DNA of 64,000 nt from Patescibacteria group bacterium. Its GTDB lineage: Bacteria; Patescibacteriota; Patescibacteriia; Buchananbacterales; UBA6539. Of the stretch, positions 1 to 64,000 are shown piece after piece. The translations under genes and the position numbers were made by a program. Location of the stretch: NCBI GenBank assembly GCA_041662625.1, contig JBAZSB010000001.1:246467-310466 (forward strand), given 5' to 3'. Numbering within the stretch: the first letter of the stretch is position 1; every line of letters starts with the position of its first letter. The notes under the pieces were generated by a model. That model had not been told where the DNA came from. It saw nothing but the letters and a program-made list of their open reading frames with translations, and ran no database searches.

Positions 1-1222
1 ACTGATCATCATCACCGGATAAAGGCGGTGACGATTTCTTTTTAAAGCCGGAAAAAAGAACCAGAGCTATAACTAAAGTAAAAATTAACCAGACAGTTAG
101 CCAACATTGGGGATAACCCAAAATAGTCGGTCCCAAAACTAAAATTAAGGTAATCCACCATAAATTTTTAGCCAAAGGATTCTTAGTCCTTTTGCCCCGT
201 GACCAGATGGCGATAATCATTAATAAATTTAAAACCAAAAGCAGCCAGATATAGATGAGGCAATTTTTTGAAAGGAAAGACAATTGATCAGTGGAGGTTG
301 TTTCATTCAATGGTTTATTTTGTAATTCTTCTTGTAATTCCCCTAATTCCCCCGCGGCTACTTTGCCAGTTGTTCCGGTTTTCCATTCCGGGCTAGAGAT
401 TGATGAAATTTTTCCTTCAAATTCATCCCCTGCCATTGGACCACCCGTACCGTCGGTTAAAGAGGTGGTAGTAAAACTTAATTCCGAACTGAAAATCCGA
501 GGAGCACCTCGCCATTGTTTTGGATCAGCCAGGGCAATAATCCGAAAGTAATAAGTAGTTTCCGGCTCCAGATTAGTCAGGGTAAGGGTGTGGTAAGTCT
601 TTAGCCCAAAATCTAGTGGCGTAGAACTAGCATAACCAAAATTAATATCGTAAGCGATTAATTTAAGACCCAAAATTGAGGTTTGGTCAAAAACGATTTG
701 GCTTGTAGCCAGGTAATTAGTAAACCAAGTAACTTTGACTGCGGTCGGAGAAATAGTTTCAATTGAATAATTGGAAATATTCATCATTGGGCCCATTCCC
801 CTCTCTTCACGAATTACTTGGTAATTAGCAAAATTAATGATTGCTTTTTCTTCAGCTGATAAACTAACGAAACTGCTGCTGCCGTTTATTGCCGCCCAAG
901 AATTTGGTACCTCAACTTTTACTTGATAATCATCGGGGACAAGATTAGTAAAATCATATTCACCTGCACTATTAGTCAATTGGGTTTTAATTAATTTTTC
1001 TTTTTGGTACAGAGAAACCCGCCAATCAGCTAGCTTTGTTTCATAAAGATCCAAATTGTTATTAAAATTTAGATCTTCAAAAACAAGCCCAGAAACCGCA
1101 CCGGCGGTCTGGGCTTGTAGAGGTTGGACACAAAGTAAAGAAAAGCTAATCAAGAGGAAAGGTAGTCCAACTTGAAGTATTATTATTAACTTTTTAGAGT
1201 AGCTATTAATTGGCCAGTTCAT
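1..1222 (-). CDS. Secreted surface protein, 3'-truncated at the window edge: signal peptide, SdrD-B-like domain, PAP-N-like Fn3 domain and the shared C-terminal two-TM anchor cassette
   Basis: Hand translation from ATG (rc at 1220-1222) gives MNWPINSYSKKLIIILQVGLPFLLISF...VSGLVFEDLNFNNNLDLYE...TVKVTWFTNYLATSQIVFD...TYYFRIIA...KNCLIYIWLLLVLNL...YPQCWLTVWL. There is no stop before position 1. The C-terminus is homologous to those of ORFs 1261..7479 and 7710..9059. Confidence 0.6.
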   Translation of the reverse strand, partial: MNWPINSYSKKLIIILQVGLPFLLISFSLLCVQPLQAQTAGAVSGLVFEDLNFNNNLDLYETKLADWRVSLYQKEKLIKTQLTNSAGEYDFTNLVPDDYQVKVEVPNSWAAINGSSSFVSLSAEEKAIINFANYQVIREERGMGPMMNISNYSIETISPTAVKVTWFTNYLATSQIVFDQTSILGLKLIAYDINFGYASSTPLDFGLKTYHTLTLTNLEPETTYYFRIIALADPKQWRGAPRIFSSELSFTTTSLTDGTGGPMAGDEFEGKISSISSPEWKTGTTGKVAAGELGELQEELQNKPLNETTSTDQLSFLSKNCLIYIWLLLVLNLLMIIAIWSRGKRTKNPLAKNLWWITLILVLGPTILGYPQCWLTVWLIFTLVIALVLFSGFKKKSSPPLSGDDDQ

Positions 1223-1260
1223 TGTCAGTATAAGGCTTCTCCCTCGCAACCAATAGAAGA

Positions 1261-4200
1261 TTATTTTTTACCAGAAAGAGTATTTGGGCTGACCAGTAAA
1301 ACGATTAAGTAGATAACCGCCAAAACTAGAATGACTGCTAGCCAGGTAATCAACCAGCATTGAGGATACCAGATTATTACGGAAACAATAGCAATTAGCG
1401 CCGGAACTAACCCGGAGTATTTGACTGATTTAGTACCATTTTTGCCCTTGAAGGCAATGATTGCTGAGGCAATTAAATCCAGAATAAGTAAGAGCCAGAT
1501 ATAATTACTGCAGTTTTGCGTTGTAGCCGCTGGGGGTGTGGTTTCATCAGTAGTTTCGCCCAGTACGGTCCCTTCTTCAGCTGGCTGTTCAGCTGGCGGA
1601 GTGGGTGGAGTTTCTGTGTCGGTTGGAGTTGTTTCTTCTTGATATTCAACTCCAGCAACATTACCACTTGGATTAGCAGGCGTTCCTTCAGCTGGTGGAG
1701 GAGGAGTTGTCTCTTCGGTTGGTGGGACTTCTTCTGTTGGCGGAATTGCCGGTGGCACTTCCTCTAAAGTGAAGGTTAATTCATCGCCATAGACTTCAGG
1801 CGAAGCGGCTGAAAGTGGCCGGAAATAATAGACTGTAGCTGGTAATAAACCGGTAATTGTAACTGAATGATTGAGAACTTTGGGATCAGTATCAGTTGTG
1901 GCAGTTGACCAGGCATAGCCATAATTTGGTGCATAGCCAATAGCGGGATGGGAAACTAAATCATAGATTACCCGACTGGTAGCTTCGCGGTTAGTCATCC
2001 AAGTTACGGTTACTGAGCCAACTTCAGCTCCTCTGGTTAATCTAATGGTATGAATAAGCAAGCTATAAGGAGTACTACCGCCACCGCCACCTCCGCCACC
2101 GCCGCTGCCACCGCAAGCACCACAGTCGGCAGGACAGGCAGAGCAGGTTTCATTGCCGTTGCAAGAGCCATCTTCACAATATGGTTCGGTTTGATTGCAG
2201 CCTTCGTCAATGTTACTGTCGCAATCATTATCAATGCCGTCGCCACAAACTTCAGTAGCGCCCGGGTTTATACCTCTATCAGAGTCATTGCAGTCGTTAC
2301 CGTTCGGGCAGTAAGCTTCATTATAGACGGAATAAGTATCTTCATCAGCATCAACACATTGGATATCATGGCATTCATTGTTTTCACAATATTGACCCGT
2401 GCTGCAATCCTCATCAGTATTACATTCCGGACCAATCGATTCAGTACATAAGCTGATAGTATAAATGTCACCACCACCCTGGCCAGCACCATCGTCCCGG
2501 ATATCGATCTTATAAGAGCCATCCCAATTAACTGTTCCCCGACCAGCTAATTTAGTGAATGAATCAAGCTGATTGATAGCAACCGTAAGAGAACTTTGGC
2601 CATTAATTAAATAATTTGAATCCTGTAATAAGCTGATTGGATAAGAAACGCCATCAATTTTTATAATATCCCACCAATCTTGCGAACAATTATCATGAGA
2701 GCCGATTGGACTATAGGTTCCGTGACTTAATGATAACTGCCCGCCAGTTACTGTTAGCCAATCGCTACCATCAACGCAGGCTTGGAATTCAATGCAATTG
2801 CCTGTCTGGTTTTGGACTAACACGCAAGCGGATGTGCAAGAATAATTTTCATTTGGTACTCCATCTTGTCCATCGCACTCTTCATTGCCATTATCTTGCG
2901 GTCCGCCGGTGCCAACACCATTGGGTGTTTGCTTAATGCCATCACCGCAGAAAGTTTGGTAATTAAAGAAGTTTATTCCACCAATTCCTTGGCCATCAGC
3001 CAAAGTGACATCCTGAGATAACGGGGTGGTATTAAGCCAGCCAGTAACTAATTCTTCATAAATCGTCCAGATACCGGCAGTCAAGGCATTAAAGCAATAT
3101 AACCCGCTATCGTTAGTTTGAGTCGAGCTTAAGGTGGTATCTTTAGACGCCCAAATTGTCCAGGCTGGGATGACTACATCATTATTATTAAATATTCCAT
3201 CTCGATCATAATCATTATATTTATAACCGCAGATACTATTGGGTTCAATATCCCCTAGCCAATCATTGCCGAAATTAACATAAACGGTTTGTTCTGGAAC
3301 AGCGGTTACATCCTGAAATAAATCAGTGATATTCTTCCAACCCGGCTGCATCTCTTCCTGAACTCGGTAATTACCTGGCGTGACATCTTCAAAGCAGTAA
3401 TTTCCACCTTCGTCAGTTACCCGGTAGTCAATAATGGTTTGGTCGGTAGCGCAATGTAAAGCTTGGACACCGTCGACATCAAAACCATCAGTCTCGGCTC
3501 CGAATATTGTGGCAAACTTATTGGAAGTGTCAGTTAACTTTAAGTATTTAGCCCAAGCCAGACTACCTAAATCAAAAGTGCTGTCTTGGCAACCTTCACC
3601 AGCTAGTTCAACCCAGCTACTACCGTCTTGAGAAGCGGAAACTTTGACTTTTTCCGGATAGCTGGCGCAGCTGGGACTGCCATATGAAGTTTCAACTACA
3701 TCAATGTCATCCCCTGCTTCATTAAGAATTAAATTATCAAAGCTTAAAACCAGTTCACCGCCAAAGCCCAAAGCAACAAATTCAACCGGATCGCTATTGG
3801 AATATTGAGCCGCTCCTAATGCTTTAGAAGGATCGGTTCGTTCAGTGATAATTGGTGTACCATTTTTTCGTGTGCCGGGATTATAGCTAACCACGCCATC
3901 GGCCCATTGTTCACCTTCAGTACAGAAAGAAAACTCGATTAAATTTATAGTCCAATTTGCCAATCCGGGTTCTTCATCACGCTGTCCGTTTTCATTCTGG
4001 TCATGCCATTTATAACCGCAAATTGAGCTTTCGCAATCCTCGTCAACATATCCGTCGCAATCATTGTCAAGCTCGTCGCCACAAAATTCTTTTTCGCCTT
4101 CAGTTGGCACGGCGGAACAAACTGCCGGACCAGCTGGATCTTGCGGGTCGCAAGCGTAAGTACCACTTTGTTGGCAAATGCCTTGGCCGGCAATACATTC

Positions 4201-7200
4201 ACTGCCGACGTTCCAGCCTTCATCAATTAAGTCATCACAGTCATTATCAACGCCATCGCAGACTTCAGTGGTACACTCCGGCGGAGTGGGAATACAGCGG
4301 ACGCTGACATTATCTAAAAATGTGCCTAAAGAATTAGAAGTACCGCCGTCAGCAAATTCCAGCAAAGTTGTATAGCCACTGGCGGTTAAATTATATTGAT
4401 AAGGTGACCAGTTCAGACTACTGCCGCCAGCACCGGTAAGCGTAGAAACTAGGTTACCATCCCAGTTAAAATTCAAGACGTTATCACTGCTGCCAGTATT
4501 TGGTCGCGGTGAAAAATTGAAACTGACTAAATAGTTATAACCGGGCCAAGTGTTTAATTCCTGAGAAATTTTCACTGAAGCCGGTTCGCCATCGCCAGAA
4601 CCATTAGGGCCGGCCCAATCGCCGTCTAATTCAACATATTGGCTGCCATCAGGAATCAAACCGGAGAATAAACCTGATCGATGTAATTCTAAAGTCGCTT
4701 CAGTTGGTCTGGTCTGGCCTGGATAAGAATCAGAAGAAACCCAATCGGTAATCCAACTGGTTAAAGATGGAAGAAATATATCCCATTTGTTGGGGTTAGT
4801 AACAATTGGGTTTTCAAAACTACGGTTAAGCACTAACTCAACATCCGGATCACAGGTTGGCGGTAAGCCACATTCGGGCGAACATTCAAACGAACCGTTT
4901 GGCCCGTCATCGCAGTCTTCATCGCCTTCTTTAATATAATTGCCGCATTCTGGGCATTCTTCGGAATAAGGAGATATGGCCACACCTTCGCTTGTAAAAT
5001 TAAAGGAGAAATGAGATTGGACTGTATGGCGTTCGGCAAAAAAGATGTCCACTACATTATGGCCAGTCAAATGTAAACTGCCGGTTTTAGTGGTTGGGGC
5101 ATGAATGCCGCCATTATCAACGACTAAAACGCCGTCTAGATAAACCCAGGCATCATCATCGGAAGTCAGAGTATAATTATAATCTCCTTCAGTCTCAACT
5201 GAAACTAAGCCGCTCCAGTGAGCACCGAAATGATATTCATGGCCATTATCGATTTCTTCGACTGCTATATCAAAAGGAAAGAAATTTTCACCAAAAGTTA
5301 TAGCATTATCAATTCTTGTAAATTTTAAATATTGTGAATCATACCAATCATCGGTATCCCAGCTACCCAGCGGATCGCCATGACCGTCATCCGGCCATTC
5401 ATTGCCAGGCAAGTTCATATCCTGGTGATCTCTTGAATAATTATAATATTGGCCATACCAGCCGCTGCCTTCAGTTAGCTCTTCACAAGTTAATTGTTCA
5501 AGGCTGCAACTGGCAGAACAACCATCACCATCAGCAATATTGCCATCATCGCAAGTTTCATCACCTTCAATTTCATTATTACTGCAAACTGGTCCGGTTG
5601 GCTGACAGGTCGGATCGTTAGCACAATCTGAATCAGCACAATCAACAAAAGTATCGCCGTCATTATCTATGGTATCAGTACAATTTTGTTCTGGTTCAAT
5701 GGTGCAATTTTCGGAACAGCCGTCGCCGTTAACAGTATTGCCGTCATCGCAGGCTTCATTGCCTTCAAGGGCATCATTACCGCAAACGCTTGGAGTCGGA
5801 CCAGTACAATCAGAATTACAATGGCCATAGACGCCGTTATATTGACTGCCATCATCACAGATTTCCCGACCATTAACTGCCCCATCACCGCAACTTTGCG
5901 TTGTTATACAACTTCCCCACTGACATTCATTGCAGGCTTTACTGCCATTATAACCAGTTTCGGTAAGACATTCATCTGGGGTTTGTTGGTCACAATTTTC
6001 TGATTGTTGATTAACAATATTATCACCGCAATATGGTACATATTCTAAAGTACAGCTTTGGGTACAAATATAATGCGGGGGTACGCCATCAAGGGTATCG
6101 CATTCTTCATCGCCGTTTTTGGTTCCATCGTTACAGCCTTCCTGGGCAACACAATTGCTCCAGTCCAGACAATCTGATTGGCAGGTTTTCTGACCGGCGT
6201 AAGCACCAACAGAACAAGTGTCAGTTTGGCCAACTTCGCAAACTTCACTGTAACCTGGGTAACCCTGATCTAAAATATTATTATTACAAATTGGTAAATA
6301 GTTACCAAAATCTTTATTGGTTAAATTCTGGCCTTCGCTCAGGGTAACACTGTATGATCCGCTTACCGGATAGGTTTGTTGGTAAGGCTGACTGCTCGGT
6401 TCAGCTCCTTCAGAGACAGTATAATTGCCCGGCAATAAACCAGAGAACTGATAACAACCATTACTGTCAGTCACTTGGTTATCCGAGGTATCGCCGCTTA
6501 AAACAATTGGCCAACCAACTAAGGTGCTGTCGCCGGTAATGCTGCTGTCTTTGGCTACATCAGAATATTTACAGCCAGAGATTGAACCATACTGACAGAT
6601 CTCTTCAGAGATTGAATTGTAAATACTTTCTAGATCAGTTTGACTGGGGGCAAAATAATAACTGCCACCAGTAGCGTTAGCAATATATTGCAGCATGGTG
6701 GTGTTAACATCGCTGCCTAAACCAATGGTAAATATTTTGTAACCTAAACCGGCGGCTTCGTCAGCTTTGGCTTTGGCGTAATTAACATCAGCTTGATTTT
6801 CACCGGAGCCACTGCCATAAGGTTTATTGGCTTTGCCGTCAGTCAAAAGAATTGCAACCTTAACCGCTTGCGGATTAGCCCGAACTGAACCTAGCTCATC
6901 GTTAGACAAATCAATACCGTCACCAATATTGGTTGCACCATTAGCCGCTAAAGCATCAACGGCGATTTGTGTTGCCGGATGATCAGTTGATAAACCTTTA
7001 TCCAAATTTGCTGTGGTAGCAAAAGAAACTAAACCAGACTGGTCGTTGAGTCCCAGCAAACTTAGAAAGGTATCGGCAGCGCTTTTAGCGGCGGCTAATT
7101 TATTTGGCGTAGGTGGTACTGCTGGCGTGTAATTATGAGGACAGCTAGCTACACCTTGATTGTTACATTCAGTCTGAGTTAATCCATTTTTGGTGTGTTT

Positions 7201-7479
7201 ATTCCAGCAACCCCATAAATCACTTTTATTTTTATAATATTCACATTTACTTTGGCTACCCGAACTACCACCTTCGTCCATACTGCCTGACCGGTCAATA
7301 ATCAATACAACGTCAAGGTCAGCATCGCACATGCTTGGCGGCAACGGCGTAGCGGAAACTGCTGTTGGTATAAAGGCGGCACCATTAACCGACCAGAGAA
7401 TGGTAACCAAAGAAACAAAAATAGAAAACATTTTGTGTTTTCTAGGCTTTGAATAAGTGGGTTTTCCCATAGTTTGCAT
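1261..7479 (-). CDS. Giant (2072 aa) secreted multidomain adhesin-like protein: vWA, Cys-rich Myxococcus-type and MopE-like repeats, SdrD-B-like, DUF642/CBM-like, PA14, poly-Gly, PAP-N-like Fn3, Pro/Thr/Glu stalk and C-terminal two-TM anchor
   Basis: N-terminal signal peptide. vWA MIDAS motif DRSGSMDEGG. PA14 motif GDYNYTLTSDDDAWVYLDG (about nt 5040-5300). SdrD-B-like SICGYKYNDYDRDG and GYKWHDQNENGQRD. MopE-like motif NPGATEVCGDGIDNDCD. Myxococcus-type repeat ...CDDGN..GDGCS..C. DUF642-like NRSFENP...QYVELDGD. Fn3 TVTWMTNREATSRVIY...TVYYFRP. C-terminus NCSNYIWLLL...YPQCWLITWL. Confidence 0.85.
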   Translation of the reverse strand: MQTMGKPTYSKPRKHKMFSIFVSLVTILWSVNGAAFIPTAVSATPLPPSMCDADLDVVLIIDRSGSMDEGGSSGSQSKCEYYKNKSDLWGCWNKHTKNGLTQTECNNQGVASCPHNYTPAVPPTPNKLAAAKSAADTFLSLLGLNDQSGLVSFATTANLDKGLSTDHPATQIAVDALAANGATNIGDGIDLSNDELGSVRANPQAVKVAILLTDGKANKPYGSGSGENQADVNYAKAKADEAAGLGYKIFTIGLGSDVNTTMLQYIANATGGSYYFAPSQTDLESIYNSISEEICQYGSISGCKYSDVAKDSSITGDSTLVGWPIVLSGDTSDNQVTDSNGCYQFSGLLPGNYTVSEGAEPSSQPYQQTYPVSGSYSVTLSEGQNLTNKDFGNYLPICNNNILDQGYPGYSEVCEVGQTDTCSVGAYAGQKTCQSDCLDWSNCVAQEGCNDGTKNGDEECDTLDGVPPHYICTQSCTLEYVPYCGDNIVNQQSENCDQQTPDECLTETGYNGSKACNECQWGSCITTQSCGDGAVNGREICDDGSQYNGVYGHCNSDCTGPTPSVCGNDALEGNEACDDGNTVNGDGCSENCTIEPEQNCTDTIDNDGDTFVDCADSDCANDPTCQPTGPVCSNNEIEGDETCDDGNIADGDGCSASCSLEQLTCEELTEGSGWYGQYYNYSRDHQDMNLPGNEWPDDGHGDPLGSWDTDDWYDSQYLKFTRIDNAITFGENFFPFDIAVEEIDNGHEYHFGAHWSGLVSVETEGDYNYTLTSDDDAWVYLDGVLVVDNGGIHAPTTKTGSLHLTGHNVVDIFFAERHTVQSHFSFNFTSEGVAISPYSEECPECGNYIKEGDEDCDDGPNGSFECSPECGLPPTCDPDVELVLNRSFENPIVTNPNKWDIFLPSLTSWITDWVSSDSYPGQTRPTEATLELHRSGLFSGLIPDGSQYVELDGDWAGPNGSGDGEPASVKISQELNTWPGYNYLVSFNFSPRPNTGSSDNVLNFNWDGNLVSTLTGAGGSSLNWSPYQYNLTASGYTTLLEFADGGTSNSLGTFLDNVSVRCIPTPPECTTEVCDGVDNDCDDLIDEGWNVGSECIAGQGICQQSGTYACDPQDPAGPAVCSAVPTEGEKEFCGDELDNDCDGYVDEDCESSICGYKWHDQNENGQRDEEPGLANWTINLIEFSFCTEGEQWADGVVSYNPGTRKNGTPIITERTDPSKALGAAQYSNSDPVEFVALGFGGELVLSFDNLILNEAGDDIDVVETSYGSPSCASYPEKVKVSASQDGSSWVELAGEGCQDSTFDLGSLAWAKYLKLTDTSNKFATIFGAETDGFDVDGVQALHCATDQTIIDYRVTDEGGNYCFEDVTPGNYRVQEEMQPGWKNITDLFQDVTAVPEQTVYVNFGNDWLGDIEPNSICGYKYNDYDRDGIFNNNDVVIPAWTIWASKDTTLSSTQTNDSGLYCFNALTAGIWTIYEELVTGWLNTTPLSQDVTLADGQGIGGINFFNYQTFCGDGIKQTPNGVGTGGPQDNGNEECDGQDGVPNENYSCTSACVLVQNQTGNCIEFQACVDGSDWLTVTGGQLSLSHGTYSPIGSHDNCSQDWWDIIKIDGVSYPISLLQDSNYLINGQSSLTVAINQLDSFTKLAGRGTVNWDGSYKIDIRDDGAGQGGGDIYTISLCTESIGPECNTDEDCSTGQYCENNECHDIQCVDADEDTYSVYNEAYCPNGNDCNDSDRGINPGATEVCGDGIDNDCDSNIDEGCNQTEPYCEDGSCNGNETCSACPADCGACGGSGGGGGGGGGSTPYSLLIHTIRLTRGAEVGSVTVTWMTNREATSRVIYDLVSHPAIGYAPNYGYAWSTATTDTDPKVLNHSVTITGLLPATVYYFRPLSAASPEVYGDELTFTLEEVPPAIPPTEEVPPTEETTPPPPAEGTPANPSGNVAGVEYQEETTPTDTETPPTPPAEQPAEEGTVLGETTDETTPPAATTQNCSNYIWLLLILDLIASAIIAFKGKNGTKSVKYSGLVPALIAIVSVIIWYPQCWLITWLAVILVLAVIYLIVLLVSPNTLSGKK

Positions 7480-7709
7480 AGGTTTTTGAGATAATTTAGG
7501 TAAAATTAGTAAAAATATATAATAAATAGCTTGTTTCTCTTTCTACCATATTTACTCATAATTTGTCAATAGAGAGTATTTTTATAGCTAAAAACTGATT
7601 AATTTGAAACAAAATTTGAAAAATTAGTTTTTAACCTGAAAAACCATTTCTCAAAAATGGCTTAAAAATAATAATGATGAATAATAGCCAAAGCTAGTAA
7701 TAATTAAAA

Positions 7710-9059
7710 TTATTTTTTACCCAAAAGAGTATTGGGGCTAGTAAAAAGAATAATTAAATAGACAACCGCTAGGACTAAAACTATTGCTAACCAAGTAACC
7801 AGCCAGCATTGAGGATACCAGATTATTACTGAAACAATAGCAATTAGCGCCGGAACTAACCCAGAGTATTTGACTAGCTTATTACCATTTTTACCTTTAA
7901 GGGCAATAATTGCCGCTGTCACTAAATTCAGAACAAGTAAAAGCCAGATGTAATTAATGCAATTTTTTGGCGTAGCGGCTGGCTCTTCTTCGGTAGTTTC
8001 GGCAAGAACTTTCCCTTCTTCTTCAGTCGGCTGCTCCTTTCCGGTAACTACTGTGGAAGTCGGCGTTATTTCTTCTTGAAAGCCAACCCCAGCTACTGTA
8101 CCAGCCGGATTGGTTGGCGCAGTTGGGTTGCCAGATATTGGCGGAGTTTCAGCCGGCGGCAGGGTTTCTTCTGCCGGTGGAACTGGTAATCCAGCTGATT
8201 CGCCTGTAGTTTTGAAAGTTAAACTGCGGCTGACCGTATCAGGCGAAGCGTGGGAAATTACGCGATAATAATAAGTTGTGCCGGGCGTTAAGCCGGTCAA
8301 AGTCACGGAATGAAAAGTAACTTTGGTTAAATCATCAATCGTTGAATGGGCATAACCGTAATTCGGTGGACTGCTGAAATCAAAAGTGTGCGCTTCATTT
8401 TCCGCGCCCCAAATCACCCGGCTGGTAGATAAATAATTAGTCTGCCAAGTGAGTGTCGCCGTAACAGTCATAACATTAATTTCCGCTTCATTGAAAATCG
8501 TCAGACCGGCTGGCACACTGCCACCACCACCGCTACCGCCACCAGCTCCTCCACCGCCGCCTTGGCCGGGCGGAGTAACGGGTGTCTGCTCGCCTTGAAA
8601 ACCGACTAAGATATCGAAATTATTCAAAATTTTATTTTTGTAATCATTGCCGGCGCTGGAATTAAAAGTCACTATTAAATCATAAGTTGTACTCGCGTTG
8701 TTTGCCAAATTGGATAAAAATGTCTCGCCTTGATTGAAAAATTCAGTTAAACTTTTATTTAGAATCGTTTGGCTCCCCTCTTTTATTTCTAAATTTAAAG
8801 CATTGCCAAAATGATTTGGGTCATTGACATTAATCGCTTCAATAGCCAAGGGCTTTGATACGCCGCTTTTGTTTTTAATTTCAATGTGAGCGGTTACTGC
8901 TTGGCCGGGCAAAAAATTCACCGCGCCAAAAAGCGGATTGGGATTAAAGATGACAACTATATTACTTTCGGTCGCTAAAACTGGGCCGGCAAACATAAAT
9001 CCGGCTATCAGGGCAATAGCGGTAATTCCGATAAATTCTAATTTTTTTATTCTAAGCAT
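7710..9059 (-). CDS. Secreted surface protein (449 aa) with signal peptide, Gly-rich linker, PAP-N-like Fn3 domain, Pro-rich stalk and the shared C-terminal two-TM anchor
   Basis: The signal peptide, GQGGGGGAGGGSGGGG linker, Fn3 segment TLTWQTNYLSTSRVIWG...TTYYYRVIS and the C-terminal 85 aa are about 85% identical to the giant protein at both protein and DNA level. Confidence 0.8.
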   Translation of the reverse strand: MLRIKKLEFIGITAIALIAGFMFAGPVLATESNIVVIFNPNPLFGAVNFLPGQAVTAHIEIKNKSGVSKPLAIEAINVNDPNHFGNALNLEIKEGSQTILNKSLTEFFNQGETFLSNLANNASTTYDLIVTFNSSAGNDYKNKILNNFDILVGFQGEQTPVTPPGQGGGGGAGGGSGGGGSVPAGLTIFNEAEINVMTVTATLTWQTNYLSTSRVIWGAENEAHTFDFSSPPNYGYAHSTIDDLTKVTFHSVTLTGLTPGTTYYYRVISHASPDTVSRSLTFKTTGESAGLPVPPAEETLPPAETPPISGNPTAPTNPAGTVAGVGFQEEITPTSTVVTGKEQPTEEEGKVLAETTEEEPAATPKNCINYIWLLLVLNLVTAAIIALKGKNGNKLVKYSGLVPALIAIVSVIIWYPQCWLVTWLAIVLVLAVVYLIILFTSPNTLLGKK

Positions 9060-9070
9060 ATTGATTATTT

Positions 9071-11596
9071 TTAAGCGGCAGGAGCAGCGTCAGTCGGCGC
9101 TGGTGGCGCTGGATCAGGACCGGGAGCGGACTCTACTGGCGCGGGCGGCTCAACCGTAATCGCCGGCTCCGGCTCAAGGGCCGGATTTTGTTCGCTTAAT
9201 TCCGCCGGGGTATCCGGAATATTTTCCGTAGTATCAGCCGGCTGGTCGTTAGAATCGCCGGTTTCATTGCTAAAATTGTCTGCGGGATTATCAGCGGGCA
9301 GCTCAGGTTCAGTCACCAAACCGGTATGATCAGCTGGATCAGTAATAGTAGTTTCTTCTTCCGGCACGGTTGTTTCCAAAGGTGTATCAGTTGGTGGTTC
9401 AGCTACTGTTTCAGCCGCCTCCTGACCGGAATTATCACCAGTATTTCCCGAATCGGCCGGGATCTCAATGGCTGGCTCGGTATTACCGGTATCGGCCGGC
9501 GGATCAGTATTTTCCGGGGTAGTTGTTGCTTCATCTTGTGTTATTATAGGCGTTTCAAAAATCGATGGCTCTTCAATCGGGAACAACTCCATCCCTTCTG
9601 GCAGCAAGCCCAAAAATCTCAGCATTTCTATTTCTTCGGGCAAAAGCAAACCGTAATCAATGGGCGGACAAAAATCTTGGTCTGATTGATCCCAGGCCTG
9701 AACCATAAAGTTTTCCGGCCCATGGGCCACCACCTTAACTCTGGCTGTATGCGAAGGCGCATAATAACAACCGCCATTACCGTCATCAAAGCAAAGCGGC
9801 ACCCGGAAATCATAAGTTCCGCTATTATTGATTCCTCTCACGACATTACCCCAAGTGGCACCACTATCTTTGGAATACCAAAGGTCAATAGTTAAAGCGG
9901 AATCAGGGCCGTTAGGATTGGTTGCGGTCCAGCTTATATTATGGGTTCGGCCCACCCACCAAATTTCGCCGCCATTAGGCGATAAAACCGTAACTTGGGG
10001 CAAACCTAAATCGATGAAATCCGACGGCTGATCCGTATCAAGACCCAAAGGCACTCGGCCCAGCATATGGCCTTCTGTCACATCCGTGCAGCCAGGATCC
10101 CAAACGTTTAAATTGTAGTTTGGCCAATCTGAATCAGGCGCGCCCCAGTTCATCTGATCAATAATTTTGCCGGCGGGATTTTTTAAAATAAGCATGTCGG
10201 CGGTGTTGTTGAGGCTATTGCCGATTGGGCTACTTAAAACAATTCTGGTAACACCAGTGGGAATTTCCCAATAATTCCAGGTAGTATCTTGATTAGTAAT
10301 AATGGCAAAGCCGCCGGCGGGAATTAGAGTAGAATCTGGTAAAATATCGCAAGCGTTATTGTCGCAAATTTTCCAATTTGATAAATCAACAGAACCAGAG
10401 GCCGGATTATAAAGTTCAATCCACTCGTTGTCAGCTTCATCACCGTGGCTTGAATCCACATCATAATAAACTTTATTTATGGCCACATAACTCCAGTCAC
10501 CGGAGGAAACCGTATCAGCAATTGTTTCTTCATCGGTAAAACCTTGGCTTTCGTTGGTAAAATCCGTCTGCCAACCAAAAACAGTATATTTGAATTCGCA
10601 GGTTTTATTTTGCAGTGAAGAAGGCGCATCAGCTGGCAAGCCGATATCTAGCTGCCATTCATTGGTTAAAATTGAAAAGATGCTTGGCGTGTAAGTAAAA
10701 TCCAGTAAATTTCCCGAGTATACTAAAGTTCCGTTAAGGTAAGCATCAACATCAAGGGCTTGGCAAAAATCAGTGTCGCCTGATGTTTGTTCGATATTCA
10801 TCTGATATTGAAAATTCAAAAGGCCGATATTAATAATATCAATCCACCGCCCGACAGATTCGTCAGGTGTTATTTTTCGGGTTAGGCCGTCATCAAATTT
10901 GTTATTAATTTCATCAATGCAGCCATTGATAACCGACGGACTGAAAACGCTTAGTTGTCCGGCTAATATATTATTGGCTTCAGTCAAAACTTCGCCGGCC
11001 GTCATGTCTTCGCACGGACTGGCTGGTTCGTTGGCATAATAATTTTCCAGCGTGCTGGTGTTGACGCTAAAATTGGGATCATAAACGTCAAAGCCGAGGT
11101 TAAGCGTTAGGGCAACAACTTGGCCGGCCAAGACTCCGGCTTCGGTATCAGTCGGGTTTTCATGGTTTTGCGAAAATGGCGCCGGTGGTCCCCCGCTTGG
11201 CAAAAAATTTTCTATATCCGCGCTGGTTGCAAAATGGGCAGAATAGCCAAACCCCCCGCCGATAGTCAAACCAGTGGGAAAGGCCAGATCAAAATTAGCG
11301 TCGCGGTAAACGGCTGGGTTATCACCATGAGCAGAGGCTCCCCAACCGCCTTGGGTTTGGGTGCGAAAGCCGTCTGAGCGGGTAAAATCCAAAGAAAAAT
11401 CCAGGGTACTGGCGGTAAAATTACCATCTGAAGTTTCCAAATCGTTATAATAGGCAATGGTCTGACCAATTGCCGAAAGTCCGGTCCAATTAAGGCCAAA
11501 CAATAACAAAATCGCTACTACTTTTAATAATGGTTTTTTTACCAAATCAAAATTAGTTTGTTTTTTCTGGATTTTTCTTTTTCTTGATTTCCGCAT
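9071..11596 (-). CDS. Secreted 841-aa protein with camelysin/TasA-type (SipW-cognate) N-terminus, lamin-tail domain, BNR/Asp-box and an acidic Pro/Thr/Glu-rich C-terminal tail
   Basis: N-terminus ...LSAIGQTIAYYNDLETSDGNFTASTLDFSL matches the camelysin-type mature N-terminus. LTD motif EWIELYNPASGSVDLSNWKI. BNR motif SKDSGATWGN. The start overlaps the sipW-like ORF by 44 nt, so an alternative TTG/GTG start is possible. Confidence 0.7.
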   Translation of the reverse strand: MRKSRKRKIQKKQTNFDLVKKPLLKVVAILLLFGLNWTGLSAIGQTIAYYNDLETSDGNFTASTLDFSLDFTRSDGFRTQTQGGWGASAHGDNPAVYRDANFDLAFPTGLTIGGGFGYSAHFATSADIENFLPSGGPPAPFSQNHENPTDTEAGVLAGQVVALTLNLGFDVYDPNFSVNTSTLENYYANEPASPCEDMTAGEVLTEANNILAGQLSVFSPSVINGCIDEINNKFDDGLTRKITPDESVGRWIDIINIGLLNFQYQMNIEQTSGDTDFCQALDVDAYLNGTLVYSGNLLDFTYTPSIFSILTNEWQLDIGLPADAPSSLQNKTCEFKYTVFGWQTDFTNESQGFTDEETIADTVSSGDWSYVAINKVYYDVDSSHGDEADNEWIELYNPASGSVDLSNWKICDNNACDILPDSTLIPAGGFAIITNQDTTWNYWEIPTGVTRIVLSSPIGNSLNNTADMLILKNPAGKIIDQMNWGAPDSDWPNYNLNVWDPGCTDVTEGHMLGRVPLGLDTDQPSDFIDLGLPQVTVLSPNGGEIWWVGRTHNISWTATNPNGPDSALTIDLWYSKDSGATWGNVVRGINNSGTYDFRVPLCFDDGNGGCYYAPSHTARVKVVAHGPENFMVQAWDQSDQDFCPPIDYGLLLPEEIEMLRFLGLLPEGMELFPIEEPSIFETPIITQDEATTTPENTDPPADTGNTEPAIEIPADSGNTGDNSGQEAAETVAEPPTDTPLETTVPEEETTITDPADHTGLVTEPELPADNPADNFSNETGDSNDQPADTTENIPDTPAELSEQNPALEPEPAITVEPPAPVESAPGPDPAPPAPTDAAPAA

Positions 11597-12071
11597 AAAT
11601 TTTTCTGGCTTCGTCGAAAATTATAGCTAAGGCCGGCACGATGATTATTAGCAGGAATCCCAGCGGTTTTCTGGCAAAATCAACGGCATAACCGGCAAAG
11701 GGAACGGAAAACAGAACTTTGCCGTGAATCTCGGCTGGCGTAACCTCTCTGGTATCTGGCGCGTTATTAGCGTCGCCCTTGGTGATATAAATCGGCTTAC
11801 CTTCCTGAACGCGAATGTCATTAATCCGGTGGGTAATCGGCGTTTGGGTTTTACCGATTTTGCCGAAAGTAATGATGTCGCCGATCTGATAATTAGTTGC
11901 CGGCTTTACCATTACAATACTGCCGGTATGAATTGCCGGCTCCATTGAACCGGAAAGCACAGTCAGAACCTTGAAATTACCGGTCAGGGGCAAAATCGAA
12001 ATCACCAAAAGCAAGGCGATCGCCGCAATCAGCGCAATAAATATGTAATAAACAACTTTAAAGATTTTCAT
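11553..12071 (-). CDS. sipW: Signal peptidase I, ER/archaeal type (SipW class, S26B)
   Basis: N-terminal TM helix followed by VLSGSMEPAIHTGSIVMVKP (SGSMEP catalytic-Ser motif of Sec11/SipW-type SPases). Size 172 aa. Sits directly adjacent to camelysin/TasA-like genes, as in Bacillus tapA-sipW-tasA. Confidence 0.8.
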   Translation of the reverse strand: MKIFKVVYYIFIALIAAIALLLVISILPLTGNFKVLTVLSGSMEPAIHTGSIVMVKPATNYQIGDIITFGKIGKTQTPITHRINDIRVQEGKPIYITKGDANNAPDTREVTPAEIHGKVLFSVPFAGYAVDFARKPLGFLLIIIVPALAIIFDEARKIYAEIKKKKNPEKTN

Positions 12072-12095
12072 GGATTTTCATGGATTATTTTATTC

Positions 12096-14111
12096 TTACC
12101 AGCCAAAATCTGGTAAATCTGGTGGCCAATCAATTGTACAAGTCGGATAATTTAGTCCCGGCATATAGCAAATACAGCCGGTTTGACCGGTATTGGGATC
12201 ACAATATCCATACGATGAACTTGTGCAAGTAGGCAGGATTGTAGGATTATGCGCACAACCAGCTATGCCGCAAATGTCGGCTGTACAGGCGTTACTGTCA
12301 TCGCAATTATTCGGACAATTTGGATTGAGGTTGCAGCTGACTACGCCGGCGCTGCAAGTACCGCTAAATGTGCATTGTAAAGAAACTAAGCTCACATGCT
12401 GGCAAATGGTTGCCGAGCAGGAATCAGCAGTACAGCTGTTATTGTCATTACAATCGGCACTGGAAGTGCAGCCGCCCGGAGGAATTAGTGGCGCAATGCA
12501 TGCTCCAATTGCGCTGCAGGTATATCCGTTGCAACCGCCGCCTAACATACAGGTTAAATTTGAGCACGATGCGCCCACATTGGGACTTGCCTCGTAAACA
12601 CAGCCCCACATGTCTCCGCCCGCGCCGATGCAAGTCGATAATAGACAGGAATTCATCGCCTGGCTAGCGCATATATTATTACTCGGCGTATGAACGCAGC
12701 TGCCATTCACGCAAGTATCAACAGTGCAAGCTACGCCATCATTATTACAATCGTTATTACTTGTACATTCAGGCGCTGGTGGCAGACAATCGGCCGCACA
12801 GGTGGCAGTCGTTTCCGAAGGCGAGCAAGTGCCATCCGGACAGACCGGGTTACAATCTAAACTATTTAGAAAACAACCATAATCAGCGCAATCGATTTGG
12901 CCATCACCTTCATTGTCTATACCGTCATGGCAGTTAGTTTCCGGGCTGCAAACGCCATCTTCATCAGTTGCGCCATCACAGTCATTATCAAATGAATCAC
13001 AAGCTTCCACACCGTTGTTTGTCGGGGTGCAATCACTGCAATTATTATCAGTACTACCGTCGCAATCATCGTCTAAGCCATTGTCACAGATTTCAGTTCC
13101 GGCTTGATTATTTTGCGTACATTGAAGCGCCCCGCCAGTACAAGTTAAAGTTCCAGCTGAACAAACACCCGATAAGCCCGTGTTGCACACGCTTCCGCCG
13201 CCTGGATTTCCTTCATCAACAACTTGGTCGCAATCATCATCTAGGCCATTACAGACTTCTGTGGTTGGCGTGCAAGTGGGCTCGCATGCTAAATCGCTGC
13301 CGTTACAATCTTCATCAATATCATTGCCGCAGATTTCGGTTGTCGGAGAGCAGCCGCCGGTAGCGTTACAAACAAATTGGGGCAAATTTCTGGCTTGAAC
13401 CGCGGTAAAGATAATATCCGCTAGTAAACTGTCAGTTTGGATTTCATTGCCGGTGGCCAAAGGCACATTCCATTTAACGCCCAAACAATGAGTAGTGCCG
13501 CCTTGCATTGGCGCGCCTAAAGATGAATCGGCAATCGGCCAGTAACCCGCCTGGACGGTCTGGTTTTGAATTACATAAGTTTCGTCTTCATCTTTGATAT
13601 TATTACAATTATGCTCACCGGCTCCGTTATCGTTCCAAATTGTGAAAAATAAATTATTTTGCAGTTCACCTTCGCCCGCGCCGCAGGTGGAGTCAACCTT
13701 GTTTTCCGGACTGTCGCAACCGTTGTCATCTTTAACTAAATTGGCAATTTCGGCGCACATCCAGGCGTCATTATTATCCACGTGCAAGCTGATAGTGTCT
13801 TCACCACTATCCCCGGGCTTAACATCCAAAAGATTAAAATAAAGTTCACCATTCAAATCTTTGGCTGACCAGGTACAGAAACATTCCTCTTGTGTCCCCT
13901 GCCAGAAATACTTTCCTGATCCGCTCGGATCTAAAATGCAAACTTTGCCGTTGTAATGGCAGGTGTTATCAATTTGTAAATTGAATTTTCCGGCTTTAAA
14001 AGTATTTCCGACTGAGCTTTCGGTGTCGGAAAAATAGGCAATGGTTCCGCCAATGGCAATGGCAGCCACAATTGCGATGACACCGAGACTGATTACGATT
14101 TTTTTCTTCAT
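12096..14111 (-). CDS. Camelysin/TasA-like domain (Peptidase M73 family) fused to a long C-terminal Cys-rich MopE-like repeat region
   Basis: MKKKIVISLGVIAIVAAIAIGGTIAYFSDTESSVGNTFKAGKFNLQID is the SipW-cognate signal plus TasA-like N-terminus. Residues ~250-671 carry repeated C..DxDCDG..DE motifs (CGNDIDEDCNG, CNGLDDDCD, CDNGLDDDCDG, CDSFDNDCDG). Confidence 0.8.
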   Translation of the reverse strand: MKKKIVISLGVIAIVAAIAIGGTIAYFSDTESSVGNTFKAGKFNLQIDNTCHYNGKVCILDPSGSGKYFWQGTQEECFCTWSAKDLNGELYFNLLDVKPGDSGEDTISLHVDNNDAWMCAEIANLVKDDNGCDSPENKVDSTCGAGEGELQNNLFFTIWNDNGAGEHNCNNIKDEDETYVIQNQTVQAGYWPIADSSLGAPMQGGTTHCLGVKWNVPLATGNEIQTDSLLADIIFTAVQARNLPQFVCNATGGCSPTTEICGNDIDEDCNGSDLACEPTCTPTTEVCNGLDDDCDQVVDEGNPGGGSVCNTGLSGVCSAGTLTCTGGALQCTQNNQAGTEICDNGLDDDCDGSTDNNCSDCTPTNNGVEACDSFDNDCDGATDEDGVCSPETNCHDGIDNEGDGQIDCADYGCFLNSLDCNPVCPDGTCSPSETTATCAADCLPPAPECTSNNDCNNDGVACTVDTCVNGSCVHTPSNNICASQAMNSCLLSTCIGAGGDMWGCVYEASPNVGASCSNLTCMLGGGCNGYTCSAIGACIAPLIPPGGCTSSADCNDNNSCTADSCSATICQHVSLVSLQCTFSGTCSAGVVSCNLNPNCPNNCDDSNACTADICGIAGCAHNPTILPTCTSSSYGYCDPNTGQTGCICYMPGLNYPTCTIDWPPDLPDFGW

Positions 14112-14142
14112 AGATTTTTGCTGATTGAAAATTTAAATTAAA

Positions 14143-14169
14143 ATATTTGGTGGCTGCCTTAGTCTCACT
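14143..14169 (-). terminator. Hairpin (possible terminator/attenuator) between TasA-like paralogues 2 and 1
   Basis: ggctgccttag-tctca-ctagggcagcc with an A/U-rich tail on the minus strand. Confidence 0.5.
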
Positions 14170-14296
14170 AGGGCAGCCTTTACCCCCACACCAAATAAGT
14201 CTAGTGCATTTTAAACTTATTTAGTGTAGGGGAAAATCCCCTAAGCACTCCCCCTTTCACCAAAAATAATTGGTGTGGGGGTAAATATTTCAAGTA

Positions 14297-15586
14297 TTAG
14301 TAGTCTAAGTCTTGAATCGGAGGCAGAGCTACACTATCACAACTGAAGTTTTCGTTGTTTCTTTGCTGAGTGGCATACAAAACAATGTCAGCAAGCAGTT
14401 GATCTGTTTGCGCGTTGTTTTGATTACCGCTACCCGAGCATGAAATAGTTCCGTCCAAAGCAACTGTTTGAGTTCCAACACACCAGGCAATTCCCAAATT
14501 ACCAGAGCCATTTGCCAAAATCGGTAATCTGCCAATTGCTGGAAGAGTATCAAACGGCCCATTATATAGGAGTGGTGACTCTGTACCCGGTTCATATACT
14601 CCATCGCCATCATCTTCCCAAACAACTAGATTAAGGTATTGAGACAATTCTCCTGGTTCACCGGTATCTCCTGAAGCTGTTTCCGGTTCAGCTAAGCTGT
14701 TCTCTAAATTCTGCTCATTATTTACCAGCATACAAACATAAGCGTCATTGCTTTCAACATGCAGAGAAATTACATTAGTTCCCCAGTCGCCCGGTTTAAC
14801 ATCACCGAAATTCCAGAAAGTGTCGCCTAAGCCGAGATCTCTCTCACCCCAAAGCGTACAAATGCCGCCGCCTTCGAACTGGCTGGTGCAGTTAAGTTCC
14901 ATAACGCTGATATCATCCAAATATCCGCCGTAGGAATTATTGGTCCCTAAATCGGAAAACATCACTTTTGTGGCAGCATCGGTGGCAATAAAGTTATAGG
15001 TATATGCTGTCCAAACCGTATTTGAACCGCCGGCAGAAGCTGCGCCAATGGTGTCATTTACCAAAATGGTGCTGTCGCTCACGACTTTGACTATGGCGCC
15101 AATGGTGTTATCGCCAGCCGGACGATTCGGGCGGGGCGAATACCAAAAGGTCAGGCGGTACTGCTGGCCGGCAACTGTTGTTAAAGTTTGGGAAATAGCA
15201 GATGAATTATTACTGTCTAATTCCGCTAACTGGCTGCCGCCATGTGGCGCACCCGCGGCGTTGTCCTGGATTTCTAGACCCGCGCCAGATTCCACTGTCC
15301 AAGAAGTTAGGCTGGCATCAGGATAAATTGCCCAACCGCCTGATGGCACGTTTGGCGTCTCAAAGCCGCCATTTAAAATAAGATTACTGCCAGTCTCTAC
15401 ACAAATGCCCACACAATTATGGCCATTATAGGTCTGTTTGGTGTGATCGACTTTTAAGTCAATCGAACCGGCGGTAAAGGTATTACCGCTGGAAATTTCC
15501 GTGTCGCTGAAATAAGCCACGGTTGCCCCGATTGCCAAAGCGGCGACGACCGCGATGACACTCAAGCTTAGTACGATTTTCTTCAT
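14297..15586 (-). CDS. Camelysin/TasA-like protein with inserted DUF642/CBM-like beta-sandwich domain
   Basis: N-terminus MKKIVLSLSVIAVVAALAIGATVAYFSDTEISSGNTFTAGSIDLKVD. Insert contains LNGGFETPNVPSGGWAIYP...LTSWTV. The conserved TasA-like C-terminal half (ISLHVESNDAY...QTDQLLADIVLYATQQRN) is shared with the paralogues. Confidence 0.8.
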   Translation of the reverse strand: MKKIVLSLSVIAVVAALAIGATVAYFSDTEISSGNTFTAGSIDLKVDHTKQTYNGHNCVGICVETGSNLILNGGFETPNVPSGGWAIYPDASLTSWTVESGAGLEIQDNAAGAPHGGSQLAELDSNNSSAISQTLTTVAGQQYRLTFWYSPRPNRPAGDNTIGAIVKVVSDSTILVNDTIGAASAGGSNTVWTAYTYNFIATDAATKVMFSDLGTNNSYGGYLDDISVMELNCTSQFEGGGICTLWGERDLGLGDTFWNFGDVKPGDWGTNVISLHVESNDAYVCMLVNNEQNLENSLAEPETASGDTGEPGELSQYLNLVVWEDDGDGVYEPGTESPLLYNGPFDTLPAIGRLPILANGSGNLGIAWCVGTQTVALDGTISCSGSGNQNNAQTDQLLADIVLYATQQRNNENFSCDSVALPPIQDLDY

Positions 15587-15637
15587 AGTTTTTGTTGATT
15601 TATTAATTTTTAAAATAATTATTTAAAACCTTTATCG

Positions 15638-15664
15638 GTTGCCTTAGCGAGGCTAAGGCAACCT
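15638..15664 (-). terminator. Hairpin (possible terminator/attenuator) between TasA-like paralogues 3 and 2
   Basis: ggttgccttagc-gag-gctaaggcaacc perfect 12-bp stem with an A/U-rich tail on the minus strand. Shares the gccttag core with the 14143 hairpin. Confidence 0.55.
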
Positions 15665-15688
15665 AAAAGATTTCTAGTATTATCGGTT

Positions 15689-16960
15689 TTAGTTCAGTAG
15701 TAGAGTTGTGCTGGCACAACTGAAATTCTCGTTGTTTCTTTGCTGTTCTGCATAAGCGGTAAAGGAAGCAGACAGAATGTCAGTTTGGGCAATATCACCC
15801 ATACTGGAACCATCGCAAAGAATATTATTACCGCTCAAACTCTGCGTTCCGGCACACCAGGCAAAGCCAATATATTGGGTATTGGATGCCACAAGCGATA
15901 TATTACCTATTGCCGTATTGAAGGAGGCGTTTGGTCCGGTGATTACTGTTTCACCTTCGTATACGCCATTACCGTCGTCTACCCAGGCAAAAACCTTGAT
16001 AAACTGCGAAAGCTCTCCGACTACGGAATTGATATTATCACCCGCGGTAATTTCCGGATCAACAACGGTTTCTTCTACGTCAACAATGTCGCTGGTGATT
16101 AAACAAGCATAAGCGTCATTGTTGTACACGTGCAGGCTGATAAGATTCGTTCCTCGGTCACCAGGTTTGACATCGTCAAAGCTGAAGAATTTTTCATTGG
16201 TCAAATCTTTTTCGCCCCAAAGCTGACAATGAGCTTTGTAGTAGTTATCCTGGCAATTCCCGCTAATGAAGAACTTATAAATAAGTCCGCCGGGATTGTT
16301 GAACGGCGTACCGGGCGGATTTAACAAAGCCCAGTTTTTAACTTCAAAGGTGAGAACATTTGTGCCTTGCACGATATAGCTGTTGACCAATGCTCCGGGA
16401 ATATGAAGCATGTTTCCCTGCCGATAACCAAACTCCATGGTATTTTCGGCAATTAGTGTACCGTTTAGCCAAATTTTGATGCTGTTATCAGAACCGACGC
16501 CAAACCAGAGGTCAGATGAAAGAATCGGACCATACCACTCAAATGTCTTTTCAAAAGTGTAAGTGACATCCGAAGTGGTATCTTCTTGTCTGGTTGGGTC
16601 TGATTCCCAGATCCATTTAGCGCCCGCGGCTACTAAGTCGGGGTCATTTTGCGCTGTCCAGGCTGAATGGATGAAGAAAGGCGTAAGGCTGCCAACAAAC
16701 ACCGCGGGATATGGAGTAACTGAAACTCCGTTTCTTTTAACCACGATGTTGCTCGGGTTGCTTATTAAGGTGAGGTTGCAAGTATTGCAATCAACATCAT
16801 TATAAGTCTGCCGCAAGTGATCCACTTTCAAATCCATGGTGCCGGCAACTAAGATATTGCCAGCTGAAGTCTCCGTATCATTGAACAAAGCCACAGTTGC
16901 TCCAATTGCTACTGCCGCAACTATTCCGATAACACTCAAGCCGAGTATTATTCTTTTCAT
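15689..16960 (-). CDS. Camelysin/TasA-like protein with a different inserted beta-sandwich domain
   Basis: N-terminus MKRIILGLSVIGIVAAVAIGATVALFNDTETSAGNILVAGTMDLKVD. C-terminal half (ISLHVYNNDAYACL...QTDILSASFTAYAEQQRN) is paralogous to 14297..15586. Only a 27-nt gap separates it from the upstream paralogue. Confidence 0.8.
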   Translation of the reverse strand: MKRIILGLSVIGIVAAVAIGATVALFNDTETSAGNILVAGTMDLKVDHLRQTYNDVDCNTCNLTLISNPSNIVVKRNGVSVTPYPAVFVGSLTPFFIHSAWTAQNDPDLVAAGAKWIWESDPTRQEDTTSDVTYTFEKTFEWYGPILSSDLWFGVGSDNSIKIWLNGTLIAENTMEFGYRQGNMLHIPGALVNSYIVQGTNVLTFEVKNWALLNPPGTPFNNPGGLIYKFFISGNCQDNYYKAHCQLWGEKDLTNEKFFSFDDVKPGDRGTNLISLHVYNNDAYACLITSDIVDVEETVVDPEITAGDNINSVVGELSQFIKVFAWVDDGNGVYEGETVITGPNASFNTAIGNISLVASNTQYIGFAWCAGTQSLSGNNILCDGSSMGDIAQTDILSASFTAYAEQQRNNENFSCASTTLLLN

Positions 16961-16987
16961 ATCGGTTTAATGATTATTGCGGGTTAA

Positions 16988-17719
16988 TTAGGATTGGAAA
17001 GGATTTGGATTATTTCTGTACTGTTCAACTTGGAATTCCATTGTTGCACTCATGCTATCATTCTGGACTTCATTGCCAACTGTGGTTGGTAAATTCCAGG
17101 TAATCCCAAAACAGACGGTTTGATCACCTAATACAGGAGTTGGCAAGGTCCAAGTTTCACCGTTAGCATCAATGGTTCCAGCAGAAATCAATTCAACATC
17201 GCTTTCATTTAGAATGTTATCACAATTACCATCTGCAAAAACGGTAAATATGAGATTTTCTCTTAACTCACCGGACGTTAAGCCATCAGTATCTACGCTT
17301 GCTTCCGGTTCGGTAAGCGTATTGTCATTATCGGTAACATCATCAATAACTAATCTCAACCAGGCATCATTATTATTGACGTGTAAGCTTATAGTGTTTT
17401 CTCCAGAATCACCTGGCTTAAGATCGGAGAAATTAAAGAATTTCTGAACGCCTAAATCAGTTGCTGTCCAAGTGCCATCGCAAAGAGTTCCTGGTACTGG
17501 GTAAATATCAGTTCCTTGCCATACATATACCTCTTGGTCATTAAGAGCACAAACATTTCCGTTGTAATGCTGGGTACTATCAACTGTTAAATCAATTGCT
17601 CCAGCAGTAAAAGTATTACCAGCTGAAGTTTCGGTGTCGCTGAAGTAAGCAACGGTTGCGCCAATGGCAATCGCGGCCACAATGGCAATCGCGCTTACGC
17701 TAATTAGAATTTTTTTCAT
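16988..17719 (-). CDS. Camelysin/TasA-like protein, minimal 243-aa form
   Basis: MKKILISVSAIAIVAAIAIGATVAYFSDTETSAGNTFTAGAIDLTVD...ISLHVNNNDAWLRL...QNDSMSATMEFQVEQYRN. First gene of the minus-strand cluster, preceded by about 600 bp of non-coding DNA. Confidence 0.85.
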   Translation of the reverse strand: MKKILISVSAIAIVAAIAIGATVAYFSDTETSAGNTFTAGAIDLTVDSTQHYNGNVCALNDQEVYVWQGTDIYPVPGTLCDGTWTATDLGVQKFFNFSDLKPGDSGENTISLHVNNNDAWLRLVIDDVTDNDNTLTEPEASVDTDGLTSGELRENLIFTVFADGNCDNILNESDVELISAGTIDANGETWTLPTPVLGDQTVCFGITWNLPTTVGNEVQNDSMSATMEFQVEQYRNNPNPFQS

Positions 17720-18347
17720 AGTTTTTTATTATTCTTTCTTATCCCCCACCACTTTTTATTATTAAACGAAAGTAGTGAGAGAGTTTATTAAGTAACTTAC
17801 CCTATCATTTAAGACAGGGCCTTGCCCTTTTTTGATGGGGCAAGCCACTTAATCTAATCTCGGTTACGACCCGAGAACGTCGACCTTTATCCGCCTAAAT
17901 TTTGGCGGATTAATTATTTTATTAGGTAAGTTACAACTTGTTATTTAATTTCTCAAGGAACAAAAAAATCTCTACCAATCGAGCAGAGACTTAATATATA
18001 TAAATTTTTTATTGTTGAAATCTGGCAATTACAGCAATGCTTCCCAATTTGCCAATAAAGATATTCTTTTGTGCTTTTATTACCCATGTCTTAATTCTTA
18101 AATTAAAATAAAAAACCAATTTCTAACCCCCTATTTTTCACCCCCTTTGCTTTTTGAAGCTTTTATGCCCGTCTTTGGCAGGTTAAATTTGGTTTTTGGT
18201 TTTTTCTTTTTTGTCGATTTTAGCTTAATGAAAGTAAAATCTCCCCCTTAGCTTATCAAAAATATTTTTTATTAGCAATAGCTATCGAGCCTGATTTATC
18301 CACACTTTAAAAACTATTTGGTCACCCTAATTTTTAAAACAAAACTA

Positions 18348-19430
18348 TTAATTTGTCAATTCTAATCCACCACTAGTATAGCGGTTGGAGGCATTCCATA
18401 AAAGCCAGCCATAACCGCCAGAGTCATTATTGGCCTGAATTTGGGTTTTAATCATTTCCGGCGTATAAACCGCGCCTAAATCAAAGGCTTGCAGCCAAGG
18501 CCGAATTTTGGTCTGGCTGGAGCCTAATTTATCTTTTGCCTTAATTAAGCTGCGATAAATTATTTCATAAGGATGTTCAGCTGGATTATTGAAGTCTTCA
18601 AACCCGGCTGGGTAGTGGGAGGGGTAAACCATCGGGCAGATATAGTCGAAATTGCCCACGGCGTCTTCCAGTCTTTGGCCAATATTTAAGCCATCGGACC
18701 GCCATAAAACCATGCCGAAAAGATCAGCCGAAGTTAAGGCCGGATAAAAAACTAAGGTCTTTTTAACATACTGATAAAACTCAGCCATCACCTTAGCCTT
18801 GCCCTCGAAAGTGGCATTGTCTAGATTAGCGTAGACAATTTGTTTAATGTTGCCGTCTGAAGGAAAACGGATGTAGTCAAAATTGACTTCAGCAAATCCG
18901 AGTTTAATTGCTTCTTTAGCTAAATCCAAGTTATATTCCCAAACCTGCTTTTGGGTTGGGTCAACCCAGGCTAAACCTTTGTAATCCCGCCAGATTCCCC
19001 CGCCCTTGGCTTTCAGGGCAATGTCTGGCTGCTTTTCGGCCAAATAAGGATCCTGGAAGACGACAATTCGGGCAATCGGGTAAATCTCCTGCTTTTTTAA
19101 TTCTTTTAGCCAACTAGCCAGGTCCGGGATGCGAATTTCTTCGGCATCAATTTCTTCGGCCAAAGGGTTAGAAGTATCAAAAAAGACCTTGCCGCTATAA
19201 TCTTTAAGGTCAATAACAATGGAATTTAGTTCAGTACTTTTGATTAAATCAACCAATTCCGCTCGCCTTGTCTTGGCGCCGGCCGTATAAGCGGTCAGAT
19301 AAATCCCTTTATTTTCGATTTTTTCTGGTTTTTTCAAAACCTGGTAGGTTGGTTGCTGATTAAAGGTAAAAACCAAAGAAAAAAGAATTACTGGGATAAT
19401 CACTAATAAGTTGACTAAAGGTAAAAACAT
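18348..19430 (-). CDS. Putative glycoside-hydrolase-like TIM-barrel protein (DUF4015/GHL-type) with N-terminal TM anchor
   Basis: N-terminal hydrophobic helix. Motifs IKGIYLTAYTAG...IVIDLKDYSG...EVNFDYIRFP resemble the GHL10/DUF4015 family. The family assignment is uncertain. Confidence 0.45.
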   Translation of the reverse strand: MFLPLVNLLVIIPVILFSLVFTFNQQPTYQVLKKPEKIENKGIYLTAYTAGAKTRRAELVDLIKSTELNSIVIDLKDYSGKVFFDTSNPLAEEIDAEEIRIPDLASWLKELKKQEIYPIARIVVFQDPYLAEKQPDIALKAKGGGIWRDYKGLAWVDPTQKQVWEYNLDLAKEAIKLGFAEVNFDYIRFPSDGNIKQIVYANLDNATFEGKAKVMAEFYQYVKKTLVFYPALTSADLFGMVLWRSDGLNIGQRLEDAVGNFDYICPMVYPSHYPAGFEDFNNPAEHPYEIIYRSLIKAKDKLGSSQTKIRPWLQAFDLGAVYTPEMIKTQIQANNDSGGYGWLLWNASNRYTSGGLELTN

Positions 19431-19635
19431 TAGTTTAATTTTACCCCTTCACCTTAACAATAAACTCTAGGGGGTCATACATAAAACTATAACAAATAAT
19501 TACATTTTTTAAAACTTAATCTATTGTGGGCAAGGTGAAGGGGTTTAGCAAAAAACGGCTTTAAAAAGAAATAGCCCTATTTTTTAAAACGCTGCCTGGT
19601 TTAGGCAGCTTATTTAATCTGTTTTTACCAATTCA

Positions 19636-19890
19636 TTAAAACCCTAGGTTCATTCCTTGAAGTTTTTGGGCCATGCCTTTTTGGGCTTTAGTGATTGCTT
19701 CGTTTATACAGTCTTTGATTATTTGGTTTTGTTGTTCAGCCGGTAACTCCGGATTTATGATTACTTCTTCGACCTGGAGGTTACCATTCATTACGATTTT
19801 AAAGCCTTCTTTTTCAACAATAAATTTTTCGCTTTTCATTGAATCTTGTAAAGCTTTGAGTTGGCCGAGTTGTTTGAGTTTATCGAGCAT
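19636..19890 (-). CDS. ybaB: YbaB/EbfC family nucleoid-associated protein
   Basis: 84 aa, MLDKLKQLGQL...IVMNGNLQVEEVIINPEL... pattern. Sits downstream of dnaX, the conserved dnaX-ybaB arrangement. Confidence 0.8.
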   Translation of the reverse strand: MLDKLKQLGQLKALQDSMKSEKFIVEKEGFKIVMNGNLQVEEVIINPELPAEQQNQIIKDCINEAITKAQKGMAQKLQGMNLGF

Positions 19891-19922
19891 AAGGTTGTGA
19901 AATGATTCACCTAGTTAATTCA

Positions 19923-20085
19923 AATATCCACTTCTCGGGGACCCGCCTACGTCCCTTCGGGACTACGGCGGGCAGGCAGAATCTGGCGTCTCCCGACGTC
20001 GCCCATTGCTTTATTTTTATGGCGAGTCGGGATGCCGACCTTACGTCGGCACTACTTAGTCAACAATGTTCACTTCTCGGGGACC
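19923..20085. repeat. About 21-bp direct repeats (aat[ag]t[tc]cacttctcggggacc at 19923..19943 and 20065..20085) flanking a 121-bp insert; the right copy is the 3' end of tRNA-Gln
   Basis: Seen directly. The 3' acceptor segment of tRNA-Gln (ggtccccgagaagtg) is duplicated 142 bp away. The intervening DNA carries the 26-nt motif gaatctggcgtctcccgacgtcgcc, also present at 37598..37623. Confidence 0.6.
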
Positions 20086-20146
20086 AGGAATCGGACCTGG
20101 ATTAGCAGAGCCAGAATCTGCCGTCCTACCATTAGACGATCCCCGA
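20076..20146 (-). tRNA. tRNA-Gln (anticodon CUG)
   Basis: Manual fold of the minus-strand RNA: acceptor tcgggga/tccccga with U1-A72 and G73 discriminator (the Gln identity set), D-arm gtc/gac, anticodon arm gcaga-ttCTGgc-tctgc, T-arm ccagg-tccgatt-cctgg. CCA is not encoded. Confidence 0.7.
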
Positions 20147-20304
20147 GAAGTGAACACTTGGATTAAAAACCTTTTAAATGTTTCACCTTCATCCCGCCGT
20201 AGGCAGGACAAGTTAGATTCACCCGCCGAAGTCCCGACCTCAAGGAGGGACGTAAGCGGGCGATCCCCGAGTTATGTCTTGGAGAGTTTGCAAATTCAGA
20301 AATT

Positions 20305-21903
20305 CTAGTTGACAATCTGACCGCCGAAGGTTTCTAAAACATTTTTTAATGATTCATCAGTTGGGCTTTCCGCCAAAGCTTCAACTTCCACTTTGTCATC
20401 TGCTAAATCTTTGACAATTACGGTTTTAACAATTAGCTTAACCCCAAAAATTTCTTCTAAAACTTTTTCCAAAGTTTGTTTGTTTTTTAAATCATTAACC
20501 CGTTGCTGATGGAATTTATGCTTAAAGCAAAGTTCCAAAGTGCCATCTTCTTTAACCGTCGATGGTCGGCCAATTCTTAAAGTTGAGGCCAAGCTTTGAT
20601 TATACTTTTTTAAACAAATCAGCACTTCTTCCCATTTTTCTTTGATTTGTTCCAGGCTTAGTTTGACTTTGCTTAAATTTTTTTCTGGTCTCGGTTTTGG
20701 TAAAGGATTTATAATCGGCACCTCAGCTTTTTTATTTTCACCTTGATTTAAACCGCCCGAAAAATTGCTATCATCATTTTTATTTTTTGGGCTGTCATTT
20801 GAGTCTTGGTGGCTAGTAATAATTTCTAAAACTGCTAGTTCCAAAGGCAATTGCGGGATGTCGGCAAATTTGATTTCATAGCGTTTGGCAACAAAAATTT
20901 CAATGACTTTAACCAATAATTCTAAAGAGATCTTTTCGGCGGTATCAACTATCCTTTTTTCTAAGTCTTTACTAAAAGAGGCAGTGAATTCATTTAATTT
21001 AGTGCTGACCTTGACTAGTAAGATTTTCCGCAAGACTTCAATTAAGTCGTTGGTAAATCTTTCCAAATCAATTCCATTTTCCACCAGCCGATTGATTAAG
21101 GCTATTGCCGATATTGAATCTGATTTAATTAAATAGTCAATTAATTCAAGGACTAAATCAAAATGGGAATGGGGTAAAACTAATTCAGCCTGTTCAAGAG
21201 TTATTTCTTTTTCACCCAAAGAAAGAACCTGACCCAGCAGACTTTCGGCATCGCGAATGCAACCTTCAGAATGATAAGCAATATTTTCTAAAATGGCTTG
21301 ATCAACCTTTTTGCCTTCTTTACTTACAAGTTGGGCGAGACGCTGGATAATATCTTTTTCCGGCACTTTATGAAAATCAAAATGCTGGCAGCGGGAAATA
21401 ATCGTTTGGGGGACTTTATGAATTTCGGTAGTGGCCAAAACAAAAATGACATGGCTGGGTGGTTCTTCCAAGGTTTTCAGTAAAGCATTAAAAGCAGCAG
21501 TAGAAAGCATATGGACTTCATCAATAATGAAGACCTTGAATTTCCGGCTGGTCGGAGTAAAACGAGAATTATTAATGATATTTTCCCGTACATTATCAAC
21601 GCCGGTATGCGAAGCCGCATCAATTTCAATCACATCTAAAGATTTATTGGCGATTAATTCAAGGCAAGAATCGCAACTGTCACAAGGTTCACTTTCGCCT
21701 TCTTTCCGCTTGAGGCAATTGACAGCTTTAGCTAAAAGTCGGGCGGTGGTAGTTTTACCTAACCCGCGGGGACCGGAAAACAAATAAGCGTGAGCGACTT
21801 TTCCGTTTTCCAGCTCACTTTGAATCGTTGTTCGGATGTGGTTTTGGCCAACCAGTTCTTTAAATTTCTGGGGCCGATATTTTCGATAGAGGGTTGATGA
21901 CAT
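20305..21903 (-). CDS. dnaX: DNA polymerase III subunit gamma/tau
   Basis: AAA+ Walker A YLFSGPRGLGKTTTARLLAKAVNC, zinc module CDSCDSC, 532 aa. Confidence 0.9.
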   Translation of the reverse strand: MSSTLYRKYRPQKFKELVGQNHIRTTIQSELENGKVAHAYLFSGPRGLGKTTTARLLAKAVNCLKRKEGESEPCDSCDSCLELIANKSLDVIEIDAASHTGVDNVRENIINNSRFTPTSRKFKVFIIDEVHMLSTAAFNALLKTLEEPPSHVIFVLATTEIHKVPQTIISRCQHFDFHKVPEKDIIQRLAQLVSKEGKKVDQAILENIAYHSEGCIRDAESLLGQVLSLGEKEITLEQAELVLPHSHFDLVLELIDYLIKSDSISAIALINRLVENGIDLERFTNDLIEVLRKILLVKVSTKLNEFTASFSKDLEKRIVDTAEKISLELLVKVIEIFVAKRYEIKFADIPQLPLELAVLEIITSHQDSNDSPKNKNDDSNFSGGLNQGENKKAEVPIINPLPKPRPEKNLSKVKLSLEQIKEKWEEVLICLKKYNQSLASTLRIGRPSTVKEDGTLELCFKHKFHQQRVNDLKNKQTLEKVLEEIFGVKLIVKTVIVKDLADDKVEVEALAESPTDESLKNVLETFGGQIVN

Positions 21904-22006
21904 AAAGGATATAGCATAAAAATTCTAACTCTTTTTGAATTTTTAAGCAAGCTAAACAAAAATAAAAATAACCTCAAATTTTTAGGTTACCGAAAACAAA
22001 TTTTTG

Positions 22007-23137
22007 CTAATTAAACACTAATTCTATCCAGATCGTTCCGGGGTTAAATTCGACTTCTTCACCAGTCTGATTGTAAAATCTAGTTCGGCCACCACTTTTC
22101 TTCCACTCCCCTTCAATTTTTCGGCCATCTTGATAGATTTCGGCCACCCCACCGCTTTTAACGTTGACTTCTAAACGACCATAATCATCGATAATTCTAT
22201 AATCGACATACTGAACAATGATATTTTTGGCTTTAAGAATAATGCCTGATTCGGTTTTATGAAATTCTCCGGCTAAATAGCGGGTGTAGTCATTATTGAT
22301 AGGATTATATTGGTATTCCACTTGATAATCAGGATTACTGGCAAACTCAACTTTGACTGGTGAGACAATATTTGCTGAAGCGGCATTTTCTTTTTTAAAC
22401 AGCCAAGGAGAAAAATCAGCCCGGGCTTCTATTTCTTTAGCGGTAATGGCCCGCTTCATTAAATCAGCTGAAGTAAAAAGATTATGGGGCTCATTACGTT
22501 TTGGATCACGCCAGAAATAAATACCGTCAGCGGAAATTTCATTGATACTGTAAACAGGACTATAGGTTAATTTATACATGGCGTCCGAACTTCCGCCGGC
22601 ATGAAACAAAACCACTTGCCATTCTTCCGCGAGTTCAACAAAAAAAGGCCTGACTGATCTGACTGGCCCAATTCGGGTGGCCTTAATTTGGGGATCAAAG
22701 ATTGCTAAAAATCGGGTGATGTCTCCTTCGACAATACTTTCATAAATAATACTGGCACTTTCTAAACCGGCAAGGGGGCGACTATCAACGTGGTTTTCCA
22801 GCATTACGGCAATTGGTCTTAGAGCTGATTTTTCGGTTGGAATTAGCCGACCATCAAGCAAACGATGGGTTCGGGGGTTGGCTTGATGATTAATTTGTGA
22901 TTGCCAATTAAACTTTTGGTCAGTTACTAAATAGCTGGCAATGAGCCCAAAAGCAACTAAAAAAATAATAATTAAAATAATCAAGAAGCGATAATCACTG
23001 ATTATCTTTTTAAGTTCAATTTTCATTTGATTATTATCCCTCCAACTTGGGGGGGGGTTGAAGACTTTATTATTTTTCTTTACCTTCAGCTTTTTTGTCA
23101 GCCGGAGTGGTTTCTTCAGTTTCGGCTTCAGCTGCAA
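22007..23137 (-). CDS. DUF3048 domain-containing membrane-anchored protein (YerB-like); true start probably at 23026
   Basis: Motif IAVMLENHVDSRPLAGLESASIIYESIVEGDITRFLAIF is typical of DUF3048. The annotated start overlaps rplY by 68 nt; an internal Met (MKIELKK, nt 23026) precedes the TM helix. Confidence 0.7.
   Translation of the reverse strand: MQLKPKLKKPLRLTKKLKVKKNNKVFNPPPSWRDNNQMKIELKKIISDYRFLIILIIIFLVAFGLIASYLVTDQKFNWQSQINHQANPRTHRLLDGRLIPTEKSALRPIAVMLENHVDSRPLAGLESASIIYESIVEGDITRFLAIFDPQIKATRIGPVRSVRPFFVELAEEWQVVLFHAGGSSDAMYKLTYSPVYSINEISADGIYFWRDPKRNEPHNLFTSADLMKRAITAKEIEARADFSPWLFKKENAASANIVSPVKVEFASNPDYQVEYQYNPINNDYTRYLAGEFHKTESGIILKAKNIIVQYVDYRIIDDYGRLEVNVKSGGVAEIYQDGRKIEGEWKKSGGRTRFYNQTGEEVEFNPGTIWIELVFN
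23049..23057. repeat. G9 homopolymer tract between rplY and the DUF3048 gene
   Basis: cttgggggggggttg. Unique long G/C run in an AT-rich backbone. Confidence 0.8.
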
Positions 23138-23747
23138 CTTCGGGTTCTTTTGGCTTAACTTCCAGGCCTTCTAATTCCTTGTCAGTTCTGGGCTGTTGGA
23201 TTAAAGCCACCACGTCATGAGGATTATTAGTAATGGTTAAACCCGAGGGTATTTTTATATCCGCAATATGGATGACATCCTCAAAAGTTTTTAGAACTGA
23301 CAAATCAACATTAATTTCATGGACTAAATCTTGAGGTAAACATTCCACTTCCAAAGAATCAATAGTGGTGACTAAAATGCCACTCAATTCTTTGACTGCC
23401 GGCGGTTCATTGATAAAATTCAAAGCAATTTCGGCATGAAGCTTTTCATCCATTCTCACTTGGTGAAAATCAGTATGGATAATTTGATTGGTTTTCGGAT
23501 CAAGCTGGTAATCCTGAACCAAAACTTTTACCGGTTTTTGATCATCAATTGTTAAATCAATTAGAGTACTTTCGCCAGCTTCCGTAAAAATCTTCTCAAA
23601 AGTCGAGTAATCTAAAGTCAGGTTTAATGGTTTAATTTTATGACCATACAAAACAGCCGGGATTTCACCCTGCTTTCTTAATTGATTGACTTGTTTACCT
23701 GTTTCTTTGCGGGTTTTAGCTTTCAGGCTTAAATTTAAATTGGTCAT
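23070..23747 (-). CDS. rplY: 50S ribosomal protein L25 / general stress protein Ctc
   Basis: N-terminus MTNLNLSLKAKTRKETGKQVNQLRKQGEIPAVLYGH, followed by an acidic/Lys-rich C-terminal tail. Confidence 0.85.
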   Translation of the reverse strand: MTNLNLSLKAKTRKETGKQVNQLRKQGEIPAVLYGHKIKPLNLTLDYSTFEKIFTEAGESTLIDLTIDDQKPVKVLVQDYQLDPKTNQIIHTDFHQVRMDEKLHAEIALNFINEPPAVKELSGILVTTIDSLEVECLPQDLVHEINVDLSVLKTFEDVIHIADIKIPSGLTITNNPHDVVALIQQPRTDKELEGLEVKPKEPEVAAEAETEETTPADKKAEGKEK

Positions 23748-23773
23748 TACTGTTTTTTATCCTTTCTTAATAA

Positions 23774-24109
23774 TTAATCAAAATTATCAATCATTACTTT
23801 TTCCTTGCTAAGAAATTGATGGACTTCAATTACATCATCACAGCTAATCGGTTTAGCCTTTTTAAATCGTAAAACATCTTCACCGTTTAAGTCAGTGATT
23901 AAACCTACCGAGCTCACCCCCAGGTTATTAGTGACAATAACAGCCAGAATTGCCGATTGACAATGGCGGCAATGGATATAAACCAGATGAGCGTTTTTCC
24001 CCTCTTCCAAAATCTTGGCTTCTAAAGGATCGTAACGCAGATTGCAAATCGGACAGTGGGTAATTAGGCTAGGATTATCGCCAAATAAATTAAACAGTCT
24101 GTCGTCCAT
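23774..24109 (-). CDS. Small zinc-ribbon (CxxC...CxxC) hypothetical protein
   Basis: HCPICN...CRHCQS cysteine pairs. 111 aa. No family recognised. Confidence 0.5.
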   Translation of the reverse strand: MDDRLFNLFGDNPSLITHCPICNLRYDPLEAKILEEGKNAHLVYIHCRHCQSAILAVIVTNNLGVSSVGLITDLNGEDVLRFKKAKPISCDDVIEVHQFLSKEKVMIDNFD

Positions 24110-24152
24110 ATTAATAAATAGAGTGTAGCTAAAATCTTTGATTTCGTCAAGC

Positions 24153-25259
24153 TTAGGAAGTTTGGTTCCTAATTATCATACTTTCAACTATGCCAATTGC
24201 CATCAGACTAATCAACAAAAAACTGCCGCCATAGCTTAAAAAAGGCAAAGCAATGCCGGTCACCGGTACTAAGCCAAGATTCATTCCAATATTAATGATA
24301 ATTTGACTAAAAAATAAAGCCGAGATACCTAGTATTACTAAAAGAGAGAAGTTGTCCCGCATCATTTTTGCGGCTTTAATCAGCCGGTAAAAAATTACCC
24401 CCCACAAAAAGAAAACTAAGCCAATTCCCAGAAAGCCTAATTCTTCGGCAATGACAGCAAAAATGAAATCAGTCTGGCTGGCCGGAATAAATTTTAACTG
24501 GCTTTGTGAGCCAAAACCAAGACCACGGCCCAAAAAACCGCCTGCCCCAACCGCTGTTAAAGCCTGCCGGACATGGTAAGATCGACCGTAAGGATCAGCC
24601 TGGGGATCAAAAAATGTTAAAATTCGATCTTTTTGATAATCATGGAAAAGAAAAATCCAGGCCAGAGCCGATAGAATGATTAAAGTTAAACCTAGAAAGG
24701 CCAGATGCTTTTTATCAGCGCCGGCAAAAAATATCATCACTAACCAGACAAAAAATAAAATCAGGCCAGAACCAAAATCAGGTTGTAAAACAACTAATAG
24801 AAAAAATAAACCGACAGCCGAAGCGCTCAAGAGAAAAATCTTAAATTCTCTGATCAGACGGGCCTGCTTATTTATAAACCAAGCCGAAAAAATAATTAAA
24901 GCAATTTTAGCTAATTCAACCGGTTGAAAATTAAAACCAAAAATAGAAAACCATCCGGTCGTGCCGCGAATTGTCTGGCCAAAAAGTAAAACCGCCACTA
25001 AAACTAAACCTACGGCGATATATAAGAGATAACTATAATCTTGCCAGAGGCGATAATCCAAAAAGCTAATCAAGAAAAGCAAAACTAAACCAATCAAAGC
25101 GGCAATAATTTGTTTTTTGAAATTCAAAAAATCAGGATTTTCTGAGCTGATGGTGATGCTATAAATGCCACTTAGGCCAAAACAAATTAGCAAAGATATT
25201 GCCCCAAATAATACCCAATCAAAGTTTTTTAGGCTATTGAAAAGCCTACGGAAGACCAT
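24153..25259 (-). CDS. SEDS family peptidoglycan glycosyltransferase (RodA/FtsW)
   Basis: About 10 TM helices and typical FtsW/RodA/SpoVE sequence character (…GFQPVELAKIALII…). 368 aa. Confidence 0.8.
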   Translation of the reverse strand: MVFRRLFNSLKNFDWVLFGAISLLICFGLSGIYSITISSENPDFLNFKKQIIAALIGLVLLFLISFLDYRLWQDYSYLLYIAVGLVLVAVLLFGQTIRGTTGWFSIFGFNFQPVELAKIALIIFSAWFINKQARLIREFKIFLLSASAVGLFFLLVVLQPDFGSGLILFFVWLVMIFFAGADKKHLAFLGLTLIILSALAWIFLFHDYQKDRILTFFDPQADPYGRSYHVRQALTAVGAGGFLGRGLGFGSQSQLKFIPASQTDFIFAVIAEELGFLGIGLVFFLWGVIFYRLIKAAKMMRDNFSLLVILGISALFFSQIIINIGMNLGLVPVTGIALPFLSYGGSFLLISLMAIGIVESMIIRNQTS

Positions 25260-25271
25260 AGAAAATCTATT

Positions 25272-26966
25272 TTACTTCTTTACTTCGCGGATAAAAGTAA
25301 TTACCTGATCACCAATCTTTAGTCCGGATTTTACTTCAACTAATCCCTCATCGCCTTTTAGACCTAAAATTACCTCAACTGATTTTGGTTGGTTATTTTC
25401 TAAGATTTGGACTACTGCTTTATCACCTTCGTCTTTAACCGCTCGTTGGGGAATGATTAAAACATCCTTAACAAAAGCCGTATTAACTGTAACATTAGCT
25501 GTCATACCGGGTTTAATTTTATCCATCAAAGCGCTGACCGGTTCGGGCTGATCTTCCTGAAAAGTCACAGTAACCCGATAATAGATAACATCCTGAATTT
25601 CAGTTTGGGCCGGGTTAATAGTTGTTATTACCCCTTGGAAAATATCATTACTACTAAAGGCATCAAGAGTTATTTCGACTTTATCACCAGCACTAATTTT
25701 TACAATATCTGATTCAGGAATATCCACTTCAATTTCATAATTTTCTACAGCTAGCATCTTGATTACCGGCTCACTTAAATTAGTTTGTTCACCAACATTA
25801 AAATTAATGTCAGTAATTACCCCATTAATTGGCGCCCGAATAATAGTTTCTTCGTATTTGTCTTGAGCTAAATTTAACTCGGCCCGGGCCCTATTCAATC
25901 GCGCTTCATACAGAGTAATGTCTTCCGGTCGGGCCGGAGCTTCTTTAAAGTTCAAATCAGCCTGGGCTTTAGCTAAATTTTTTTCCGCGACGCTAATGGC
26001 ATCTTGAGCCGCATCAACTTTTGTTTGATAATTCAACCGGGCATCAGCTAAATCTTCTTTAGACGTCTGGACCGCCGAGCTGCTTGAATCAATGGTTGTC
26101 CTTTGAGTGTTAATTGTGGTCTTTAAAGTATCAAGTTCGGTTTGAGTCAAAACTGTGTTAACCAGAACATAATTTAAAAGGTCACTTAAATCATTTAAAA
26201 GAGCCGAAACATTATGGACCGTCACTAGACTTTCTTCAATTAGGCTATCAATGGCGTCGTCATTGTTGGGATCAAGTTTAGTCTGATTATAGACTGATTC
26301 AGTTTGATCTAATTTTTCTGATGCCAAATCGTATCCCGTATTGACTTTTATTTCCAATCCCATATTAGTCGCGCTGAAATTATCACTAGTGCCCTTGAAA
26401 TGGAGGGTATCATAAACTTCTTGCAAAGCAATACTAGACTTAGTTAAAGCACTATCAATATCAACTAAAATGCTGCCCCGCTCATTAACTAAAGCTTGTT
26501 TGTAAGTGTCTTCGGTACTCACCAAGTCATTTTGAGCGTTGGCTAAATCGGTTTGGGCTTTTTCGACTGCGGCCTCACTCACTGTAACATCTTGGGTCGT
26601 TGCGCCAGCCTTCAGCTTATCTAAATTTGCTTGAGCTTCCTTAAGATCGGCTTGAGCACTGCTGACCTGAATAGATAAATCAGTCGCTTTGAGCTGAGCC
26701 AATATTTGATTAGCGGTGACAGTATCGCCTACTTTTACATTCAAAATTGCCAGTTTGCCGGTATTTTTAAAATTCAGTTCGATTTCCGAAGCCGATTTAA
26801 TTTTACCGGTCGCCGAAACTGTTTGTTTAATGTCGCCACTCTTTACTTCGGTGGTGACGTATTCGACACTTTTTGCTTTCGGGCCGAATTTAAGATAAGC
26901 GCCAACGGCAATCACTAAAATTATAATGATTACCCAAACGATTTTAGATTTGATAATTTTTTTCAT
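25272..26966 (-). CDS. HlyD-family membrane fusion / efflux adaptor protein
   Basis: N-terminal TM, long coiled-coil (…DLKEAQANLDKLKAG…ARAELNLAQDKY…), C-terminal beta-barrel segments. Next to a TetR regulator. Confidence 0.7.
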   Translation of the reverse strand: MKKIIKSKIVWVIIIILVIAVGAYLKFGPKAKSVEYVTTEVKSGDIKQTVSATGKIKSASEIELNFKNTGKLAILNVKVGDTVTANQILAQLKATDLSIQVSSAQADLKEAQANLDKLKAGATTQDVTVSEAAVEKAQTDLANAQNDLVSTEDTYKQALVNERGSILVDIDSALTKSSIALQEVYDTLHFKGTSDNFSATNMGLEIKVNTGYDLASEKLDQTESVYNQTKLDPNNDDAIDSLIEESLVTVHNVSALLNDLSDLLNYVLVNTVLTQTELDTLKTTINTQRTTIDSSSSAVQTSKEDLADARLNYQTKVDAAQDAISVAEKNLAKAQADLNFKEAPARPEDITLYEARLNRARAELNLAQDKYEETIIRAPINGVITDINFNVGEQTNLSEPVIKMLAVENYEIEVDIPESDIVKISAGDKVEITLDAFSSNDIFQGVITTINPAQTEIQDVIYYRVTVTFQEDQPEPVSALMDKIKPGMTANVTVNTAFVKDVLIIPQRAVKDEGDKAVVQILENNQPKSVEVILGLKGDEGLVEVKSGLKIGDQVITFIREVKK

Positions 26967-26986
26967 AATAAATATTCATTCTTAAG

Positions 26987-27733
26987 TTATTTAAGTTTTT
27001 CCCCATATTTTTTATAAAGCCCGCTAATTTTTTGTCGGCCAATGTTGACTGAGCCGGGCTTTGCTCCTAAAACTCGGGTGATGACTTCTTCGATAAAATT
27101 TAATCTTTCTTCAATAACATTTAAATTTTCCGGATATTTTTTGAAATCCAAAGAAAGTTTAACAATTGCTGAACGGGTATAAAAGGCAAGCAAAATAATG
27201 AGCTCGAAAATTTCTTTGGGATAATCAGTTTTAAAATTACCTTCCTTTACTCCTTGCTTAATAATTTTTTCAAAGGTTTGACTGACTGATTCAACAATTT
27301 TTTCAAATAATTCGTGGGTTAGTTTCCAATCCAAAATATTGCCTTGTCTTAAAAATTTATCAACCTTAAGTAATTCTTCTAAATTGGCAAATTTGTAGTC
27401 CTGGATCGTCACTATTGCCTGATTAAGTTTTTCTTGAGCATTGAGTTTGGGGTTTTGGACAATTCGCTCAGTTAAAACGTTTATTTCTTCGGCAAAGTTA
27501 GTAAGAATCCCCTCTAGGACTTCTTCTTTAGTGGTAAAATAATGATAAAAAGCGCCTTTTGATACCCCGGCTTTTTTGACGATAGCGTCAATTGACGTTT
27601 TGTCATAGCCCTCACGGGAAAATAAATCTAAAGCCGTATTTTGTAGTTTTTGTTTGGTCGATTGTTCAGTTGAGGCATATACCATATTTTTCTCTCTTCT
27701 TTTAAGATAACATACCGACGGTCGGTATGTCAA
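26987..27733 (-). CDS. TetR/AcrR family transcriptional regulator (probable start 27685)
   Basis: HTH segment TSIDAIVKKAGVSKGAFYHYFTTKEEVL. Confidence 0.8.
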   Translation of the reverse strand: MTYRPSVCYLKRREKNMVYASTEQSTKQKLQNTALDLFSREGYDKTSIDAIVKKAGVSKGAFYHYFTTKEEVLEGILTNFAEEINVLTERIVQNPKLNAQEKLNQAIVTIQDYKFANLEELLKVDKFLRQGNILDWKLTHELFEKIVESVSQTFEKIIKQGVKEGNFKTDYPKEIFELIILLAFYTRSAIVKLSLDFKKYPENLNVIEERLNFIEEVITRVLGAKPGSVNIGRQKISGLYKKYGEKLK

Positions 27734-27793
27734 GAAAATACTAAGAAAAATAGGTAAATTCTATCCGTTATTTTTGTCTCAATCAAGCTAAAT

Positions 27794-28138
27794 TTATTTA
27801 GTTTCAGCGGTAATTTGATTTAAAACAAAACTAACAATCGACAAAACCAAACTGAACAGCAAAGCCCACCAAAAATTAGTCACTTCAAATCCCGGAACAA
27901 TAATACTGGCTAGCAACACCAAAAGGGCATTAATCACCAGCGTGAATAAACCCAGGGTCAGAATATTAATCGGTAGGGTGATAATAATCAGAATCGGTTT
28001 TAGGAAAGCATTAATTAAGCCCAAAACTAAGGCTGCCACTAAAGCGGCAAAGAGCCCATTAATGGCGATTCCGGGTAGTAAATAAGCCGTAATCAGAATG
28101 GCTAAAGTAGCCACCAACCAACTTAACAAAAATTTCAT
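27794..28138 (-). CDS. DUF360 / phage-holin-4-like small membrane protein
   Basis: Four TM helices with LLPGIAINGLFAALVAALVLGLINAFLKPIL...TLGLFTLVINALLV pattern. Confidence 0.6.
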   Translation of the reverse strand: MKFLLSWLVATLAILITAYLLPGIAINGLFAALVAALVLGLINAFLKPILIIITLPINILTLGLFTLVINALLVLLASIIVPGFEVTNFWWALLFSLVLSIVSFVLNQITAETK

Positions 28139-28155
28139 ATTTTTAAAATTAAGAA

Positions 28156-29403
28156 TTAGTTAAACCCAAAAATTGAAGAAAAAACTAAAACGAAGGTGGC
28201 CAAAATGATGCCAGCAATCGTCACCCAGGCAATTATATTATCAAATAGTTTATTGGTTTGATCCCCCATTATCCGTTTATTATTAATAATCAGCATCACA
28301 AAAATTAAAATGAACGGCAGTAAAATTCCATTGACATCCTGGGATAAAATCATGAGATTAATCAAAGAAATTTTTGGCAAAATGACAATGAGTGCCGGAA
28401 TAATGATGCTTAAAGCAATAATGGTATAAAAAGCTTTTCCATCTTTCCATTTGGTATCAAAGCCGTATTCCCAGCCGGCGGCTTCACAAATGGCGTAAGC
28501 GGTAGCCGTTGGTAAAATAAAAGCTCCTAAAACTGAGGCGCTAAATAAACCAAAAGCAAATAAAATTTCTGCCAGGTGGCCAGCCAGCGGTTCAAGAGCA
28601 ATGGCGGCATCCTTGGCGTCAGTAATTTGGATGCCGTGCTGGTAAAGGGTGGCGGCGGTACCAATGATAATGAAAAAGCTGACAATATTAGTGATAAAAG
28701 CGCCCAGATAGACTTCGGCTTTTTCCGCTTTGTAATGTTTAATTTCTAAACCTTTATCAACCACGTAAGACTGGATGAAAAATTGGCCCCAAGGGGTAAT
28801 CGTTGTACCAATCAAAGCAATCATTGCCAGAAAAAACGGGGTACTCCATTCTAAAGTTGGCCTGACCATGCTGGACAAAGCGTCGCCAAAATCCGGTTTA
28901 ATGATAAAACCATTAATAATATAAACTATATAGAAAGCCGAAAAAATCAAAAAGATTTTTTGGGTGGTCTTAAAAGAACCTTTATAAAGAATAAACCAAA
29001 TAGCCAAAGCAGCAATGGGCACGGCCAGATATTTAGAAATGCCAATGATTGATAATGAAGCGCCGATGCCGGCAAACTCTGCCGTCATGGTGCCGAGATT
29101 GGCAATCAGCATAGTAATCATGGCAAAAGCTGTCCAGCGCACGCCAAAATTTTCCCGGATAATGCCCCCTAAGCCCTGCCGCGTGACTAAGCCAATTCTA
29201 ATGCCCATTTCCTGAGTTACAGCTAAAGAAAAAGTGATCAAAAGCAATACCCACAGCATTTTGGTGCCAAAATGGGCACCGACAACTGAATAAGTCGTGA
29301 TTCCGCCGGCATCATTATCAGCATTAGCCGAGATTATGCCGGGTCCAACCACGCTGAAGAAAAATAAAATTTTATACCAATGGCGGCGTAATTTCTCTTT
29401 CAT
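28156..29403 (-). CDS. NRAMP-family divalent metal cation transporter
   Basis: GPGIISANADNDAGGITTYS motif; 415 aa polytopic. Confidence 0.7.
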   Translation of the reverse strand: MKEKLRRHWYKILFFFSVVGPGIISANADNDAGGITTYSVVGAHFGTKMLWVLLLITFSLAVTQEMGIRIGLVTRQGLGGIIRENFGVRWTAFAMITMLIANLGTMTAEFAGIGASLSIIGISKYLAVPIAALAIWFILYKGSFKTTQKIFLIFSAFYIVYIINGFIIKPDFGDALSSMVRPTLEWSTPFFLAMIALIGTTITPWGQFFIQSYVVDKGLEIKHYKAEKAEVYLGAFITNIVSFFIIIGTAATLYQHGIQITDAKDAAIALEPLAGHLAEILFAFGLFSASVLGAFILPTATAYAICEAAGWEYGFDTKWKDGKAFYTIIALSIIIPALIVILPKISLINLMILSQDVNGILLPFILIFVMLIINNKRIMGDQTNKLFDNIIAWVTIAGIILATFVLVFSSIFGFN

Positions 29404-29414
29404 AAAACAAAACT

Positions 29415-30629
29415 TTAGGCATCAGGCACAATATTTCGCATGATATCATCAACATTGACTATGCCGAGCAACCGTCTTTTACGGTCCAAAACTACAGCCG
29501 TAAACAAATTATATTTAGTCATGATTTTAATAATGTCACTGAATTTTTGCGCGGGTTTTAAAATCGAAGTGCTCGGGTAGGGTTTAAGCAGTTCTTGTAA
29601 TTTTTGGTTTGGTTCAGAAATTATGAGTCGCCGTAACGACACTGCCCCGTAAAAATATCTTTTTTCGTCAGTAACGTAGATATAAATGATTGACCGAAAC
29701 TTGGGCGAACTGGCCTTAATTTCTTCAATTGTTTGCTGAACTGTCCATTCCGGCCGGACCATCATGTAATCCAGACTCATTAAACCGCCAGCGGTATCAT
29801 CGGGATAAGTAATTAAATTTTCAACCTTTTCCACCACGCCGGCTTGAAGTTGGCCTAAATAAACTTTTGCCTCTTCTTTGCTTAAAGTTTTTATTAAGTC
29901 GACGACTTCATCAGTTGACATCTGGGACAAAATTTTACCGGCCCTATTCGGACCTAAAAATTTTACTAAAATTTTCTGCAAACGAGGGTCAACTTCTTCC
30001 AAAACTTTTGCCGCTTTCAAATCATCCAAAGAAGTGACCAGCTGGCTGCCCTGTTTAATGTTTAGGTCTTCAATGATATTAGCTAAATCAGCCGGATGAA
30101 GTTTATTCAGGTCTTTGGAAACAATATCCAGCTTTAATGTTCCTCTGACTGGCTGGGCAGAGCGCCAGTCAATTAGATGGACTGCACGCAGATTAAAAAT
30201 TTTTAATCGCTCAATACCAAGCCGTCGCATTAAACCCCGGCTAGAAATATCAACGCCGATGACACACATTTTTTCGCCAAAAATACCTAATCTTAAATCA
30301 TTAACTCGGACCACTCTGGCGCCGGCCATATCAACAATTTGTTGGTCTAAAATGTCTTTTTTCAAAAAGGTATAGTCTTCCCCGACTTCTTCCAACTGAT
30401 TGACATTGCTAAAAACATTTTTTAAAGAAATTTCCTGCCGGCTTAAATTTTCCACGTAGCGGTAAGGAATATAAATTATCTTCTTCGGCCTCTTAGTCTT
30501 GACTACTAAAAATTCCAAAGGGTCATATTCCCCGGCTTTTGGGATAATCAAAATATCCTTCAGACGGCCAATCACTTCATCGGCGCTGTCTTGGACCTTA
30601 CTGTTTAAGAGGTGGCTTAGATAAGGCAT
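29415..30629 (-). CDS. Cytosolic MgtE-N / CBS-domain protein with N-terminal PRC-barrel-like region
   Basis: No TM segments. MgtE_N-like helical region (…MSTDEVVDLIKTLSKEEAKV…) and a CBS pair near the C-terminus. Confidence 0.55.
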   Translation of the reverse strand: MPYLSHLLNSKVQDSADEVIGRLKDILIIPKAGEYDPLEFLVVKTKRPKKIIYIPYRYVENLSRQEISLKNVFSNVNQLEEVGEDYTFLKKDILDQQIVDMAGARVVRVNDLRLGIFGEKMCVIGVDISSRGLMRRLGIERLKIFNLRAVHLIDWRSAQPVRGTLKLDIVSKDLNKLHPADLANIIEDLNIKQGSQLVTSLDDLKAAKVLEEVDPRLQKILVKFLGPNRAGKILSQMSTDEVVDLIKTLSKEEAKVYLGQLQAGVVEKVENLITYPDDTAGGLMSLDYMMVRPEWTVQQTIEEIKASSPKFRSIIYIYVTDEKRYFYGAVSLRRLIISEPNQKLQELLKPYPSTSILKPAQKFSDIIKIMTKYNLFTAVVLDRKRRLLGIVNVDDIMRNIVPDA

Positions 30630-30777
30630 ACTTTTAAAAACTAAAAAATCCCCCGGTCAATTTCGTTTATTAACGCTAAGTTATATCTATCTTAATTATA
30701 CTCCAATAAATTATAACTAGACAAGAAAAATCGCCTTTTCAGCGATTTTTTGGGTCAATCATCATCTAGTTTTCTTT

Positions 30778-32580
30778 TTAGGCCTTACTCTTTTTGCGTT
30801 TAACCCGAGTGCGGTCTATTTCGGTTAAATATCTTTTCCGTAAACGAATATTTTTTGGGGTCACTTCTAAATATTCATCATTATTCATAATACTTAAGCC
30901 AATTTCCAAAGTCAGGGCTAAAGGTGGAGTCAAAATGATTGCTTCGTCTGAGGCTTTGGAGCGCATATTGGTCAATTGTTTGCCTTTAATCGGATTAACG
31001 CTCAAGTCCTTGCCTTTGGCCGCATTGCCAATAACCATGCCTTCATAAACTTCGGTATTTGGTCCGATATACAAATCGCCCCGATTCTGCAGGTTGGCCA
31101 AAGAATAAGCCAAAGTTTTCCCAGTTACCATTGAGACCATTGCCCCCAGTGAACTATGCTCAATTTCACCGGCTAAAGGCCGGAATTCTAAGAAATGGGA
31201 GCATAAGATCCCTTCGCCGCGCGTATCCATCATAAATTCGTTTTGATAACCCAGCAAGCCGCGGGTTGGCAATTCAAAAAGCAATTTAACCTGACCGTGA
31301 TGATTTTTTAAATCCATCATTTGCCCTTTTCTTTTGGCTAGTTTTTCAATTACTACGCCAGACATTTTTTCCGGGACATCAACTACCACTTCTTCAAACG
31401 GTTCATACTTTTTGCCCGCTATTTCTTTGATAATTACCTGGGGTTGCGAAACTTGCAGTTCATAACCTTCGCGCCGCAAATTTTCCAGCAGAATTGCAAT
31501 GTGTAATTCCCCCCGGCCGCAAACTTTGTAAAAAGCCGGATCAGAAAAATCGATTTTCAAACCAACGTTTATCTCCAATTCTTTTTCGAGGCGTTCCCGA
31601 AGCTGGCGGTTAGTGACAAATTTTCCTTCCCGGCCGGCAAACGGCGAATTATTAACCAAAAAATCCAAAGAAATTGTCGGCTCATCAATTTTAATTGCTG
31701 GTAGTGGCTCTTGATCAGGGTTAGCGGCAATAGTTTCACCAATATCAATATCTGGTAAACCGGCAATCATAACGATATCACCGGCACTGGCCTGATTAAT
31801 TTCCTGGCGCTTTAAACCTTCGAAAGTAAATAATTTGGTGATTTTACCCTTGTGCTTTTCACCGATTGAATTTATAACATAAACTTCCTGTGCTGCTTTA
31901 ACAGTTCCGGCATAAATTCGGCAAATGGCACAGCGGCCCAAAAAATTATCATAAGCCAGATTAAACGGCTGAGCCGCCAAAGGCAGATTAACCAAATTAC
32001 TGTCAGCGGGTTTTACTTTTTCTAAAATGAAATCAAGCAGTGGCGTTAAATCTTTTGTCTCGTCATTCAAATTGAGCTTGGCAATCCCCTGCTTGGACGA
32101 AGTGTAAATTACCGGAAAATTTAATTGCTCATCACTGGCGCCAAGGTCGAAAAATAATTCATAAACCAGGTCCACAACGTGCTTGGGCCGGGCCGTTGGC
32201 TTGTCGATTTTATTAATCACCACAATCGGATCAAGCCCTAATTCTAATGACTTTTTCAGGACAAATTTGGTCTGGGGCATGGGGCCTTCCTGGGCGTCAA
32301 CCAAAAGCAAAACGCAGTCAATTGAGCGCAAAATCCGCTCGACTTCCGAACTGAAATCAGCGTGTCCGGGGGTATCAACAATATTGATTTTAGTGCCTTT
32401 ATAAAAGACTGAGGTGTTTTTGGAGTAAATCGTAATCCCCCGCTCTTTCTCCAAATCATTGCTGTCCATGCTGCTGCTTTCGTCCGACATCCCCGTTTGG
32501 CGCATCAAAGCATCGGTCAGAGTGGTCTTACCGTGATCAACGTGGGCAATAATTGCGATGTTTCTAATTTCCATTGGCAA
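30778..32580 (-). CDS. typA: Translational GTPase TypA/BipA
   Basis: IRNIAIIAHVDHGKTTLTD G1 motif, DTPGHADF motif, 600 aa. Confidence 0.9.
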   Translation of the reverse strand: MPMEIRNIAIIAHVDHGKTTLTDALMRQTGMSDESSSMDSNDLEKERGITIYSKNTSVFYKGTKINIVDTPGHADFSSEVERILRSIDCVLLLVDAQEGPMPQTKFVLKKSLELGLDPIVVINKIDKPTARPKHVVDLVYELFFDLGASDEQLNFPVIYTSSKQGIAKLNLNDETKDLTPLLDFILEKVKPADSNLVNLPLAAQPFNLAYDNFLGRCAICRIYAGTVKAAQEVYVINSIGEKHKGKITKLFTFEGLKRQEINQASAGDIVMIAGLPDIDIGETIAANPDQEPLPAIKIDEPTISLDFLVNNSPFAGREGKFVTNRQLRERLEKELEINVGLKIDFSDPAFYKVCGRGELHIAILLENLRREGYELQVSQPQVIIKEIAGKKYEPFEEVVVDVPEKMSGVVIEKLAKRKGQMMDLKNHHGQVKLLFELPTRGLLGYQNEFMMDTRGEGILCSHFLEFRPLAGEIEHSSLGAMVSMVTGKTLAYSLANLQNRGDLYIGPNTEVYEGMVIGNAAKGKDLSVNPIKGKQLTNMRSKASDEAIILTPPLALTLEIGLSIMNNDEYLEVTPKNIRLRKRYLTEIDRTRVKRKKSKA

Positions 32581-32768
32581 AAAATTAAAAGAATTACGAA
32601 TCAGCGTAATTCTCGGGTATCATTCCAATATGATAACAGTTTTTCGCTTTAATGTCAAAAATTATGTTAGTACGGAATTAAATGAGATAAAAAAAGCGGT
32701 TGGCAGCGGTAACCCTTTTGGGTCGTTGCTGTCAACCACTGTCAAAATAGAAAACGCTGGACTGTCCC

Positions 32769-34061
32769 TCAGTCAGCCAGTCGCTGGACTTCGCCGATGT
32801 TATCGACCACCTTCTGTACCGCCTTGGCGATGAGGTCCATGTTGCTTCTGGGACCCATCAAAATGGCATGGTGGACGACCACGCCACTGTGCTCGTTGGC
32901 TTCCTTACAGACCGACAGATCGAAGCGCTTGGGGTTAATCGCGTCCCAGTATTCATTGTCGAGGTGGTGACGCCGCTTGGTCCACGGCTTGTAAAGGTCG
33001 CACTTGTTCAATGAATCGTATGGCGGCTCGAAGGAACCGTCTTGGCCTTCTTCGAAACCGAGTTCGGCGTTCAGGGCCCGGCAGAATTTCCGATTGCCGA
33101 TTCCGAGATCCTCTGTGGCCAGACGAAACGCATAGTTGAAGTAGCTCTGCCGGGTGACTTGCGGCCGACGATACATCGTCAGAACGCCGGGAATCTGCTC
33201 CAACAGGCCGTTCAGATACTGGGCATTGTCATCGCGCTGGGCGACTTGTGCCGGTAAGCGGCTCAGTCCGCCAAGCAGGATTGCTGCTTGCCATTCCGTC
33301 AGCCGGCAGTTACCTGATTGCACGGTATTTCTTGGTTTGCCGGATCCTTCAAGGCCAAAGGCTTTGACGCCTGATTCGGCAAACGGCCGGCCGCAGTTAC
33401 GCAGCGAGTATAGCCGCTCGAACATCTTCCTGGTTTGGCAAGTGTTGTACCCGCCTTCACCACTGCTCAGGACTTTGGATTCCTGGAAGCTGAAGCAGCC
33501 AACATCGCTAAGGGTACCAACACCCTTGCCTTCCCATAACGAGCCGTGCTGGTGGGCGCAATCCTCAATGAGACGCAGATGGCGCTTCTTGCACAGTCGT
33601 TGCAGGCTTGCCATATCAGGCATGCAGCCGTAGAGATGCACGGCGATGACGGCTTTAGTCTTTGGCGTAATTGCCGCCTTGACCTTGTCGACGTCGATGC
33701 ACCAAGTGCTTGGTTCCACGTCAACCAGGATGGGAACGGCATTGACGTCGATGCAGGCCGCAGCCGTGGCTTGCCAGGTCATGCCTGGCACAATCACTTC
33801 ATCGAACGCGCCGATGTCGAGAGCTTCCAGCGCCAACTGGATCGCGACGGTTCCGTTGGCACAACAGGCACCGTATTTGGCGCCAAGGAAGGCAGCGAAC
33901 CGCCGGGCAAACTCCCATTCATAGGGGCCGTCATACGACCATTTCCCCGATCTGGTTATTGCCGCTAATCGTCTGACATCAGCTTCGTAGCCTCTTGGCC
34001 AGCGGGGCCATTTCTTACCAGGAGCAGCTACTGGCTTGCCACCGTTGATTGCCAGTTTCAT
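32769..34061 (-). CDS. DegT/DnrJ/EryC1/StrS-family PLP-dependent sugar aminotransferase, in a GC-rich island
   Basis: Fold-type I DegT pattern: ...KYGACCANGTVAIQLALEAL...VIAVHLYGCMPDM...LIEDCAHQHGS...GCFSFQESKVLSSGEGG. GGAGGGAGAAUC-AUG RBS. GC is much higher than the flanks. Confidence 0.8.
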   Translation of the reverse strand: MKLAINGGKPVAAPGKKWPRWPRGYEADVRRLAAITRSGKWSYDGPYEWEFARRFAAFLGAKYGACCANGTVAIQLALEALDIGAFDEVIVPGMTWQATAAACIDVNAVPILVDVEPSTWCIDVDKVKAAITPKTKAVIAVHLYGCMPDMASLQRLCKKRHLRLIEDCAHQHGSLWEGKGVGTLSDVGCFSFQESKVLSSGEGGYNTCQTRKMFERLYSLRNCGRPFAESGVKAFGLEGSGKPRNTVQSGNCRLTEWQAAILLGGLSRLPAQVAQRDDNAQYLNGLLEQIPGVLTMYRRPQVTRQSYFNYAFRLATEDLGIGNRKFCRALNAELGFEEGQDGSFEPPYDSLNKCDLYKPWTKRRHHLDNEYWDAINPKRFDLSVCKEANEHSGVVVHHAILMGPRSNMDLIAKAVQKVVDNIGEVQRLAD

Positions 34062-34201
34062 GATTCTCCCTCCTAAACGTGGAAGACAAAAAACGGAGGA
34101 ACACCCTCCTTGAACTTGCTAATTTTTTACCACGCCTGAATACAAAAGTCAATCTAAAACAAAAAACACTTGGCGATTAAACCAGTGTTTTTTAAACTAA
34201 C

Positions 34202-34699
34202 TTATTCAATCTTAATTACTTTGTATTCTATCACTGCATCTTTGGCCTTAATCCTTATTGTATCCCCAACTTTATGTCCTAAAATGGCCGAGCCAATCGG
34301 TGAATTGCGCGAGATAATGCCTTGGCTTGGATCAGTTTCCGAAGATCCCAGGATCAGATAAGTTTTTTGCTTGCCAGCAGTTTCAATAGTTACCTTGTGC
34401 CCCAGCTGAACCGTATCCGTGTTTTTGTTCGGCTTAATAATTACAGCGTGGTGCAGATAGTCTTCAAGCTCTAAAATTCTTTGGTTAATACTCCGCAGGT
34501 GTCCTTTGGCCATTTGATAAGCGGCATTTTCGGATAAATCACCCATCTCGGACAAACGCTTCACTTCCCGGGCTGCCTCCGGCTGGCTGGCTTTTAATTT
34601 GGCCAGCTTATCTTTAAATTCAATAAATTTATCCTCAGTCAAGTGAGGGTCAGGTTTGTCATGGGTATATTTACCCGGTTTTCTTATTGGTACTTGCAT
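34202..34699 (-). CDS. greA: Transcription elongation factor GreA
   Basis: Coiled-coil N-terminal domain plus FKBP-like C-terminal domain (…GDLSENAAYQMAKGH…ISRNSPIGSAILGHKVGD…). Confidence 0.85.
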   Translation of the reverse strand: MQVPIRKPGKYTHDKPDPHLTEDKFIEFKDKLAKLKASQPEAAREVKRLSEMGDLSENAAYQMAKGHLRSINQRILELEDYLHHAVIIKPNKNTDTVQLGHKVTIETAGKQKTYLILGSSETDPSQGIISRNSPIGSAILGHKVGDTIRIKAKDAVIEYKVIKIE

Positions 34700-34709
34700 C
34701 TAATTACTT

Positions 34710-34952
34710 TTAATTCTTTATTAGTTTTATTTTCTCTTGTCGCGACAAAGCTTTGATTCTAAATTCTTCTTTTTGGGCACTTGACCGGGTGCGAAACTTT
34801 TTTGAGTAAACCAGTTTAAGGGGCCGCCGCGATCTGGTATATTTTGCCCCAAGTTTTGACAAATTATGTTCTTTCAGTCTCTTTTGTAAATCAATGGCAA
34901 TACCAGTATAAAGTGTTTTATCAGCGCACTTGAGGATATAAAGATAATACAT
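34710..34952 (-). CDS. GIY-YIG nuclease-family small protein (UPF0213-like)
   Basis: MYYLYILKCADKTLYTGIAIDLQKRLKEHN. Confidence 0.75.
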   Translation of the reverse strand: MYYLYILKCADKTLYTGIAIDLQKRLKEHNLSKLGAKYTRSRRPLKLVYSKKFRTRSSAQKEEFRIKALSRQEKIKLIKN

Positions 34953-34971
34953 GCTTTGGTAATAATATTTT

Positions 34972-36207
34972 TTATTTTTGGCAAATATAAAATACGGGCG
35001 ACTTATCAGCCTGATCCTTTTTTGTCAGTGTGCTTCGGCGGTTGGCAGCGTCGGATTCTGAAAGTTTAGCCATCACGACAGTTTCAACCAGTTTAAACCC
35101 GGAATTTTGGATTTGCTTTTTGACTTCAGAAACGTTGGGGATATGGATATATTGCCATTGGTTTGTTTTTTTACCGTTGACGTTTCTTTGGAAAAAGCGG
35201 TCGCCAAATTCAAGTTCTTTAACCTTAAAGCCTAACGGTTTGAGAAGATAAAGTTTTAACCATTGCTTTAGCCAAAAAAATATATGGTACGGCGAATAGT
35301 ATCTTTGATGGGCGGTAAAAATAAAATAGCCACCAGGCTTTAAGACTCGATAAATTTCATCCAGGGCTTTCTGCCTTTTAGTCGAGCCGGGAATTTGCGT
35401 CCAGCCGTTATTGGCAAAAATCGCGTTGTCAAAAAAATTATTTTCAAATTCCAATTTGGTCGCGTCTCCTATCTGGTAATGAATATCCAACTTTTTAGCA
35501 GTGATGATTTTTTTGGCCGACTCAATCATCATGGGCGTAATATCAACGCCAAGAACTTGATAGCCTTTAAGATGCAAAGGAATAGTAGTGCGACCGGTGC
35601 CGCAGCCAATATCCAAAACACTGGAATTTTTTGGAAAATACTTGTCAATTACAATTTCCTCGCTTTGCCATAAGCCTTTCTCCGCCTGCGCCAAATACAT
35701 GTCTTTGGTCAGCTCAGAACTAAATTCATCTATAACGTCTTGCTGGAGCTCATTGGCGCAGTTAAAACTTTTTACTCGACTGGCGTTTATTAATTCTTCA
35801 GCCTTATTTTTATCTAAAAATTTGCCTAACTGATATTGCTTATCTGTCCGATTAGCAATAAACTGCACGGCAAAATCAGTAATTTTTCGTTGGACTGCAC
35901 CATCTACTTCCCTCTGTTCATCCATAAGCCTTGCTAAAATCTTATGGTCTGCTTGCCCATCTTCAAACCATTCCACCATTCCAACCGGTTCACACTCGAC
36001 AATACTGCTTATTGCCAGCTTTCTGTCTGAAATGACGTAACAATCTAAGCTGCCACCGTCAGACGCTTTAGTATCTAAAATATAGCCGTATGGATATGGA
36101 TAACTCAACGGAATTATGACAGTATCTAAAAATTTCCCGGTCTTTTCATCAAAGACATTTTTCTTGTTTAATTCACCAGTTTGTTCAATAAATACTTTTA
36201 TCACCAT
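34972..36207 (-). CDS. Fusion protein: inorganic-pyrophosphatase-like N-domain plus class I SAM-dependent methyltransferase C-domain
   Basis: N-terminal PPase-like segment (…EKTGKFLDTVIIPLSYPYPYGYILDTKASDGGSLDCYVIS…). C-terminal MTase motif I VLDIGCGTGRTTIPL plus post-I acidic loop. Confidence 0.6.
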   Translation of the reverse strand: MVIKVFIEQTGELNKKNVFDEKTGKFLDTVIIPLSYPYPYGYILDTKASDGGSLDCYVISDRKLAISSIVECEPVGMVEWFEDGQADHKILARLMDEQREVDGAVQRKITDFAVQFIANRTDKQYQLGKFLDKNKAEELINASRVKSFNCANELQQDVIDEFSSELTKDMYLAQAEKGLWQSEEIVIDKYFPKNSSVLDIGCGTGRTTIPLHLKGYQVLGVDITPMMIESAKKIITAKKLDIHYQIGDATKLEFENNFFDNAIFANNGWTQIPGSTKRQKALDEIYRVLKPGGYFIFTAHQRYYSPYHIFFWLKQWLKLYLLKPLGFKVKELEFGDRFFQRNVNGKKTNQWQYIHIPNVSEVKKQIQNSGFKLVETVVMAKLSESDAANRRSTLTKKDQADKSPVFYICQK

Positions 36208-36240
36208 AACGCATTATCTCCTAATTTTAGTACTACTCTA

Positions 36241-36897
36241 CTATTTTACCTCTACACTCTCAATTGTCACAGCTGTAGTTGGCCGCGCAGAACTGTCAGT
36301 TGGCACATTTTTGATTTTATCGATAACATCCATACCAGAAATTACCTCACCAAAATTAGTATGTTTGCCGTCAAGCCAAGGCGTTTCAGGAATTACCACG
36401 ATAAAAAACTGGCTGCCGTTGGTGTTAGCTCCGGAATTAGCCATAGCTAATGATCCCTGGACTAATTTATGGCTATTAATTTCATCGGCAAATTTATAGC
36501 CCGGCCCGCCGGTTCCCCATCTGGCTTTTAGGCTGTCGTCTTTGGACAACGGATCGCCGCCCTGAATCATAAAGTCTGAAATTATCCGGTGAAATCTGGT
36601 GCCATCGTAAAAGCCGGCTTTTGCCAATTTAACAAAATTAGCAACGGTTTTTGGTGCATCTTCTTTGTAAAATTTTACGGTAAAACTGCCTAAATTGGTT
36701 TTAACAACTGCCTGGGTGATGTTTTCTAAATCACTAGCAGTAGTATCATTTTGGCTGGGCATAGTTTGGTTTTGGTTAACTGCCTGATTAAGATTTTGGG
36801 CAGGCTGATTTAAATTGCTTGACTCGGTATTAGCAGCATTTTGCTGACAACCAGCCAAGGTAAGACTGAAAACTACTAGAATAACTAATTTTTTCAT
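36241..36897 (-). CDS. Cyclophilin-type peptidyl-prolyl cis-trans isomerase, lipoprotein
   Basis: Lipobox LTLAGC; FYDGTRFHRIISDFMIQGGDP cyclophilin signature. Confidence 0.85.
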   Translation of the reverse strand: MKKLVILVVFSLTLAGCQQNAANTESSNLNQPAQNLNQAVNQNQTMPSQNDTTASDLENITQAVVKTNLGSFTVKFYKEDAPKTVANFVKLAKAGFYDGTRFHRIISDFMIQGGDPLSKDDSLKARWGTGGPGYKFADEINSHKLVQGSLAMANSGANTNGSQFFIVVIPETPWLDGKHTNFGEVISGMDVIDKIKNVPTDSSARPTTAVTIESVEVK

Positions 36898-36907
36898 AAA
36901 TTATTTT

Positions 36908-37315
36908 TTAATTATTAATTTTGAAATCAGCCAAAAAATCTGCCATATATGACATTGCCGGAAGCTTTTTTATTTCATCAACATCAGCCCACTTATAATC
37001 ATCATGCTCAAAATTTATCCTTACTTCGCCGGCAATAACCTCGGCCATAAATATAATAAATTTAACTGATTTTTTGTTCAGTTCGCCAAAATATGTCCCA
37101 AGAATCTCTTTCGGTTTGATATCCAAGGCGGTCTCTTCTTTAACTTCCCTGATTAAGCTTTGCTCATCATTTTCCCCGATTTCCGCTTTGCCCCCGGCAA
37201 AATCCCATAGTCCCGCAAACGCCTTTTCAGTTTGACTTCTTTTTAAAATCAAAAGCTGAGTGCTTTTGATAATAACTGCCTTTTGCGTAATTATTTCTTC
37301 TTTTTGCTCAGCCAT
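36908..37315 (-). CDS. NUDIX hydrolase
   Basis: Nudix box GGKAEIGENDEQSLIREVKEETAL. Confidence 0.8.
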   Translation of the reverse strand: MAEQKEEIITQKAVIIKSTQLLILKRSQTEKAFAGLWDFAGGKAEIGENDEQSLIREVKEETALDIKPKEILGTYFGELNKKSVKFIIFMAEVIAGEVRINFEHDDYKWADVDEIKKLPAMSYMADFLADFKINN

Positions 37316-37322
37316 TATTTTG

Positions 37323-37517
37323 TTAATTAATGATATTTTTCACCCGGCCCACTTCCCCGCTAACTAAACGTACCTTTATCCCATGGGGATGATTTGAAGA
37401 ATTAGTTAAAATATCAGCCACAATGCCTGAGGTTAATTTTTCCGTCGGCTGGTCTTGCTTTTGCACAATCTCAACCCGCAAGCCAGGTTTAATATTTTCT
37501 CGGATAGTTCCGTCCAT
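37323..37517 (-). CDS. YwbE-family small protein (TIGR03833-like)
   Basis: NIKPGLRVEIVQKQDQPTEKLTSGIVADILTNSSNHPHGIKVRL matches Bacillus subtilis YwbE. Confidence 0.7.
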   Translation of the reverse strand: MDGTIRENIKPGLRVEIVQKQDQPTEKLTSGIVADILTNSSNHPHGIKVRLVSGEVGRVKNIIN

Positions 37518-37526
37518 AATTTAATT

Positions 37527-37623
37527 GGTAGCCCCAAGCGGAATCGAACCGCTGTTACATGGATGCCACCCTATTGGGTGGTCGCCCGAAAGGGCGAAGA
37601 ACCTGGCGTCTCCCGACGTCGCC
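37527..37623 (-). other. tRNA-like 3' fragment (T-arm, acceptor 3' strand and encoded CCA) fused to the 26-nt motif shared with the tRNA-Gln locus; no matching 5' acceptor strand
   Basis: Minus-strand RNA ...catccatgtaac-agcgg-ttcgatt-ccgct-tggggct-a-cca. The required 5' partner agcccca is absent. Upstream is gcggcgacgtcgggagacgccag (motif at 37598..37623). Confidence 0.45.
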
Positions 37624-37733
37624 GCATGCTTATTTATTCATCTCATTTTTACCGCCACGGGGAATCTCCGCCGATGGCGGATGCGCCTTTTTTTATTAAT
37701 TAAGGTGGCGCAGAACCCCAAATATTGGCAATT

Positions 37734-37805
37734 TAGCCCGTGGGAGAATCGAACTCCCGTTACATGGATGAGAACCATGCGTCCTAGCCGCTAGACGAAC
37801 GGGCC
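37734..37805 (-). tRNA. tRNA-Glu (anticodon CUC)
   Basis: Manual fold: acceptor ggcccgt/acgggct (G1-U72), D-arm gtct-agcggcta-ggac, anticodon arm catgg-ttCTCat-ccatg, T-arm gggag-ttcgatt-ctccc, 72 nt. CCA not encoded. Confidence 0.8.
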
Positions 37806-37885
37806 ACGTATTTTGATTAGATTGGTAGACCGGTAGGTTGGTAGGTAGGCGCCTACCGTTCTACTCCCTACTTACTAACGGAAGT
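37806..37885. repeat. Intergenic palindromic repeat, family 1 (ggtagg/cctacc units plus gttagtaagtag), copy 1
   Basis: ...ggtagaccggtaggttggtaggtaggcgcctaccgttctactccctacttactaac... Confidence 0.65.
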
Positions 37886-38534
37886 CAAACCGGGAGCCGC
37901 GGCCTTTGAAAAAGACTAAGGCCAAAATCGGCAGAACAATCCAGCAAAACTTGCCTAAATCGCTTAAAAAAACTATTTGGGTAAAATGCGATAAATGCTC
38001 AACTGCAACACTGGGCAAAAATGAAAGGATGATACTAGCCAAAAGCCCGACTTGTAAAAGCGAAAAGATGATTACCTGCCACCAGCCGCCGGAAAGACTG
38101 CTGAAACCTTGAACCAAAACACTACGAGATAAAAAGACAAAGAGGAGGGCAAAGACAATCAGAAAAGCAGAAATTTGGAAAGAGAAAACCGAAATACTGT
38201 TTATCATTGTTGTCAGCTTATCCATATAAGGCAGATTGGTGGTAACAGCCAAAGCTAAATAGGTGCTGATTAAAATTGAGACGATCCGATTACGGCCTAA
38301 AGTGAAACTATAAATTAAAACGCTGACAATGAAAAAAAGTAGGATCACTATATCCCAGGTTGGCGTTGACCAGTCAATTCCTAAAAAACTAAACCAGATG
38401 TCTTTGCCGCCAGCGGCAGCTTGGTTTGCAACTGGCGTGACCTGCTCCTGAAGCGAATTGGCTAAGTCCATTAGGGTAGTGGTAGCGGTTTCTAGGGTCA
38501 TACATTTAGAATCAAGAATTAAGGGGCCGTTCAA
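37875..38534 (-). CDS. Polytopic membrane protein, unknown function
   Basis: 219 aa with 5-6 predicted TM helices; no recognisable motif. Confidence 0.5.
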   Translation of the reverse strand: MNGPLILDSKCMTLETATTTLMDLANSLQEQVTPVANQAAAGGKDIWFSFLGIDWSTPTWDIVILLFFIVSVLIYSFTLGRNRIVSILISTYLALAVTTNLPYMDKLTTMINSISVFSFQISAFLIVFALLFVFLSRSVLVQGFSSLSGGWWQVIIFSLLQVGLLASIILSFLPSVAVEHLSHFTQIVFLSDLGKFCWIVLPILALVFFKGRGSRFDFR

Positions 38535-38547
38535 TTTTCTTTAACTC

Positions 38548-39663
38548 TTAATCATTTTGTTCTAACTCTTTTAAAAGCTCTTTCTGGCGGCGGGATAATC
38601 GGGAAGGCGTTTTGACAATTATTTCAACCAACTGGTCACCCCGGCCGCGGCCATGAAGAATGGGTACACCTCTGCCTTTGAGCTGAAAGATTTTGCCGCT
38701 TTGGGTGGCTTCGGGAATTTTCAACCGAACCGTGCCGTCAAGAGTCTCAATATCAATTTTAGCACCTAAAGCCGCCTGAGTAAAAGAAATTTCTTTTTTA
38801 GTTTTCAAGTCAAAACCAGCTCGCTTAAACCGCAAGTCGGGCAAAACTTTGATGCGCAAATAAAGATCACCGGCTTGCCCGCCTTTATTGCCCGCCTGGC
38901 CTTTGCCGGCTAAACGGACAGTCTGGCCGTTATCAATTCCGGCCGGAATTTTAACTTTAATATGTTCAGTTTCTTTGGTGACACCCTGACCGCGGCACTG
39001 GCTGCATTCCTTTTCCGCTTTTTTGCCCGTACCTTCACAAGTGGGGCAGACACTGGGAAAGCCAATGCCAAAACCCATATTTCTCACCACTTGGCCGGTT
39101 CCCCGGCAAGTTGAGCAAGTCATGACTTTTGCGCCTGGTTCAGCGCCTTCGCCTTTGCATTTTTGACAGACACTATTTTTATTTAGGCTGAGTTCTTTTT
39201 CCGTACCAAAAACCGCTTCCTGAAAATCCAAGGTCAGCTCGGCTTCAATATCGGCACCCTGAAATTTACTAGCCCGGCGTGACTTGCTGCGGCTTGAGCC
39301 CATACCAAACAAATCACCAAAGATATCGCCTAAGTCGCCAAATTCAAAAGAGAAATTATTGCCGCCCTGGCCGCCTTGCTGGCCAAAAGCTGAAGCAAAA
39401 TCGGAAAAATCACGAAAGCCACCGGCACCAGAAAAACCGCCTTGTGAGCGGGCTTGTTCAAAAGTTTGGCCGTACTGGTCATACTGGGCTTTCTTTTCAG
39501 CGTTACCTAAAACGCTATAAGCCTCATTGATTTCTTTCATCTTGGCTTCATCGCCGCCTTTGTGCGGATGATGCTGATGGGCCATTTTGTAATAGGCTTT
39601 TTTAACTTCTTCCGGGCTGGCACCCTTAGAAATGCCTAAAGTTTGATAGTAGTCTTTTGCCAT
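38548..39663 (-). CDS. dnaJ: Chaperone DnaJ
   Basis: J-domain HPD (YYKMAHQHHPHKGG), G/F-rich region, four CxxCxGxG zinc-finger repeats. Confidence 0.9.
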   Translation of the reverse strand: MAKDYYQTLGISKGASPEEVKKAYYKMAHQHHPHKGGDEAKMKEINEAYSVLGNAEKKAQYDQYGQTFEQARSQGGFSGAGGFRDFSDFASAFGQQGGQGGNNFSFEFGDLGDIFGDLFGMGSSRSKSRRASKFQGADIEAELTLDFQEAVFGTEKELSLNKNSVCQKCKGEGAEPGAKVMTCSTCRGTGQVVRNMGFGIGFPSVCPTCEGTGKKAEKECSQCRGQGVTKETEHIKVKIPAGIDNGQTVRLAGKGQAGNKGGQAGDLYLRIKVLPDLRFKRAGFDLKTKKEISFTQAALGAKIDIETLDGTVRLKIPEATQSGKIFQLKGRGVPILHGRGRGDQLVEIIVKTPSRLSRRQKELLKELEQND

Positions 39664-39760
39664 AGGTTAGTAAGTAGGGCGGTAGGTTGGTAGGACGGTA
39701 GGATATTGAAATTATTCCTACCGATCTGCCGCTCTACCAACCTACTAATCTATTCTGCTT
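39664..39760. repeat. Intergenic palindromic repeat, family 1, copy 2 (about 30-bp imperfect stem)
   Basis: gttagtaagtagggcggtaggttggtaggacggtagga-N11-tcctaccgatctgccgctctaccaacctac. Confidence 0.7.
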
Positions 39761-40040
39761 TAAACCCAATCTCACTTTTTGGTGCTTCGGCTTCTTCAAC
39801 TTTGCCAAAAGTGGCTTCGTATTTTTTTAAATTTTCGTCCAAAGCCCGGATAATCCGCTTAAGATGACCGGGACTGGTGATGATTTTGCCGACAACGCGG
39901 CCAGAGGGTGCAACAATGTTTAGAAAAGTCAGCAAGAATTCTTCTTTAGTGTGGCCGACTGACATGGCATTAGCATATTCGCCGCCAGCAAAAGTGTCAC
40001 GGATTTGAATTTGATTTGGTGTTGGTTGTTGTTTGTCCAT
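39750..40040 (-). CDS. Small conserved hypothetical protein between dnaK and dnaJ (likely start MDKQQ)
   Basis: ORF of 96 aa from the internal Met; no assignable family. Confidence 0.45.
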   Translation of the reverse strand: MDKQQPTPNQIQIRDTFAGGEYANAMSVGHTKEEFLLTFLNIVAPSGRVVGKIITSPGHLKRIIRALDENLKKYEATFGKVEEAEAPKSEIGFKAE

Positions 40041-40148
40041 ATGATTATTGGATGCCGGATCAAGTCCGGCATGACACGACAAGGCGGAGCAGGACTGCCC
40101 CGCCTTTATTTTCTTAATTTTTTAATTTATTATTTTCTTACTCTTAAG

Positions 40149-42083
40149 TTATTTCTTAGAATCCTCAACTTCGCCTTCAACGACTTCGCCTTCTTCTGGC
40201 TTTCCGCTAGAGGCGGATTCACCTTCGGCGGATTTCTGTTCTCCGGCTTGCCCATTAGCCTGCTGACTAGCTTGCTGTTGCTGCTGTTGTTGATACATGG
40301 CCTGGCCAATTTTTTGGGCCACCTGGCTTAATTCCTGGCTGTGCCGCTTTATTGCTTCTAAATCTTCGCCATCTTTGACTTTCTTTAGTTCATCAACCTT
40401 AGCTTCAATTTCTTTTTTGTCAGCTTCCCCGACTTTGTCACCGGCATCGCGCAAAGCCTTTTCTGTAGAGTAAACCAAAGTATCAGCCATGTTTCTGGCT
40501 TCAATCAGTTCCTTTTTCTTCAAATCTTCCGCCGCATGAGTTTCGGCTTCGCGTTTCATCTTTTCCACTTCTTCTTTGGAAAGCCCAGATGAAGCAGTAA
40601 TAGTGATTTTTTGTTCCCGGCCAGTCCCCCGGTCTTTGGCACTGACATTCAAAATGCCATTGGCATCAATGTCAAAAGTGACTTCAATTTGAGGTAAACC
40701 TCGGGGTGACGGCGGAATACCATCCAAGATAAAGCGGCCTAAAGTTTTATTGTCATGAGCCATTGGCCGTTCGCCCTGGAGGACATGAATTTCAACCGAT
40801 GGCTGGTTATCCGCTGCTGTAGAGAAAACCTGTGACTTGGTGGTCGGGATCGTAGTGTTTCTTTCAATCAAAGGTGTGGCGACACTGCCCAAGGTTTCAA
40901 TACCTAAAGTTAACGGCGTCACGTCAAGCAATAATACATCTTTGACATCACCCTGCAGAACTCCAGCTTGCACTGCCGCACCCAAAGCGACCACTTCATC
41001 AGGATTAACTGAGATATTTGGTTTTTTACCGAAGAATTGCTCAACCGTTTTTAAAACCAAAGGCATGCGGGTCATACCGCCGACCATAACCACTTCTTCA
41101 ATATCTTTAGTTTGCACACCGGCATCAGCCAAGGCTTTTTTACAAGGCTCTAAAGTCTTTTGAACTAAATCTCCGACTAATTCTTCGAGTTTGGCCCGGG
41201 TCAGTTTCATAACCAGGTGCTTTGGTCCGGAAGCATCAGTTGTGATAAACGGCTGGTTAATTTCAGTTTCTTGAGCCGTCGAAAGTTCAATTTTGGCTTT
41301 TTCCGCTGCTTCCTTAATCCTTTGTAAGGCTAAAGGATCTTTGGACAGATCAATCCCCTGATCCTTTTTAAATTCTGCGATAACCCATTCAATCAGGCGC
41401 TGATCAAAATCATCACCGCCCAAATGAGTGTCACCATTGGTTGATTTGACTTCCACGGTATCTTGAGAAATATCTAAAACCGAGATATCAAAGGTACCGC
41501 CACCGAGGTCATAAACTGCAATTTTTTGGCCTTTCTTTTTCTCAAAGCCATAAGCCAAAGCTGCGGCGGTTGGTTCATTGATAATCTGCTTAACTTTCAA
41601 ACCGGCAATTTCTCCGGCATCTTTAGTCGCTCGGCGTTGTGAGTCATTGAAGTAAGCCGGCACGGTAATAATGGCTTCAGTGATTTTTTCACCGAGTCTG
41701 GCTTCGGCATCAGCTTTCAGTTTAGCTAAAATCATCGCCGAAATTTCTTGCGGCGTGTATTCTTTGCCCGACATCACGATTTTAATGCCATCGCCCGCTT
41801 TAACCATTTTAAACGGCATTAGCTTAACATCGCGCTGGACTTCGTCTTCTTCCCAGCGGCGGCCGATTAAGCGTTTGATGGAAAATAAAGTATTCTGCGG
41901 ATTGGTCACGGCTTGCCGCTTGGCCAGTTGGCCGACTAAGCGTTCACCAGTTTTATTAATGGCTACCACTGAAGGCGTGGTACGGGCACCTTCGGCGTTT
42001 TCCAACACCTTCGGCTCGCCGCCTTCAATAATTGCCATGCAGGAATTAGTGGTTCCTAGATCAATACCTAAAATTTTACTCAT
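40149..42083 (-). CDS. dnaK: Chaperone DnaK (Hsp70)
   Basis: [36 protein letters not shown] signatures. 644 aa with a Q-rich C-terminal tail. Confidence 0.95.
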
Positions 42084-42102
42084 AGTATTTTGTAATTAAT
42101 TA

Positions 42103-42516
42103 TTATTTTTTATTTACCGAAATCGGAATAGTCTTAGGTTTGACTTCTGGGGACTTGGGAATGCTGATTTTTAGCACGCCATCATTGTATTCGGCTTTGG
42201 CATCATTAGGCATAACGTGGGTTGGCAAAGCGACCGACCGGAAAAAACTGCCCGAGCGAATTTCTTTGCGGTAATAATTCTTTTCTTCCACTTCTGACTC
42301 TTTCTTGGCTTCACCTTTGATTGTTAAAACGTCATTTTCTACCGAAATCTCAACGTCTTTGGGGTCAATGCCAGCCAGCGGCGTTTCCACCACCACATCA
42401 TTTTTAGTTTCATAAACATCAATTGCCGGGGCAAAGCCCTGATTGCCGTGCTCGGTCATAAACTTTTCCATTTCCTCGAATGGTTCAAGAAATGGGGTCC
42501 ATTTTATAATAGCCAT
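42103..42516 (-). CDS. Hsp20/alpha-crystallin family small heat-shock protein
   Basis: PAIDVYETKNDVVVETPLAGIDPKDVEISVENDVLTIKGE...GSFFRSVALP. Confidence 0.85.
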   Translation of the reverse strand: MAIIKWTPFLEPFEEMEKFMTEHGNQGFAPAIDVYETKNDVVVETPLAGIDPKDVEISVENDVLTIKGEAKKESEVEEKNYYRKEIRSGSFFRSVALPTHVMPNDAKAEYNDGVLKISIPKSPEVKPKTIPISVNKK

Positions 42517-42559
42517 AAATTTATTTCCTTTTACAGCTTCTCGGAAAATCCGAGTTAGC

Positions 42560-42660
42560 TTGATTAATTTTTATTAGGAATTAGGAAGTTAAGAATTTAG
42601 GAGTTAGCACATTGTCTAAGTCTAATTCCTAATTTCCTAAATTCCTAAAGCCTAACTTCC
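42560..42660. repeat. Intergenic palindromic repeat, family 2 (aggaatt/aattcct units), copy 1
   Basis: ttaggaattaggaagttaagaatttaggagttag ... ctaattcctaatttcctaaattcctaaagcctaacttcctac. Confidence 0.7.
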
Positions 42661-43160
42661 TACTTCGCCACTTTCACCTTGGCCGGATAAATCACTTTAC
42701 CATGCAAAGTATAGCCGGCTTTGACTTCTTCAAAGATAACATCTGTTTCAAAACCTTCTTTTTCTTCATGACTGGCTGCTTCATGAAACTGGGGGTCAAA
42801 CTTTTCACCAACTGTTTTGATTTCTTCAATGCCAAGCTGTTTCAAAAAGTCTTCAAACTGTTTTTTAATATGGAAAAACCCAATTACCCAATCGGCTTTT
42901 TTTTGTTCGGGCGGCACATGCTGCAAAGCCAGTTTAAAATGGTCGAAAACCGGCAAAAGCTGGGCCACCAAAGCGGCATTGGCAAATTGGATTAATTCTC
43001 CTTGTCTTTTTTCGGTATCTTTCTTTAAATTCAAATAATCCGCCTTAGCCCGTTTCCAGCCGTCTAAATGTTCCTCGGCTTTTCTTTGGGCTAGCTCAAG
43101 TTCTGATTTTAGTTCATCGATATCAAAGTCGTTGTCTTGTTGTTGAGTTTTGTTTTGCAT
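42660..43160 (-). CDS. grpE: Nucleotide exchange factor GrpE
   Basis: Coiled-coil N-terminus, GrpE C-terminal beta domain, position within the hrcA-grpE-dnaK operon. Confidence 0.85.
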   Translation of the reverse strand: MQNKTQQQDNDFDIDELKSELELAQRKAEEHLDGWKRAKADYLNLKKDTEKRQGELIQFANAALVAQLLPVFDHFKLALQHVPPEQKKADWVIGFFHIKKQFEDFLKQLGIEEIKTVGEKFDPQFHEAASHEEKEGFETDVIFEEVKAGYTLHGKVIYPAKVKVAK

Positions 43161-43255
43161 AAATTAGTATTTAGTAAGTAGAACGGTAGATTGGTAGAAC
43201 GGTAGGTGCTTGCCTACCAATCTACTTTCCTACCGACCTACCGATCTAGGCTGTT
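43161..43255. repeat. Intergenic palindromic repeat, family 1, copy 3
   Basis: tttagtaagtagaacggtagattggtagaacggtagg-tgcttg-cctaccaatctactttcctaccgacctacc. Confidence 0.7.
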
Positions 43256-43960
43256 AATTATCTGCTGGCTATACTTAACTAAACTAAAATTAGTTTGGTA
43301 GTCCATTCTGGTTGGACCTAAAATCCCCAAAATACCCTGACTGTTTTTCACCTGATACTTAGCTAAAACCGAACTGCAATCCTGGCCAAAGGGATTTTTG
43401 CTGCCGATTACCACTTCGACTTCAGAGTCAATTTTATTAAAAATTTTATTAACTACTTTATCCAAATGGTCAATTACCCGGCTTAAATGATAAACCACTT
43501 GATGCTGGGTAAATTCTGGCTGCTCAAAAAGATTAGAAAGGCCGGTGTAATAAAAATCGTTATCGGCAAAAGCAATAAAAACGGCATTGTCCGAAAGCTC
43601 AGCCAGACTTTTAGCCAATTCTTTTAAAGTTCTGGGTTCAAAATTCTTGAGGCTTTTAAAAGTCTTGTCAATCAGCTCCTGCTGCTTTTTGGCTAGCTTC
43701 AAATCCTGCAAAAAATTATCGACAAAAAATTGATAGCCAAGTTCGGTCGGCACCCTCCCGGCAGAAGTATGCGGGTGAGAGATATAGCCCTGGTCTTCGA
43801 GCTCGGCCATTTCGTTTCTGATGGTGGCCGAACTCAAATCAAAATTCCCCGCTTCGGTAATGAATTTGGAGCTTACCGGCTGGGCGGTTTTAATATATTG
43901 GGAAGTAATAATTTTAAGCAAATTTTGCTGGCGTGGGTTCATTTTTGCTAAATTTAGCAA
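43238..43960 (-). CDS. hrcA: Heat-inducible transcription repressor HrcA (short form)
   Basis: Winged-helix N-terminus (…SSKFITEAGNFDLSSATIRNEMAELEDQGYISHPHTSAGRVPT). A CIRCE operator lies immediately upstream. Confidence 0.85.
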   Translation of the reverse strand: MLNLAKMNPRQQNLLKIITSQYIKTAQPVSSKFITEAGNFDLSSATIRNEMAELEDQGYISHPHTSAGRVPTELGYQFFVDNFLQDLKLAKKQQELIDKTFKSLKNFEPRTLKELAKSLAELSDNAVFIAFADNDFYYTGLSNLFEQPEFTQHQVVYHLSRVIDHLDKVVNKIFNKIDSEVEVVIGSKNPFGQDCSSVLAKYQVKNSQGILGILGPTRMDYQTNFSLVKYSQQIINSLDR

Positions 43961-43965
43961 TCTTA

Positions 43966-43992
43966 GCTTATTAGCACTCTCTTACTTAGAGT
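43966..43992. promoter_or_regulatory. CIRCE operator (HrcA binding site)
   Basis: TTAGCACTC-N9-GAGTGCTAA perfect inverted repeat upstream of hrcA. Confidence 0.9.
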
Positions 43993-44073
43993 GCTAATTT
44001 TATTCTAACTGGTTAGAAAATAGCTGTCAAGACTATTGGCATACCCTATATCAAAAGGTTTTAGTTAATTCAT

Positions 44074-44103
44074 TGACAGTCAAGTTACGATACGATAAAA
44101 TTA
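44074..44103 (+). promoter_or_regulatory. Sigma-70-like promoter for the plus-strand GC-island gene
   Basis: TTGACA - 17 bp - TAAAAT about 55 bp upstream of the 44161 start. SD GGAGGAG 6 nt before the ATG. Confidence 0.55.
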
Positions 44104-44160
44104 GAAGACATTTACCGCTCATTTGTCAGGAGGATACAGAATACACTGGAGGAGAATGGC

Positions 44161-44586
44161 ATGGCCCCTTATCGATTTAGTTTCCGTCACCCTTTTTCCC
44201 GAGACGGCCACCTTAAACCCCTGATATCAGGGTGCCGGCTGGTTTTCCGGGTGGAAGTCAGATGCCGCAAAGGCGAGAAACAATGCTATGGCGTATTGGT
44301 CCTGATCAACGAATTGCCGGCTGCGGCAGGAGGTAACGACAGGTTCTTCGATTGGCTCTACAGCCGCCTCGAAAGTCGTGCAGTCAAACTGCCGGCCAAT
44401 CTGCTAGTCTGGGATAAAGGGATCGTTCGCACCAAAAGGACTATCAGAATTTCGTTTTCTTTCAAGCCCGAGAAGAGTGGCGACTTTATGACGGCTGCCG
44501 AGGAAGCCAGGGTTTCCTTAGTTGGTATGCAACAGCATATCGCTGAAGCAATCGCGCCTTTCGAAAGAGAATGCAGCCAGCAATAA
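44161..44586 (+). CDS. Hypothetical protein (141 aa) in a GC-rich island
   Basis: Strong promoter, SD and terminator frame the ORF. No recognisable family. Confidence 0.55.
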   Translation: MAPYRFSFRHPFSRDGHLKPLISGCRLVFRVEVRCRKGEKQCYGVLVLINELPAAAGGNDRFFDWLYSRLESRAVKLPANLLVWDKGIVRTKRTIRISFSFKPEKSGDFMTAAEEARVSLVGMQQHIAEAIAPFERECSQQ

Positions 44587-44610
44587 CTGGAGGGTAAACC
44601 GGAATCATCA

Positions 44611-44648
44611 GTCTGGGACAGTAAGTTTAGGTCCCAGACTTTTTTTGT
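44611..44648 (+). terminator. Rho-independent terminator
   Basis: gtctgggac-(11 nt loop)-gtcccagac followed by TTTTTTTG. Confidence 0.8.
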
Positions 44649-44737
44649 TGCTTATTTTTAGATTAAAAAAAGAGAGTGTACATGCCACTCTCCATAAGAT
44701 TCCTCCACGAGTAATTTACCCCCCACTATTGTTGCGG

Positions 44738-45805
44738 CTACACGCCGACTGGCTGTCCTGATTCAGCCGAGACATAGATAGCCTGGGCAAGAGCCACGGC
44801 TTTTCGGGCCTCTTTACCATCAACCACTGGCTGACGGCCCGACTGAATCGCCTCGGTGAAATCGCGCAGTTGAAGCAGATGGCCCTCACCCTTCAAAGCC
44901 GCAATCGGGTCTTTGGCTGCGGAACCGGTTCCCGATTCCCCGCCAATCTCAGCTTTGACTCTGTCATCTGCATCCTTGTGTTCGGCGTAATCGGCAAATT
45001 CCCAGAGTATGATTTTGCCGTCTTCGAGAACCACTGTACCCTTGGTGCCGTAGATTCCAAACCGCACCGCGCCACCCGGCCAAGTAGCGGTCGTGGACAT
45101 GACGGTACCCAATGCCCCGTTCTCGAATTCAAGAAGAGCACCGGCGAGATCTTCCATCTCTATCCCCTGATGGAATCTCTTTCTCGTCTGCCCAAAAACC
45201 CGGCTGATCGGTCCCAAAAACCACTGGGCCAAATCGAGTTGGTGGATACCTTGGTTGATGAGCGCTCCTCCACCATCGAACTTCAGCGTACCGCGCCAAG
45301 AGACTGATGTGTAGTAATCAGGTTCCCGCCACCAGGGAATGTGGACTAAGCAGGAAACAAACTGCCCAAAGCGGCCCTGGTCAATGGCCTGTTTTGTCAA
45401 CTGCGGCCCGCGCAGAAAACGACTCTGGAAGATACAGCCGAGTAAGACATCGGCCTGCTCCGCCGCAGCGATCAAATCGTCCGCCCGTGCGATATTAACC
45501 TCAATTGGTTTCTCGCACATGATGTGTTTACCTGCCTGAATACAGTCCAGGCCAATTTCCAGTCGCATGCCGCTTGGCACGCACAGGCAAACGGCATCTA
45601 TCTCCGGCCGCTCCAGCATTTCCCGAAAGTCAACATAACGGTCCACGCCATACTTCAAACCCAACCGTGAGGCCGCTGCATAAACTACGTCCGAAACAGC
45701 AACCAAATGGGCACCGGGAATACTGGCGATAGCATCGGCGTGCTTCGGCGCGATGTTGCCGCAGCCGATTATACCGTAACCGACTTTGTCTTTCTTACTA
45801 GCCAT
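44738..45805 (-). CDS. Gfo/Idh/MocA-family NAD(P)-dependent oxidoreductase, GC-rich
   Basis: N-terminal Rossmann motif VGYGIIGCGNIAPKHADAI...AVSDV; 355 aa. Confidence 0.8.
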   Translation of the reverse strand: MASKKDKVGYGIIGCGNIAPKHADAIASIPGAHLVAVSDVVYAAASRLGLKYGVDRYVDFREMLERPEIDAVCLCVPSGMRLEIGLDCIQAGKHIMCEKPIEVNIARADDLIAAAEQADVLLGCIFQSRFLRGPQLTKQAIDQGRFGQFVSCLVHIPWWREPDYYTSVSWRGTLKFDGGGALINQGIHQLDLAQWFLGPISRVFGQTRKRFHQGIEMEDLAGALLEFENGALGTVMSTTATWPGGAVRFGIYGTKGTVVLEDGKIILWEFADYAEHKDADDRVKAEIGGESGTGSAAKDPIAALKGEGHLLQLRDFTEAIQSGRQPVVDGKEARKAVALAQAIYVSAESGQPVGV

Positions 45806-45848
45806 ACGCTCTCCTTCTCCTGATCATCAGGTGGTTGACTGCGTTTCG

Positions 45849-46649
45849 TCAAAGTCCCAGCATTTGGTCCATCGTGTACCACCCAGCGGGTTTACCGGCA
45901 ATCCACTTAACCGTTGCCAACGCCCCTTCGGCAAAAACCTGGGGACTCTGAGCATGGTGCTCAAGGCACAGGGTTTCGCTTGGGCCGGCGAAGAGCACTG
46001 CGTGGTCACCGGCGATACTGCCAGCCCTGAGGGAATGAATGACGACCTGCTCGTCAAGTCTGGGGCTCTCGCTACGCCCAGCTTGACGACCGACGCTGAT
46101 CGCTAATTCAGGATTCCATTCCCGGGATTGACAGACGGTCTGAGCCAACATCCTGGCGGTGCCGCTGGGCGCATCCAGCTTTCGGCCATGGTGAGCCTCA
46201 ACAATCTCGATCTGAAAATACGGCGGCAGAGCCTTGGCCATTTTAGCCAACACTGCATTCATCACGTTGACGCCCAGGCTGAAGTTATTCGACACCAGCA
46301 CGGGCACGCTTCCGCTGAGCACTCTCAACGAAGCCAAGCGGGTTTCGCCCAAGCCTGTCGTGGCCACGACCACAGCGGTCTTGGTTTTGGCGGCGGACTC
46401 GGCTTGCACCACCACAGAATCCGGATCGTTGTTGAAGATCAACAGAACGTCAATGCCTGCAGTAGCTTGGGCGGGTAATGGTTCGCCTGGTTTGACTTGA
46501 ATCGTGCTGGTCGTGACCAAGCGGGTATCGATTCCAGAAACCGGACCGATACCAGGTTCTTTTATGGCTAATGCCTCAACCAACTGGCCCATTCTTCCCC
46601 CTACTCCTGAGATAATCAAACTTACTGGTTTCATCGTTCGCTCCTCCAA
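45849..46649 (-). CDS. Dihydrodipicolinate-reductase-like (DapB-family) oxidoreductase, GC-rich; probable start 46634
   Basis: N-terminal GVGGRMGQ dinucleotide-binding motif; C-terminal DapB-like domain (…EIVEAHHGRKLDAPSGTA…). Confidence 0.65.
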   Translation of the reverse strand: MEERTMKPVSLIISGVGGRMGQLVEALAIKEPGIGPVSGIDTRLVTTSTIQVKPGEPLPAQATAGIDVLLIFNNDPDSVVVQAESAAKTKTAVVVATTGLGETRLASLRVLSGSVPVLVSNNFSLGVNVMNAVLAKMAKALPPYFQIEIVEAHHGRKLDAPSGTARMLAQTVCQSREWNPELAISVGRQAGRSESPRLDEQVVIHSLRAGSIAGDHAVLFAGPSETLCLEHHAQSPQVFAEGALATVKWIAGKPAGWYTMDQMLGL

Positions 46650-46744
46650 TTTAGGGACACAAGGTTAAACACGACACTCACTAAACTAGCTCTAAATTAC
46701 CCCATTTCTTCCCTTAATGTCAATTTTTATGGTAAAATAATAAT

Positions 46745-47182
46745 ATGACAACAATCAGCAATAGAAACAAAAATCAAAAAGATACGGCTGACCGCTGGGT
46801 TTTGAAGACTATCTTAAACCTTTGGACCATCCTGACGATGGCTCTTTTCGTTATTGATTTTATTTCTGGCAATAAATTTGATAGCTCTGCAAGCGTCATT
46901 GGTATCATTTACCTGGCAATTTTAGGGATTTATGTCAGTGAAAAAGAATATATCCGCTGGCGAAGCAAATTCATCTCTTATTTTCTCGGCGAAGGCTTTA
47001 TTATTGCCTGGACCGTGATCATGGTGATGTTTGTTATCGGTGCTCCCCTTTCCTTTGGCCGTTTTCGTCTGCCAGCCGAATTTGCCATGGTTTATACTAG
47101 CGTAGTTGGTGCTTATGCCATCAGCCAGCATTCAAAAAACCTTTACCAGCAAAAAACAACCAAGGGCTTGCCAAAAAAATAA
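46745..47182 (+). CDS. Small membrane protein, unknown function
   Basis: 145 aa, about 4 TM helices. Confidence 0.5.
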   Translation: MTTISNRNKNQKDTADRWVLKTILNLWTILTMALFVIDFISGNKFDSSASVIGIIYLAILGIYVSEKEYIRWRSKFISYFLGEGFIIAWTVIMVMFVIGAPLSFGRFRLPAEFAMVYTSVVGAYAISQHSKNLYQQKTTKGLPKK

Positions 47183-47230
47183 GATAATGCTAATATATGC
47201 CAATAACAGATTAAATTACTACATTTACCT

Positions 47231-47518
47231 ATGAAAAAAGATATTCATCCCAAATATTATCCTGAGGCCAAGGTTATCTGCGCTTGCGGTAACCAGTTTA
47301 AGGTTGGTTCAACGATGCCGGAAATCCATGTGGAAATTTGCTCAATGTGTCACCCTTTTTATACGGGTAAACAAAAATTAGTGGATAGTGCCAGACGGGT
47401 AGAAAAATTCCAGGAAAGACTGGCTAAAAAGGCAGAAATTTCTGCCACCCGTAAAGGCAAAAAAGCCAAACGAGCAACTAAAACGAAGACGAAAAAAAGA
47501 GCCGAGAAAGAAAAATAA
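47231..47518 (+). CDS. rpmE: 50S ribosomal protein L31 with Lys-rich C-terminal extension
   Basis: [28 protein letters not shown]...[13 protein letters not shown]. Confidence 0.9.
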
Positions 47519-47568
47519 CTAAGCTAAACTTAAAACTCCCTCAAGGGGTTTTTTGTTATAATCAAAAT

Positions 47569-48609
47569 ATGAAAAAAGAATTTGACCAAATTAAAAAACA
47601 GTACCAAAAATTAGAGCAGGATTTAAGTGATCCTAAAGTTATTGGTGATAAAGAAAAACTGAAGAAAATTTCCCAAGAGTTTAATCATTTGGAGCCAATC
47701 CTCAAAAAAATTGAAGAATTAGAAAAAACGGAACGGCAAATCGCTGCTTCTCAAGCCACACTCAGTGAAGAGACTGATAATGATTTATTGACTATTGCCC
47801 AGGAAGAACTGACTAGCCTTAGTGAACTTAAAAATGAATTGGAAAAAGATATCAATGACGCTTTAAAGCCATTTGATCCGATGAATCAAAAAAATATCAT
47901 CGTGGAAATCCGGGCGGGAACGGGTGGTGATGAAGCGGCTTTATTTGCTGCTAATTTATTTAGGATGTATTCTCGTTACGCCGAAACACAGGGTTGGCAG
48001 GCAAAAATTTTGAGTTCTAATCGGACTGGAATTGGCGGTTTTAAGGAAATAATTTTTGAAATTACCGGTAAAAATGTTTATTCCAATCTTAAATATGAAA
48101 GCGGCGTCCACCGGGTCCAAAGAGTACCGGAAACCGAAAAAAGCGGCCGGGTTCATACATCTGCGGCAACAGTTGCCGTTTTGCCCGAAGCCGAAGAAGT
48201 TGATATTGCCATTAAACCAGAAGATCTAAGAATTGATGTATTTCGCTCCGGCGGCCATGGCGGGCAAAGTGTTAACACTACTGATTCAGCGGTCCGGATC
48301 ACTTACCTGCCCACTAATACCGTTGTGACTTGCCAAGATGAAAAATCACAGCAAAAAAATAAAGTTAAAGCGATGCAAATTCTACGTTCCCGGCTTCTGG
48401 CCGCTGAACAGGAAAGATTAGCCAAGGAACGAGGTGAGCAAAGAAAATCGCAAATCGGTTCCGGCGACCGTTCGGAAAAAATCAGGACTTATAATTTTCC
48501 TCAAGACCGAGTGACTGACCATCGGCTCAAAGAAAATTGGCATAATATTATGGTGATTATGGATGGCAAAATCCAGCCAATTATTGATAAACTTAAAGAA
48601 GTTGAGTAA
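47569..48609 (+). CDS. prfA: Peptide chain release factor 1
   Basis: GGQ motif SGGHGGQSVNTTDSAVRITY; PxT-type tripeptide PET; 346 aa. Confidence 0.9.
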   Translation: MKKEFDQIKKQYQKLEQDLSDPKVIGDKEKLKKISQEFNHLEPILKKIEELEKTERQIAASQATLSEETDNDLLTIAQEELTSLSELKNELEKDINDALKPFDPMNQKNIIVEIRAGTGGDEAALFAANLFRMYSRYAETQGWQAKILSSNRTGIGGFKEIIFEITGKNVYSNLKYESGVHRVQRVPETEKSGRVHTSAATVAVLPEAEEVDIAIKPEDLRIDVFRSGGHGGQSVNTTDSAVRITYLPTNTVVTCQDEKSQQKNKVKAMQILRSRLLAAEQERLAKERGEQRKSQIGSGDRSEKIRTYNFPQDRVTDHRLKENWHNIMVIMDGKIQPIIDKLKEVE

Positions 48610-48639
48610 TAAAAAAAGGGGTGCTACCCTTTCACAAAG

Positions 48640-49110
48640 AACGATTTTAGGGGCGACGAAGGTCTGCCAACTGCTTTCTGAAAGTCGCGACTTCTTGTTG
48701 GTGTGATATCTCACGATGAGATGTCAGGTGGCGAGAATTGCAGTCGCCACGGTGAATCCAAGAAGGCAAACATTCGGGATTGTACGCACTTGGGAGTGTG
48801 TCTGTCATATGGAGTGGTCTTCGAATCAAACACCCCCCATCTTTACCACAGACGCAGCAAAGATGATTCTCGTAGGCAATCCGGCGCCTTACTGCCTGTC
48901 GGGCCTCCTCTCCCTCTGGCAGCCATAAAGCTGATTGTTCGTGCCGGTGGCGACACCGGCCCTGATGGACAGACTTTACTTCTCCAGCCGGGTTGTAGTG
49001 ACTCCTTAGTGAAGTCGCTGTTAGTGGCCAAAAAGGCCACCAAGTGATACCCTGACAGACGCAACATGTCTTACTGAATATGCCGGTTAGTTTGGGCATC
49101 ATACAAAGGA
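48640..49110. other. GC-rich, about 470-bp insert separating prfA from prmC; coding status doubtful, possibly a structured RNA or a degraded gene
   Basis: Only mutually antisense ORFs (151 aa on minus, 114 aa on plus) with no protein-like features. No convincing RBS. A sharp GC jump against the AT-rich flanks. Confidence 0.35.
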
Positions 49111-49152
49111 CCCTCCCTTCCTATACTATCAGCAAAGCAGGTATTTTTATTT

Positions 49153-50028
49153 ATGTCAAGGATAAAAAATAACAATAATACAAGGAATGAAATTAAAAAA
49201 ACCTTGGTTTTAGTTACCAGGTCTTTAAAATCAGCTAAAATTACAACTGCCCTACTTGATGCTGAAGTATTGCTAGCCTTTGTTTTGAAAAAGCCGAAAG
49301 AATTTTTATATACTCACCCTGAATATAAGCTAAATAAACAGCAACTAGCTCAGTTGAAACAAATGGTGAATCGGCGAGGCAAGGGTGAACCAGTGGCTTA
49401 CTTAAGAAATACTAAAGAATTTTATGACCTGGATTTTTATGTTGATAAACGTGTCTTAATCCCCCGTCCGGAAACAGAAGTATTGGTTGAAGAAGTGCTT
49501 AAGCAGTTCAGAGTTCAGAGTTCAGAGTTCAGAGCTATTGCTGATATTGGCACGGGATCTGGATGTATTGCAATTACCTTGGCTAAACATCTGCCAAAAG
49601 CTAAGATTTTAGCAACTGACATCTCTAAGTTAGCTCTAGATGTGGCTAGAAAAAACGCTAAAAAACATCAGGCTAAGATAAAATTTTATCATGGTGATTT
49701 ACTGGAACCACTAAAAAATAAAAGAATTGACATTATCGTTGCCAATCTTCCCTATTTGGATAATTACTATAAATCTTCAAAAAATCCTGGTTTAAAATTT
49801 GAGCCAAAAACCGCTTTAGAAGGTTACCAACAAGGTTTGGCAGTCTATGAAAAACTCTTCAAACAAATTGCCGGCCTAAAACATAAACCGAAAATAATCA
49901 TCTGCGAAATTGGACCAACGCAGGCGGAAAAAATGAAAAGGCTAACAAAAAAATACCTGCCTAAAAGTAAAACAGAAACAAAAAAAGACTTAGCCGGACT
50001 AAATCGTTTATTGATTACTAAGATTTAA
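49153..50028 (+). CDS. prmC: Release factor glutamine N5-methyltransferase PrmC/HemK
   Basis: NPPY-type motif VANLPY; motif I ADIGTGSGCIAI; directly downstream of prfA. Confidence 0.9.
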   Translation: MSRIKNNNNTRNEIKKTLVLVTRSLKSAKITTALLDAEVLLAFVLKKPKEFLYTHPEYKLNKQQLAQLKQMVNRRGKGEPVAYLRNTKEFYDLDFYVDKRVLIPRPETEVLVEEVLKQFRVQSSEFRAIADIGTGSGCIAITLAKHLPKAKILATDISKLALDVARKNAKKHQAKIKFYHGDLLEPLKNKRIDIIVANLPYLDNYYKSSKNPGLKFEPKTALEGYQQGLAVYEKLFKQIAGLKHKPKIIICEIGPTQAEKMKRLTKKYLPKSKTETKKDLAGLNRLLITKI

Positions 50029-50345
50029 AAAAAGAGACCTTAGTCAGTCAAGCTTACCAAACCAAGGCTTCTTATGAAGCAAGGTACGAACTATCAGGTG
50101 AGACGATGAATCGGACGAACTCTATCGCCCTGATAACGACCCCAAAAGTCCGGGTCTGGCTCAGGCCGATACGCCGGGATAGAGTCCATTATCGCCTGTA
50201 TGGTTGCAGCCGCTTCTGCGAACTCGTCCATAACCTGTCCTCCTATTAGACACGGGTTTATCCTTATAAATAATCTAACAAGATAATATAATTTTGGCAA
50301 ATAAAAAAAGACTTAGCCGGGCTAAATCGTTTGTTAATTGTTAAG
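49981..50345. repeat. Imperfect 42-bp direct repeats (49981..50022 and 50303..50345) duplicating the 3' end of prmC and bracketing a 270-bp GC-rich insert
   Basis: aaaaaagacttagccgg[ag]ctaaatcgttt[ag]tt[ga]att[ag][ct]taag seen in both copies; 5 mismatches in 42 positions. Confidence 0.75.
50094..50231 (-). CDS. 45-aa ORF inside the GC-rich insert, with a perfect AGGAGG RBS
   Basis: AGGAGGACAGGUU-AUG precedes MDEFAEAAATIQAIMDSIPAYRPEPDPDFWGRYQGDRVRPIHRLT. Confidence 0.45.
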   Translation of the reverse strand: MDEFAEAAATIQAIMDSIPAYRPEPDPDFWGRYQGDRVRPIHRLT

Positions 50346-50361
50346 TGTTAATTGTTAAAAG

Positions 50362-50982
50362 CTATCTATTCCCGTTTCTAATAATATTTTCCACCGCCGC
50401 CCATTTACTCTCGCCGTCATCAGGCGTCAAAATTACCACTTCATCACCTGGCGCCCCATGGAAATAAGTGACTGACGCCGTCAGCAATTTCCATTTCTTT
50501 TTGCCGTCAACCGCATACCACTCGCCGGCTTTTTCGTCCTGGACTAAAGTGGCCACCAATTGTTTTCTTTCCACCGGACCAATTTGTTTATAAATAAAAG
50601 AACCATCTTTGCGGATGGTTAATTTCAAAATATCACCTTCAACTAGTTTTGATTTCGAGGCATAATTGGCCGGCACGTTATATTCAATCCCGTCACCCCC
50701 AACCATCTTTTCACCGGTAAAAACGCCTTCGATAATCCGTTCACTGCCTTCGCTTAAATTAATAAAGCCTTCACTGGCTTCTTTAGTATCTTTAAGGCTA
50801 TCAAGTAAAGCAGCCGGATTAACATCTTTTTCATTCAATAACTTCAAAGCTTTCTTGATATTAGCTTGAGTATTTTCTAAAATATCCTTCAATAAATCCA
50901 AATGACGTTTGGTATCTTCGTCATCTAATTCTGGAGTTTCAAAGTTTTCGTCTTTTTGATTTTTTTTCTTTTTTCCCACCAT
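50362..50982 (-). CDS. Hypothetical protein (206 aa)
   Basis: Charged N-terminal region; no recognisable motif. Confidence 0.5.
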   Translation of the reverse strand: MVGKKKKNQKDENFETPELDDEDTKRHLDLLKDILENTQANIKKALKLLNEKDVNPAALLDSLKDTKEASEGFINLSEGSERIIEGVFTGEKMVGGDGIEYNVPANYASKSKLVEGDILKLTIRKDGSFIYKQIGPVERKQLVATLVQDEKAGEWYAVDGKKKWKLLTASVTYFHGAPGDEVVILTPDDGESKWAAVENIIRNGNR

Positions 50983-50999
50983 TTTTATTTTTATTAATT

Positions 51000-51536
51000 T
51001 TATTTTTGGTAAAGATAGATTGTGGCTTTTTTTGGGTTTGGTTTATCAACGATTTTGGGCGGCCAACCGGGCAGGCTGAAGGCATAAGAAACAATCCGGC
51101 AGCCGGGTTTAGTTTCTTTTTCTAATTTTGGTTTTATTTTTTTCATGGCTGGCGGGGTCAAAAACATGCAAATGACATCAGCCTGGCTTAGATCCTGACT
51201 GAAAAAATTGGCATATTTGAGCTTAACTTTCCCCGCTAAGCCCCTTAATATTATTTTAGTATACCCTAGCAGATATGGCAAGGTAGCAATTTCAAATCCG
51301 GTCGCTTTAGCGCCAAATTCTGTTGCCGCAATGATGATAATTCGGCCATCGCCGGCGCCCAAGTCATAAACAATTTCTCCGGGTTTAACCTCAGCAATTT
51401 TCATCATTCGCCGGATGTCGTCTTTCCAAAGCGGTACCCAGGGAGCAGCAGAAATTCCACCCAAAACAAAGGTGCCGAGTATCAAAAACAAAAAAATAAT
51501 GAATAACACCCAAAAAATAAAGATTAAAACCGTCAT
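51000..51536 (-). CDS. Membrane-anchored class I SAM-dependent methyltransferase
   Basis: N-terminal TM helix; motif I VYDLGAGDGRIIIIAA. Confidence 0.65.
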   Translation of the reverse strand: MTVLIFIFWVLFIIFLFLILGTFVLGGISAAPWVPLWKDDIRRMMKIAEVKPGEIVYDLGAGDGRIIIIAATEFGAKATGFEIATLPYLLGYTKIILRGLAGKVKLKYANFFSQDLSQADVICMFLTPPAMKKIKPKLEKETKPGCRIVSYAFSLPGWPPKIVDKPNPKKATIYLYQK

Positions 51537-54106
51537 AAGGACCGCTCCAGCGGCGGATTAAATTCATCGGCCTTTCTTAAACCAAGCTGACTACGCCGCG
51601 AAACATCAGCTTCGACTTTTTTCCGGTCAGCCCCGTATTTCCAGCGGGAAAATTCTTTAATTTCCGAAGCAATATCCTTGTTGCCAATTTTAGGGGGAAA
51701 AGCATGAAAATTGAAAGCCCGCGCCGGCTGATTATCAATCAATAATCTCACATAAGCATTAAATTTTTCAATATTCATCAAATCATACTCATCAACGACT
51801 GGCGCCATTTGTTTGGCGATTTCCTCGGCATCTTCCGGGCCAATCCGAAAAGCAGCAATCGTACCGACATTACCAAAGATAGCGTCTTTAACTTTATTCC
51901 CCTGGTTTTTGCCTTCCGGTCCGCTACTTTCAGTTAATTGCCCGATATACTGATGGGCTAAAATTAAATTAAGTTTATATTTTCTGGCTTCGGCTAAAAT
52001 TGTAGCGATACTATCAGTAATAAAGTTTTGGAACTCATCAATATATAAATAAAAATCATGACGCTTTTCTTCAGAAATATCTGTTCGTGACAAAGCCGCC
52101 ATTTGAAGTTTAGCCACAATAATTAGCCCCAGCAAATTACTGTTAACTTCGCCCGTTGTACCTTTAGCCAAATTAACTAATAATATTTTTTGCTGATCCA
52201 TCACTTCACGAAAATTAAAGCCGGATTTTGGTTGGCCGATGATATTTCTGATCATTTGATTTTCCACAAACCGGCCAACCTTGGAAATTAAATAGCCAAG
52301 CATTTCTGATTTATGGAAGTCGGAAGTTTTGGCCATTTCCTGTTCCCAAAACGACCGGACCATCGGATCAGTAACTTTAGTCAATTTATATTTTTGGAAA
52401 TCTTTGTCCGTAAACATCCGAGGGATTTCGGCAATCGTGCCTGGATATTCCCGATCCGCCATCAAAGTCAGCATAGCATTTCTCATGTTATGCTCAAACA
52501 TTGGGCCAATCATTGAAGGATCGGTGACCAATTTATAAAAAATCGAAATCATTTCTTGAATCGCAAAATCCTGCTGGTCAATGGTTTCTGCTTCCAACAT
52601 ATTCAAACCAATTGGCCGCTCCATATCAGAAGGATTGAAATAAATTACATCTTCTACTCTTTCTTTAGGGACATGGGGTAAAATATCTTCAACAAAACTA
52701 CCGTGCGGATCAATGATACAGACACCTTTACCATTTTTAATATCCTGAACCGCTAAATTAATCAATAAATTAGATTTACCAGTTCCGGTCATCCCGATGA
52801 TATAAAGATGACGCCGTCGGTCGTTAGTTTTTAAATAAATATTACTCGTTACGCCGCGATAAATATTTTCCCCCAGTAATATTCCTTCCTCGCCTAAATT
52901 AGACGGCGGGGGTAATCTTTTGGCCAAAAGCCACCGGACATTTGGCGTTTCCAAATAAGGGGTGGGAAAATGAAAGAGACTGGCCAATTCTTCCGTGTTT
53001 AAAATCAATTTTTGGTTATGATGAAAAGTCCGATAAATGAAGCTACTCACAAGCTTGTTGGCTGATTCTTTAACTAATTTAAAGCTGTTGCCATATTGGT
53101 AAAAATTGAACTGAGCAAAGGAATCAACGACGCTATTGAGATGCGCTTCAGCCCTGGCTTTATCCGGCGCTGAGGCAACAATTCTAATATTGCAATCCAG
53201 GCCGGCTTTAGAGGTTTTTTCTTCTAAACCTTTAACTAATTCTTGCTCCATCGGCGAAAGAGTCCTTGGGGCTTTAACTTTTTCCGCCTCAATTTGCTTT
53301 GCGGTCTTAGTATTAAATAAATTAAAAACACTACTAAAACTCAATTTGGACATTGCTTCATTAACGGTTTTTCCTTTCTGAACTTCAGTGGCCACTCTTG
53401 AACCTTTGGCGTGCCAGCCTTTTTTAGCCGACCGGGCGATAATTTGAATCGCAACGCCGTCGGTCTTATTAATTTTGCTCAAGGAATTAGTAACGGCATT
53501 CAAGGGGTCAGTGCCCAATTTTTGGTAAGTTTTGATGGGAAAAATATAACTGCGGGTAAATTTTAAATAACCGGTTATTACCTCCTCTTGGGGCGAAAAA
53601 ATATTATAATCCTGGACTTCAGACAAATTCGCTTCGGGATGTTGGGCCAAAATTTGCTGTTCCAGATGGTTTTGTAGATATTTAGGAGCGGCGACATAAA
53701 AAGAAATTAAACCATCCCGGGCAACAATCTCAAAAGAAAAAACATCAGTCCTGCCCCAAAACCAGGCCCGTAGTCCGCGCTGGGCTTTTAGGCCACCGAT
53801 AGTTGAAAGCCAGCTTTCGGCCAAAGAAATCTGGCTGCGAATTTGCTCAATAGTTTTTTCTTGATCAGCCGATTCAGCCGATTCCTTGGGGACGGTGACT
53901 AAAAAAATTACTTTTTGGAATGCCGCCGGCAAAAAATTCCTCAATCGTAATAATGCCCTAATCAAAAAAACCAAGATAACCAAAAGTATTATCAAGGTTA
54001 ATATATCAATGGCGATAAAAAGGTATGCCTGGTTAATTGTCACTGTCGGATCAATGGTCGGATATTGGGGGCTAGGAACACCAAATTGAGTTGCCAGTAA
54101 ACTCAT
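51533..54106 (-). CDS. VirD4/TraG/TraD-like coupling-protein ATPase (T4SS DNA-binding domain), membrane-anchored
   Basis: N-terminal TM; Walker A IIGMTGTGKS; Walker B YLYIDEFQNF; 857 aa. Confidence 0.6.
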   Translation of the reverse strand: MSLLATQFGVPSPQYPTIDPTVTINQAYLFIAIDILTLIILLVILVFLIRALLRLRNFLPAAFQKVIFLVTVPKESAESADQEKTIEQIRSQISLAESWLSTIGGLKAQRGLRAWFWGRTDVFSFEIVARDGLISFYVAAPKYLQNHLEQQILAQHPEANLSEVQDYNIFSPQEEVITGYLKFTRSYIFPIKTYQKLGTDPLNAVTNSLSKINKTDGVAIQIIARSAKKGWHAKGSRVATEVQKGKTVNEAMSKLSFSSVFNLFNTKTAKQIEAEKVKAPRTLSPMEQELVKGLEEKTSKAGLDCNIRIVASAPDKARAEAHLNSVVDSFAQFNFYQYGNSFKLVKESANKLVSSFIYRTFHHNQKLILNTEELASLFHFPTPYLETPNVRWLLAKRLPPPSNLGEEGILLGENIYRGVTSNIYLKTNDRRRHLYIIGMTGTGKSNLLINLAVQDIKNGKGVCIIDPHGSFVEDILPHVPKERVEDVIYFNPSDMERPIGLNMLEAETIDQQDFAIQEMISIFYKLVTDPSMIGPMFEHNMRNAMLTLMADREYPGTIAEIPRMFTDKDFQKYKLTKVTDPMVRSFWEQEMAKTSDFHKSEMLGYLISKVGRFVENQMIRNIIGQPKSGFNFREVMDQQKILLVNLAKGTTGEVNSNLLGLIIVAKLQMAALSRTDISEEKRHDFYLYIDEFQNFITDSIATILAEARKYKLNLILAHQYIGQLTESSGPEGKNQGNKVKDAIFGNVGTIAAFRIGPEDAEEIAKQMAPVVDEYDLMNIEKFNAYVRLLIDNQPARAFNFHAFPPKIGNKDIASEIKEFSRWKYGADRKKVEADVSRRSQLGLRKADEFNPPLERSL

Positions 54107-54111
54107 TTATT

Positions 54112-54603
54112 TTATTTTAAGTGGATTATTTTATCGGTTTTTATTTTAGCTTCTTGGCGAATAAAGAATTTGCTGACTCCGGGGATAATCTTTAGCCAAG
54201 CCAAAATCAGCTTAAAAATTTTTTTAGTTTTTACTTTAGTCTTAGCTAAAATTTTTTCAATTTGCTTAGCTGTATCTTCGCCTTTAGCTTTGAATTGTTG
54301 CCTCAGCGCCGGGTCCATCTTAAAATAGGCATCTTCTAATTCTTCTTCCAAAATACCTTCAATTTTAATCAACGCCTCACTTTTATCCAAAGGCACAATT
54401 TTTGCTGCCATTGCTGGCGGCGGGATAGGGGTTGGTTTAAACCCCGCTTCCTTTTCTTGGGCAACTTCAGCCACTCCTTCTTCTACTGGTTCACTTTCCG
54501 GCTTTACCAGCTTTTCTTTTGACTCCGGCTCAAATTCTTTTGGCGGAATTATCTCGCGCCTAGGGGTTGGTTCAGTTTGTTTTTGAAAAAATTGAGGGCT
54601 CAT
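54112..54603 (-). CDS. Hypothetical Glu/Lys-rich protein (163 aa)
   Basis: Low-complexity charged protein; only a 5-nt gap from the upstream ATPase gene. Confidence 0.45.
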   Translation of the reverse strand: MSPQFFQKQTEPTPRREIIPPKEFEPESKEKLVKPESEPVEEGVAEVAQEKEAGFKPTPIPPPAMAAKIVPLDKSEALIKIEGILEEELEDAYFKMDPALRQQFKAKGEDTAKQIEKILAKTKVKTKKIFKLILAWLKIIPGVSKFFIRQEAKIKTDKIIHLK

Positions 54604-54716
54604 ATATCCTAATTATAATACAAAAAACCAAAAATTACCAGCTCTTCTTTCCTAGCAAGGCTAATTATGGTATTATATAAGTAATTTAGATACTCAATAT
54701 TATTAATTAAATCTCT

Positions 54717-55649
54717 ATGGCGACAACCCAAAAAGTGGAATTCCCTAATTTTACTTGGATTAATATTGGTAACCCAACAGAATCAGATATCAGGCAACTA
54801 GGCGAAAAATACAAATTCCATCCCCTAGATCTGAATGACTGTCTGACCCTAAGCCATCGCAGTAAAATTGACATTTATTCTAAATATACTTTTTTAGTCT
54901 TTCTTTTTCCTGTTTACCGTGAAGCAACTCGTGAGATTGTTGCCTCAGAACTTAACCTTTTCATCGGCAAGGATTATTTAATCAGCATCCACCGCGGTGA
55001 TTTGAAGGTTTTCAGTGATTTTTTTGACCTTTTTCGTCTGAGCTCAGATTTACGACAAAGATACCAGGACAAATCCCCCGAAAAGCTGCTTTATGAAATC
55101 TTAAATAAGCTTTTCTTGTATTGTTTCCCGATGATGGATCATTTAAGTGATGATTGTGACGCCATTGAAAAAGCCATCTTCTCCGGCCGGGAAAGGCATA
55201 TGGTTTCCGAGATTTTAGTTATCAGACGTAATATTACTGATTTTCGCCGGATTATGCAGGTTCATAAAAACGTTTTGAAAAAAGCCATCATCCATTTTAA
55301 AGAAAACCCAATCTATGTGATGAAAAAGGCCGATCTGTATTTTGAAAGTCTGATCGATTATGCCAAAGAAATCTGGGACAATCTAGAAAATCTTAAAGAA
55401 AGGATTGAAGCCCTCCAACAGACTAACGAATCCCAGATTTCCTTTAAGCTCTCCGACATCATGCGAATTTTGACAATTATTTCAGTCACCACTTTCCCTG
55501 TCACACTTTTAGCCACAATTTTTGGGATGAATACCATTAATGCCATGCCTTTCATGGGACATCCTTTTGGTTTTTGGATGGTAATCAGTTTAATGGTTAT
55601 TATAGTTTTCGGAATGTTAACTATATTCAAAAAAAAGGGCTGGCTGTAA
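54717..55649 (+). CDS. corA: CorA-family magnesium/cobalt transporter
   Basis: GMN signature in IFGMNTINAMPF; two C-terminal TM helices; 310 aa. Confidence 0.85.
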   Translation: MATTQKVEFPNFTWINIGNPTESDIRQLGEKYKFHPLDLNDCLTLSHRSKIDIYSKYTFLVFLFPVYREATREIVASELNLFIGKDYLISIHRGDLKVFSDFFDLFRLSSDLRQRYQDKSPEKLLYEILNKLFLYCFPMMDHLSDDCDAIEKAIFSGRERHMVSEILVIRRNITDFRRIMQVHKNVLKKAIIHFKENPIYVMKKADLYFESLIDYAKEIWDNLENLKERIEALQQTNESQISFKLSDIMRILTIISVTTFPVTLLATIFGMNTINAMPFMGHPFGFWMVISLMVIIVFGMLTIFKKKGWL

Positions 55650-55676
55650 TCCCCTATATATTTTCCAAATAGTTTT

Positions 55677-55707
55677 ACCCCAACACTAAAGTGTCATGGG
55701 GTTTTTA
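55677..55707 (+). terminator. Probable intrinsic terminator of corA
   Basis: accccaacac-taaa-gtgtcatggggt hairpin followed by TTTTTAT. Confidence 0.5.
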
Positions 55708-55824
55708 TATTGACAAAAATAGGATATTATGATACTTTCAAATGATGTTCATTTTGTTATAGTGATTGAGGAGAGAAGCAAGGGAATCACATTCTTCCAT
55801 TAGGAAGGAAGGAAGGAGCAAGTC

Positions 55825-56067
55825 ATGGCGAAGTTATTGTCTGATAAAGACATAGTCTGTAGACGTACAACAGGATGTCGAGGCACTGACCGGGTCAGAC
55901 GATACGCTTGTGGCTGCAGGCGAGAGACAAATGAAAATCCGCATAGCCCAGAATGTCTGGCCAGTATGCGGGTCAATAGCCGCGGCAATCGTTCCTGCGG
56001 TCAACCCGGAGAACCTGAAACACACACTGCTCGGAGACGAGCAAGGAGGTGCGCATGTCGACACTAG
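55825..56067 (+). CDS. Cys/Arg-rich 80-aa ORF, first gene of the GC-rich three-gene unit; coding status uncertain
   Basis: GGAAGGAAGGAAGGAGC SD-like run 5 nt before the ATG. Its stop overlaps the next gene's start (ATGTCGACACTAG). Composition is unusual (15 Arg, 8 Cys). Confidence 0.35.
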   Translation: MAKLLSDKDIVCRRTTGCRGTDRVRRYACGCRRETNENPHSPECLASMRVNSRGNRSCGQPGEPETHTARRRARRCACRH

Positions 56068-56342
56068 CCCCTACCACAGATCTGACGAGTTTGGTCTACA
56101 CGATTCTGACAATGGCCGCGCCGGGAGCGTGGATGGAGGACGCAGTACCCGTTCTTACTGCTGCTTGTGCGGCAGAAGTATTTGGCGGGTCTACTGCCAA
56201 CGTCATCGTGATCGTTGGCAATCATGGCCTTGATGACATCAAAAAGGCCCTGGGGTTGTCCACCGACACCTTGGGCTTTACACACGAAGTTATCGATGGC
56301 CAAACCGCAAGCCAGCGCGGACTACTCCCGCCACAACGATAG
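56055..56342 (+). CDS. Hypothetical 95-aa protein, GC-rich unit gene 2
   Basis: AAGGAGG 5 nt before the ATG. MSTLAPTTDLTSLVYTILTMAAPGAWMEDAVPVLTAACAAEVFGGSTANVIVIVGNHGLDDIKKALG... Confidence 0.55.
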   Translation: MSTLAPTTDLTSLVYTILTMAAPGAWMEDAVPVLTAACAAEVFGGSTANVIVIVGNHGLDDIKKALGLSTDTLGFTHEVIDGQTASQRGLLPPQR

Positions 56343-56361
56343 ACAGGAAGGAAAGCAAACG

Positions 56362-56559
56362 ATGCAGATCCCAGAATTCGGAGTAGCAGACTGCGACGGA
56401 CAGAAACGTCCGGTCAGGGTGACCAAGGTGGCCATAAGCGTCGAATTCCTCGACACACACGAAAGTGGCGAGGTCACGGCTGAACAAATCGTTCACACTT
56501 CCTGGAGCGGAGCTGATGCAGCCAACGACGCCAAGGCTCTGAGCGAAAAGCAGCCATAG
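56362..56559 (+). CDS. Hypothetical 65-aa protein, GC-rich unit gene 3
   Basis: GGAAGGAAAG 7 nt before the ATG. MQIPEFGVADCDGQKRPVRVTKVAISVEFLDTHESGEVTAEQIVHTSWSG... followed by a terminator. Confidence 0.5.
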   Translation: MQIPEFGVADCDGQKRPVRVTKVAISVEFLDTHESGEVTAEQIVHTSWSGADAANDAKALSEKQP

Positions 56560-56582
56560 TCCCTCCCCCTCCTCACTGCGAA

Positions 56583-56637
56583 GAGCCCCGCGTCTGAACT
56601 GTAATGGTTCGGACCGGGGCTCGCATTTTTTTATTAA
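56583..56637 (+). terminator. Rho-independent terminator closing the GC-rich three-gene unit
   Basis: gagccccg ... cggggctc stem followed by gcaTTTTTTTaTT. Confidence 0.7.
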
Positions 56638-56926
56638 AAAATTGGAACTAACTACCGCAACCAACCCAAAAATTTTTAAATTTAAATCAATAATGATGGT
56701 TCAAGGGATGGGGGTTTGGGGGTCAACTTTGAGCCCACTGCGAGCCGGAAGAGATTTGATTGGCGTTAAAGGCGAATAGTTGACCCCCAAAACTTTTGGT
56801 TACTTTTGGTTACAAAAGTAACCCCTGCCGGAGGCAAAAGCTAAAAAGTAGGTTAGAGATTTGATTGGCCTGGGTGATAGAAAGAGAAAAATAACTTATT
56901 AGAGCTTATAATCATTAAAGAAACAT

Positions 56927-57862
56927 TCACTTTAAAATCTCTTTAATGTCTTTAATGCTTTCGACTCTAACCAACCTTTGGCGCAAATCCGCCGCACCGG
57001 GGAAACCCTTGGCATAGTAAGCCAGATGTTTTCTGGTTTCAATAATCCCCCACTTCCCTTTGGTTTTTTCGGCCAACCTCGCATGTTTAATGGCCACTTT
57101 TTTTATATCTTTGAAGTCTAATTCGTGATAATTACCTTTTTTTAAAAAATCCTTGATTTGTTTAAACAGCCAAGGCTTGCCATAAAGCCCGCGGGCCAAA
57201 CCCACTCCATCAACGCCAGTTTTTTCCAGCATCAGTTTAGCGTCTTCAGGCCTATTAATCCCGCCATTGCCTAAAACAATGCCGGAAAAATTAACTTTTA
57301 CTTTTCTAATCATTTCATAATCAATCGGCGCCGAGTAAGGATTTTTGAAAGGCCGGCCGTGAATCATAACGGCGGCTAATCGCAGATCGCTAATCGCTTT
57401 AATAAAATCCAAGGCAGTAACTTTATCATATCCCGAACGAATCTTAACTGAAACTGGCAAGCTGGTATTCTCTAGCACTACTTGGATTAGTTTGCGGCAA
57501 TGCTTTAAATCACGCATCATGGTTACGCCACCGCCGTGCGCCACAACTTTTCTGGCCGGACAGCCGAAATTCAAATCAATCCCATCAAAGCCGGCTTTTT
57601 GGACAATCTTTGCCGCTTTAGCAAACATTTCTGGCCGCTTACCAAAAAGCTGGCAGACAATAGGTTTTTCTGCCTTTTTAAACTTTAGTAATTCTAAAGT
57701 TTTTTTAGCATCATAATGCAAACCGTCAGCGGAAATCATTTCAGTGTAAACTACATCCGCGCCAAAAGACTTGCAAAGCTGACGGAAAGCTGAGTCAGAA
57801 ACACCCGCCATTGGGGCGAGCGCTAAAATTGGCTTATGAAGTTTTAACCAGAAGTTATTCAT
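56927..57862 (-). CDS. tRNA-dihydrouridine synthase (DusB-like)
   Basis: LAPMAGVSDSAFRQLCKSFGADVVYTEMISADGL; TIM-barrel Dus pattern; 311 aa. Confidence 0.85.
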   Translation of the reverse strand: MNNFWLKLHKPILALAPMAGVSDSAFRQLCKSFGADVVYTEMISADGLHYDAKKTLELLKFKKAEKPIVCQLFGKRPEMFAKAAKIVQKAGFDGIDLNFGCPARKVVAHGGGVTMMRDLKHCRKLIQVVLENTSLPVSVKIRSGYDKVTALDFIKAISDLRLAAVMIHGRPFKNPYSAPIDYEMIRKVKVNFSGIVLGNGGINRPEDAKLMLEKTGVDGVGLARGLYGKPWLFKQIKDFLKKGNYHELDFKDIKKVAIKHARLAEKTKGKWGIIETRKHLAYYAKGFPGAADLRQRLVRVESIKDIKEILK

Positions 57863-57954
57863 ATTCTTACTTTTTCTTTGTCACCCTAAATTTAATTCAG
57901 GGTCTCATTAATATAATGAGATTCCGGATTAAATCCGGAATGACAATAGTAAGA

Positions 57955-59082
57955 CTATTTTTCATTAATCTTATTATAAACAAAATCAGCTAAATCAGTA
58001 GCAGAATTTGGTTTACCAATCTTTTTTGCCGCTTCTTTCATGGCCGAAATCTTTTCTGGATTGTTAAGCAATTCATTAACGACACCGGCCACTTCGGAAA
58101 AATTACTGACTTTTACCGCCGCGCCTTTGCTGACTAAATAATTAACGTTATCTTCCTCCTGACCCGGGATCACTTTGTTAATTATCATTGGCAGGCCTTT
58201 GGCCATGCATTCCGAAACGGTCAGGCCGCCGGCTTTGGAAAAAATAACATCAGAAACCGTCATTAATTCATGCATGTTATCAATAAAACCAAAAACCTTA
58301 GTATTGGAATCACCGTCTAAGTTTGAATTTTCAATCGCGGTTTTTAATTCCTTATCTCGGCCAGCCACCACTAAAAATTGGACCTTATCTTTATTCGCTT
58401 TTTGGACTCCGCCAATTACCTTTTGTAAGGCGGCAAAAGTGAACTGGCCGCCGACAATCAACATGGTAAATAAATTGGGATCCAGACCGAATTTTTTCAT
58501 TAACTCGGGTTTAGAGAAATTTTGGCTGAATTTAAGCTCAATTGGAATTCCAGTCACCACCATTTTATTTGGCACGGCATCATAATTTTGCAGACATTTG
58601 GCAACGTCTTGGGTGGCCACAAAATAATAATTTACCTCGGGATCAACCCAAAAACTGTGGCAGCCAAAATCAGTCACGACCATCGAGGACAAAATATCAA
58701 TTATATCTTTTCTTTTAGAGCTGGAAACCAATATCATTGGTAAAGGATGGGTGGAAACAATGAAATCGGGGTTAAATTCCTTGATAAACGGAATAAAATT
58801 GCCTTCAATGGCCAGCTTAGACAAGGCAGTGGGCAATTTTTGGCTGGATTTTTTATTAAAAGTCCGGTACAACCAACCCCAAAGCTCCGGCTTTTTGGCG
58901 CTGACATAATTATAACCATCAACAAAAACTTTCTTGTAGAGCTTGGCAGCATAATCAATCACATCAACTCGCTTAACTTCCACTTCCGGATATTTATTTT
59001 TGAAAGCCTCTTCAACGGCTTTCGCCGCGGTGACATGGCCCATGCCACCAGTGGCATATACGATTAAGACTTTTTTTGGCAT
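57955..59082 (-). CDS. MGDG-synthase-like / GT28 diacylglycerol glycosyltransferase
   Basis: KVLIVYATGGMGHVTAAKAVEEAF N-terminal MGDG_synth pattern; C-terminal GT28-like domain; 375 aa. Confidence 0.75.
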   Translation of the reverse strand: MPKKVLIVYATGGMGHVTAAKAVEEAFKNKYPEVEVKRVDVIDYAAKLYKKVFVDGYNYVSAKKPELWGWLYRTFNKKSSQKLPTALSKLAIEGNFIPFIKEFNPDFIVSTHPLPMILVSSSKRKDIIDILSSMVVTDFGCHSFWVDPEVNYYFVATQDVAKCLQNYDAVPNKMVVTGIPIELKFSQNFSKPELMKKFGLDPNLFTMLIVGGQFTFAALQKVIGGVQKANKDKVQFLVVAGRDKELKTAIENSNLDGDSNTKVFGFIDNMHELMTVSDVIFSKAGGLTVSECMAKGLPMIINKVIPGQEEDNVNYLVSKGAAVKVSNFSEVAGVVNELLNNPEKISAMKEAAKKIGKPNSATDLADFVYNKINEK

Positions 59083-59085
59083 TAT

Positions 59086-59160
59086 ATTTAGGAATTAGGA
59101 ATTAGGAATTAGGAATTAGGACCAATTTCCTAACTTCCTAATTCTTAATTCCTTATTCAC
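59086..59160. repeat. Intergenic palindromic repeat, family 2, copy 2, with (aggaatt)x4 tandem core
   Basis: tttaggaattaggaattaggaattaggaattagga-ccaatttcctaacttcctaattcttaattcctta. Confidence 0.75.
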
Positions 59161-60557
59161 TTCCTTGTCTTGATAACAAAACTATCATTAGCATCCTCAA
59201 CTAAATAACCTTCTAACTCAATTTGTTTGCGTAGATCATCAGCTTTCTGCCAGTCTTTTGACAGCCGAGCTTTTTGCCGCTGCTCGGCAAGATTGATGAC
59301 TTCTTTAGGTACTTCTTTGACTTCAGCTAAATTTAGGCCAAGCACTTGATCAAAATCCAGCAACGTTGCTTTTTTGTCACCAGACTTTTCGCTGCTTCTT
59401 AGTAGATCCCAAACAACTGATAAGGCTTTTGGAATATTAAAATCATCACTCAGAGCAGCAATAAACTTATCTTGATATTCTTTAGCTACTTTGCCCTTAC
59501 CATCTAAAAGTCTGATTTCATTTTGCAGCTGAACTAAAGCATTACTCGCTGACTGTAAAGCCGGCCAAGTAAAATTCTGTTTTGACCGATAATGGGCCTG
59601 CAAAAAAAAGTAACGCAGCACCAACGGGTCAAAATCTTTATCTCTAATTTCCTGCAAAGAATAACTGGTGCCGGCAGATTTTGACATCTTACCGCCATCA
59701 ACAGTCAAGTGCTCATTGTGTAACCAGTAGTTAACGAATTTTTTGCCACTTGCCGCTTCGCTTTGAGCGATTTCGTTAGTGTGGTGAACCGGAATATGCT
59801 CAATGCCGCCCATATGAATATCTAAAGTGTCGCCCAAGTATTTCTGCGACATGGCTGAGCATTCAATATGCCAGCCGGGAAAACCTTCACCGTCTTTAAC
59901 CAAAGCAGAATTAAACGGACTGGGCCAAGTCTGCAAAGCGTTTTTATGCACGCCGGCTTTAAAAAACCACAAAGCAAAATCCGCCGGGTGCTTCTTGGCT
60001 GGATCGCTGACTTCGCCTTTACCGGCATCGCTGATATTTTTTTCCAAATCCTGGCCGGAAAGCTGGTTATAATTTTTTGCCTTACTGACGTCAAAATAAA
60101 CTGCTAAATCGGTCTGATAAGCATAGCCATTATCTAGAAGCATCTGCACCATTTTTATCATTTCTTTAATATGCTTGGTAGCCACTGGTTTTTTCCAGGG
60201 TTCTAAAACATTTAAATCTTTAACATCTTGCTCAAAAACTTTTGTGTACTTGGCGGCGATTTCTTCTGGCGTTTTGCCTTCACGCCTTGCCCCTTTTTCC
60301 AATTTATCTTCGCCTAAATCTTGATCACTGGTTAAATGGCCGACATCCGTGTAATTCCTGACAAATTTTACTTTATAGCCTAAGTAATCCAATGACCGCA
60401 CCATCAAATCCGCTAAAACCATGGCCCGCATATTGCCGATATGCTGGGTCCAGTAAACCGTAGGCCCGCACTGATAAAAAGTGACCACTTTATCTTTAAG
60501 CGGCTTAAATTCTTCTTTTTTACGAGCCAGGGTATTATATAAAAATAATTTTTCCAT
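59157..60557 (-). CDS. cysS: Cysteine--tRNA ligase
   Basis: CGPTVY signature, HIGN (HIGH-type) motif, KMSKS motif; 466 aa. Confidence 0.9.
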   Translation of the reverse strand: MEKLFLYNTLARKKEEFKPLKDKVVTFYQCGPTVYWTQHIGNMRAMVLADLMVRSLDYLGYKVKFVRNYTDVGHLTSDQDLGEDKLEKGARREGKTPEEIAAKYTKVFEQDVKDLNVLEPWKKPVATKHIKEMIKMVQMLLDNGYAYQTDLAVYFDVSKAKNYNQLSGQDLEKNISDAGKGEVSDPAKKHPADFALWFFKAGVHKNALQTWPSPFNSALVKDGEGFPGWHIECSAMSQKYLGDTLDIHMGGIEHIPVHHTNEIAQSEAASGKKFVNYWLHNEHLTVDGGKMSKSAGTSYSLQEIRDKDFDPLVLRYFFLQAHYRSKQNFTWPALQSASNALVQLQNEIRLLDGKGKVAKEYQDKFIAALSDDFNIPKALSVVWDLLRSSEKSGDKKATLLDFDQVLGLNLAEVKEVPKEVINLAEQRQKARLSKDWQKADDLRKQIELEGYLVEDANDSFVIKTRK

Positions 60558-60640
60558 AATTAAATTTTAGCTGTTTTTAAGCTTTTAGGCAAGAAAAAAG
60601 CCCGGCGTTTTGTACCAAGCTAATTTACTTTCTTACTTTC

Positions 60641-61948
60641 TTATCTCACCCACTCTTTATCCTGTCTAACCAGCAATTCTGCTGCTTTCTGCGGTTCAGC
60701 CATTAATTCTTTGACTGCCTTTTCCATCCGCATACCTTGCGAACCTTTAATTAAAAGCAAGTCACCTTCATTAATTCGCTGCTGTAAAAATTTACCAGCT
60801 TCTAAACTATTTGGGAAATTGAAACAGTGATCTTTAGACATTCCTTTTTTGATTGCCCCCCGGACCGTATCACGCGAAATTTCACCAACCGTGATTAAAT
60901 AGTCAATCCCATATTCAACCACAGCTTCGCCAATTTCCTGATGGGCTTGTTCGGCAATTACCCCTAGCTCCAGCATATCCCCTAAAACGGCATACTTTTT
61001 ATGGTGCGAGTTTAAATTGATCTGGCTGAGCTGATACAAAGCCTGGCGCACTGCTAAAGGCGAAGAATTATAAGTATCGTCAATAATCAAAGTATTTTTA
61101 ATGCCTGGAATTATCCGCATCCGGCCAAGAGGTGGTTGGAAGTTTTTTAGGGCCGCAACAATATTGTGTAAATTTAAATTATAAATTATACCAACCGCAA
61201 TCGCTGCTAAAGCTGTGGGAACCAAATGCCGGCCTAAAACTTTGGGTAAAAGTACTGGAACGGTTTTACCTTGATAAACGACTTTAAAACTGATTCCTTG
61301 AATGGTAGAAACATCTTTATAACTAACGTCATGACTGATGGCAATGTCTGAGGCCGAAACATCGGCCTGGGGCAAATTGCCAAAAGTTATCACTTTAGCT
61401 TTGGTTCTTTCCCTCATCGGCTGAACTAACTTATCGTCATAATTTAAAACCGCATAACCGTCTTTGGCCAAATTTTGGATTAACATTCCTTTTTCTTTAG
61501 CAATCATCTCTAAAGTGCCAAAAAATTCTAAATGGACTGGGGCAATTGTCGTTATCACTCCGACTTTGACCGGAACAAAGCTGGTTAAATATTTGATATC
61601 GCCAACTCGGTCTGCCCCCATTTCCAAAACTAAAATTTTTGGATAGTTATTGTCCTTTTTGATTAATAAACCTGCAGCTTTTATAAATACACCAAACCAC
61701 TTAAATGGATTCTTACCACCAGCTTCAGCGCCAATAATTGTTAAAGGAATGCCAATCTCATTATTATAATTTTTTTGGTTCCGCCGGCAATTGAAAGCCG
61801 AGGCTAGTACGGTATAAATTGCTTCTTTAGTTGAAGTTTTGCCAACGCTGCCAGTAATGGCTACAACTTCGGGCTTATATTTATTCAAAATCGCCTTAGC
61901 CAGAAATCTAAGTTTTAGCTCAAGAATTTTCTTAAAAATATTTTTCAT
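60641..61948 (-). CDS. murF: UDP-N-acetylmuramoyl-tripeptide--D-alanyl-D-alanine ligase MurF
   Basis: VVAITGSVGKTSTKEAI P-loop; Mur ligase middle and C-terminal domains. Confidence 0.85.
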   Translation of the reverse strand: MKNIFKKILELKLRFLAKAILNKYKPEVVAITGSVGKTSTKEAIYTVLASAFNCRRNQKNYNNEIGIPLTIIGAEAGGKNPFKWFGVFIKAAGLLIKKDNNYPKILVLEMGADRVGDIKYLTSFVPVKVGVITTIAPVHLEFFGTLEMIAKEKGMLIQNLAKDGYAVLNYDDKLVQPMRERTKAKVITFGNLPQADVSASDIAISHDVSYKDVSTIQGISFKVVYQGKTVPVLLPKVLGRHLVPTALAAIAVGIIYNLNLHNIVAALKNFQPPLGRMRIIPGIKNTLIIDDTYNSSPLAVRQALYQLSQINLNSHHKKYAVLGDMLELGVIAEQAHQEIGEAVVEYGIDYLITVGEISRDTVRGAIKKGMSKDHCFNFPNSLEAGKFLQQRINEGDLLLIKGSQGMRMEKAVKELMAEPQKAAELLVRQDKEWVR

Positions 61949-61957
61949 AGCTTATAG

Positions 61958-63703
61958 CTAATAATCCGGCGGTATCTGATAATAGTTTAACAGAAATTCA
62001 GCAATTTGCCTAAACAACGGCCCTAGGCTATCTGAAGCAAAACCAATCCCTTGCGGATTATTGAGTTTCAGTAGCATGACAAATTTCGGTTTACTTACCG
62101 GCCCATAGCCGATAAAAGTATGGATAGTTTTTCCGCTATAACCGCCGTTTTTCCCAGCCACCTGGGCGGTACCAGTCTTTGCCGCTAAATAATACCCGGC
62201 GACTTTGGCTTTTTTATCATAACCTTTTTCCGTCACTGAAACCAGCATCCCGGTCAGTAAAGCGGCTGACTTTGGCGCCATCACTTGTCTGATTGTCTGA
62301 GGTTGAATCACTTCTTTGGTACCATCAAGCTTGATAATTTCGGAAACAATATAAGGTTTGCTTAAAATGCCATTATTAGCCATGGCGCCATAAGCCGCGA
62401 CTAACTGTAAAGGCGTTATGGTAATCCCTTGACCAAAAGAAGCAGTTAAATAATAAACATCGCCTTTCTTATCTAATTGGGAAATATCACCCGGCACTTC
62501 TTTATCTAAAGTAATGCCGGTATTTTTGCCGAATCCAAAATCATTAACATACTTTCTGAGAGTTTCCTTACCAACTTTTTCCGCGGCAAACATGGCACCG
62601 GTATTAAGTGACTCTTCCAGGACTTCAGTCATGGTTTTAACCCCATGGGCTTTATTGTCAAAATTTCTAATTTTAAAAGGGCCAACTTTGACTTCACCCG
62701 TATCCTCATAAGTAGTGTCCGGAGAAACCTTCCCTGTATCCAAGGCGGCGGCCATCGTGATTGGTTTAAAGACTGAACCAGGTTCGTAATCAGAAAAAAT
62801 CGCCGGGTTGTTTAAATAATTGATATCTTCAACGGCATTATAATTATCCGGGTCAAAATCAGGAAAATTACACATCGCTAAAATTGCCCCCCTTGGTTCC
62901 ATAATAATTACTGTGGCACTCTCCGCTTTGAAATACTCATAAAAGTGTTTAAGTTTCTGGCAGGCAGTGAATTGAACGTGGCGGTCAATGGTTGTAACTA
63001 AATCCACACCGTTTTCTGCTTTTTGAACTGAACGCGGACCAATGGTAATCAAAGAACCCAGGGCATCTTTGACTGACTTAAGTAAACCCGATTTGCCGGA
63101 AAGTTCTTTATTAAAATAACCTTCCAGACCATACTGACCAATTCTTTTATCATTTTCAACACTGACAAACCCAAAAATATGGCCGCCAATCCCCGTCTCC
63201 GGATAAAACCGATATGATTCGGGGGAAAAACCAATGCCGGTTAAATTCAAAGCTTTAATTTGTTCCATCTGCTGTTTAGTTACTTTATGTTTAATTGGTT
63301 CATAGGGGTCATTAGTTTTAGCTAAACGGCCGAGTAAATCCTTCCATTCTTCTTCCTTTAAATCTAAAATTGGCGTAATTGAATCAACAATTTTTTTGGG
63401 GCTTTCAATCTTGACCGGTTCGGCAAAAACCAGATAATAATCCCGATTGGTGACTAGGGGGTAAAGTTCGCCTTGCTCATTAGTATAAATTGATCCCCGG
63501 ACCGGAAATAAATTTTTATAAACTTCCTGTTTGTCTGAAGCCAAAGCCAAATAAAAGGAATTTTGTAATACTTGAAGACTAAATAAGCGTAAAATTATAA
63601 TCAGACCAAAGACAAAAATAAAACCGACTAAAATTAATAGCCGTTTTTCAAAAACTGATGGTAAAACGTCTGGTTTTTGCCGCAGTAAAATTGCCATAAT
63701 CAC
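61958..63703 (-). CDS. Penicillin-binding protein 2 / FtsI-type transpeptidase
   Basis: N-terminal TM; SxxK (SVFKP), SxN (SLN), KTGT (KTGTAQ) motifs. Confidence 0.9.
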   Translation of the reverse strand: MIMAILLRQKPDVLPSVFEKRLLILVGFIFVFGLIIILRLFSLQVLQNSFYLALASDKQEVYKNLFPVRGSIYTNEQGELYPLVTNRDYYLVFAEPVKIESPKKIVDSITPILDLKEEEWKDLLGRLAKTNDPYEPIKHKVTKQQMEQIKALNLTGIGFSPESYRFYPETGIGGHIFGFVSVENDKRIGQYGLEGYFNKELSGKSGLLKSVKDALGSLITIGPRSVQKAENGVDLVTTIDRHVQFTACQKLKHFYEYFKAESATVIIMEPRGAILAMCNFPDFDPDNYNAVEDINYLNNPAIFSDYEPGSVFKPITMAAALDTGKVSPDTTYEDTGEVKVGPFKIRNFDNKAHGVKTMTEVLEESLNTGAMFAAEKVGKETLRKYVNDFGFGKNTGITLDKEVPGDISQLDKKGDVYYLTASFGQGITITPLQLVAAYGAMANNGILSKPYIVSEIIKLDGTKEVIQPQTIRQVMAPKSAALLTGMLVSVTEKGYDKKAKVAGYYLAAKTGTAQVAGKNGGYSGKTIHTFIGYGPVSKPKFVMLLKLNNPQGIGFASDSLGPLFRQIAEFLLNYYQIPPDY

Positions 63704-63770
63704 TAGTAATTATACACTATTAAACCCCGTTAATAAAACGGGGTTTAAATATGAAGTTAAATTGAAAATT

Positions 63771-64000
63771 TTAACGGGCCAAAGCAACCGGTGTGGGCAT
63801 TAAATAAGCTGGCTCACCCGCTGCGACTAACCCAAGCTGACTTACCTTTTCCTGGACTGTTCCCATTGATTGTAAACTTAAAGTCTGAAGCTCCAAATCG
63901 GCTTTTTCTTGATTCAAATCCGTAATTTTGTTTTCCAGTTCTTTAATTTGATAGCCACGAGTAGCCAAACTATTAATTTGGACTAGGTAACTGACTCCGC
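63771..64000 (-). CDS. FtsL-like cell-division protein, 5' end beyond the window
   Basis: Open frame continues to position 64000. The visible part has a hydrophobic segment then a coiled coil (QIKELENKITDLNQEKADLELQ). Sits upstream of ftsI and murF. Confidence 0.6.
   Translation of the reverse strand, partial: GVSYLVQINSLATRGYQIKELENKITDLNQEKADLELQTLSLQSMGTVQEKVSQLGLVAAGEPAYLMPTPVALAR

Follow-up and report, generated by a model that had tools for sequence, protein, structure and literature searches.

The 64 kb window analyzed here (the whole stretch of DNA under study, out of a 922 kb Patescibacteria genome) begins with three neighboring genes on the reverse strand. Gene A (2..1222), the core member, encodes a signal peptide, an SdrD B-like domain, an Fn3 domain, a stalk and a tail. 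The initial annotation rightly described it as partial, as 407 of its 415 codons lie inside the window while the last eight, at the 3' end, lie outside; the full-length protein (P0054) has 415 aa. Gene B (1261..7479) encodes a 2072-aa protein with a signal peptide, VWA, PA14, DUF642-like and SdrD-B/SpaA-like domains and Cys-rich repeats (92 Cys), then a poly-Gly linker, Fn3, stalk and tail. Gene C (7710..9059) encodes 449 aa comprising a signal peptide, a TasA-like domain, poly-Gly, Fn3, stalk and tail. In each protein, the Fn3 domain is followed by the stalk and then by a hydrophobic tail carrying NC..YIWLLL and YPQCWL. The shared order of these parts, as originally reported, was thus upheld, while several of its details had to be corrected.

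The Fn3 domains are of the Pur_ac_phosph_N type (PF16656), and all three scored above the Pfam gathering cut-off of 30 bits, with 37.1 bits for A (467..793; E 4.7e-9), 33.7 bits for B (1768-2073) and 40.7 bits for C (8208-8516), each encoded on the reverse strand. The poly-Gly linker had been listed as common to all three proteins; it is present in B (2074-2112, the linker and Fn3 together spanning 1768..2112) and in C (8517-8567, together 8208..8567), but not in A. This stretch also accounted for the only matches of C to PDB sequences, which were to scFv Gly-Ser linkers and were rejected. A Pro/Thr/Glu-rich stalk had likewise been assigned to all three; an acidic stalk is indeed shared, but that of A is not Pro-rich. 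The stalk of B (1516..1767, reverse strand) is Pro/Thr/Glu-rich and has 84 aa and a net charge of -18, and that of C (7965..8207, reverse strand) has 81 aa and a net charge of -11. Two copies of a stalk motif occur on the reverse strand in both B (GNVAGVEYQE at 1636-1665 and GTVLGETTDE at 1543-1572) and C (GTVAGVGFQE at 8073-8102 and GKVLAETTEE at 7986-8015), and A carries GKVAAGELGE (338..367, reverse strand), a degenerate form of G-x-V-A-G-V-E-F.

The same variable island continues upstream (9071..17719, reverse strand) with genes for an LTD protein (9071-11596) and for a signal peptidase of the SipW type (11553-12071). Four further genes (12096-14111, 14297-15586, 15689-16960 and 16988-17719) encode secreted proteins whose SipW-type signal peptides end in GATVAYFSDTE; all of these genes lie on the reverse strand. 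A TIGR02228 score of 131.2 bits (E 2.8e-38), above the cut-off of 51.85, placed the peptidase gene in the SipW-type (archaeal-type) signal peptidase I family, and the repeat family D1 marks common 5' ends within this upstream part. On its left, the locus is bordered by a conserved DUF4015 gene (18348..19430, reverse strand). Where the island is missing, this gene lies directly ahead of the A-type gene. Orthologues of A immediately follow a DUF4015 gene at loci L003, L007, L013, L014, L017 and L018, and many genomes carry the A-type gene alone, with no island beside it. A gene for a CAP-domain membrane protein lies directly downstream in seven compared metagenome loci plus L017 and L018, the CAP domain being confirmed by Pfam in L005, L017 and L018. 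We considered this gene as a partner, and set it aside since its adjacency is uninformative: it belongs to an extended syntenic backbone with genes for a histidine kinase, PfkB, Pta, AckA, MurJ and LepA. The genome makes peptidoglycan, as the window has genes for FtsW, a Mur ligase and a PBP.

Divergence and possible exchange among the three copies

The C-terminal parts had been described as a near-identical cassette, a description that did not survive comparison of the proteins. B and C are 50% identical in the Fn3 domain, 51-64% in the stalk and 80% in the tail, and the tail of A is only 37-42% identical to that of B or C. At the DNA level, the coordinates for which about 85% identity had been given yielded 80.5% (207/257), and the repeat shared by B and C extends over 277 nt (1257-1533 versus 7706-7982) at 81% identity. 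The more diverged third DNA copy claimed at 1-260 is barely detectable, with 55-60% identity in gapped alignments against 51 +/- 2% for shuffled sequences, and the A tail gave no blastn match to the other two.

The initial annotation also proposed that the repeats provide a substrate for cassette swapping, a proposal with some historical support. The Fn3 domain of C is nearest to that of a C-type orthologue (P0012, 65%), whereas its stalk and tail are 64% and 80% identical to those of B versus 26% and 45% to those of P0012. Gene C is thus a mosaic, with an Fn3 domain that resembles C-type orthologues and a stalk and tail that resemble B, which supports one past exchange between B and C. The synonymous divergence between B and C is 1.3-1.6 upstream and 0.68 in the tail. 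As a present-day substrate for recombination, however, the repeats seem weak, since the longest identical runs between B and C are only 32 and 27 bp.

Collapse of repeats during assembly had been raised as a concern, and the break of two short-read assemblies within gene B, at about position 6997, indicates that the region is hard to assemble. However, with differences at 19% of their DNA positions, the copies are no collapsed duplicates. Two independent assemblies carry the C tail and its junction into B with 100% and 99.56% identity, and a contig from a related organism has the B tail followed by gene A in the same order (77.7% identity). Nor does a chance likeness of hydrophobic C-termini fit a family with E-values down to 1e-38 in which two cysteines are invariant in all 49 aligned tails. 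An artifactual or accidental origin of the repeats is refuted.

Sequence and distribution of the tail

The tail comprises about 85 residues in all three proteins and is encoded on the reverse strand at 2..265 in A (aa 320-407 seen), 1264..1515 in B (aa 1989-2072) and 7713..7964 in C (aa 366-449). In A, it runs from NCLIYIWLLLVLN through a basic loop, LWW...GP and YPQCWL..WL to GFKKK. While it had been read as a two-helix anchor, both hydropathy and an AlphaFold2 (AF2) model point to three hydrophobic helices; the model, built on an alignment of 49 tails, places them at residues 2-24, 36-48 and 54-75 with moderate confidence (mean pLDDT 74). Only C2, directly before helix 1, and C53, in the turn between helices 2 and 3, are invariant (49/49). 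W35, P45, Y50, L55, W58 and L59 are conserved in at least 90% of the tails, and the polar Asn in the middle of helix 1 (N13) in 88%, with Asp or Glu in the others. Conserved residues on helices 1 and 3 repeat at i/i+3-4 spacing. Conservation spans all three helices and does not weaken from the first cysteine to helices 2 and 3. Lys and Arg occur at frequencies of 0.4-0.8 in the first loop and about 0.5 after helix 3, and the segment before helix 1 is strongly acidic. Pro-rich C-terminal extensions of variable length, up to about 90 residues, are additionally found in A-type members.

An exhaustive HMM scan of 1.84e9 proteins with a tail profile recovered 48 cluster representatives with E-values from 1e-38 to 3e-4, in all of which (48/48) the match sits at the C-terminus, a resemblance therefore far beyond chance. 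This exhaustive scan was needed, as word-indexed homologue searches with a single tail or with the 49-tail alignment returned no matches. All family members with a source name are Patescibacteria or Ca. Buchananbacteria; a scan of a genome collection with a narrow three-tail pattern found one locus only and is no taxonomic census. The tail matched nothing in Pfam-A or NCBIfam even at E<=10, and its AF2 model gave only noise against the PDB in Foldseek (best E 5.3), in agreement with the initial view of an unrecognized domain. A DUF4064 hit on A (19.9 bits versus a cut-off of 32.1; E 4.4 for the tail alone) was rejected, and a literature search on the motif strings and on surface anchors of the CPR (Patescibacteria) found nothing relevant. 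The passengers ahead of the tail include VWA, PA14, SpaA-like, DUF11, Ig-like and TasA-like domains, and its occurrence on such different proteins fits an anchoring module.

Proposed membrane topology and mode of anchoring

We consider it somewhat probable that the tail is an autonomous, lineage-restricted three-helix membrane anchor with a disulfide, most likely holding its protein permanently, and not a sorting signal that is cleaved off. The proposed topology, which is based on hydropathy and the positive-inside rule, has three passes with the N-terminus out and the C-terminus in. The protein would be exported via its N-terminal signal peptide until translocation is halted by helix 1 of the tail, the Lys/Arg-rich loop would be kept in the cytoplasm, and helices 2 and 3 would enter as a hairpin with the tight Y-P-x-C turn outside, leaving the basic, often Pro-rich C-terminus inside. 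Given this charge distribution, both invariant cysteines would lie at the outer surface of the membrane, where an intramolecular disulfide most likely joins them and would hold the three helices together as a compact bundle. Each helix has a conserved face (Y/I/W-L-L-N in helix 1, the Pro in helix 2, W-L..W-L..T-L in helix 3), which suggests that the helices pack specifically, be it inside a single tail or across several. With its 70-85 residues, the acidic stalk would span the cell wall and bring the Fn3 domain and the variable adhesin-like or TasA-like passengers to the surface.

The cysteine content of the proteins bears on the putative disulfide. The 90 ectodomain cysteines of B lie in disulfide-repeat domains, which indicates extracellular disulfide formation in this organism. 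The tail pair provides the sole cysteines of C, of mature A and of the mature protein in 22 of 28 small members, and the ectodomain counts of the complete giant members are all even (90, 50, 36, 58, 54, 44, 26, 28 and 80). This parity favors a Cys-Cys pair over a single modified cysteine.

Listeria ActA remains uncleaved in the cytoplasmic membrane through a simple C-terminal hydrophobic tail, and anchors of this kind are single helices with little sequence conservation. The putative anchor described here would likewise hold its protein at the C-terminus without cleavage and display the ectodomain through the wall. Unlike ActA-like anchors, it comprises three conserved helices and an invariant cysteine pair, and its members form a recognizable family.

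Alternatively, the tail could act in sorting, as the initial annotation also considered, and represent a new kind of C-terminal signal. A dedicated enzyme from another part of the genome would then recognize the invariant N-C at helix 1 or the Y-P-x-C turn, cleave, and attach the protein to lipid or wall via the cysteine, as proposed for MYXO-CTERM-type signals. Cys-containing tripartite signals of that class consist of a motif, one transmembrane segment and an Arg-rich cluster at the protein end, and are processed by Rce1-like proteases. Like them, the tail ends secreted surface proteins whose passengers vary, and it occurs in several paralogues per locus; its first third has an invariant cysteine (C2, 49/49) right before a hydrophobic helix of about 18 residues, with a Lys/Arg cluster after it. 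Given that this combination is also a hallmark of Rce1-processed signals, the first cysteine may be a site of cleavage or lipidation. However, known sorting signals are short, tripartite and single-helix, while the tail extends over about 85 residues with even conservation through three helices, adding two helices and a second invariant cysteine after the point where a tripartite signal would end the protein. Its basic residues are also mostly Lys, in contrast to Arg in the MYXO-CTERM class, and the MYXO-, JDVT-, Synerg- and CGP-CTERM models of NCBIfam release 20 did not match it at E<=10. The cysteine parity, again, fits a Cys-Cys pair better than one modified cysteine.

The absence of known sorting signals, as first reported, was confirmed more broadly. 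No LP.[TSA][GAN] pattern was found in A, B or C and no PEP or PGF motif in their last 120 residues, and NCBIfam sorting-signal models, among them TIGR01167 and those for PEP-, PGF- and GlyGly-CTERM, gave no match at E<=10. The proteins resemble LPXTG proteins as surface adhesins of a probably monoderm bacterium in which a Pro/Thr/Glu-rich wall-spanning region is followed by a C-terminal hydrophobic segment and basic residues, and their SdrD B-like, SpaA-like and VWA passengers are typical of sortase substrates. LPXTG signals, however, end in one helix and a short basic tail and depend on a cognate sortase. The ORFs of 120 aa or more in the window and the inspected flanks of related loci (up to 10 kb on each side) included no sortase, exosortase, rhomboid or CPBP/Rce1-type protease (PF02517). 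As the window covers 64 of 922 kb, the gene for a processing enzyme may lie in another part of the genome. Altogether, we regard a sorting signal as unlikely. The original interpretation is supported for an unrecognized domain that fits an anchoring role and in part for exchange between genes, but not for a near-identical, two-helix element or a sorting signal.

Possible surface assembly and the biology of Patescibacteria

The tail could also be more than an anchor, assembling with other tails or with a membrane partner via the helix-1 Asn and the Trp/Leu face of helix 3. Such a platform might cluster the ectodomains of A, B and C, serve as a base for TasA-like fibers, or couple the surface to the cytoplasm via the variable Pro-rich extension. 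This is a possibility we view as doubtful. The polar residue in mid-helix 1 and the regular spacing on helices 1 and 3 are consistent with it, as are the three adjacent tail-bearing genes and the long cytoplasmic extensions of A-type members, yet packing within one tail can explain the conserved faces too. The CAP-domain neighbor is also compatible with a membrane partner, but its place in the syntenic backbone leaves that adjacency little weight. That C combines a TasA-like fold with the tail and adjoins the SipW gene and the four SipW-type signal-peptide proteins is likewise consistent with such a platform; in many genomes, however, the A-type gene has no adjoining island.

The N-terminal domain of C (8568..8969, reverse strand) is predicted to have a TasA-like beta-sandwich fold. 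This predicted fold, together with the SipW-type peptidase and signal peptides of the island, recalls the TasA/TapA/SipW biofilm-fiber system of Bacillus (PMC10151520; PDB 8aur), a comparison limited to the passenger of C and to the neighboring genes that does not extend to the tail. TasA and TapA lack a membrane-spanning C-terminus such as that proposed for C. C, in turn, differs from the TasA system in having no sequence match to Peptidase_M73 (PF12389) or to the SipW-type signal peptide model TIGR04088, and its N-terminus lacks the TVAYFSD motif carried by the four upstream proteins.

The stalk motif needs separate consideration. We examined whether GTVA|GVEF could be a copy of the region where SipW is predicted to cleave the upstream proteins (GATVA|YFSDTE), an idea that was weakened by locus L012, where the SipW-cluster proteins carry FAAFEAHVINV while the stalk motif is still GVVAGVEFEE; the two motifs therefore do not co-vary. 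The three-pass anchor model assigns no role to the conserved stalk motif, which counts against that model. A more speculative reading, which we hold to be quite improbable, makes the tail and the G-T-V-A-G-V-E-F motif together the recognition module of an undescribed, Patescibacteria-specific surface-assembly system. This module could be a Cys-dependent C-terminal sorting signal of a new type, processed by an enzyme of its own, or it could be a membrane base that docks TasA-like fibers or the host-attachment adhesins of episymbiotic cells, in which case the stalk motif could act as a donor-strand-like or cleavage element.

A preprint on Patescibacteria (CPR) describes them as ultrasmall, with cultivated members all attached to other microbes, and their host binding as largely unknown (bioRxiv 10.1101/2024.11.25.624915). 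The family reported here is narrow and of specialist interest; it leaves general understanding unchanged, and no new mechanism is demonstrated. As a putative membrane anchor, the tail would be a rare case of a conserved multi-pass C-terminal anchor, and it would merit a Pfam or NCBIfam entry. The few large, adhesin-like proteins of the cell surface that it marks are encoded at a conserved locus, and a simple sequence handle (C-x3-IW-x-LL-x-LN ... YP-x-CWL-x2-WL) allows searches for them in metagenomes.

A lineage-restricted C-terminal domain

Three neighbouring surface-protein genes lie on the minus strand at the start of the window, which is part of a 922 kb contig in a MAG listed as "Patescibacteria group bacterium": gene A (2–1222; it starts inside the window, its last eight codons lie past the window start, and the full protein, P0054, has 415 aa), gene B (1261–7479; 2072 aa) and gene C (7710–9059; 449 aa). 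In NCBI, B and C are named solely for their VWA and Fn3 domains. Aligning the C-terminal ends of the three proteins bore out the ordered cassette proposed in the initial annotation, with an Fn3 domain (PF16656 type, above cut-off in 3/3 proteins), a stalk and a hydrophobic tail of ~85 residues that contains both NC..YIWLLL and YPQCWL. The poly-Gly linker also ascribed to all three was present in B and C but not in A, and the Pro/Thr/Glu-rich description of the stalk failed for A, whose stalk is Thr/Gly/Ser/Glu-rich, not Pro-rich. The otherwise low-complexity stalks carry one or two copies of a previously overlooked motif, G-x-[VI]-[AL]-[GSA]-x-E-[FY]-x-E (e.g., GTVAGVEFAE), which was limited, across the window's long ORFs, to A, B, and C (338–367, 1543–1572, 1636–1665, 7986–8015, and 8073–8102, minus strand).

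No Pfam-A or NCBIfam model matched the tails, even at E ≤ 10. A profile built from the three tails and scored against 1.84 billion representative proteins yielded 48 matches (E 1e-38 to 3e-4), all 48 at the extreme C-terminus, and every match with a source name belonged to Patescibacteria or Candidatus Buchananbacteria. The tail is thus a real, uncatalogued, lineage-restricted C-terminal domain, although the family is very small. The stalk motif occurred in 38/49 family members (55 copies versus 5.3 expected from shuffles), and the copy closest to the tail usually lay 29–51 residues upstream of the tail Cys. Passengers ahead of the tail were very diverse, including VWA, PA14, SpaA-like, DUF11, Ig-like, SdrD-B, and TasA-like domains, and given that a few members (P0040 and P0044-46) lack Fn3, the tail is an autonomous module.

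Only two columns of the 49-tail alignment were invariant, both Cys: the first directly before the first helix, usually as N-C, and the second within a Y-P-x-C-W-L turn. W35, P45, Y50, L55, W58, and L59 were at least 90% conserved. Midway along helix 1, 88% of members carry an Asn and the others an Asp or Glu. The YPQCWL motif of the initial annotation therefore widens to Y-P-x-C-W-L-x-x-W-L.

Genomic setting of the three genes

The locus sits in a conserved backbone of FtsW, L25, DnaX, and DUF4015 genes on one side and CAP-domain membrane protein, histidine kinase, PfkB, Pta, AckA, MurJ, and LepA genes on the other. In six related loci (L003, L007, L013, L014, L017, and L018), an A-type gene directly follows DUF4015, while in the window the DUF4015 gene is separated from gene A by an inserted variable island of ~16.5 kb (1261–17719). 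A is therefore the core member, and B and C are accessory genes carrying the same module. L006, L010, L011, and L012 contain similar islands that include a giant B-type gene. The CAP (SCP/PR-1) membrane protein was encoded directly downstream of a tail-bearing gene in seven of the compared metagenome loci (e.g., L005, 2130–3326), as well as in L017 (11358–12458) and L018, and it lay next to the giant B-type gene where the A-type gene was absent (L011 and L012).

Besides B and C, the island holds a SipW-type signal peptidase gene cluster (9071–17719, minus strand) encoding the peptidase (TIGR02228, E 3e-38), a lamin-tail-domain protein with an ...IAYYND motif, and four secreted proteins with near-identical SipW-type signal peptides ending in ...GATVAYFSDTE. 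This shared signal-peptide region constitutes repeat family D1 (13939–14106, 15417–15584, and 17550–17717), and the lamin-tail-domain and SipW genes overlap by 44 bp (11553–11596). The stalk motif is similar to the region in these upstream proteins where SipW is predicted to cut, but the two did not co-vary in locus L012.

Elsewhere in the window, tRNA-Gln (20075–20147) and tRNA-Glu (37733–37806) are each closely followed on the minus strand by a copy of a 41-nt repeat (83% identity; 19978–20018 and 37598–37638) that contains a GC-rich palindrome and possibly acts as a terminator or processing element common to the two tRNA genes. Two copies of a 53-nt direct repeat (85% identity) are found at the 3' end of the prmC-like gene (49976–50028) and 323 nt further downstream (50299–50351). 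GC content reached 0.515–0.52 at 32001–34000 and 44001–46000, versus ~0.41 elsewhere, coinciding with a DegT/DnrJ-type aminotransferase (32769–34061) and a GFO/IDH/MocA oxidoreductase (44738–45805), sugar-modification genes of possibly foreign origin. An 857-aa protein (51533–54106, minus strand) has a TrwB/TraG/VirD4-type coupling-protein domain and could belong to a type IV secretion or DNA-uptake system or be what is left of one.

Probable past cassette exchange between B and C

The cassettes had been called near-identical, an overstatement given that B and C share 50% (Fn3), 51–64% (stalk), and 80% (tail) identity, and the A tail is only 37–42% identical to those of B or C. The DNA identity between B and C, put at ~85%, measured 80.5% (207/257) over the same stretches and 81% over a 277-nt repeat. 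The third copy, in A, is indeed diverged, to the point of being hardly detectable (55–60% gapped identity versus 51% for shuffles), and blastn returned no match for it.

By sequence comparison, C is a mosaic of a C-type Fn3 and a B-like stalk and tail. Its Fn3 was closest to that of the C-type orthologue P0012 (65%, versus 49% to B), while its stalk (64% versus 26%) and tail (80% versus 45%) were closest to B. C also clustered by tail with B and with the orthologue of B found on related contig L005 (79–84%), apart from other C-type tails. Synonymous divergence between B and C fell from 1.56 (Fn3) through 1.27 (stalk) to 0.68 (tail), although codon bias could also lower dS in hydrophobic segments. 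Together, these results support, on thin sampling, one B–C gene conversion no later than the divergence of the two genomes sampled. The suggestion that the DNA repeats allow cassette swapping thus fits one past exchange, but with longest identical runs of 32 and 27 bp they are now a marginal recombination substrate.

Assembly collapse does not explain the repeats: in other assemblies, the C tail and the junction into B were covered independently, at 100% identity by an ENA contig and at 99.56% by a JGI contig, and a contig of a related organism had the B tail followed by gene A (77.7% identity). ENA k141_1629411 and JGI Ga0172379_10027320, from independent short-read assemblies, both stop at ~6997, inside B, which suggests a repeat-induced assembly break in its Cys-rich repeat region.

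Predicted tail topology and probable membrane anchoring

Column-wise hydropathy revealed three hydrophobic segments rather than the two helices first described. Helix 1 (~17 residues) is followed by a Lys/Arg-rich loop of 13–14 residues (frequency 0.4–0.8), helix 2 (~16 residues, with a 92%-conserved Pro) by the four-residue Y-P-x-C turn, and helix 3 (~20 residues) by a KKK-type cluster, often with a Pro-rich extension. From the 49-sequence alignment, AF2 placed helices at 2–24, 36–48, and 54–75 (mean pLDDT 74), and Foldseek of this model against the PDB returned nothing meaningful. The stalk leading into helix 1 is highly acidic (net charge −11 in C to −18 in B), and both basic clusters come after helices. 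Under the positive-inside rule, we therefore infer an N-out, three-pass, C-in topology, which would place both invariant cysteines at the outer face.

These tail cysteines behave as a pair. They are the only two in C, are joined in A by one in the signal peptide, and are the only cysteines of the mature protein in 22/28 small family members, while the ectodomain counts of complete giant members are even (90, 50, 36, 58, 54, 44, 26, 28, and 80). The 90 ectodomain cysteines of B lie within recognised disulfide-repeat domains, and extracytoplasmic disulfides are therefore formed in this organism. The simplest reading is an intramolecular disulfide, which would tie the N-terminal end of helix 1 to the turn between helices 2 and 3.

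The first third of the tail, with Cys, helix, and basic cluster, resembles the Cys-containing sorting signals of the MYXO-CTERM class, but the tail adds a second invariant Cys and two helices conserved as strongly as the first. No sorting-signal HMM fits, and LPXTG, PEP, and PGF motifs are absent. No sortase, exosortase, rhomboid, or CPBP protease was found among window ORFs (every ORF of at least 120 aa, excluding antisense overlaps of longer genes), the neighbours in metagenome loci, or two Pfam-annotated loci; this absence from 64 kb of a 922 kb genome is suggestive, not conclusive, evidence against a sorting signal. We therefore consider a cleaved sorting signal improbable and favour, with modest confidence, a permanent three-pass membrane anchor, given the extra conserved helices and second Cys, the lack of any sorting HMM, motif, or enzyme, the diverse passengers, and the autonomy of the module. 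That the anchor also serves in assembly or coupling seems a lesser, though appreciable, possibility. The "unrecognised anchoring or sorting domain" of the initial annotation thus stands as an uncatalogued domain, while there is so far no evidence for a new sorting mechanism.

The description that suits the tail best is a three-helix membrane anchor bearing an invariant Cys pair. Anchoring surface proteins by the C-terminus is a known kind of device, and the three-helix, Cys-pair form is new. The tail is of moderate interest, both as a marker for surface proteins of Patescibacteria and as a testable small membrane domain.

What the first reader, a model, noticed from the sequence alone, without database searches (positions are those of the whole stretch)
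1261..7479. 2072-aa multidomain giant adhesin with a vWA MIDAS, PA14, SdrD-B, DUF642-like and two classes of Cys-rich repeats
A single ORF encodes a signal peptide and a vWA domain (DRSGSMDEGG) at the start. Many Myxococcus-type Cys repeats (CDDGN..GDGCS) and MopE-type repeats (NPGATEVCGDGIDNDCD) follow. Two SdrD-B-like domains, a DUF642/CBM-like domain (NRSFENP...QYVELDGD) and a PA14 domain (GDYNYTLTSDDDAWVYLDG) come next. The shared anchor cassette closes the protein. This combination of eukaryote-like adhesion modules in a small low-GC genome suggests host or partner-cell attachment. Codon-level poly-Gly tracts (GGSGGGGGGGGGS) are potential slippage sites.
Basis: partly seen in the sequence, partly recalled or inferred. 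Interest (0 to 1): 0.6.

Follow-up and report, generated by a model that had tools for sequence, protein, structure and literature searches.

The report
Modular surface adhesin with unusual membrane anchor
This is a real 2072-residue cell-surface protein of an ultra-small Patescibacteria (Buchananbacteria-like) bacterium, built from shuffled binding and stalk modules like many relatives, and its one unusual feature is a rare, undescribed three-helix membrane anchor shared with its two neighbouring genes.

Summary
The ORF (window 1261-7479, minus strand, 2072 aa, no internal stops) and every quoted motif are present. HMM scans pass curated cut-offs for VWA (complete MIDAS), PA14, SdrD-B, myxo/DUF4215 and MopE Cys repeats, and an FN3-like domain. 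The DUF642 match is below cut-off.

- There are three SdrD-B domains, not two.
- The second SdrD-B is split by a nested discoidin/CBM32-like domain.
- A ~125-aa segment has no detectable relatives.
- The poly-Gly tract is a conserved hinge of mixed GGT/GGC codons, so any slippage would be in-frame.

The protein is already in NCBI (MFA6254638.1, "VWA domain-containing protein", 922-kb Patescibacteria MAG contig). It belongs to a large, mosaic Patescibacteria family.

The most distinctive part is the "shared anchor cassette": Gly hinge, FN3-like domain, Pro/Thr/Glu linker, then three transmembrane helices with two invariant cysteines 51-52 residues apart. Only 51 of 1.84 billion representative proteins carry this anchor. 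It is always C-terminal, and every named case is Buchananbacteria or Patescibacteria. No Pfam or NCBIfam model covers it. Close relatives of the VWA head end in LPXTG-like signals instead.

Best reading: a membrane-anchored, disulfide-stiffened stalk carrying several lectin-like modules and a distal MIDAS head. Adhesion is inferred, not shown.

The parts
1261..7479 (-). Whole ORF, 2072 aa plus stop; identical to NCBI MFA6254638.1 (2069 aa, start called 3 codons later) and to a 2072-aa IMG gene model
7351..7479 (-). N-terminal signal-like segment (aa 1-43): basic n-region KPRKHK, hydrophobic core aa 17-38, AVSA|T-type site. Cleavage is predicted by eye only
   Evidence: (hydropathy) and sequence inspection; no SignalP available
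6601..7317 (-). VWA domain (aa 55-293) with complete MIDAS: D62-x-S64-x-S66, T183, D214
   Evidence: VWA 51-59 bits against cut-off 23.8; alignment to BatA-like VWA 4rck shows DxSGS, GxT..IG, LLxDG
7108..7278 (-). ~57-aa four-Cys insertion (C79, C91, C105, C113) between the MIDAS DxSxS strand and helix 1 of the VWA. Many Patescibacteria relatives have it and some lack it
   Evidence: Pfam/PDB matches restart at aa ~124-126; relatives with and without the insert
6295..6582 (-). SdrD-B / prealbumin-like domain 1 (aa 300-395)
5485..6291 (-). Cys-rich repeat block 1 (aa 397-665): myxo_disulf_rpt / DUF4215 / acidic double-disulfide repeats
4975..5472 (-). PA14 domain (aa 670-835); the fibro-slime model is below cut-off
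4846..4962 (-). Single Cys-rich repeat spacer (aa 840-878)
   Evidence: weak DUF4215
4294..4845 (-). DUF642 / choice-of-anchor-C-like beta-sandwich (aa 879-1062). Below Pfam cut-off but homologous to the neighbouring ORF 14297-15586, which passes
4030..4284 (-). MopE-type Cys/Asp repeats (aa 1066-1150)
3256..4023 (-). SdrD-B domain 2 (aa 1153-1408), split into an N-terminal strand pair and the remainder by a nested domain
   Evidence: SdrD B-repeat aligns to profile positions 3-36 and 194-232
3451..3924 (-). Nested discoidin / F5-8 type C / CBM32-like domain (aa ~1186-1343) inserted in SdrD-B domain 2
   Evidence: F5_F8_type_C 19.7 bits, below cut-off; AF2 pLDDT 88.5, pTM 0.81; Foldseek matches 3f2z, 4pqq, 2kd7 and CBM32 domains; probabilities 0.92-1.00, TM about 0.35-0.54 on target length
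2956..3240 (-). SdrD-B domain 3 (aa 1414-1508)
2815..2952 (-). Cys-rich repeat (aa 1510-1555)
2431..2814 (-). Orphan ~125-aa segment (aa 1556-1683). It is an insertion relative to P0126 and has no detectable family
2116..2430 (-). Cys-rich region with the best MopE repeat (aa 1684-1788)
2077..2115 (-). Gly hinge GGSGGGGGGGGGS (aa 1789-1801), mixed GGT/GGC/GGA codons. First element of the shared cassette
1765..2067 (-). FN3-like domain (Pur_ac_phosph_N, aa 1805-1905)
1513..1764 (-). Pro/Thr/Glu-rich linker (aa 1906-1989) with conserved motifs GNVAGVEYQ and GTVLGETTD
1264..1512 (-). Three-helix membrane anchor (aa 1990-2072) with invariant C1990 and C2041 (NCxxYIW ... YPQCWL)
7710..9059 (-). Upstream paralogue (449 aa, NCBI MFA6254639.1) carrying the same Gly hinge, FN3, linker and 3TM cassette
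2..1222 (-). Downstream paralogue (over 407 aa, runs off the window): SdrD-B plus FN3 plus the same anchor
   Evidence: homologue scanned

Best explanation
The gene encodes a membrane-anchored, extracellular, multi-module binding protein (an adhesin-type fibril) of a Buchananbacteria-like Patescibacteria cell.

Proposed mechanism, with each step marked as shown or inferred:
1. The N-terminal signal-like segment directs Sec export. This is inferred from sequence.
2. The C-terminal cassette holds the protein in the cytoplasmic membrane through three helices. The acidic linker lies outside. The Lys-rich TM1-TM2 loop and the C-terminal tail lie inside. The two invariant cysteines sit at the outer ends of TM1 and TM3, where they could form a disulfide. 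The helices and the invariance are shown. The topology and the disulfide are inferred.
3. The Pro/Thr/Glu linker, the FN3-like domain and the Gly hinge carry the passenger through the wall or S-layer. This is inferred.
4. Ninety-two cysteines in knot-like repeats, plus three SdrD-B/prealbumin domains, form a stiff stalk. The domains are shown. The stiffness is inferred.
5. Lectin-like modules are displayed along the stalk: PA14, a DUF642-like domain and a discoidin/CBM32-like domain nested in an SdrD-B domain. A MIDAS-complete VWA domain sits at the distal N-terminal tip. The domains and the order are shown. Ligand binding is inferred from what these families do elsewhere.

The protein is one product of extensive module shuffling. 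Its VWA head, PA14 unit, body and anchor each have their closest relatives in different proteins.
For: - The ORF is intact and all modules are in one frame.
- HMM matches are above curated cut-offs for VWA, PA14, SdrD_B, the Cys repeats, MopE and the FN3-like domain.
- The MIDAS residues are all present.
- Hydropathy finds one N-terminal and three C-terminal hydrophobic segments.
- AF2 models the anchor as three helices at pLDDT 73.7.
- The anchor family alignment has exactly two invariant residues, both Cys, spaced 51-52 aa in most of the 47 members measured.
- The anchor is always at the extreme C-terminus, in proteins of about 400 to 1900 aa with unrelated passengers.
- The nested discoidin-like domain is supported by the split SdrD alignment, a confident AF2 model and Foldseek matches to discoidin/CBM32 and SdrD/UafA.
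- Mosaicism: aa 1-663 is ~50% identical to P0016, P0006 and P0005. The PA14 unit is ~47-50% identical to P0150 and P0141. Residues 1145-1570 are 59% identical to P0126.
- The genomic neighbourhood is a block of exported proteins: two further cassette genes, an LTD protein, a SipW-like peptidase and four TasA-type-signal proteins.
- Large Cys-rich extracellular proteins of CPR bacteria have been proposed to mediate attachment (PMC4736985).
Against: - There is no experimental or expression evidence, and no ligand or host is known.
- Signal-peptide cleavage and membrane topology were not tested with dedicated predictors. Only hydropathy and the positive-inside rule support them.
- The AF2 anchor model is of moderate confidence.
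- The DUF642 and F5/8-C HMM matches are below cut-off.
- The PA14 sugar-binding residues were not examined.
- One 125-aa segment is unassigned.
- The full-length sequence rests on one assembly. The independent contig L003 confirms only the first ~160 codons and breaks there.
Confidence: 0.7

Rival explanations
1. The protein is a glycan- or particle-binding surface scaffold, or a biofilm-matrix component, rather than a host-cell adhesin. It would capture polysaccharides, or tether the cell to sediment or matrix. It might work with the adjacent TasA-like fibre genes processed by the SipW-like peptidase.
For: Three of the four putative binding modules (PA14, DUF642-like, discoidin/CBM32-like) belong to carbohydrate-binding folds. 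The cluster includes a SipW-like peptidase and four TasA/camelysin-signal proteins. No catalytic domain was found.
Against: It cannot be told apart from host adhesion by sequence, because a host envelope is also made of glycans. The MIDAS VWA at the distal tip is more typical of protein-ligand adhesins. All cultivated Patescibacteria are episymbionts (PMC12206443 abstract).
Confidence: 0.2
2. The C-terminal cassette is not a permanent anchor but a sorting and processing signal. The ectodomain would be cleaved in the linker, for example at the conserved G-T-V-A-G-V-E-F/Y motif, and then shed or transferred to the cell wall.
For: A short motif is conserved inside an otherwise low-complexity linker in 32 of 50 family members. 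Sortase-anchored relatives carry VLG[AE]xLPxTG at the equivalent place. The module is shared by several paralogues per locus, as true sorting signals are.
Against: No candidate processing enzyme was identified next to the genes in the window, L001, L002 or L005. Three helices with many conserved positions are far more than known sorting signals need. No sortase motif is present in this protein.
Confidence: 0.1
3. The long ORF is an assembly chimera that joins a VWA-head gene to a P0126-like body.
For: Head and body have their best relatives in different proteins. An independent contig (L003) ends inside the gene at about codon 160.
Against: - The reading frame is continuous over 6.2 kb, with domain boundaries respected.
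- NCBI and IMG hold the same gene on a 922-kb contig.
- Other family members combine a VWA with the same FN3 and anchor: P0152/P0173 is named as a VWFA domain protein and P0156 as a VWA domain-containing protein.
- Mosaicism is the rule across the family.
- Contig breaks in repeat-rich genes are common.
Confidence: 0.03

Closest known systems
SdrD / MSCRAMM-type adhesins of staphylococci (and UafA)
   Same: Both use SdrD-B (prealbumin-like) repeats as a stalk below a ligand-binding head on a monoderm cell surface. The PDB profile search and Foldseek hit SdrD and UafA directly.
   Different: This protein has no Ig-like A-region for dock-lock-latch binding, no Ser-Asp repeat and no LPXTG signal. 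The head is a VWA domain. One B-type domain carries a nested discoidin-like domain. Anchoring is through three membrane helices.
VWA-headed Gram-positive pilus tip adhesins (RrgA, GBS104, SpaC) and integrin I-domains
   Same: A MIDAS-complete VWA domain sits at the end farthest from the cell. The comparison with these proteins comes from general knowledge and was not tested here.
   Different: This protein is not a pilin. It has no pilin motif or sortase signal and appears to be a single polypeptide fibril. Its VWA carries a 57-aa four-Cys insertion right after the DxSxS strand.
Large cysteine-rich extracellular proteins of CPR bacteria (Peribacteria; Anantharaman et al. 2016, PMC4736985)
   Same: Both are large signal-peptide proteins with Myxococcus-type Cys-rich repeats, encoded in small CPR genomes, clustered, and proposed to mediate attachment.
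   Different: The lineage differs (Buchananbacteria-like Parcubacteria). This protein has 4.4% Cys, compared with about 7% there. The domain set and the C-terminal cassette were not described in that paper.
Patescibacteria 'VWA domain-containing / DUF4215 / lamin-tail-domain' surface protein family (automatic annotations in NCBI and IMG)
   Same: The head (aa 1-663) is 40-50% identical over more than 600 aa to more than 100 such proteins. Many also end in Gly hinge, FN3-like domain, acidic linker and TM segment.
   Different: Most of those relatives carry LTD domains, which this protein lacks, and end in LPXTG-like signals or other TM tails. Among the retrieved relatives, the combination of PA14, DUF642-like, split SdrD-B, orphan segment and 3TM/2Cys anchor is seen in full only in this protein.
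C-terminal protein-sorting signals (LPXTG/sortase, PEP-CTERM/exosortase, PGF-CTERM/archaeosortase)
   Same: A conserved module at the extreme C-terminus is shared by several otherwise unrelated exported proteins of one genome. It follows a low-complexity linker and is restricted to one lineage.
   Different: This module has three helices of about 83 aa instead of one, and two invariant Cys instead of a short signature motif. No partner enzyme was identified, and no curated model matches.

Membership tests
VWA domain (PF00092) | HMM score above the gathering cut-off | tested here: met
   51.2 bits on the whole protein and 58.7 bits on the segment, against 23.8
VWA domain (PF00092) | Complete MIDAS motif: DxSxS ... 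T ... D | tested here: met
   D62-R-S64-G-S66, T183 (GATNIG) and D214 (LLTDG) align to the same motifs in PDB 4rck
VWA domain (PF00092) | Metal-dependent ligand binding | not testable with these tools
   Requires biochemistry
PA14 (PF07691) | HMM score above the gathering cut-off | tested here: met
   44.4-48.3 bits against 24
PA14 (PF07691) | Ca2+/sugar-binding loop residues, as in Flo/Epa lectins | not tested
   No structure model was made for this domain
Fibro-slime domain (TIGR02148) | Score above the NCBIfam cut-off | tested here: not met
   37.8 bits against 45. IMG nevertheless names the gene 'fibro-slime domain-containing protein'
SdrD B-like domain (PF17210) | HMM score above the gathering cut-off | tested here: met
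   72.6 bits against 29.7, three stretches. The profile hits SdrD B-repeats in the PDB
DUF642 (PF04862) / choice-of-anchor C (TIGR04362) | HMM score above the curated cut-off | tested here: not met
   19.2-24.1 bits against 27, and 42 bits against 120. Homology to the DUF642-positive neighbour (E 2e-14) supports the fold but not formal membership
Myxococcus Cys-rich repeat (TIGR02232) / DUF4215 | HMM score above the cut-off, repeated | tested here: met
   60.9 bits against 20.8, three stretches. DUF4215 scores 27.8 against 27
Cu-binding_MopE (PF11617) | HMM score above the cut-off | tested here: met
   40.4 bits against 27, three stretches. Copper binding itself was not tested, and the family name says 'putative'
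F5/8 type C / discoidin / CBM32 | HMM above cut-off, or the fold | tested here: inconclusive
   The HMM scores 16-19.7 bits against 28.2. The AF2 model (pLDDT 88.5) matches discoidin/CBM32 domains with Foldseek probabilities 0.92-1.00, but TM is only 0.35-0.54 on target length
LPXTG sortase substrates | LPXTG-like motif, then a hydrophobic stretch and a basic tail at the C-terminus | tested here: not met
   No such motif occurs in the last 150 aa. Relatives P0004, P0006, P0032 and others do have it
3TM/2Cys C-terminal anchor (undescribed family defined here) | Extreme C-terminal position, three hydrophobic helices, invariant Cys before TM1 and in the Y-P-x-C-W-L turn, 51-52 aa apart | tested here: met
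   No Pfam or NCBIfam model reaches its cut-off

The most novel reading that the evidence does not exclude
The Gly-hinge, FN3, linker and 3TM/2Cys cassette may be a lineage-specific protein-sorting or anchoring system of Buchananbacteria-like Patescibacteria. In this reading it would be analogous to the LPXTG/sortase or PEP-CTERM/exosortase systems. A dedicated partner would recognise the invariant Cys pair and/or the conserved GTVAGVE[FY] linker motif. The Cys pair might serve as a disulfide lock, a lipidation site or a thioester-type attachment site. The cassette would have replaced sortase signals on shuffled adhesin passengers.
Probability: 0.15. Interest if true: 0.7.

Novelty: new variant of a known kind. 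Interest (0 to 1): 0.4.

Why it matters
How ultra-small Patescibacteria recognise and hold on to other cells or surfaces is largely unknown beyond type IV pili. This locus gives a concrete, testable candidate: a stalk that displays four different putative binding modules.

It also shows that such proteins are built by shuffling passengers onto interchangeable anchors, either sortase signals or a rare three-helix, two-cysteine membrane anchor. That anchor is a compact sequence signature. It could be used to list the surface proteome of this lineage, and it might point to an unrecognised anchoring mechanism.

The protein as a whole is an ordinary member of a large, automatically annotated family.

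Tried and rejected
- Exact-sequence contig look-ups for the ORF and for P0001 found nothing on record.
- The orphan segment (aa 1556-1683) gave nothing in the word-index homologue search. That search also missed the protein itself, so this negative is weak. PDB phmmer gave only E > 0.4, PHROGs gave nothing and Pfam gave nothing.
- A scan of metagenome contigs for the DNA flanking the poly-Gly tract, meant to compare tract lengths between assemblies, found no match.
- The 40-sequence anchor alignment was too diverse for locus scanning. The three-sequence alignment found only one GTDB genome locus and six metagenome loci.
- A homologue search with the anchor profile returned only two proteins.
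- Foldseek of the anchor model against the PDB gave no match below E = 2.8.
- Sub-threshold hits of anchor sequences to DUF7649 (24.3 bits against 27, one sequence) and to the NCBIfam 'invert_tail' model (11-13 bits against 37) were treated as hydrophobic noise.
- The promoter and terminator scan was no richer than shuffled sequence.
- Copper acquisition, suggested by the MopE family name, was considered and rejected as a primary function. These repeats are generic Cys/Asp-rich spacers throughout the family, and nothing else in the locus points to metal uptake.
- Recent gene conversion between the two adjacent cassettes was considered. Nucleotide identity is only 74-81% with many synonymous differences, so they are old paralogues.

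Full report
**Observation**

Window 1261-7479 on the minus strand is a single ATG-initiated ORF of 2072 codons with no internal stop. The poly-Gly tract lies at window 2077-2115.

The window is about 41% G+C, and almost all of its genes are on the minus strand. It carries ordinary bacterial housekeeping genes: dnaX, rodA/ftsW, L25, bipA, greA, dnaK-dnaJ-grpE-hrcA and prfA.

The protein is already public. It is NCBI MFA6254638.1, 'MAG: VWA domain-containing protein [Patescibacteria group bacterium]', with the start called three codons later. IMG names it 'fibro-slime domain-containing protein'. Both are on a 922,082-bp contig.

An independent metagenome contig, L003 (Ga0172379_10027320), carries the same SipW-like, LTD and 449-aa genes. 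It is 100% identical over the 723 nt that cover the intergenic region and the first ~160 codons, and then it ends.

**Domain map**

Whole-protein and segment-wise scans give this order:
- Signal-like segment, aa 1-43.
- VWA, aa 55-293.
- SdrD-B/prealbumin domain 1, aa 300-395.
- Myxo-type/DUF4215 Cys repeats, aa 397-665.
- PA14, aa 670-835.
- One Cys repeat.
- DUF642-like domain, aa 879-1062.
- MopE-type repeats, aa 1066-1150.
- SdrD-B domain 2, aa 1153-1408.
- SdrD-B domain 3, aa 1414-1508.
- A Cys repeat.
- An unassigned segment, aa 1556-1683.
- Cys-rich/MopE region, aa 1684-1788.
- Gly hinge, aa 1789-1801.
- FN3-like Pur_ac_phosph_N domain, aa 1805-1905.
- Pro/Thr/Glu linker, aa 1906-1989.
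- Three hydrophobic helices, aa 1990-2072.

All matches except DUF642/choice-of-anchor-C, F5/8-C and fibro-slime exceed their curated cut-offs. The DUF642-like region is 33% identical (E 2e-14) to the neighbouring ORF 14297-15586, which does pass the DUF642 cut-off. The protein has 92 cysteines, or 4.4%.

**VWA head**

The MIDAS is complete: D62-x-S64-x-S66, T183 and D214. These residues align with the corresponding motifs of a BatA-like VWA structure, 4rck.

Between the DxSxS strand and the next helix lies a ~57-aa insertion with four cysteines. Many Patescibacteria relatives have a similar Cys-rich insert at the same place, and others lack it.

**Split SdrD-B with a nested domain**

I built a profile of aa 1150-1415 and seven homologues. 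Its positions 3-36 align to the first strands of SdrD B-repeats, and its positions 194-232 align to the rest. These parts are contiguous in SdrD, so about 158 residues are inserted.

AF2 on this alignment gives a confident model with pLDDT 88.5 and pTM 0.81. Foldseek against the PDB returns two classes of match:
- SdrD, UafA and pilin B-type domains.
- Discoidin, F5/8-C and CBM32 domains, plus the N-terminal domain of galactose oxidase. Examples are 3f2z, 4pqq, 2kd7, 2j1a and 4lks, with probabilities 0.92-1.00 and TM 0.35-0.54 on target length.

This agrees with the sub-threshold Pfam F5_F8_type_C match. The module is conserved in P0022, P0126, P0127, P0141, P0145, P0150 and P0160.

**Orphan segment**

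Residues 1556-1683 are an insertion relative to P0126. They have no match in Pfam, the PDB or PHROGs, and none in the word-index homologue search. The last negative is weak, because that search did not return the parent protein either.

**The shared anchor cassette**

The last ~280 residues recur in the upstream ORF 7710-9059 (57% identity) and in the downstream ORF 2-1222 (31% identity).

I searched a profile of the three anchors against 1.84 billion representative proteins. It found only 51 hits, all at the extreme C-terminus of proteins from about 400 to 1900 aa with very different passengers.

In a 40-sequence alignment the only invariant residues are two cysteines, C1990 and C2041 in this protein. 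They are 51-52 residues apart in most of the 47 members measured, with a range of 50-60. A Trp, a Pro and the Y-P-x-C-W-L turn are nearly invariant.

AF2 models three helices at pLDDT 73.7. By the positive-inside rule, the Lys-rich TM1-TM2 loop and the C-terminal tail face the cytoplasm. Both cysteines would then sit at the outer membrane face. This is my inference, and I could not access the coordinates to measure the Cys-Cys distance.

No Pfam-A or NCBIfam model reaches its cut-off on any of the anchors. The hits are scattered and hydrophobic. No PDB fold matches.

Every family member that carries a source name is Candidatus Buchananbacteria or 'Patescibacteria group'.

The Gly hinge that starts the cassette has 3-12 glycines in 31 of 57 relatives. 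A short motif, G-[TI]-V-A-G-[VA]-E-[FY], is conserved in the linker of 32 of 50 members and remains unexplained.

**Mosaicism and anchor swapping**

Local BLAST of the protein against all retrieved relatives shows a different best relative for each block:
- aa 1-663: P0016, P0006 and P0005, about 48-50% identity.
- PA14 unit: P0150 and P0141, 47-50% identity.
- aa 1145-1570: P0126, 59% identity.

Several of the head relatives end in LPXTG-like sortase signals such as LPATG, LAPTG and LPNTG. Others end in unrelated TM tails. The same type of passenger is therefore mounted on different anchoring devices.

L004 encodes a 1409-aa relative with the same cassette but no VWA.

**Poly-Gly tract**

The DNA reads ggt ggc agc ggc ggt ggc gga ggt ggc ggt ggc ggt agt. 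TRF reports only an imperfect 6/9-nt repeat, with score 35-39 and 71-78% matches. A similar repeat occurs in the upstream paralogue at 8516-8558.

There is no homopolymer run, so frameshift-type phase variation is not expected. In-frame length change is possible and fits the variable Gly count among relatives. Read-level polymorphism could not be tested, and a scan for the flanks in metagenome contigs found nothing.

**Context**

Upstream of the three cassette genes lie:
- An 841-aa lamin-tail-domain protein.
- A 172-aa SipW-like S24/S26 signal peptidase.
- Four proteins whose N-termini carry the TasA/camelysin-type signal (AYFSDTE).

Related contigs (L001, L002, L005) show that the small SdrD-B-FN3-anchor gene is followed by a CAP/SCP-domain protein, a histidine kinase and a response regulator. 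The region is therefore an island of exported and surface proteins. No sortase-like or other obvious processing enzyme for the anchor was seen in these flanks.

**Interpretation**

The best-supported reading is a Sec-exported, membrane-anchored, disulfide-stiffened fibril. It would display three lectin-like modules and a distal MIDAS VWA head, which makes it an adhesin-type protein.

This fits earlier proposals that large Cys-rich extracellular proteins of CPR bacteria mediate attachment (PMC4736985). It also fits the episymbiotic lifestyle of all cultivated Patescibacteria (PMC12206443 abstract).

What is shown is the architecture, the family relationships and the properties of the anchor family. 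What is inferred is the topology, the disulfides, ligand binding and any role in host attachment.

The rivals are:
- A glycan or matrix scaffold working with the TasA-like genes.
- A processed or shed ectodomain.
- An assembly chimera, which is unlikely.

**Novelty and score**

As a whole, this is one more member of a large, automatically annotated Patescibacteria surface-protein family.

Three things are not described in the curated libraries I could query:
- The 3TM/2Cys anchor cassette.
- The discoidin-like domain nested in an SdrD-B domain.
- The orphan segment.

I rate it a new variant of a known kind, with interest 0.4.

Noticed in passing
window 11553-17719 (-): There is a SipW-like S24/S26 signal peptidase (172 aa). 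Next to it are four proteins (12096-14111, 14297-15586, 15689-16960, 16988-17719) whose N-termini carry the TasA/camelysin-type signal MKKI..AIGATVAYFSDTE.S.GNTF.AG. Together they resemble a tapA-sipW-tasA-like fibre operon in a Patescibacteria genome. One of the four carries DUF642 and another carries MopE/Dicty_CTDC Cys repeats.
   Followed up: partly
window 9071-11596 (-): An 841-aa exported protein has a lamin-tail domain (56.6 bits) and a long acidic Pro/Thr/Glu-rich C-terminal tail but no anchor. The same gene is present in L003.
   Followed up: no
proteins P0004, P0005, P0006, P0016, P0032, P0075 and others (relatives of aa 1-663): The closest relatives of the VWA head end in LPXTG-like sortase signals (LPATG, LAPTG, LPNTG, LAGSG) preceded by VLG[AE]. 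This protein ends in the 3TM/2Cys anchor instead, so C-terminal anchor modules have been swapped among homologues.
   Followed up: partly
window 1513-1764 (aa 1939-1947 and 1970-1978) and the linkers of P0121-P0169: A short motif, G-[TI]-V-A-G-[VA]-E-[FY], is conserved inside the otherwise low-complexity linker in 32 of 50 anchor-family proteins, and sometimes occurs twice. Its function is unknown.
   Followed up: partly
L002 782-5915; L001 1302-5983; L005 8847-13476: Synteny is conserved beyond the left edge of the window: a small SdrD-B-FN3-anchor protein, then a 397-aa protein (CAP/SCP domain in L002), then a ~514-538-aa protein (histidine kinase in L002), then a ~123-127-aa protein (response regulator in L002). 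Domains were scanned only in L002; in L001 and L005 the order rests on matching ORF lengths.
   Followed up: partly
L003 (Ga0172379_10027320) 4960-5688, compared with window 6900-7720: An independent metagenome assembly is 100% identical over 723 nt and breaks inside the large gene at about codon 160. The same population was therefore sampled twice, and the gene is hard to assemble.
   Followed up: yes
window 7480-7709 (-): The intergenic region upstream of the gene contains a perfect TTGACA hexamer about 90 nt before the start. An AT-rich hairpin followed by a T-run lies just after the upstream gene's stop. This suggests the gene has its own promoter. No Shine-Dalgarno-like sequence precedes any of the three candidate ATGs. 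The consensus scan did not flag these sites.
   Followed up: no
window 8516-8558 (-): The upstream paralogue has its own imperfect hexanucleotide (GGTGGC-type) repeat encoding GGGGGAGGGSGGGGS at the same junction before its FN3 domain.
   Followed up: no

Follow-up and report, generated by a model that had tools for sequence, protein, structure and literature searches.

The occurrence of a signal peptidase gene of the ER/archaeal type among genes for TasA-like proteins in a Patescibacteria genome raises the question of whether this cell, a tiny, probably parasitic member of the CPR/Patescibacteria, assembles a secreted surface fibre. The tapA-sipW-tasA operon of Bacillus makes the fibres of the biofilm matrix. 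The window, a stretch of 64,000 nucleotides, carries a minus-strand cluster running from 17719 to 7710 that encodes six TasA-related proteins, P1 to P6, and one dedicated signal peptidase (Table 1). The initial annotation had named P1 to P4 and the peptidase, and these five open reading frames were all present at the positions in Table 1; the downstream half of the cluster, P5 and P6, had been overlooked. A DUF4015 gene lying upstream was left out of the cluster because its place beside the cluster is not conserved. On balance, the cluster is probably a TasA-superfamily operon for a surface fibre or adhesin with its own SipW-class signal peptidase.

Table 1. Features of the cluster and of the adjoining adhesin gene, in window positions.
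Feature	Position	Strand	Description
P1	16988..17719	-	243 aa; minimal TasA-like subunit
P1 signal peptide	17648-17719	-	residues 1-24
P1 predicted mature N-terminus	17579-17647	-	YFSDTETSAGNTFTAGAIDLTVD; candidate donor strand
P2	15689..16960	-	423 aa; TasA-like; inserted ~180-aa module
P2 insert	about 16241-16789	-	Cys-bracketed loop between N-terminal strand and core
Post-P2 hairpin	15632..15668	-	12-bp, GC-rich; after P2 stop codon
P3	14297..15586	-	429 aa; TasA-like; DUF642 / choice-of-anchor-C domain inserted
P3 insert	14903-15382	-	carbohydrate-binding-module-like; Cys-bracketed loop as in P2 (alignment)
Post-P3 structure	14150..14285	-	multi-branched (~135 nt) plus hairpin; after P3 stop codon
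P4	12096..14111	-	671 aa; TasA-like, no loop insert; Cys-rich C-terminal extension
P4 C-terminal extension	12099-13346	-	416 aa, 57 Cys
Signal peptidase I	11553..12071	-	172 aa; ER/archaeal-type (SipW-class, S26B)
P5	9071..11596	-	841 aa; alternative TTG start at 11545; order: inserted module, small TasA-like core, lamin-tail, Ig-like region, acidic Pro/Thr/Glu-rich tail
P5 small TasA-like core	10502-10906	-	
P5 lamin-tail domain (LTD)	10127-10486	-	E 3.8e-15
P6	7710..9059	-	449 aa; ordinary AxA signal peptide; N-domain followed by FN3-like domain, Pro-rich linker and three C-terminal hydrophobic segments
P6 TasA-like N-domain	8571-8975	-	no donor-strand motif
P6 C-terminal hydrophobic segments	7713-7967		
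P7	1261..7479	-	2072 aa; giant adhesin adjoining the cluster; Pfam modules vWA, SdrD-B, PA14, DUF642, MopE-like Cys repeats, FN3-like

The peptidase matched TIGR02228 at 131.2 bits (cutoff 51.85) over model positions 2-156 of 158. Alignment with human SEC11A (7p2p) placed S42 (SGSMEP), H81 (PITHRI) and D100/D106 (KGDANNAPD) opposite the SEC11A motifs SGSMEP, PIVHRV and KGDNNAVDD. The enzyme has the Ser nucleophile, the catalytic His replacing the bacterial Lys and the conserved Asp of this class, together with one hydrophobic segment at each terminus, and its original assignment as a SipW-class peptidase was upheld by both the profile score and the retained Ser/His pair. Judged from its sequence the enzyme is in the same class as Bacillus SipW, yet is not its equivalog, scoring 118.6 bits against the Bacillus SipW equivalog model NF046067 (cutoff 190). 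The adjacent proteins of the TIGR04088 type are its presumed substrates, through genetic linkage and the in-frame fusions described below.

The SipW-cognate signal claimed for P1 to P4 was recovered in all four, with TIGR04088 scores of 35.0, 23.2, 31.0 and 36.0 bits respectively (cutoff 19). The earlier count of four motif-bearing proteins fell one short, missing P5, which gave no TIGR04088 match at E<=0.01 and in which the SipW motif is visible by eye, the frame at 9071-11596, immediately downstream of the peptidase gene, beginning ...AIGQTIAYYNDLETSDGNFTASTLDF. When every open reading frame of at least 60 aa in the window was searched with a permissive regular expression of this motif, only five frames matched, every one beside the peptidase, indicating that the pattern is not due to chance; this check on spread among unrelated proteins left the motif confined to the neighbours of the peptidase. 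The predicted mature ends of P1 to P5 are YFSD, LFND, YFSD, YFSD and YYND, with F or Y at position 2 and D at position 4 in all five, the same pattern as in mature TasA (AFND...), and an aromatic-2/acidic-4 rule is reported for AbpX-like proteins (bioRxiv 10.64898/2026.01.04.697558). Cleavage of P1 is predicted after a small-x-small site, between TVA and YFSD, to give a mature protein with a pI of 4.05 and a D+E content of 16%. Of the 30 positions that are invariant in the P1 family, 11 fall within residues 26-47, a segment with a pLDDT <50 in the monomer model; the donor strand of TasA comprises residues 28-38 of the corresponding segment (PMC9674648).

When the models of P1 and of the P6 N-domain were compared with known structures, the TasA fibre was the best match for both, and the top matches of the P6 N-domain were donor-strand filaments exclusively. 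The modelled jelly-roll is therefore nearest to known donor-strand fibre subunits, as expected for the TasA superfamily, and the P1 model bears out the TasA-like fold proposed for the paralogues, although the P1 core shows only a modest likeness to TasA. The proposed Peptidase_M73/TasA profile match held at the N-terminus only: PF12389 (cutoff 22.5) matched P1, P3 and P4 at 25.6-31.4 bits over residues 1-50, the signal and donor strand, corresponding to profile positions 2-51 of 196, with no match on P2 and none over the mature domain of P1 to P4. A profile of the P1 family gave 0 matches against all PDB sequences, even at E<=10. Alignment to mature TasA with hhalign gave statistically weak values (E 0.014 for the P1 family and 8e-4 for the P6N family) in collinear, whole-domain alignments in which the (K/L)PGD motif lined up, as did the GN.(V/Y)Q strand at the C-terminus. 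As sequence profiles, the mature bodies thus do not resemble TasA significantly. The P5 core and P6 N-domain are homologous (hhalign probability 97.7%, E 1.3e-12); the P5 core gave no significant hhalign match to the P1 core (E 0.26). Used as a single-sequence query, the P6 N-domain retrieved one relative from the database; a profile search retrieved 23, mostly fragments.

The PF12389 matches, and the JGI product name 'ribosomally synthesized peptide with SipW-like signal peptide', would suit camelysin-type secreted metalloproteases (Peptidase_M73) or precursors of ribosomally made peptides. We regard these identities as very improbable and rejected them, as the matches are restricted to the signal and N-terminal strand, no match to a protease family covers the bodies, and proteins of 243-841 aa with confidently modelled beta-sandwich domains are not peptide precursors. 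The NCBI name of P1 is 'TasA family protein'.

The paralogues had been described as carrying different inserts in their middles. This was correct for P2 and P3, in which about 180 residues lie between strand and core, while the Cys-rich module of P4 is C-terminal. The P1 core profile matched P2 at residues 227-419, and the P2 insert had no match in Pfam. The P3 insert matched Pfam DUF642 (E 8e-10) and reached 81 bits against TIGR04362, under its cutoff. P4 gave matches to Dicty_CTDC, MopE-like and acidic double-disulfide repeats. P4 also matched weakly, at its N-terminal motif, the family of BsaA (TIGR04090), a SipW-dependent matrix protein of Clostridium perfringens; at 23.6 bits against a cutoff of 60, over the N-terminal 40 residues only, the sequence does not make P4 a BsaA-family member. 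Modules of the P7 type reappear as inserts within TasA-like paralogues at other loci, and the C-terminal anchor of P7 is paralogous to the C-terminus of P6. P7 is preceded by a gap of 230 nt with promoter-like sequence and probably has its own promoter; whether it belongs to the fibre system is uncertain.

The character of the inserts, which are adhesin modules of a carbohydrate-binding-like or Cys-rich kind, would also suit another reading: P1 to P5 might be lectin-like surface or secreted adhesins that are exported individually, processed by the SipW-class enzyme and never polymerise, with P6 and P7 as independent membrane adhesins and the N-terminal segment serving only for peptidase recognition or wall attachment. 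The modest likeness of the P1 core to TasA also favours this, as does the fact that polymerisation itself is inferred. We consider it unlikely, though the most serious of the alternatives. Signal peptidases normally need no ~20 conserved residues beyond the cut, whereas the conserved segment here matches the TasA donor strand and fits the aromatic-2/acidic-4 rule. Individual adhesins would also hardly account for a module-free P1, when many related loci are led by such paralogues, or for a P6 N-domain whose best matches are all donor-strand filaments.

The distribution of the cluster was examined in 80 related Patescibacteria loci, 70 of which had enough sequence to test. The peptidase gene lies downstream of the paralogues in 70 of the 80, the contigs of the remaining 10 stopping within 2.5 kb. 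The 70 testable loci share the order P1 core (one to four copies), SipW, P5 core (with or without LTD) and P6 N-domain (with or without FN3), and many begin with paralogues that are short (about 240-300 aa) and carry no module. Four TasA-like paralogues occur in 12/70. A P5-like gene follows or is fused to SipW in 56/67, and a P6-like gene is found in 27 of the 51 loci with room for one, so that the anchor is not universal. In 19/70 the reading frame of the peptidase carries on without interruption through another hydrophobic segment, a SipW motif and a P5-like body. The expanded architecture that had been thought undescribed is thus not unusual, the same layout recurring in all 70 testable loci; it is common within Patescibacteria and has not previously been studied there. 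Our literature search on TasA, SipW or camelysin in CPR, Patescibacteria, Saccharibacteria and Parcubacteria found no such study, only a list of phyla with PF12389 that already includes Patescibacteria (PMC9245690).

P2 is 63% identical to the protein encoded at L026:3374-4627, its likely orthologue in Ca. Microsyncoccus archaeolyticus. By gene order this is PMX.50_00003, directly upstream of sipW. Among the genes of unknown function in the Ca. Microsyncoccus PMX.50 genome, PMX.50_00003 ranks in the top five by expression, and a 'galactose-binding domain fold' has been ascribed to it; sipW (PMX.50_00004) is also expressed there, alongside a separate lepB.

The strong hairpins said to separate the genes of the cassette were found at two of the four junctions. 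The 102-nt spacer after P2 folds at -29 kcal/mol (z -7.2) and the structure after P3 at -68.8 kcal/mol (z -7.6), the terminal hairpin of the latter having a GGYTGCCYTAG stem in common with the post-P2 hairpin, with mismatch-free copies nowhere else; folding of the junctions after P1 and P4 gave no strong hairpin. Neither hairpin is followed by a U-run, and intergenic hairpins of comparable strength occur elsewhere in the window. None of the paralogue junctions was called as an intrinsic terminator in a terminator scan, so the suggested graded expression was rejected as unsupported; no hairpin or other mark of higher expression of P1 over the other paralogues was seen, and the intergenic regions of the cluster and the P1 leader had no Rfam match.

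Comparison with Bacillus subtilis tapA-sipW-tasA and B. cereus sipW-tasA-calY revealed the same placing of an ER/archaeal-type peptidase beside its substrates and the same TIGR04088 pattern on those substrates. Bacillus TasA has the jelly-roll core nearest to that of this cluster, and its mature N-terminus (x-F-x-D...TF.AG.LDL) matches the candidate donor strand. The Bacillus systems differ in gene order and have one or two TasA-like domains, compared to four to six here. The cluster has no TapA homologue, none of its eight proteins matching the TapA family in NCBIfam or Pfam, and its mature bodies have diverged beyond what Pfam or PDB sequence profiles can recognise. It adds lectin-like modules in the core loop and a transmembrane-anchored, donor-less TasA-like protein, its peptidase lies under the SipW equivalog cutoff, and the host belongs to the Patescibacteria and not to the Firmicutes.

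The haloarchaeal Tafi locus encodes the pilins TafA and TafE, the tip TafC, the anchor TafF, the peptidase TafD and the DUF5305 protein TafG (PMC12337348). Like the present cluster, this donor-strand pilus locus brings a dedicated peptidase together with pilins of major and minor kind, a tip or adhesin that varies, and a jelly-roll protein held in the membrane and proposed as the base (PMC12337348). Unlike in this cluster, Tafi subunits are archaeal and often Tat-secreted, the transmembrane helix of TafF precedes its jelly-roll while that of P6 follows it, and a DUF5305 accessory gene is present. AbpX-type loci of archaea, Bacillota and Chloroflexota similarly encode acidic subunits (pI about 4, about 15% D/E), minor subunits, tip proteins, anchors and a signal peptidase, and peptidase fusions with accessory proteins are known among them (bioRxiv 10.64898/2026.01.04.697558). 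The AbpX peptidase has ten transmembrane helices, compared to the two segments of the 172-aa SipW-class enzyme, and its fusions are with DUF5305, where the Patescibacteria fusions join peptidase and substrate. In bacteria the anchors of AbpX loci are SLH or LPXTG proteins, unlike P6, and Ca2+ dependence, a feature of AbpX, is here a possibility only. AbpA/AbpB bundling pili, whose ABP operon has no dedicated peptidase, and the cannulae CanA/CanX have single-domain subunits and come from hyperthermophilic archaea.

TasA and AbpX form bundles or lattices, and the subunits here are very acidic, like AbpX. The same donor-strand subunits could accordingly build a two-dimensional coat, sheath or matrix lattice in place of discrete pili, which we judge quite improbable: the membrane-anchored P6 and the adhesin-type modules suit a cell-attached appendage better, without being decisive.

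A secreted fibre or adhesion system therefore remains the best reading of a SipW-class peptidase with cognate signals and TasA-like cores, as the initial annotation had held; its diversified architecture is common among related loci. In the mechanism proposed, for which we infer the polymerisation and anchoring of P1 to P6, P1 to P5 would be exported by Sec and cleaved by the peptidase after the small-x-small site. The freed N-terminal strand would then enter the jelly-roll groove of the adjoining subunit by donor-strand complementation, possibly aided by Ca2+, giving a non-covalent fibre. P1, which has no extra module, is likely the major shaft subunit. P2, P3 and P4, which have strand and core in common with P1, would serve as minor subunits and present galactose-binding-like, DUF642 and Cys-rich modules as adhesive heads, and P5 would contribute its lamin-tail domain. 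P6 is a candidate membrane-anchored base: its groove-bearing TasA-like domain, lack of a donor strand and C-terminal transmembrane segments suggest an acceptor only, tying the fibre to the cell membrane in a manner analogous to TafF of haloarchaeal Tafi. Donor strands would then point toward the cell, a speculative polarity that is the reverse of the TapA-TasA model and counts against the proposal. The likely function of the fibre would be to fasten the small cell to a host or to a surface. A bolder proposal, which we hold unlikely, is that type IV pili are not the only attachment organelle of the phylum: Patescibacteria as a whole would also have a polar, membrane-anchored donor-strand fibre with P6 as its acceptor-only base, interchangeable lectin-like heads in a core loop of the shaft subunits, and a polarity reversed relative to the TapA-TasA model. 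Signal-peptide cleavage would be physically coupled to strand hand-off, as the peptidase-substrate fusions of about a quarter of genomes suggest, and the fibre would decide which hosts these episymbionts recognise.

How CPR/Patescibacteria recognise and hold their hosts is largely unexplained, and type IV pili are the sole appendage discussed so far. In a methanogen parasite that has been brought into culture, what is probably the orthologue of P2 is strongly expressed. Should these genes encode a TasA-type fibre with variable lectin-like heads, they would offer specific candidates, open to experimental test, for how hosts are attached to and chosen. Donor-strand fibres of the TasA superfamily would then be represented in a further major bacterial lineage, where they would show two new features, a domain inserted into the core of the pilin and a fusion of peptidase to substrate.

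The genes of the cluster were co-directional on the minus strand and transcribed in the order P1, P2, P3, P4, peptidase, P5, P6 and P7, the last three having been left out of the coordinates of the initial annotation. Against TIGR02228, which models archaeal/ER-type signal peptidase I, the peptidase scored 131.2 bits (cutoff 51.85), and alignment with human SEC11A revealed that it retains S42 as the serine of the SGSMEP motif, H81 as the histidine in PITHRI and the Asp residues within KGDANNAPD, consistent with the class originally proposed for it. The cutoff of the Bacillus SipW equivalog model was not reached (118.6 bits compared to 190). P1, P2, P3 and P4 passed TIGR04088, the model of the SipW-dependent signal, and a loose motif search of all ORFs in the window found the pattern in P1–P5 only, so the shared signal first noticed on the four paralogues is real and not due to chance.

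Features of the TasA-like gene cluster and of neighbouring non-coding regions
Feature	Position	Strand	Size	Remark
P1	16988-17719	minus	243 aa	TasA-like
P2	15689-16960	minus	423 aa	TasA-like
P3	14297-15586	minus	429 aa	TasA-like
P4	12096-14111	minus	671 aa	TasA-like
Peptidase	11553-12071	minus	172 aa	SipW-type
P5	9071-11596	minus	841 aa	SipW motif
P6	7710-9059	minus	449 aa	TasA-like
P7	1261-7479	minus	2072 aa	giant adhesin
ORF downstream of P7	1-1249	minus		runs off window start
Gap upstream of P1	17720-18347		628 nt	non-coding
Hairpin in gap	17966-17992			terminator-like
Hairpin in gap	17889-17910
Hairpin in gap	17816-17828
tRNA	20076-20146	minus
Inverted repeat around tRNA	20067-20083 / 20140-20156		17 nt	perfect
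Inverted repeat	42575-42666			AT-rich, intergenic
Inverted repeat	59088-59158			AT-rich, intergenic

The likeness of the paralogues to TasA was examined beyond the signal. The Pfam Peptidase_M73 matches, a check named in the initial annotation, did not extend past residue 50. A profile built from 69 P1-family sequences gave zero matches among PDB sequences, and its hhalign comparison with mature TasA, the sequence of which was checked against PDB chain 8aur_A, gave an E value of 0.014 that is not significant, yet the alignment was collinear: FNFSDLKPGD lines up with VNLSNLKPGD and, at the C-terminal strand, GNEVQ...F.V.Q with NKYQ...FSFEATQ. The sequence evidence for TasA likeness beyond the signal is weak, and more can be learned from structure. 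Modelled with AF2, P1 had a pLDDT of 82 and a pTM of 0.75, and confidence was low only for the signal peptide and for residues 30–40; Foldseek was less discriminating. We conclude that the paralogue cores are members of the TasA structural superfamily, within which they make up a separate, diverged family.

The paralogues differ in the modules they carry. P2 and P3 contain inserts of approximately 180 aa in a Cys-bracketed loop, giving the order N-terminal strand, insert, core; the P3 insert is a DUF642/choice-of-anchor-C domain, while the P2 insert gave no profile match. P4 has a 416-aa C-terminal tail containing 57 cysteines instead of the loop insert. P5 begins with the same SipW motif (AYYNDLETSDGNFTASTLDF), includes a lamin-tail domain and has a core of approximately 135 aa homologous to the N-domain of P6 (hhalign probability 97.7%, E 1.3e-12). 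P6 has an ordinary AxA-type signal, lacks the donor segment of approximately 17 residues and ends in three hydrophobic segments; C-terminal transmembrane segments were also found in 22 of 32 homologues. Its anchor is shared by the C-terminus of P7.

P7 itself contains 92 Cys and vWA, SdrD-B, PA14, DUF642 and MopE-like repeat regions. Its last ~90 residues, with three hydrophobic segments, are paralogous to the P6 anchor, a sequence found elsewhere in one locus only, L079. The ORF downstream of P7 carries an FN3/purple-acid-phosphatase-N-like domain resembling those in P6 and P7, and the island of surface proteins therefore extends past the window.

An NCBI entry on a 922-kb contig, TasA family protein of a Patescibacteria group bacterium, matches P1 with 100% identity. 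A protein search returned 1,934 relatives, and 444 were found when one genome was scanned for each GTDB species, from which 80 loci were fetched; those clearly labelled belonged to Parcubacteria/Paceibacteria, Microgenomates, Nomurabacteria and similar groups. Using profiles built here, the order in related loci was one to four P1 cores, SipW, a P5 core with or without the lamin-tail domain, and a P6 N-domain with or without FN3. SipW lay downstream on the same strand in 70/80 loci, and in all ten SipW-less loci the contig ran no more than 2.5 kb past the last paralogue. One, two, three or four paralogues preceded SipW in 2, 31, 25 and 12 loci, respectively, and the four-plus-one layout of the window therefore falls in the normal range. 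A P5-like gene followed SipW or was fused to it in 56/67 loci, and a P6-like gene came next in 27/51.

The peptidase ORF exceeded 260 aa in 19 of the 70 loci (L010, L018, L019, L020, L024, L028, L032, L033, L041, L048, L056, L058, L059, L065, L069, L074, L077, L078 and L080; for example L041:14247-15800). These ORFs run in frame into a basic linker, a second hydrophobic segment and a SipW motif, mostly followed by a P5-like TasA core or lamin-tail domain. The fusions are strong independent support for the peptidase and its presumed substrate acting together. The fused peptidase would be joined to its own presumed substrate, implying self-processing.

In TasA polymerisation the N-terminal strand (precursor residues 28–38) enters the next subunit, and TapA mimics this donor strand (PMC9674648). 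The predicted mature ends of P1–P5 are YFSD, LFND, YFSD, YFSD and YYND, and residues 26–47 hold 11 of the 30 positions that are invariant in the P1 family. Cleavage by SipW would expose the donor strand, allowing P1–P5 to co-polymerise through strand complementation. Mature P1 has a pI of 4.05 and 16% D+E; AbpX-type subunits are very acidic and polymerise with Ca2+ (bioRxiv 10.64898/2026.01.04.697558). In the Tafi (PMC12337348) and AbpX (bioRxiv 10.64898/2026.01.04.697558) loci, genes for major and minor subunits are combined with those for tip proteins, anchors and a dedicated signal peptidase, and TafF, a membrane-anchored jelly-roll, is the proposed base (PMC12337348). By this scheme P1 would serve as the plain shaft unit and P2–P5 as minor or tip subunits bearing modules, while P6, with a groove and no donor strand, may form the membrane-tethered end of the fibre.

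Hairpins between the paralogues had been taken as a sign of graded expression. Two structured spacers do exist, at the P2/P3 and P3/P4 junctions, and have a stem sequence in common, but neither has a U-run or follows the putative major subunit P1, and similar hairpins occur elsewhere in the window; a graded-expression role is speculation. The gap upstream of P1 contains several hairpins, gave no Rfam match and may serve the operon as leader or regulatory region. Further upstream, the precursor stem of the tRNA is unusually long, as the enclosing repeat reaches ~9–10 nt past both ends of the tRNA. The two AT-rich inverted repeats, at separate intergenic positions, contain TTAGGAA-like units and may represent a genome-wide repeated hairpin element.

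One related locus belongs to Ca. Microsyncoccus archaeolyticus PMX.50, a cultured parasite of methanogens. This locus, L026 (BTXY01000001.1:1-12771), has its operon at the very start of the contig, with TasA-like genes of 453 and 417 aa, SipW, a P5-like gene and a P6-like gene. PMX.50_00004 is assigned to K13280 (SEC11/sipW) and has an expression value for each of the two time points, and PMX.50_00208 is a separate lepB (PMC10936435 supplement). Directly upstream of PMX.50_00004 by gene order is L026:3374-4627, with 63% identity to P2 over the full length. Its equation with PMX.50_00003 rests on gene numbering, not on sequence in PMC10936435; that study, which does not mention TasA, placed PMX.50_00003 among the five genes of unknown function with the highest expression in that genome, described a 'galactose-binding domain fold' in it and proposed a role in host adhesion. 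As PMX.50 is cultured and has the same operon, it offers a model of the system that is open to experiment.

Systems of this kind, in which a dedicated peptidase serves a fibre of the TasA superfamily, are already known, and the occurrence of PF12389 in Patescibacteria is on record in a list of phyla (PMC9245690). In the literature no paper was found analysing a TasA/SipW system in CPR. New at the level of variants are the CPR-wide conservation of the operon, the lectin-like domains within the pilin core loop, the transmembrane-anchored TasA-like protein without a donor strand, and the peptidase-substrate fusions. No new principle is involved; the cluster supplies host-attachment candidates that can be tested, in a lineage that is still poorly understood.
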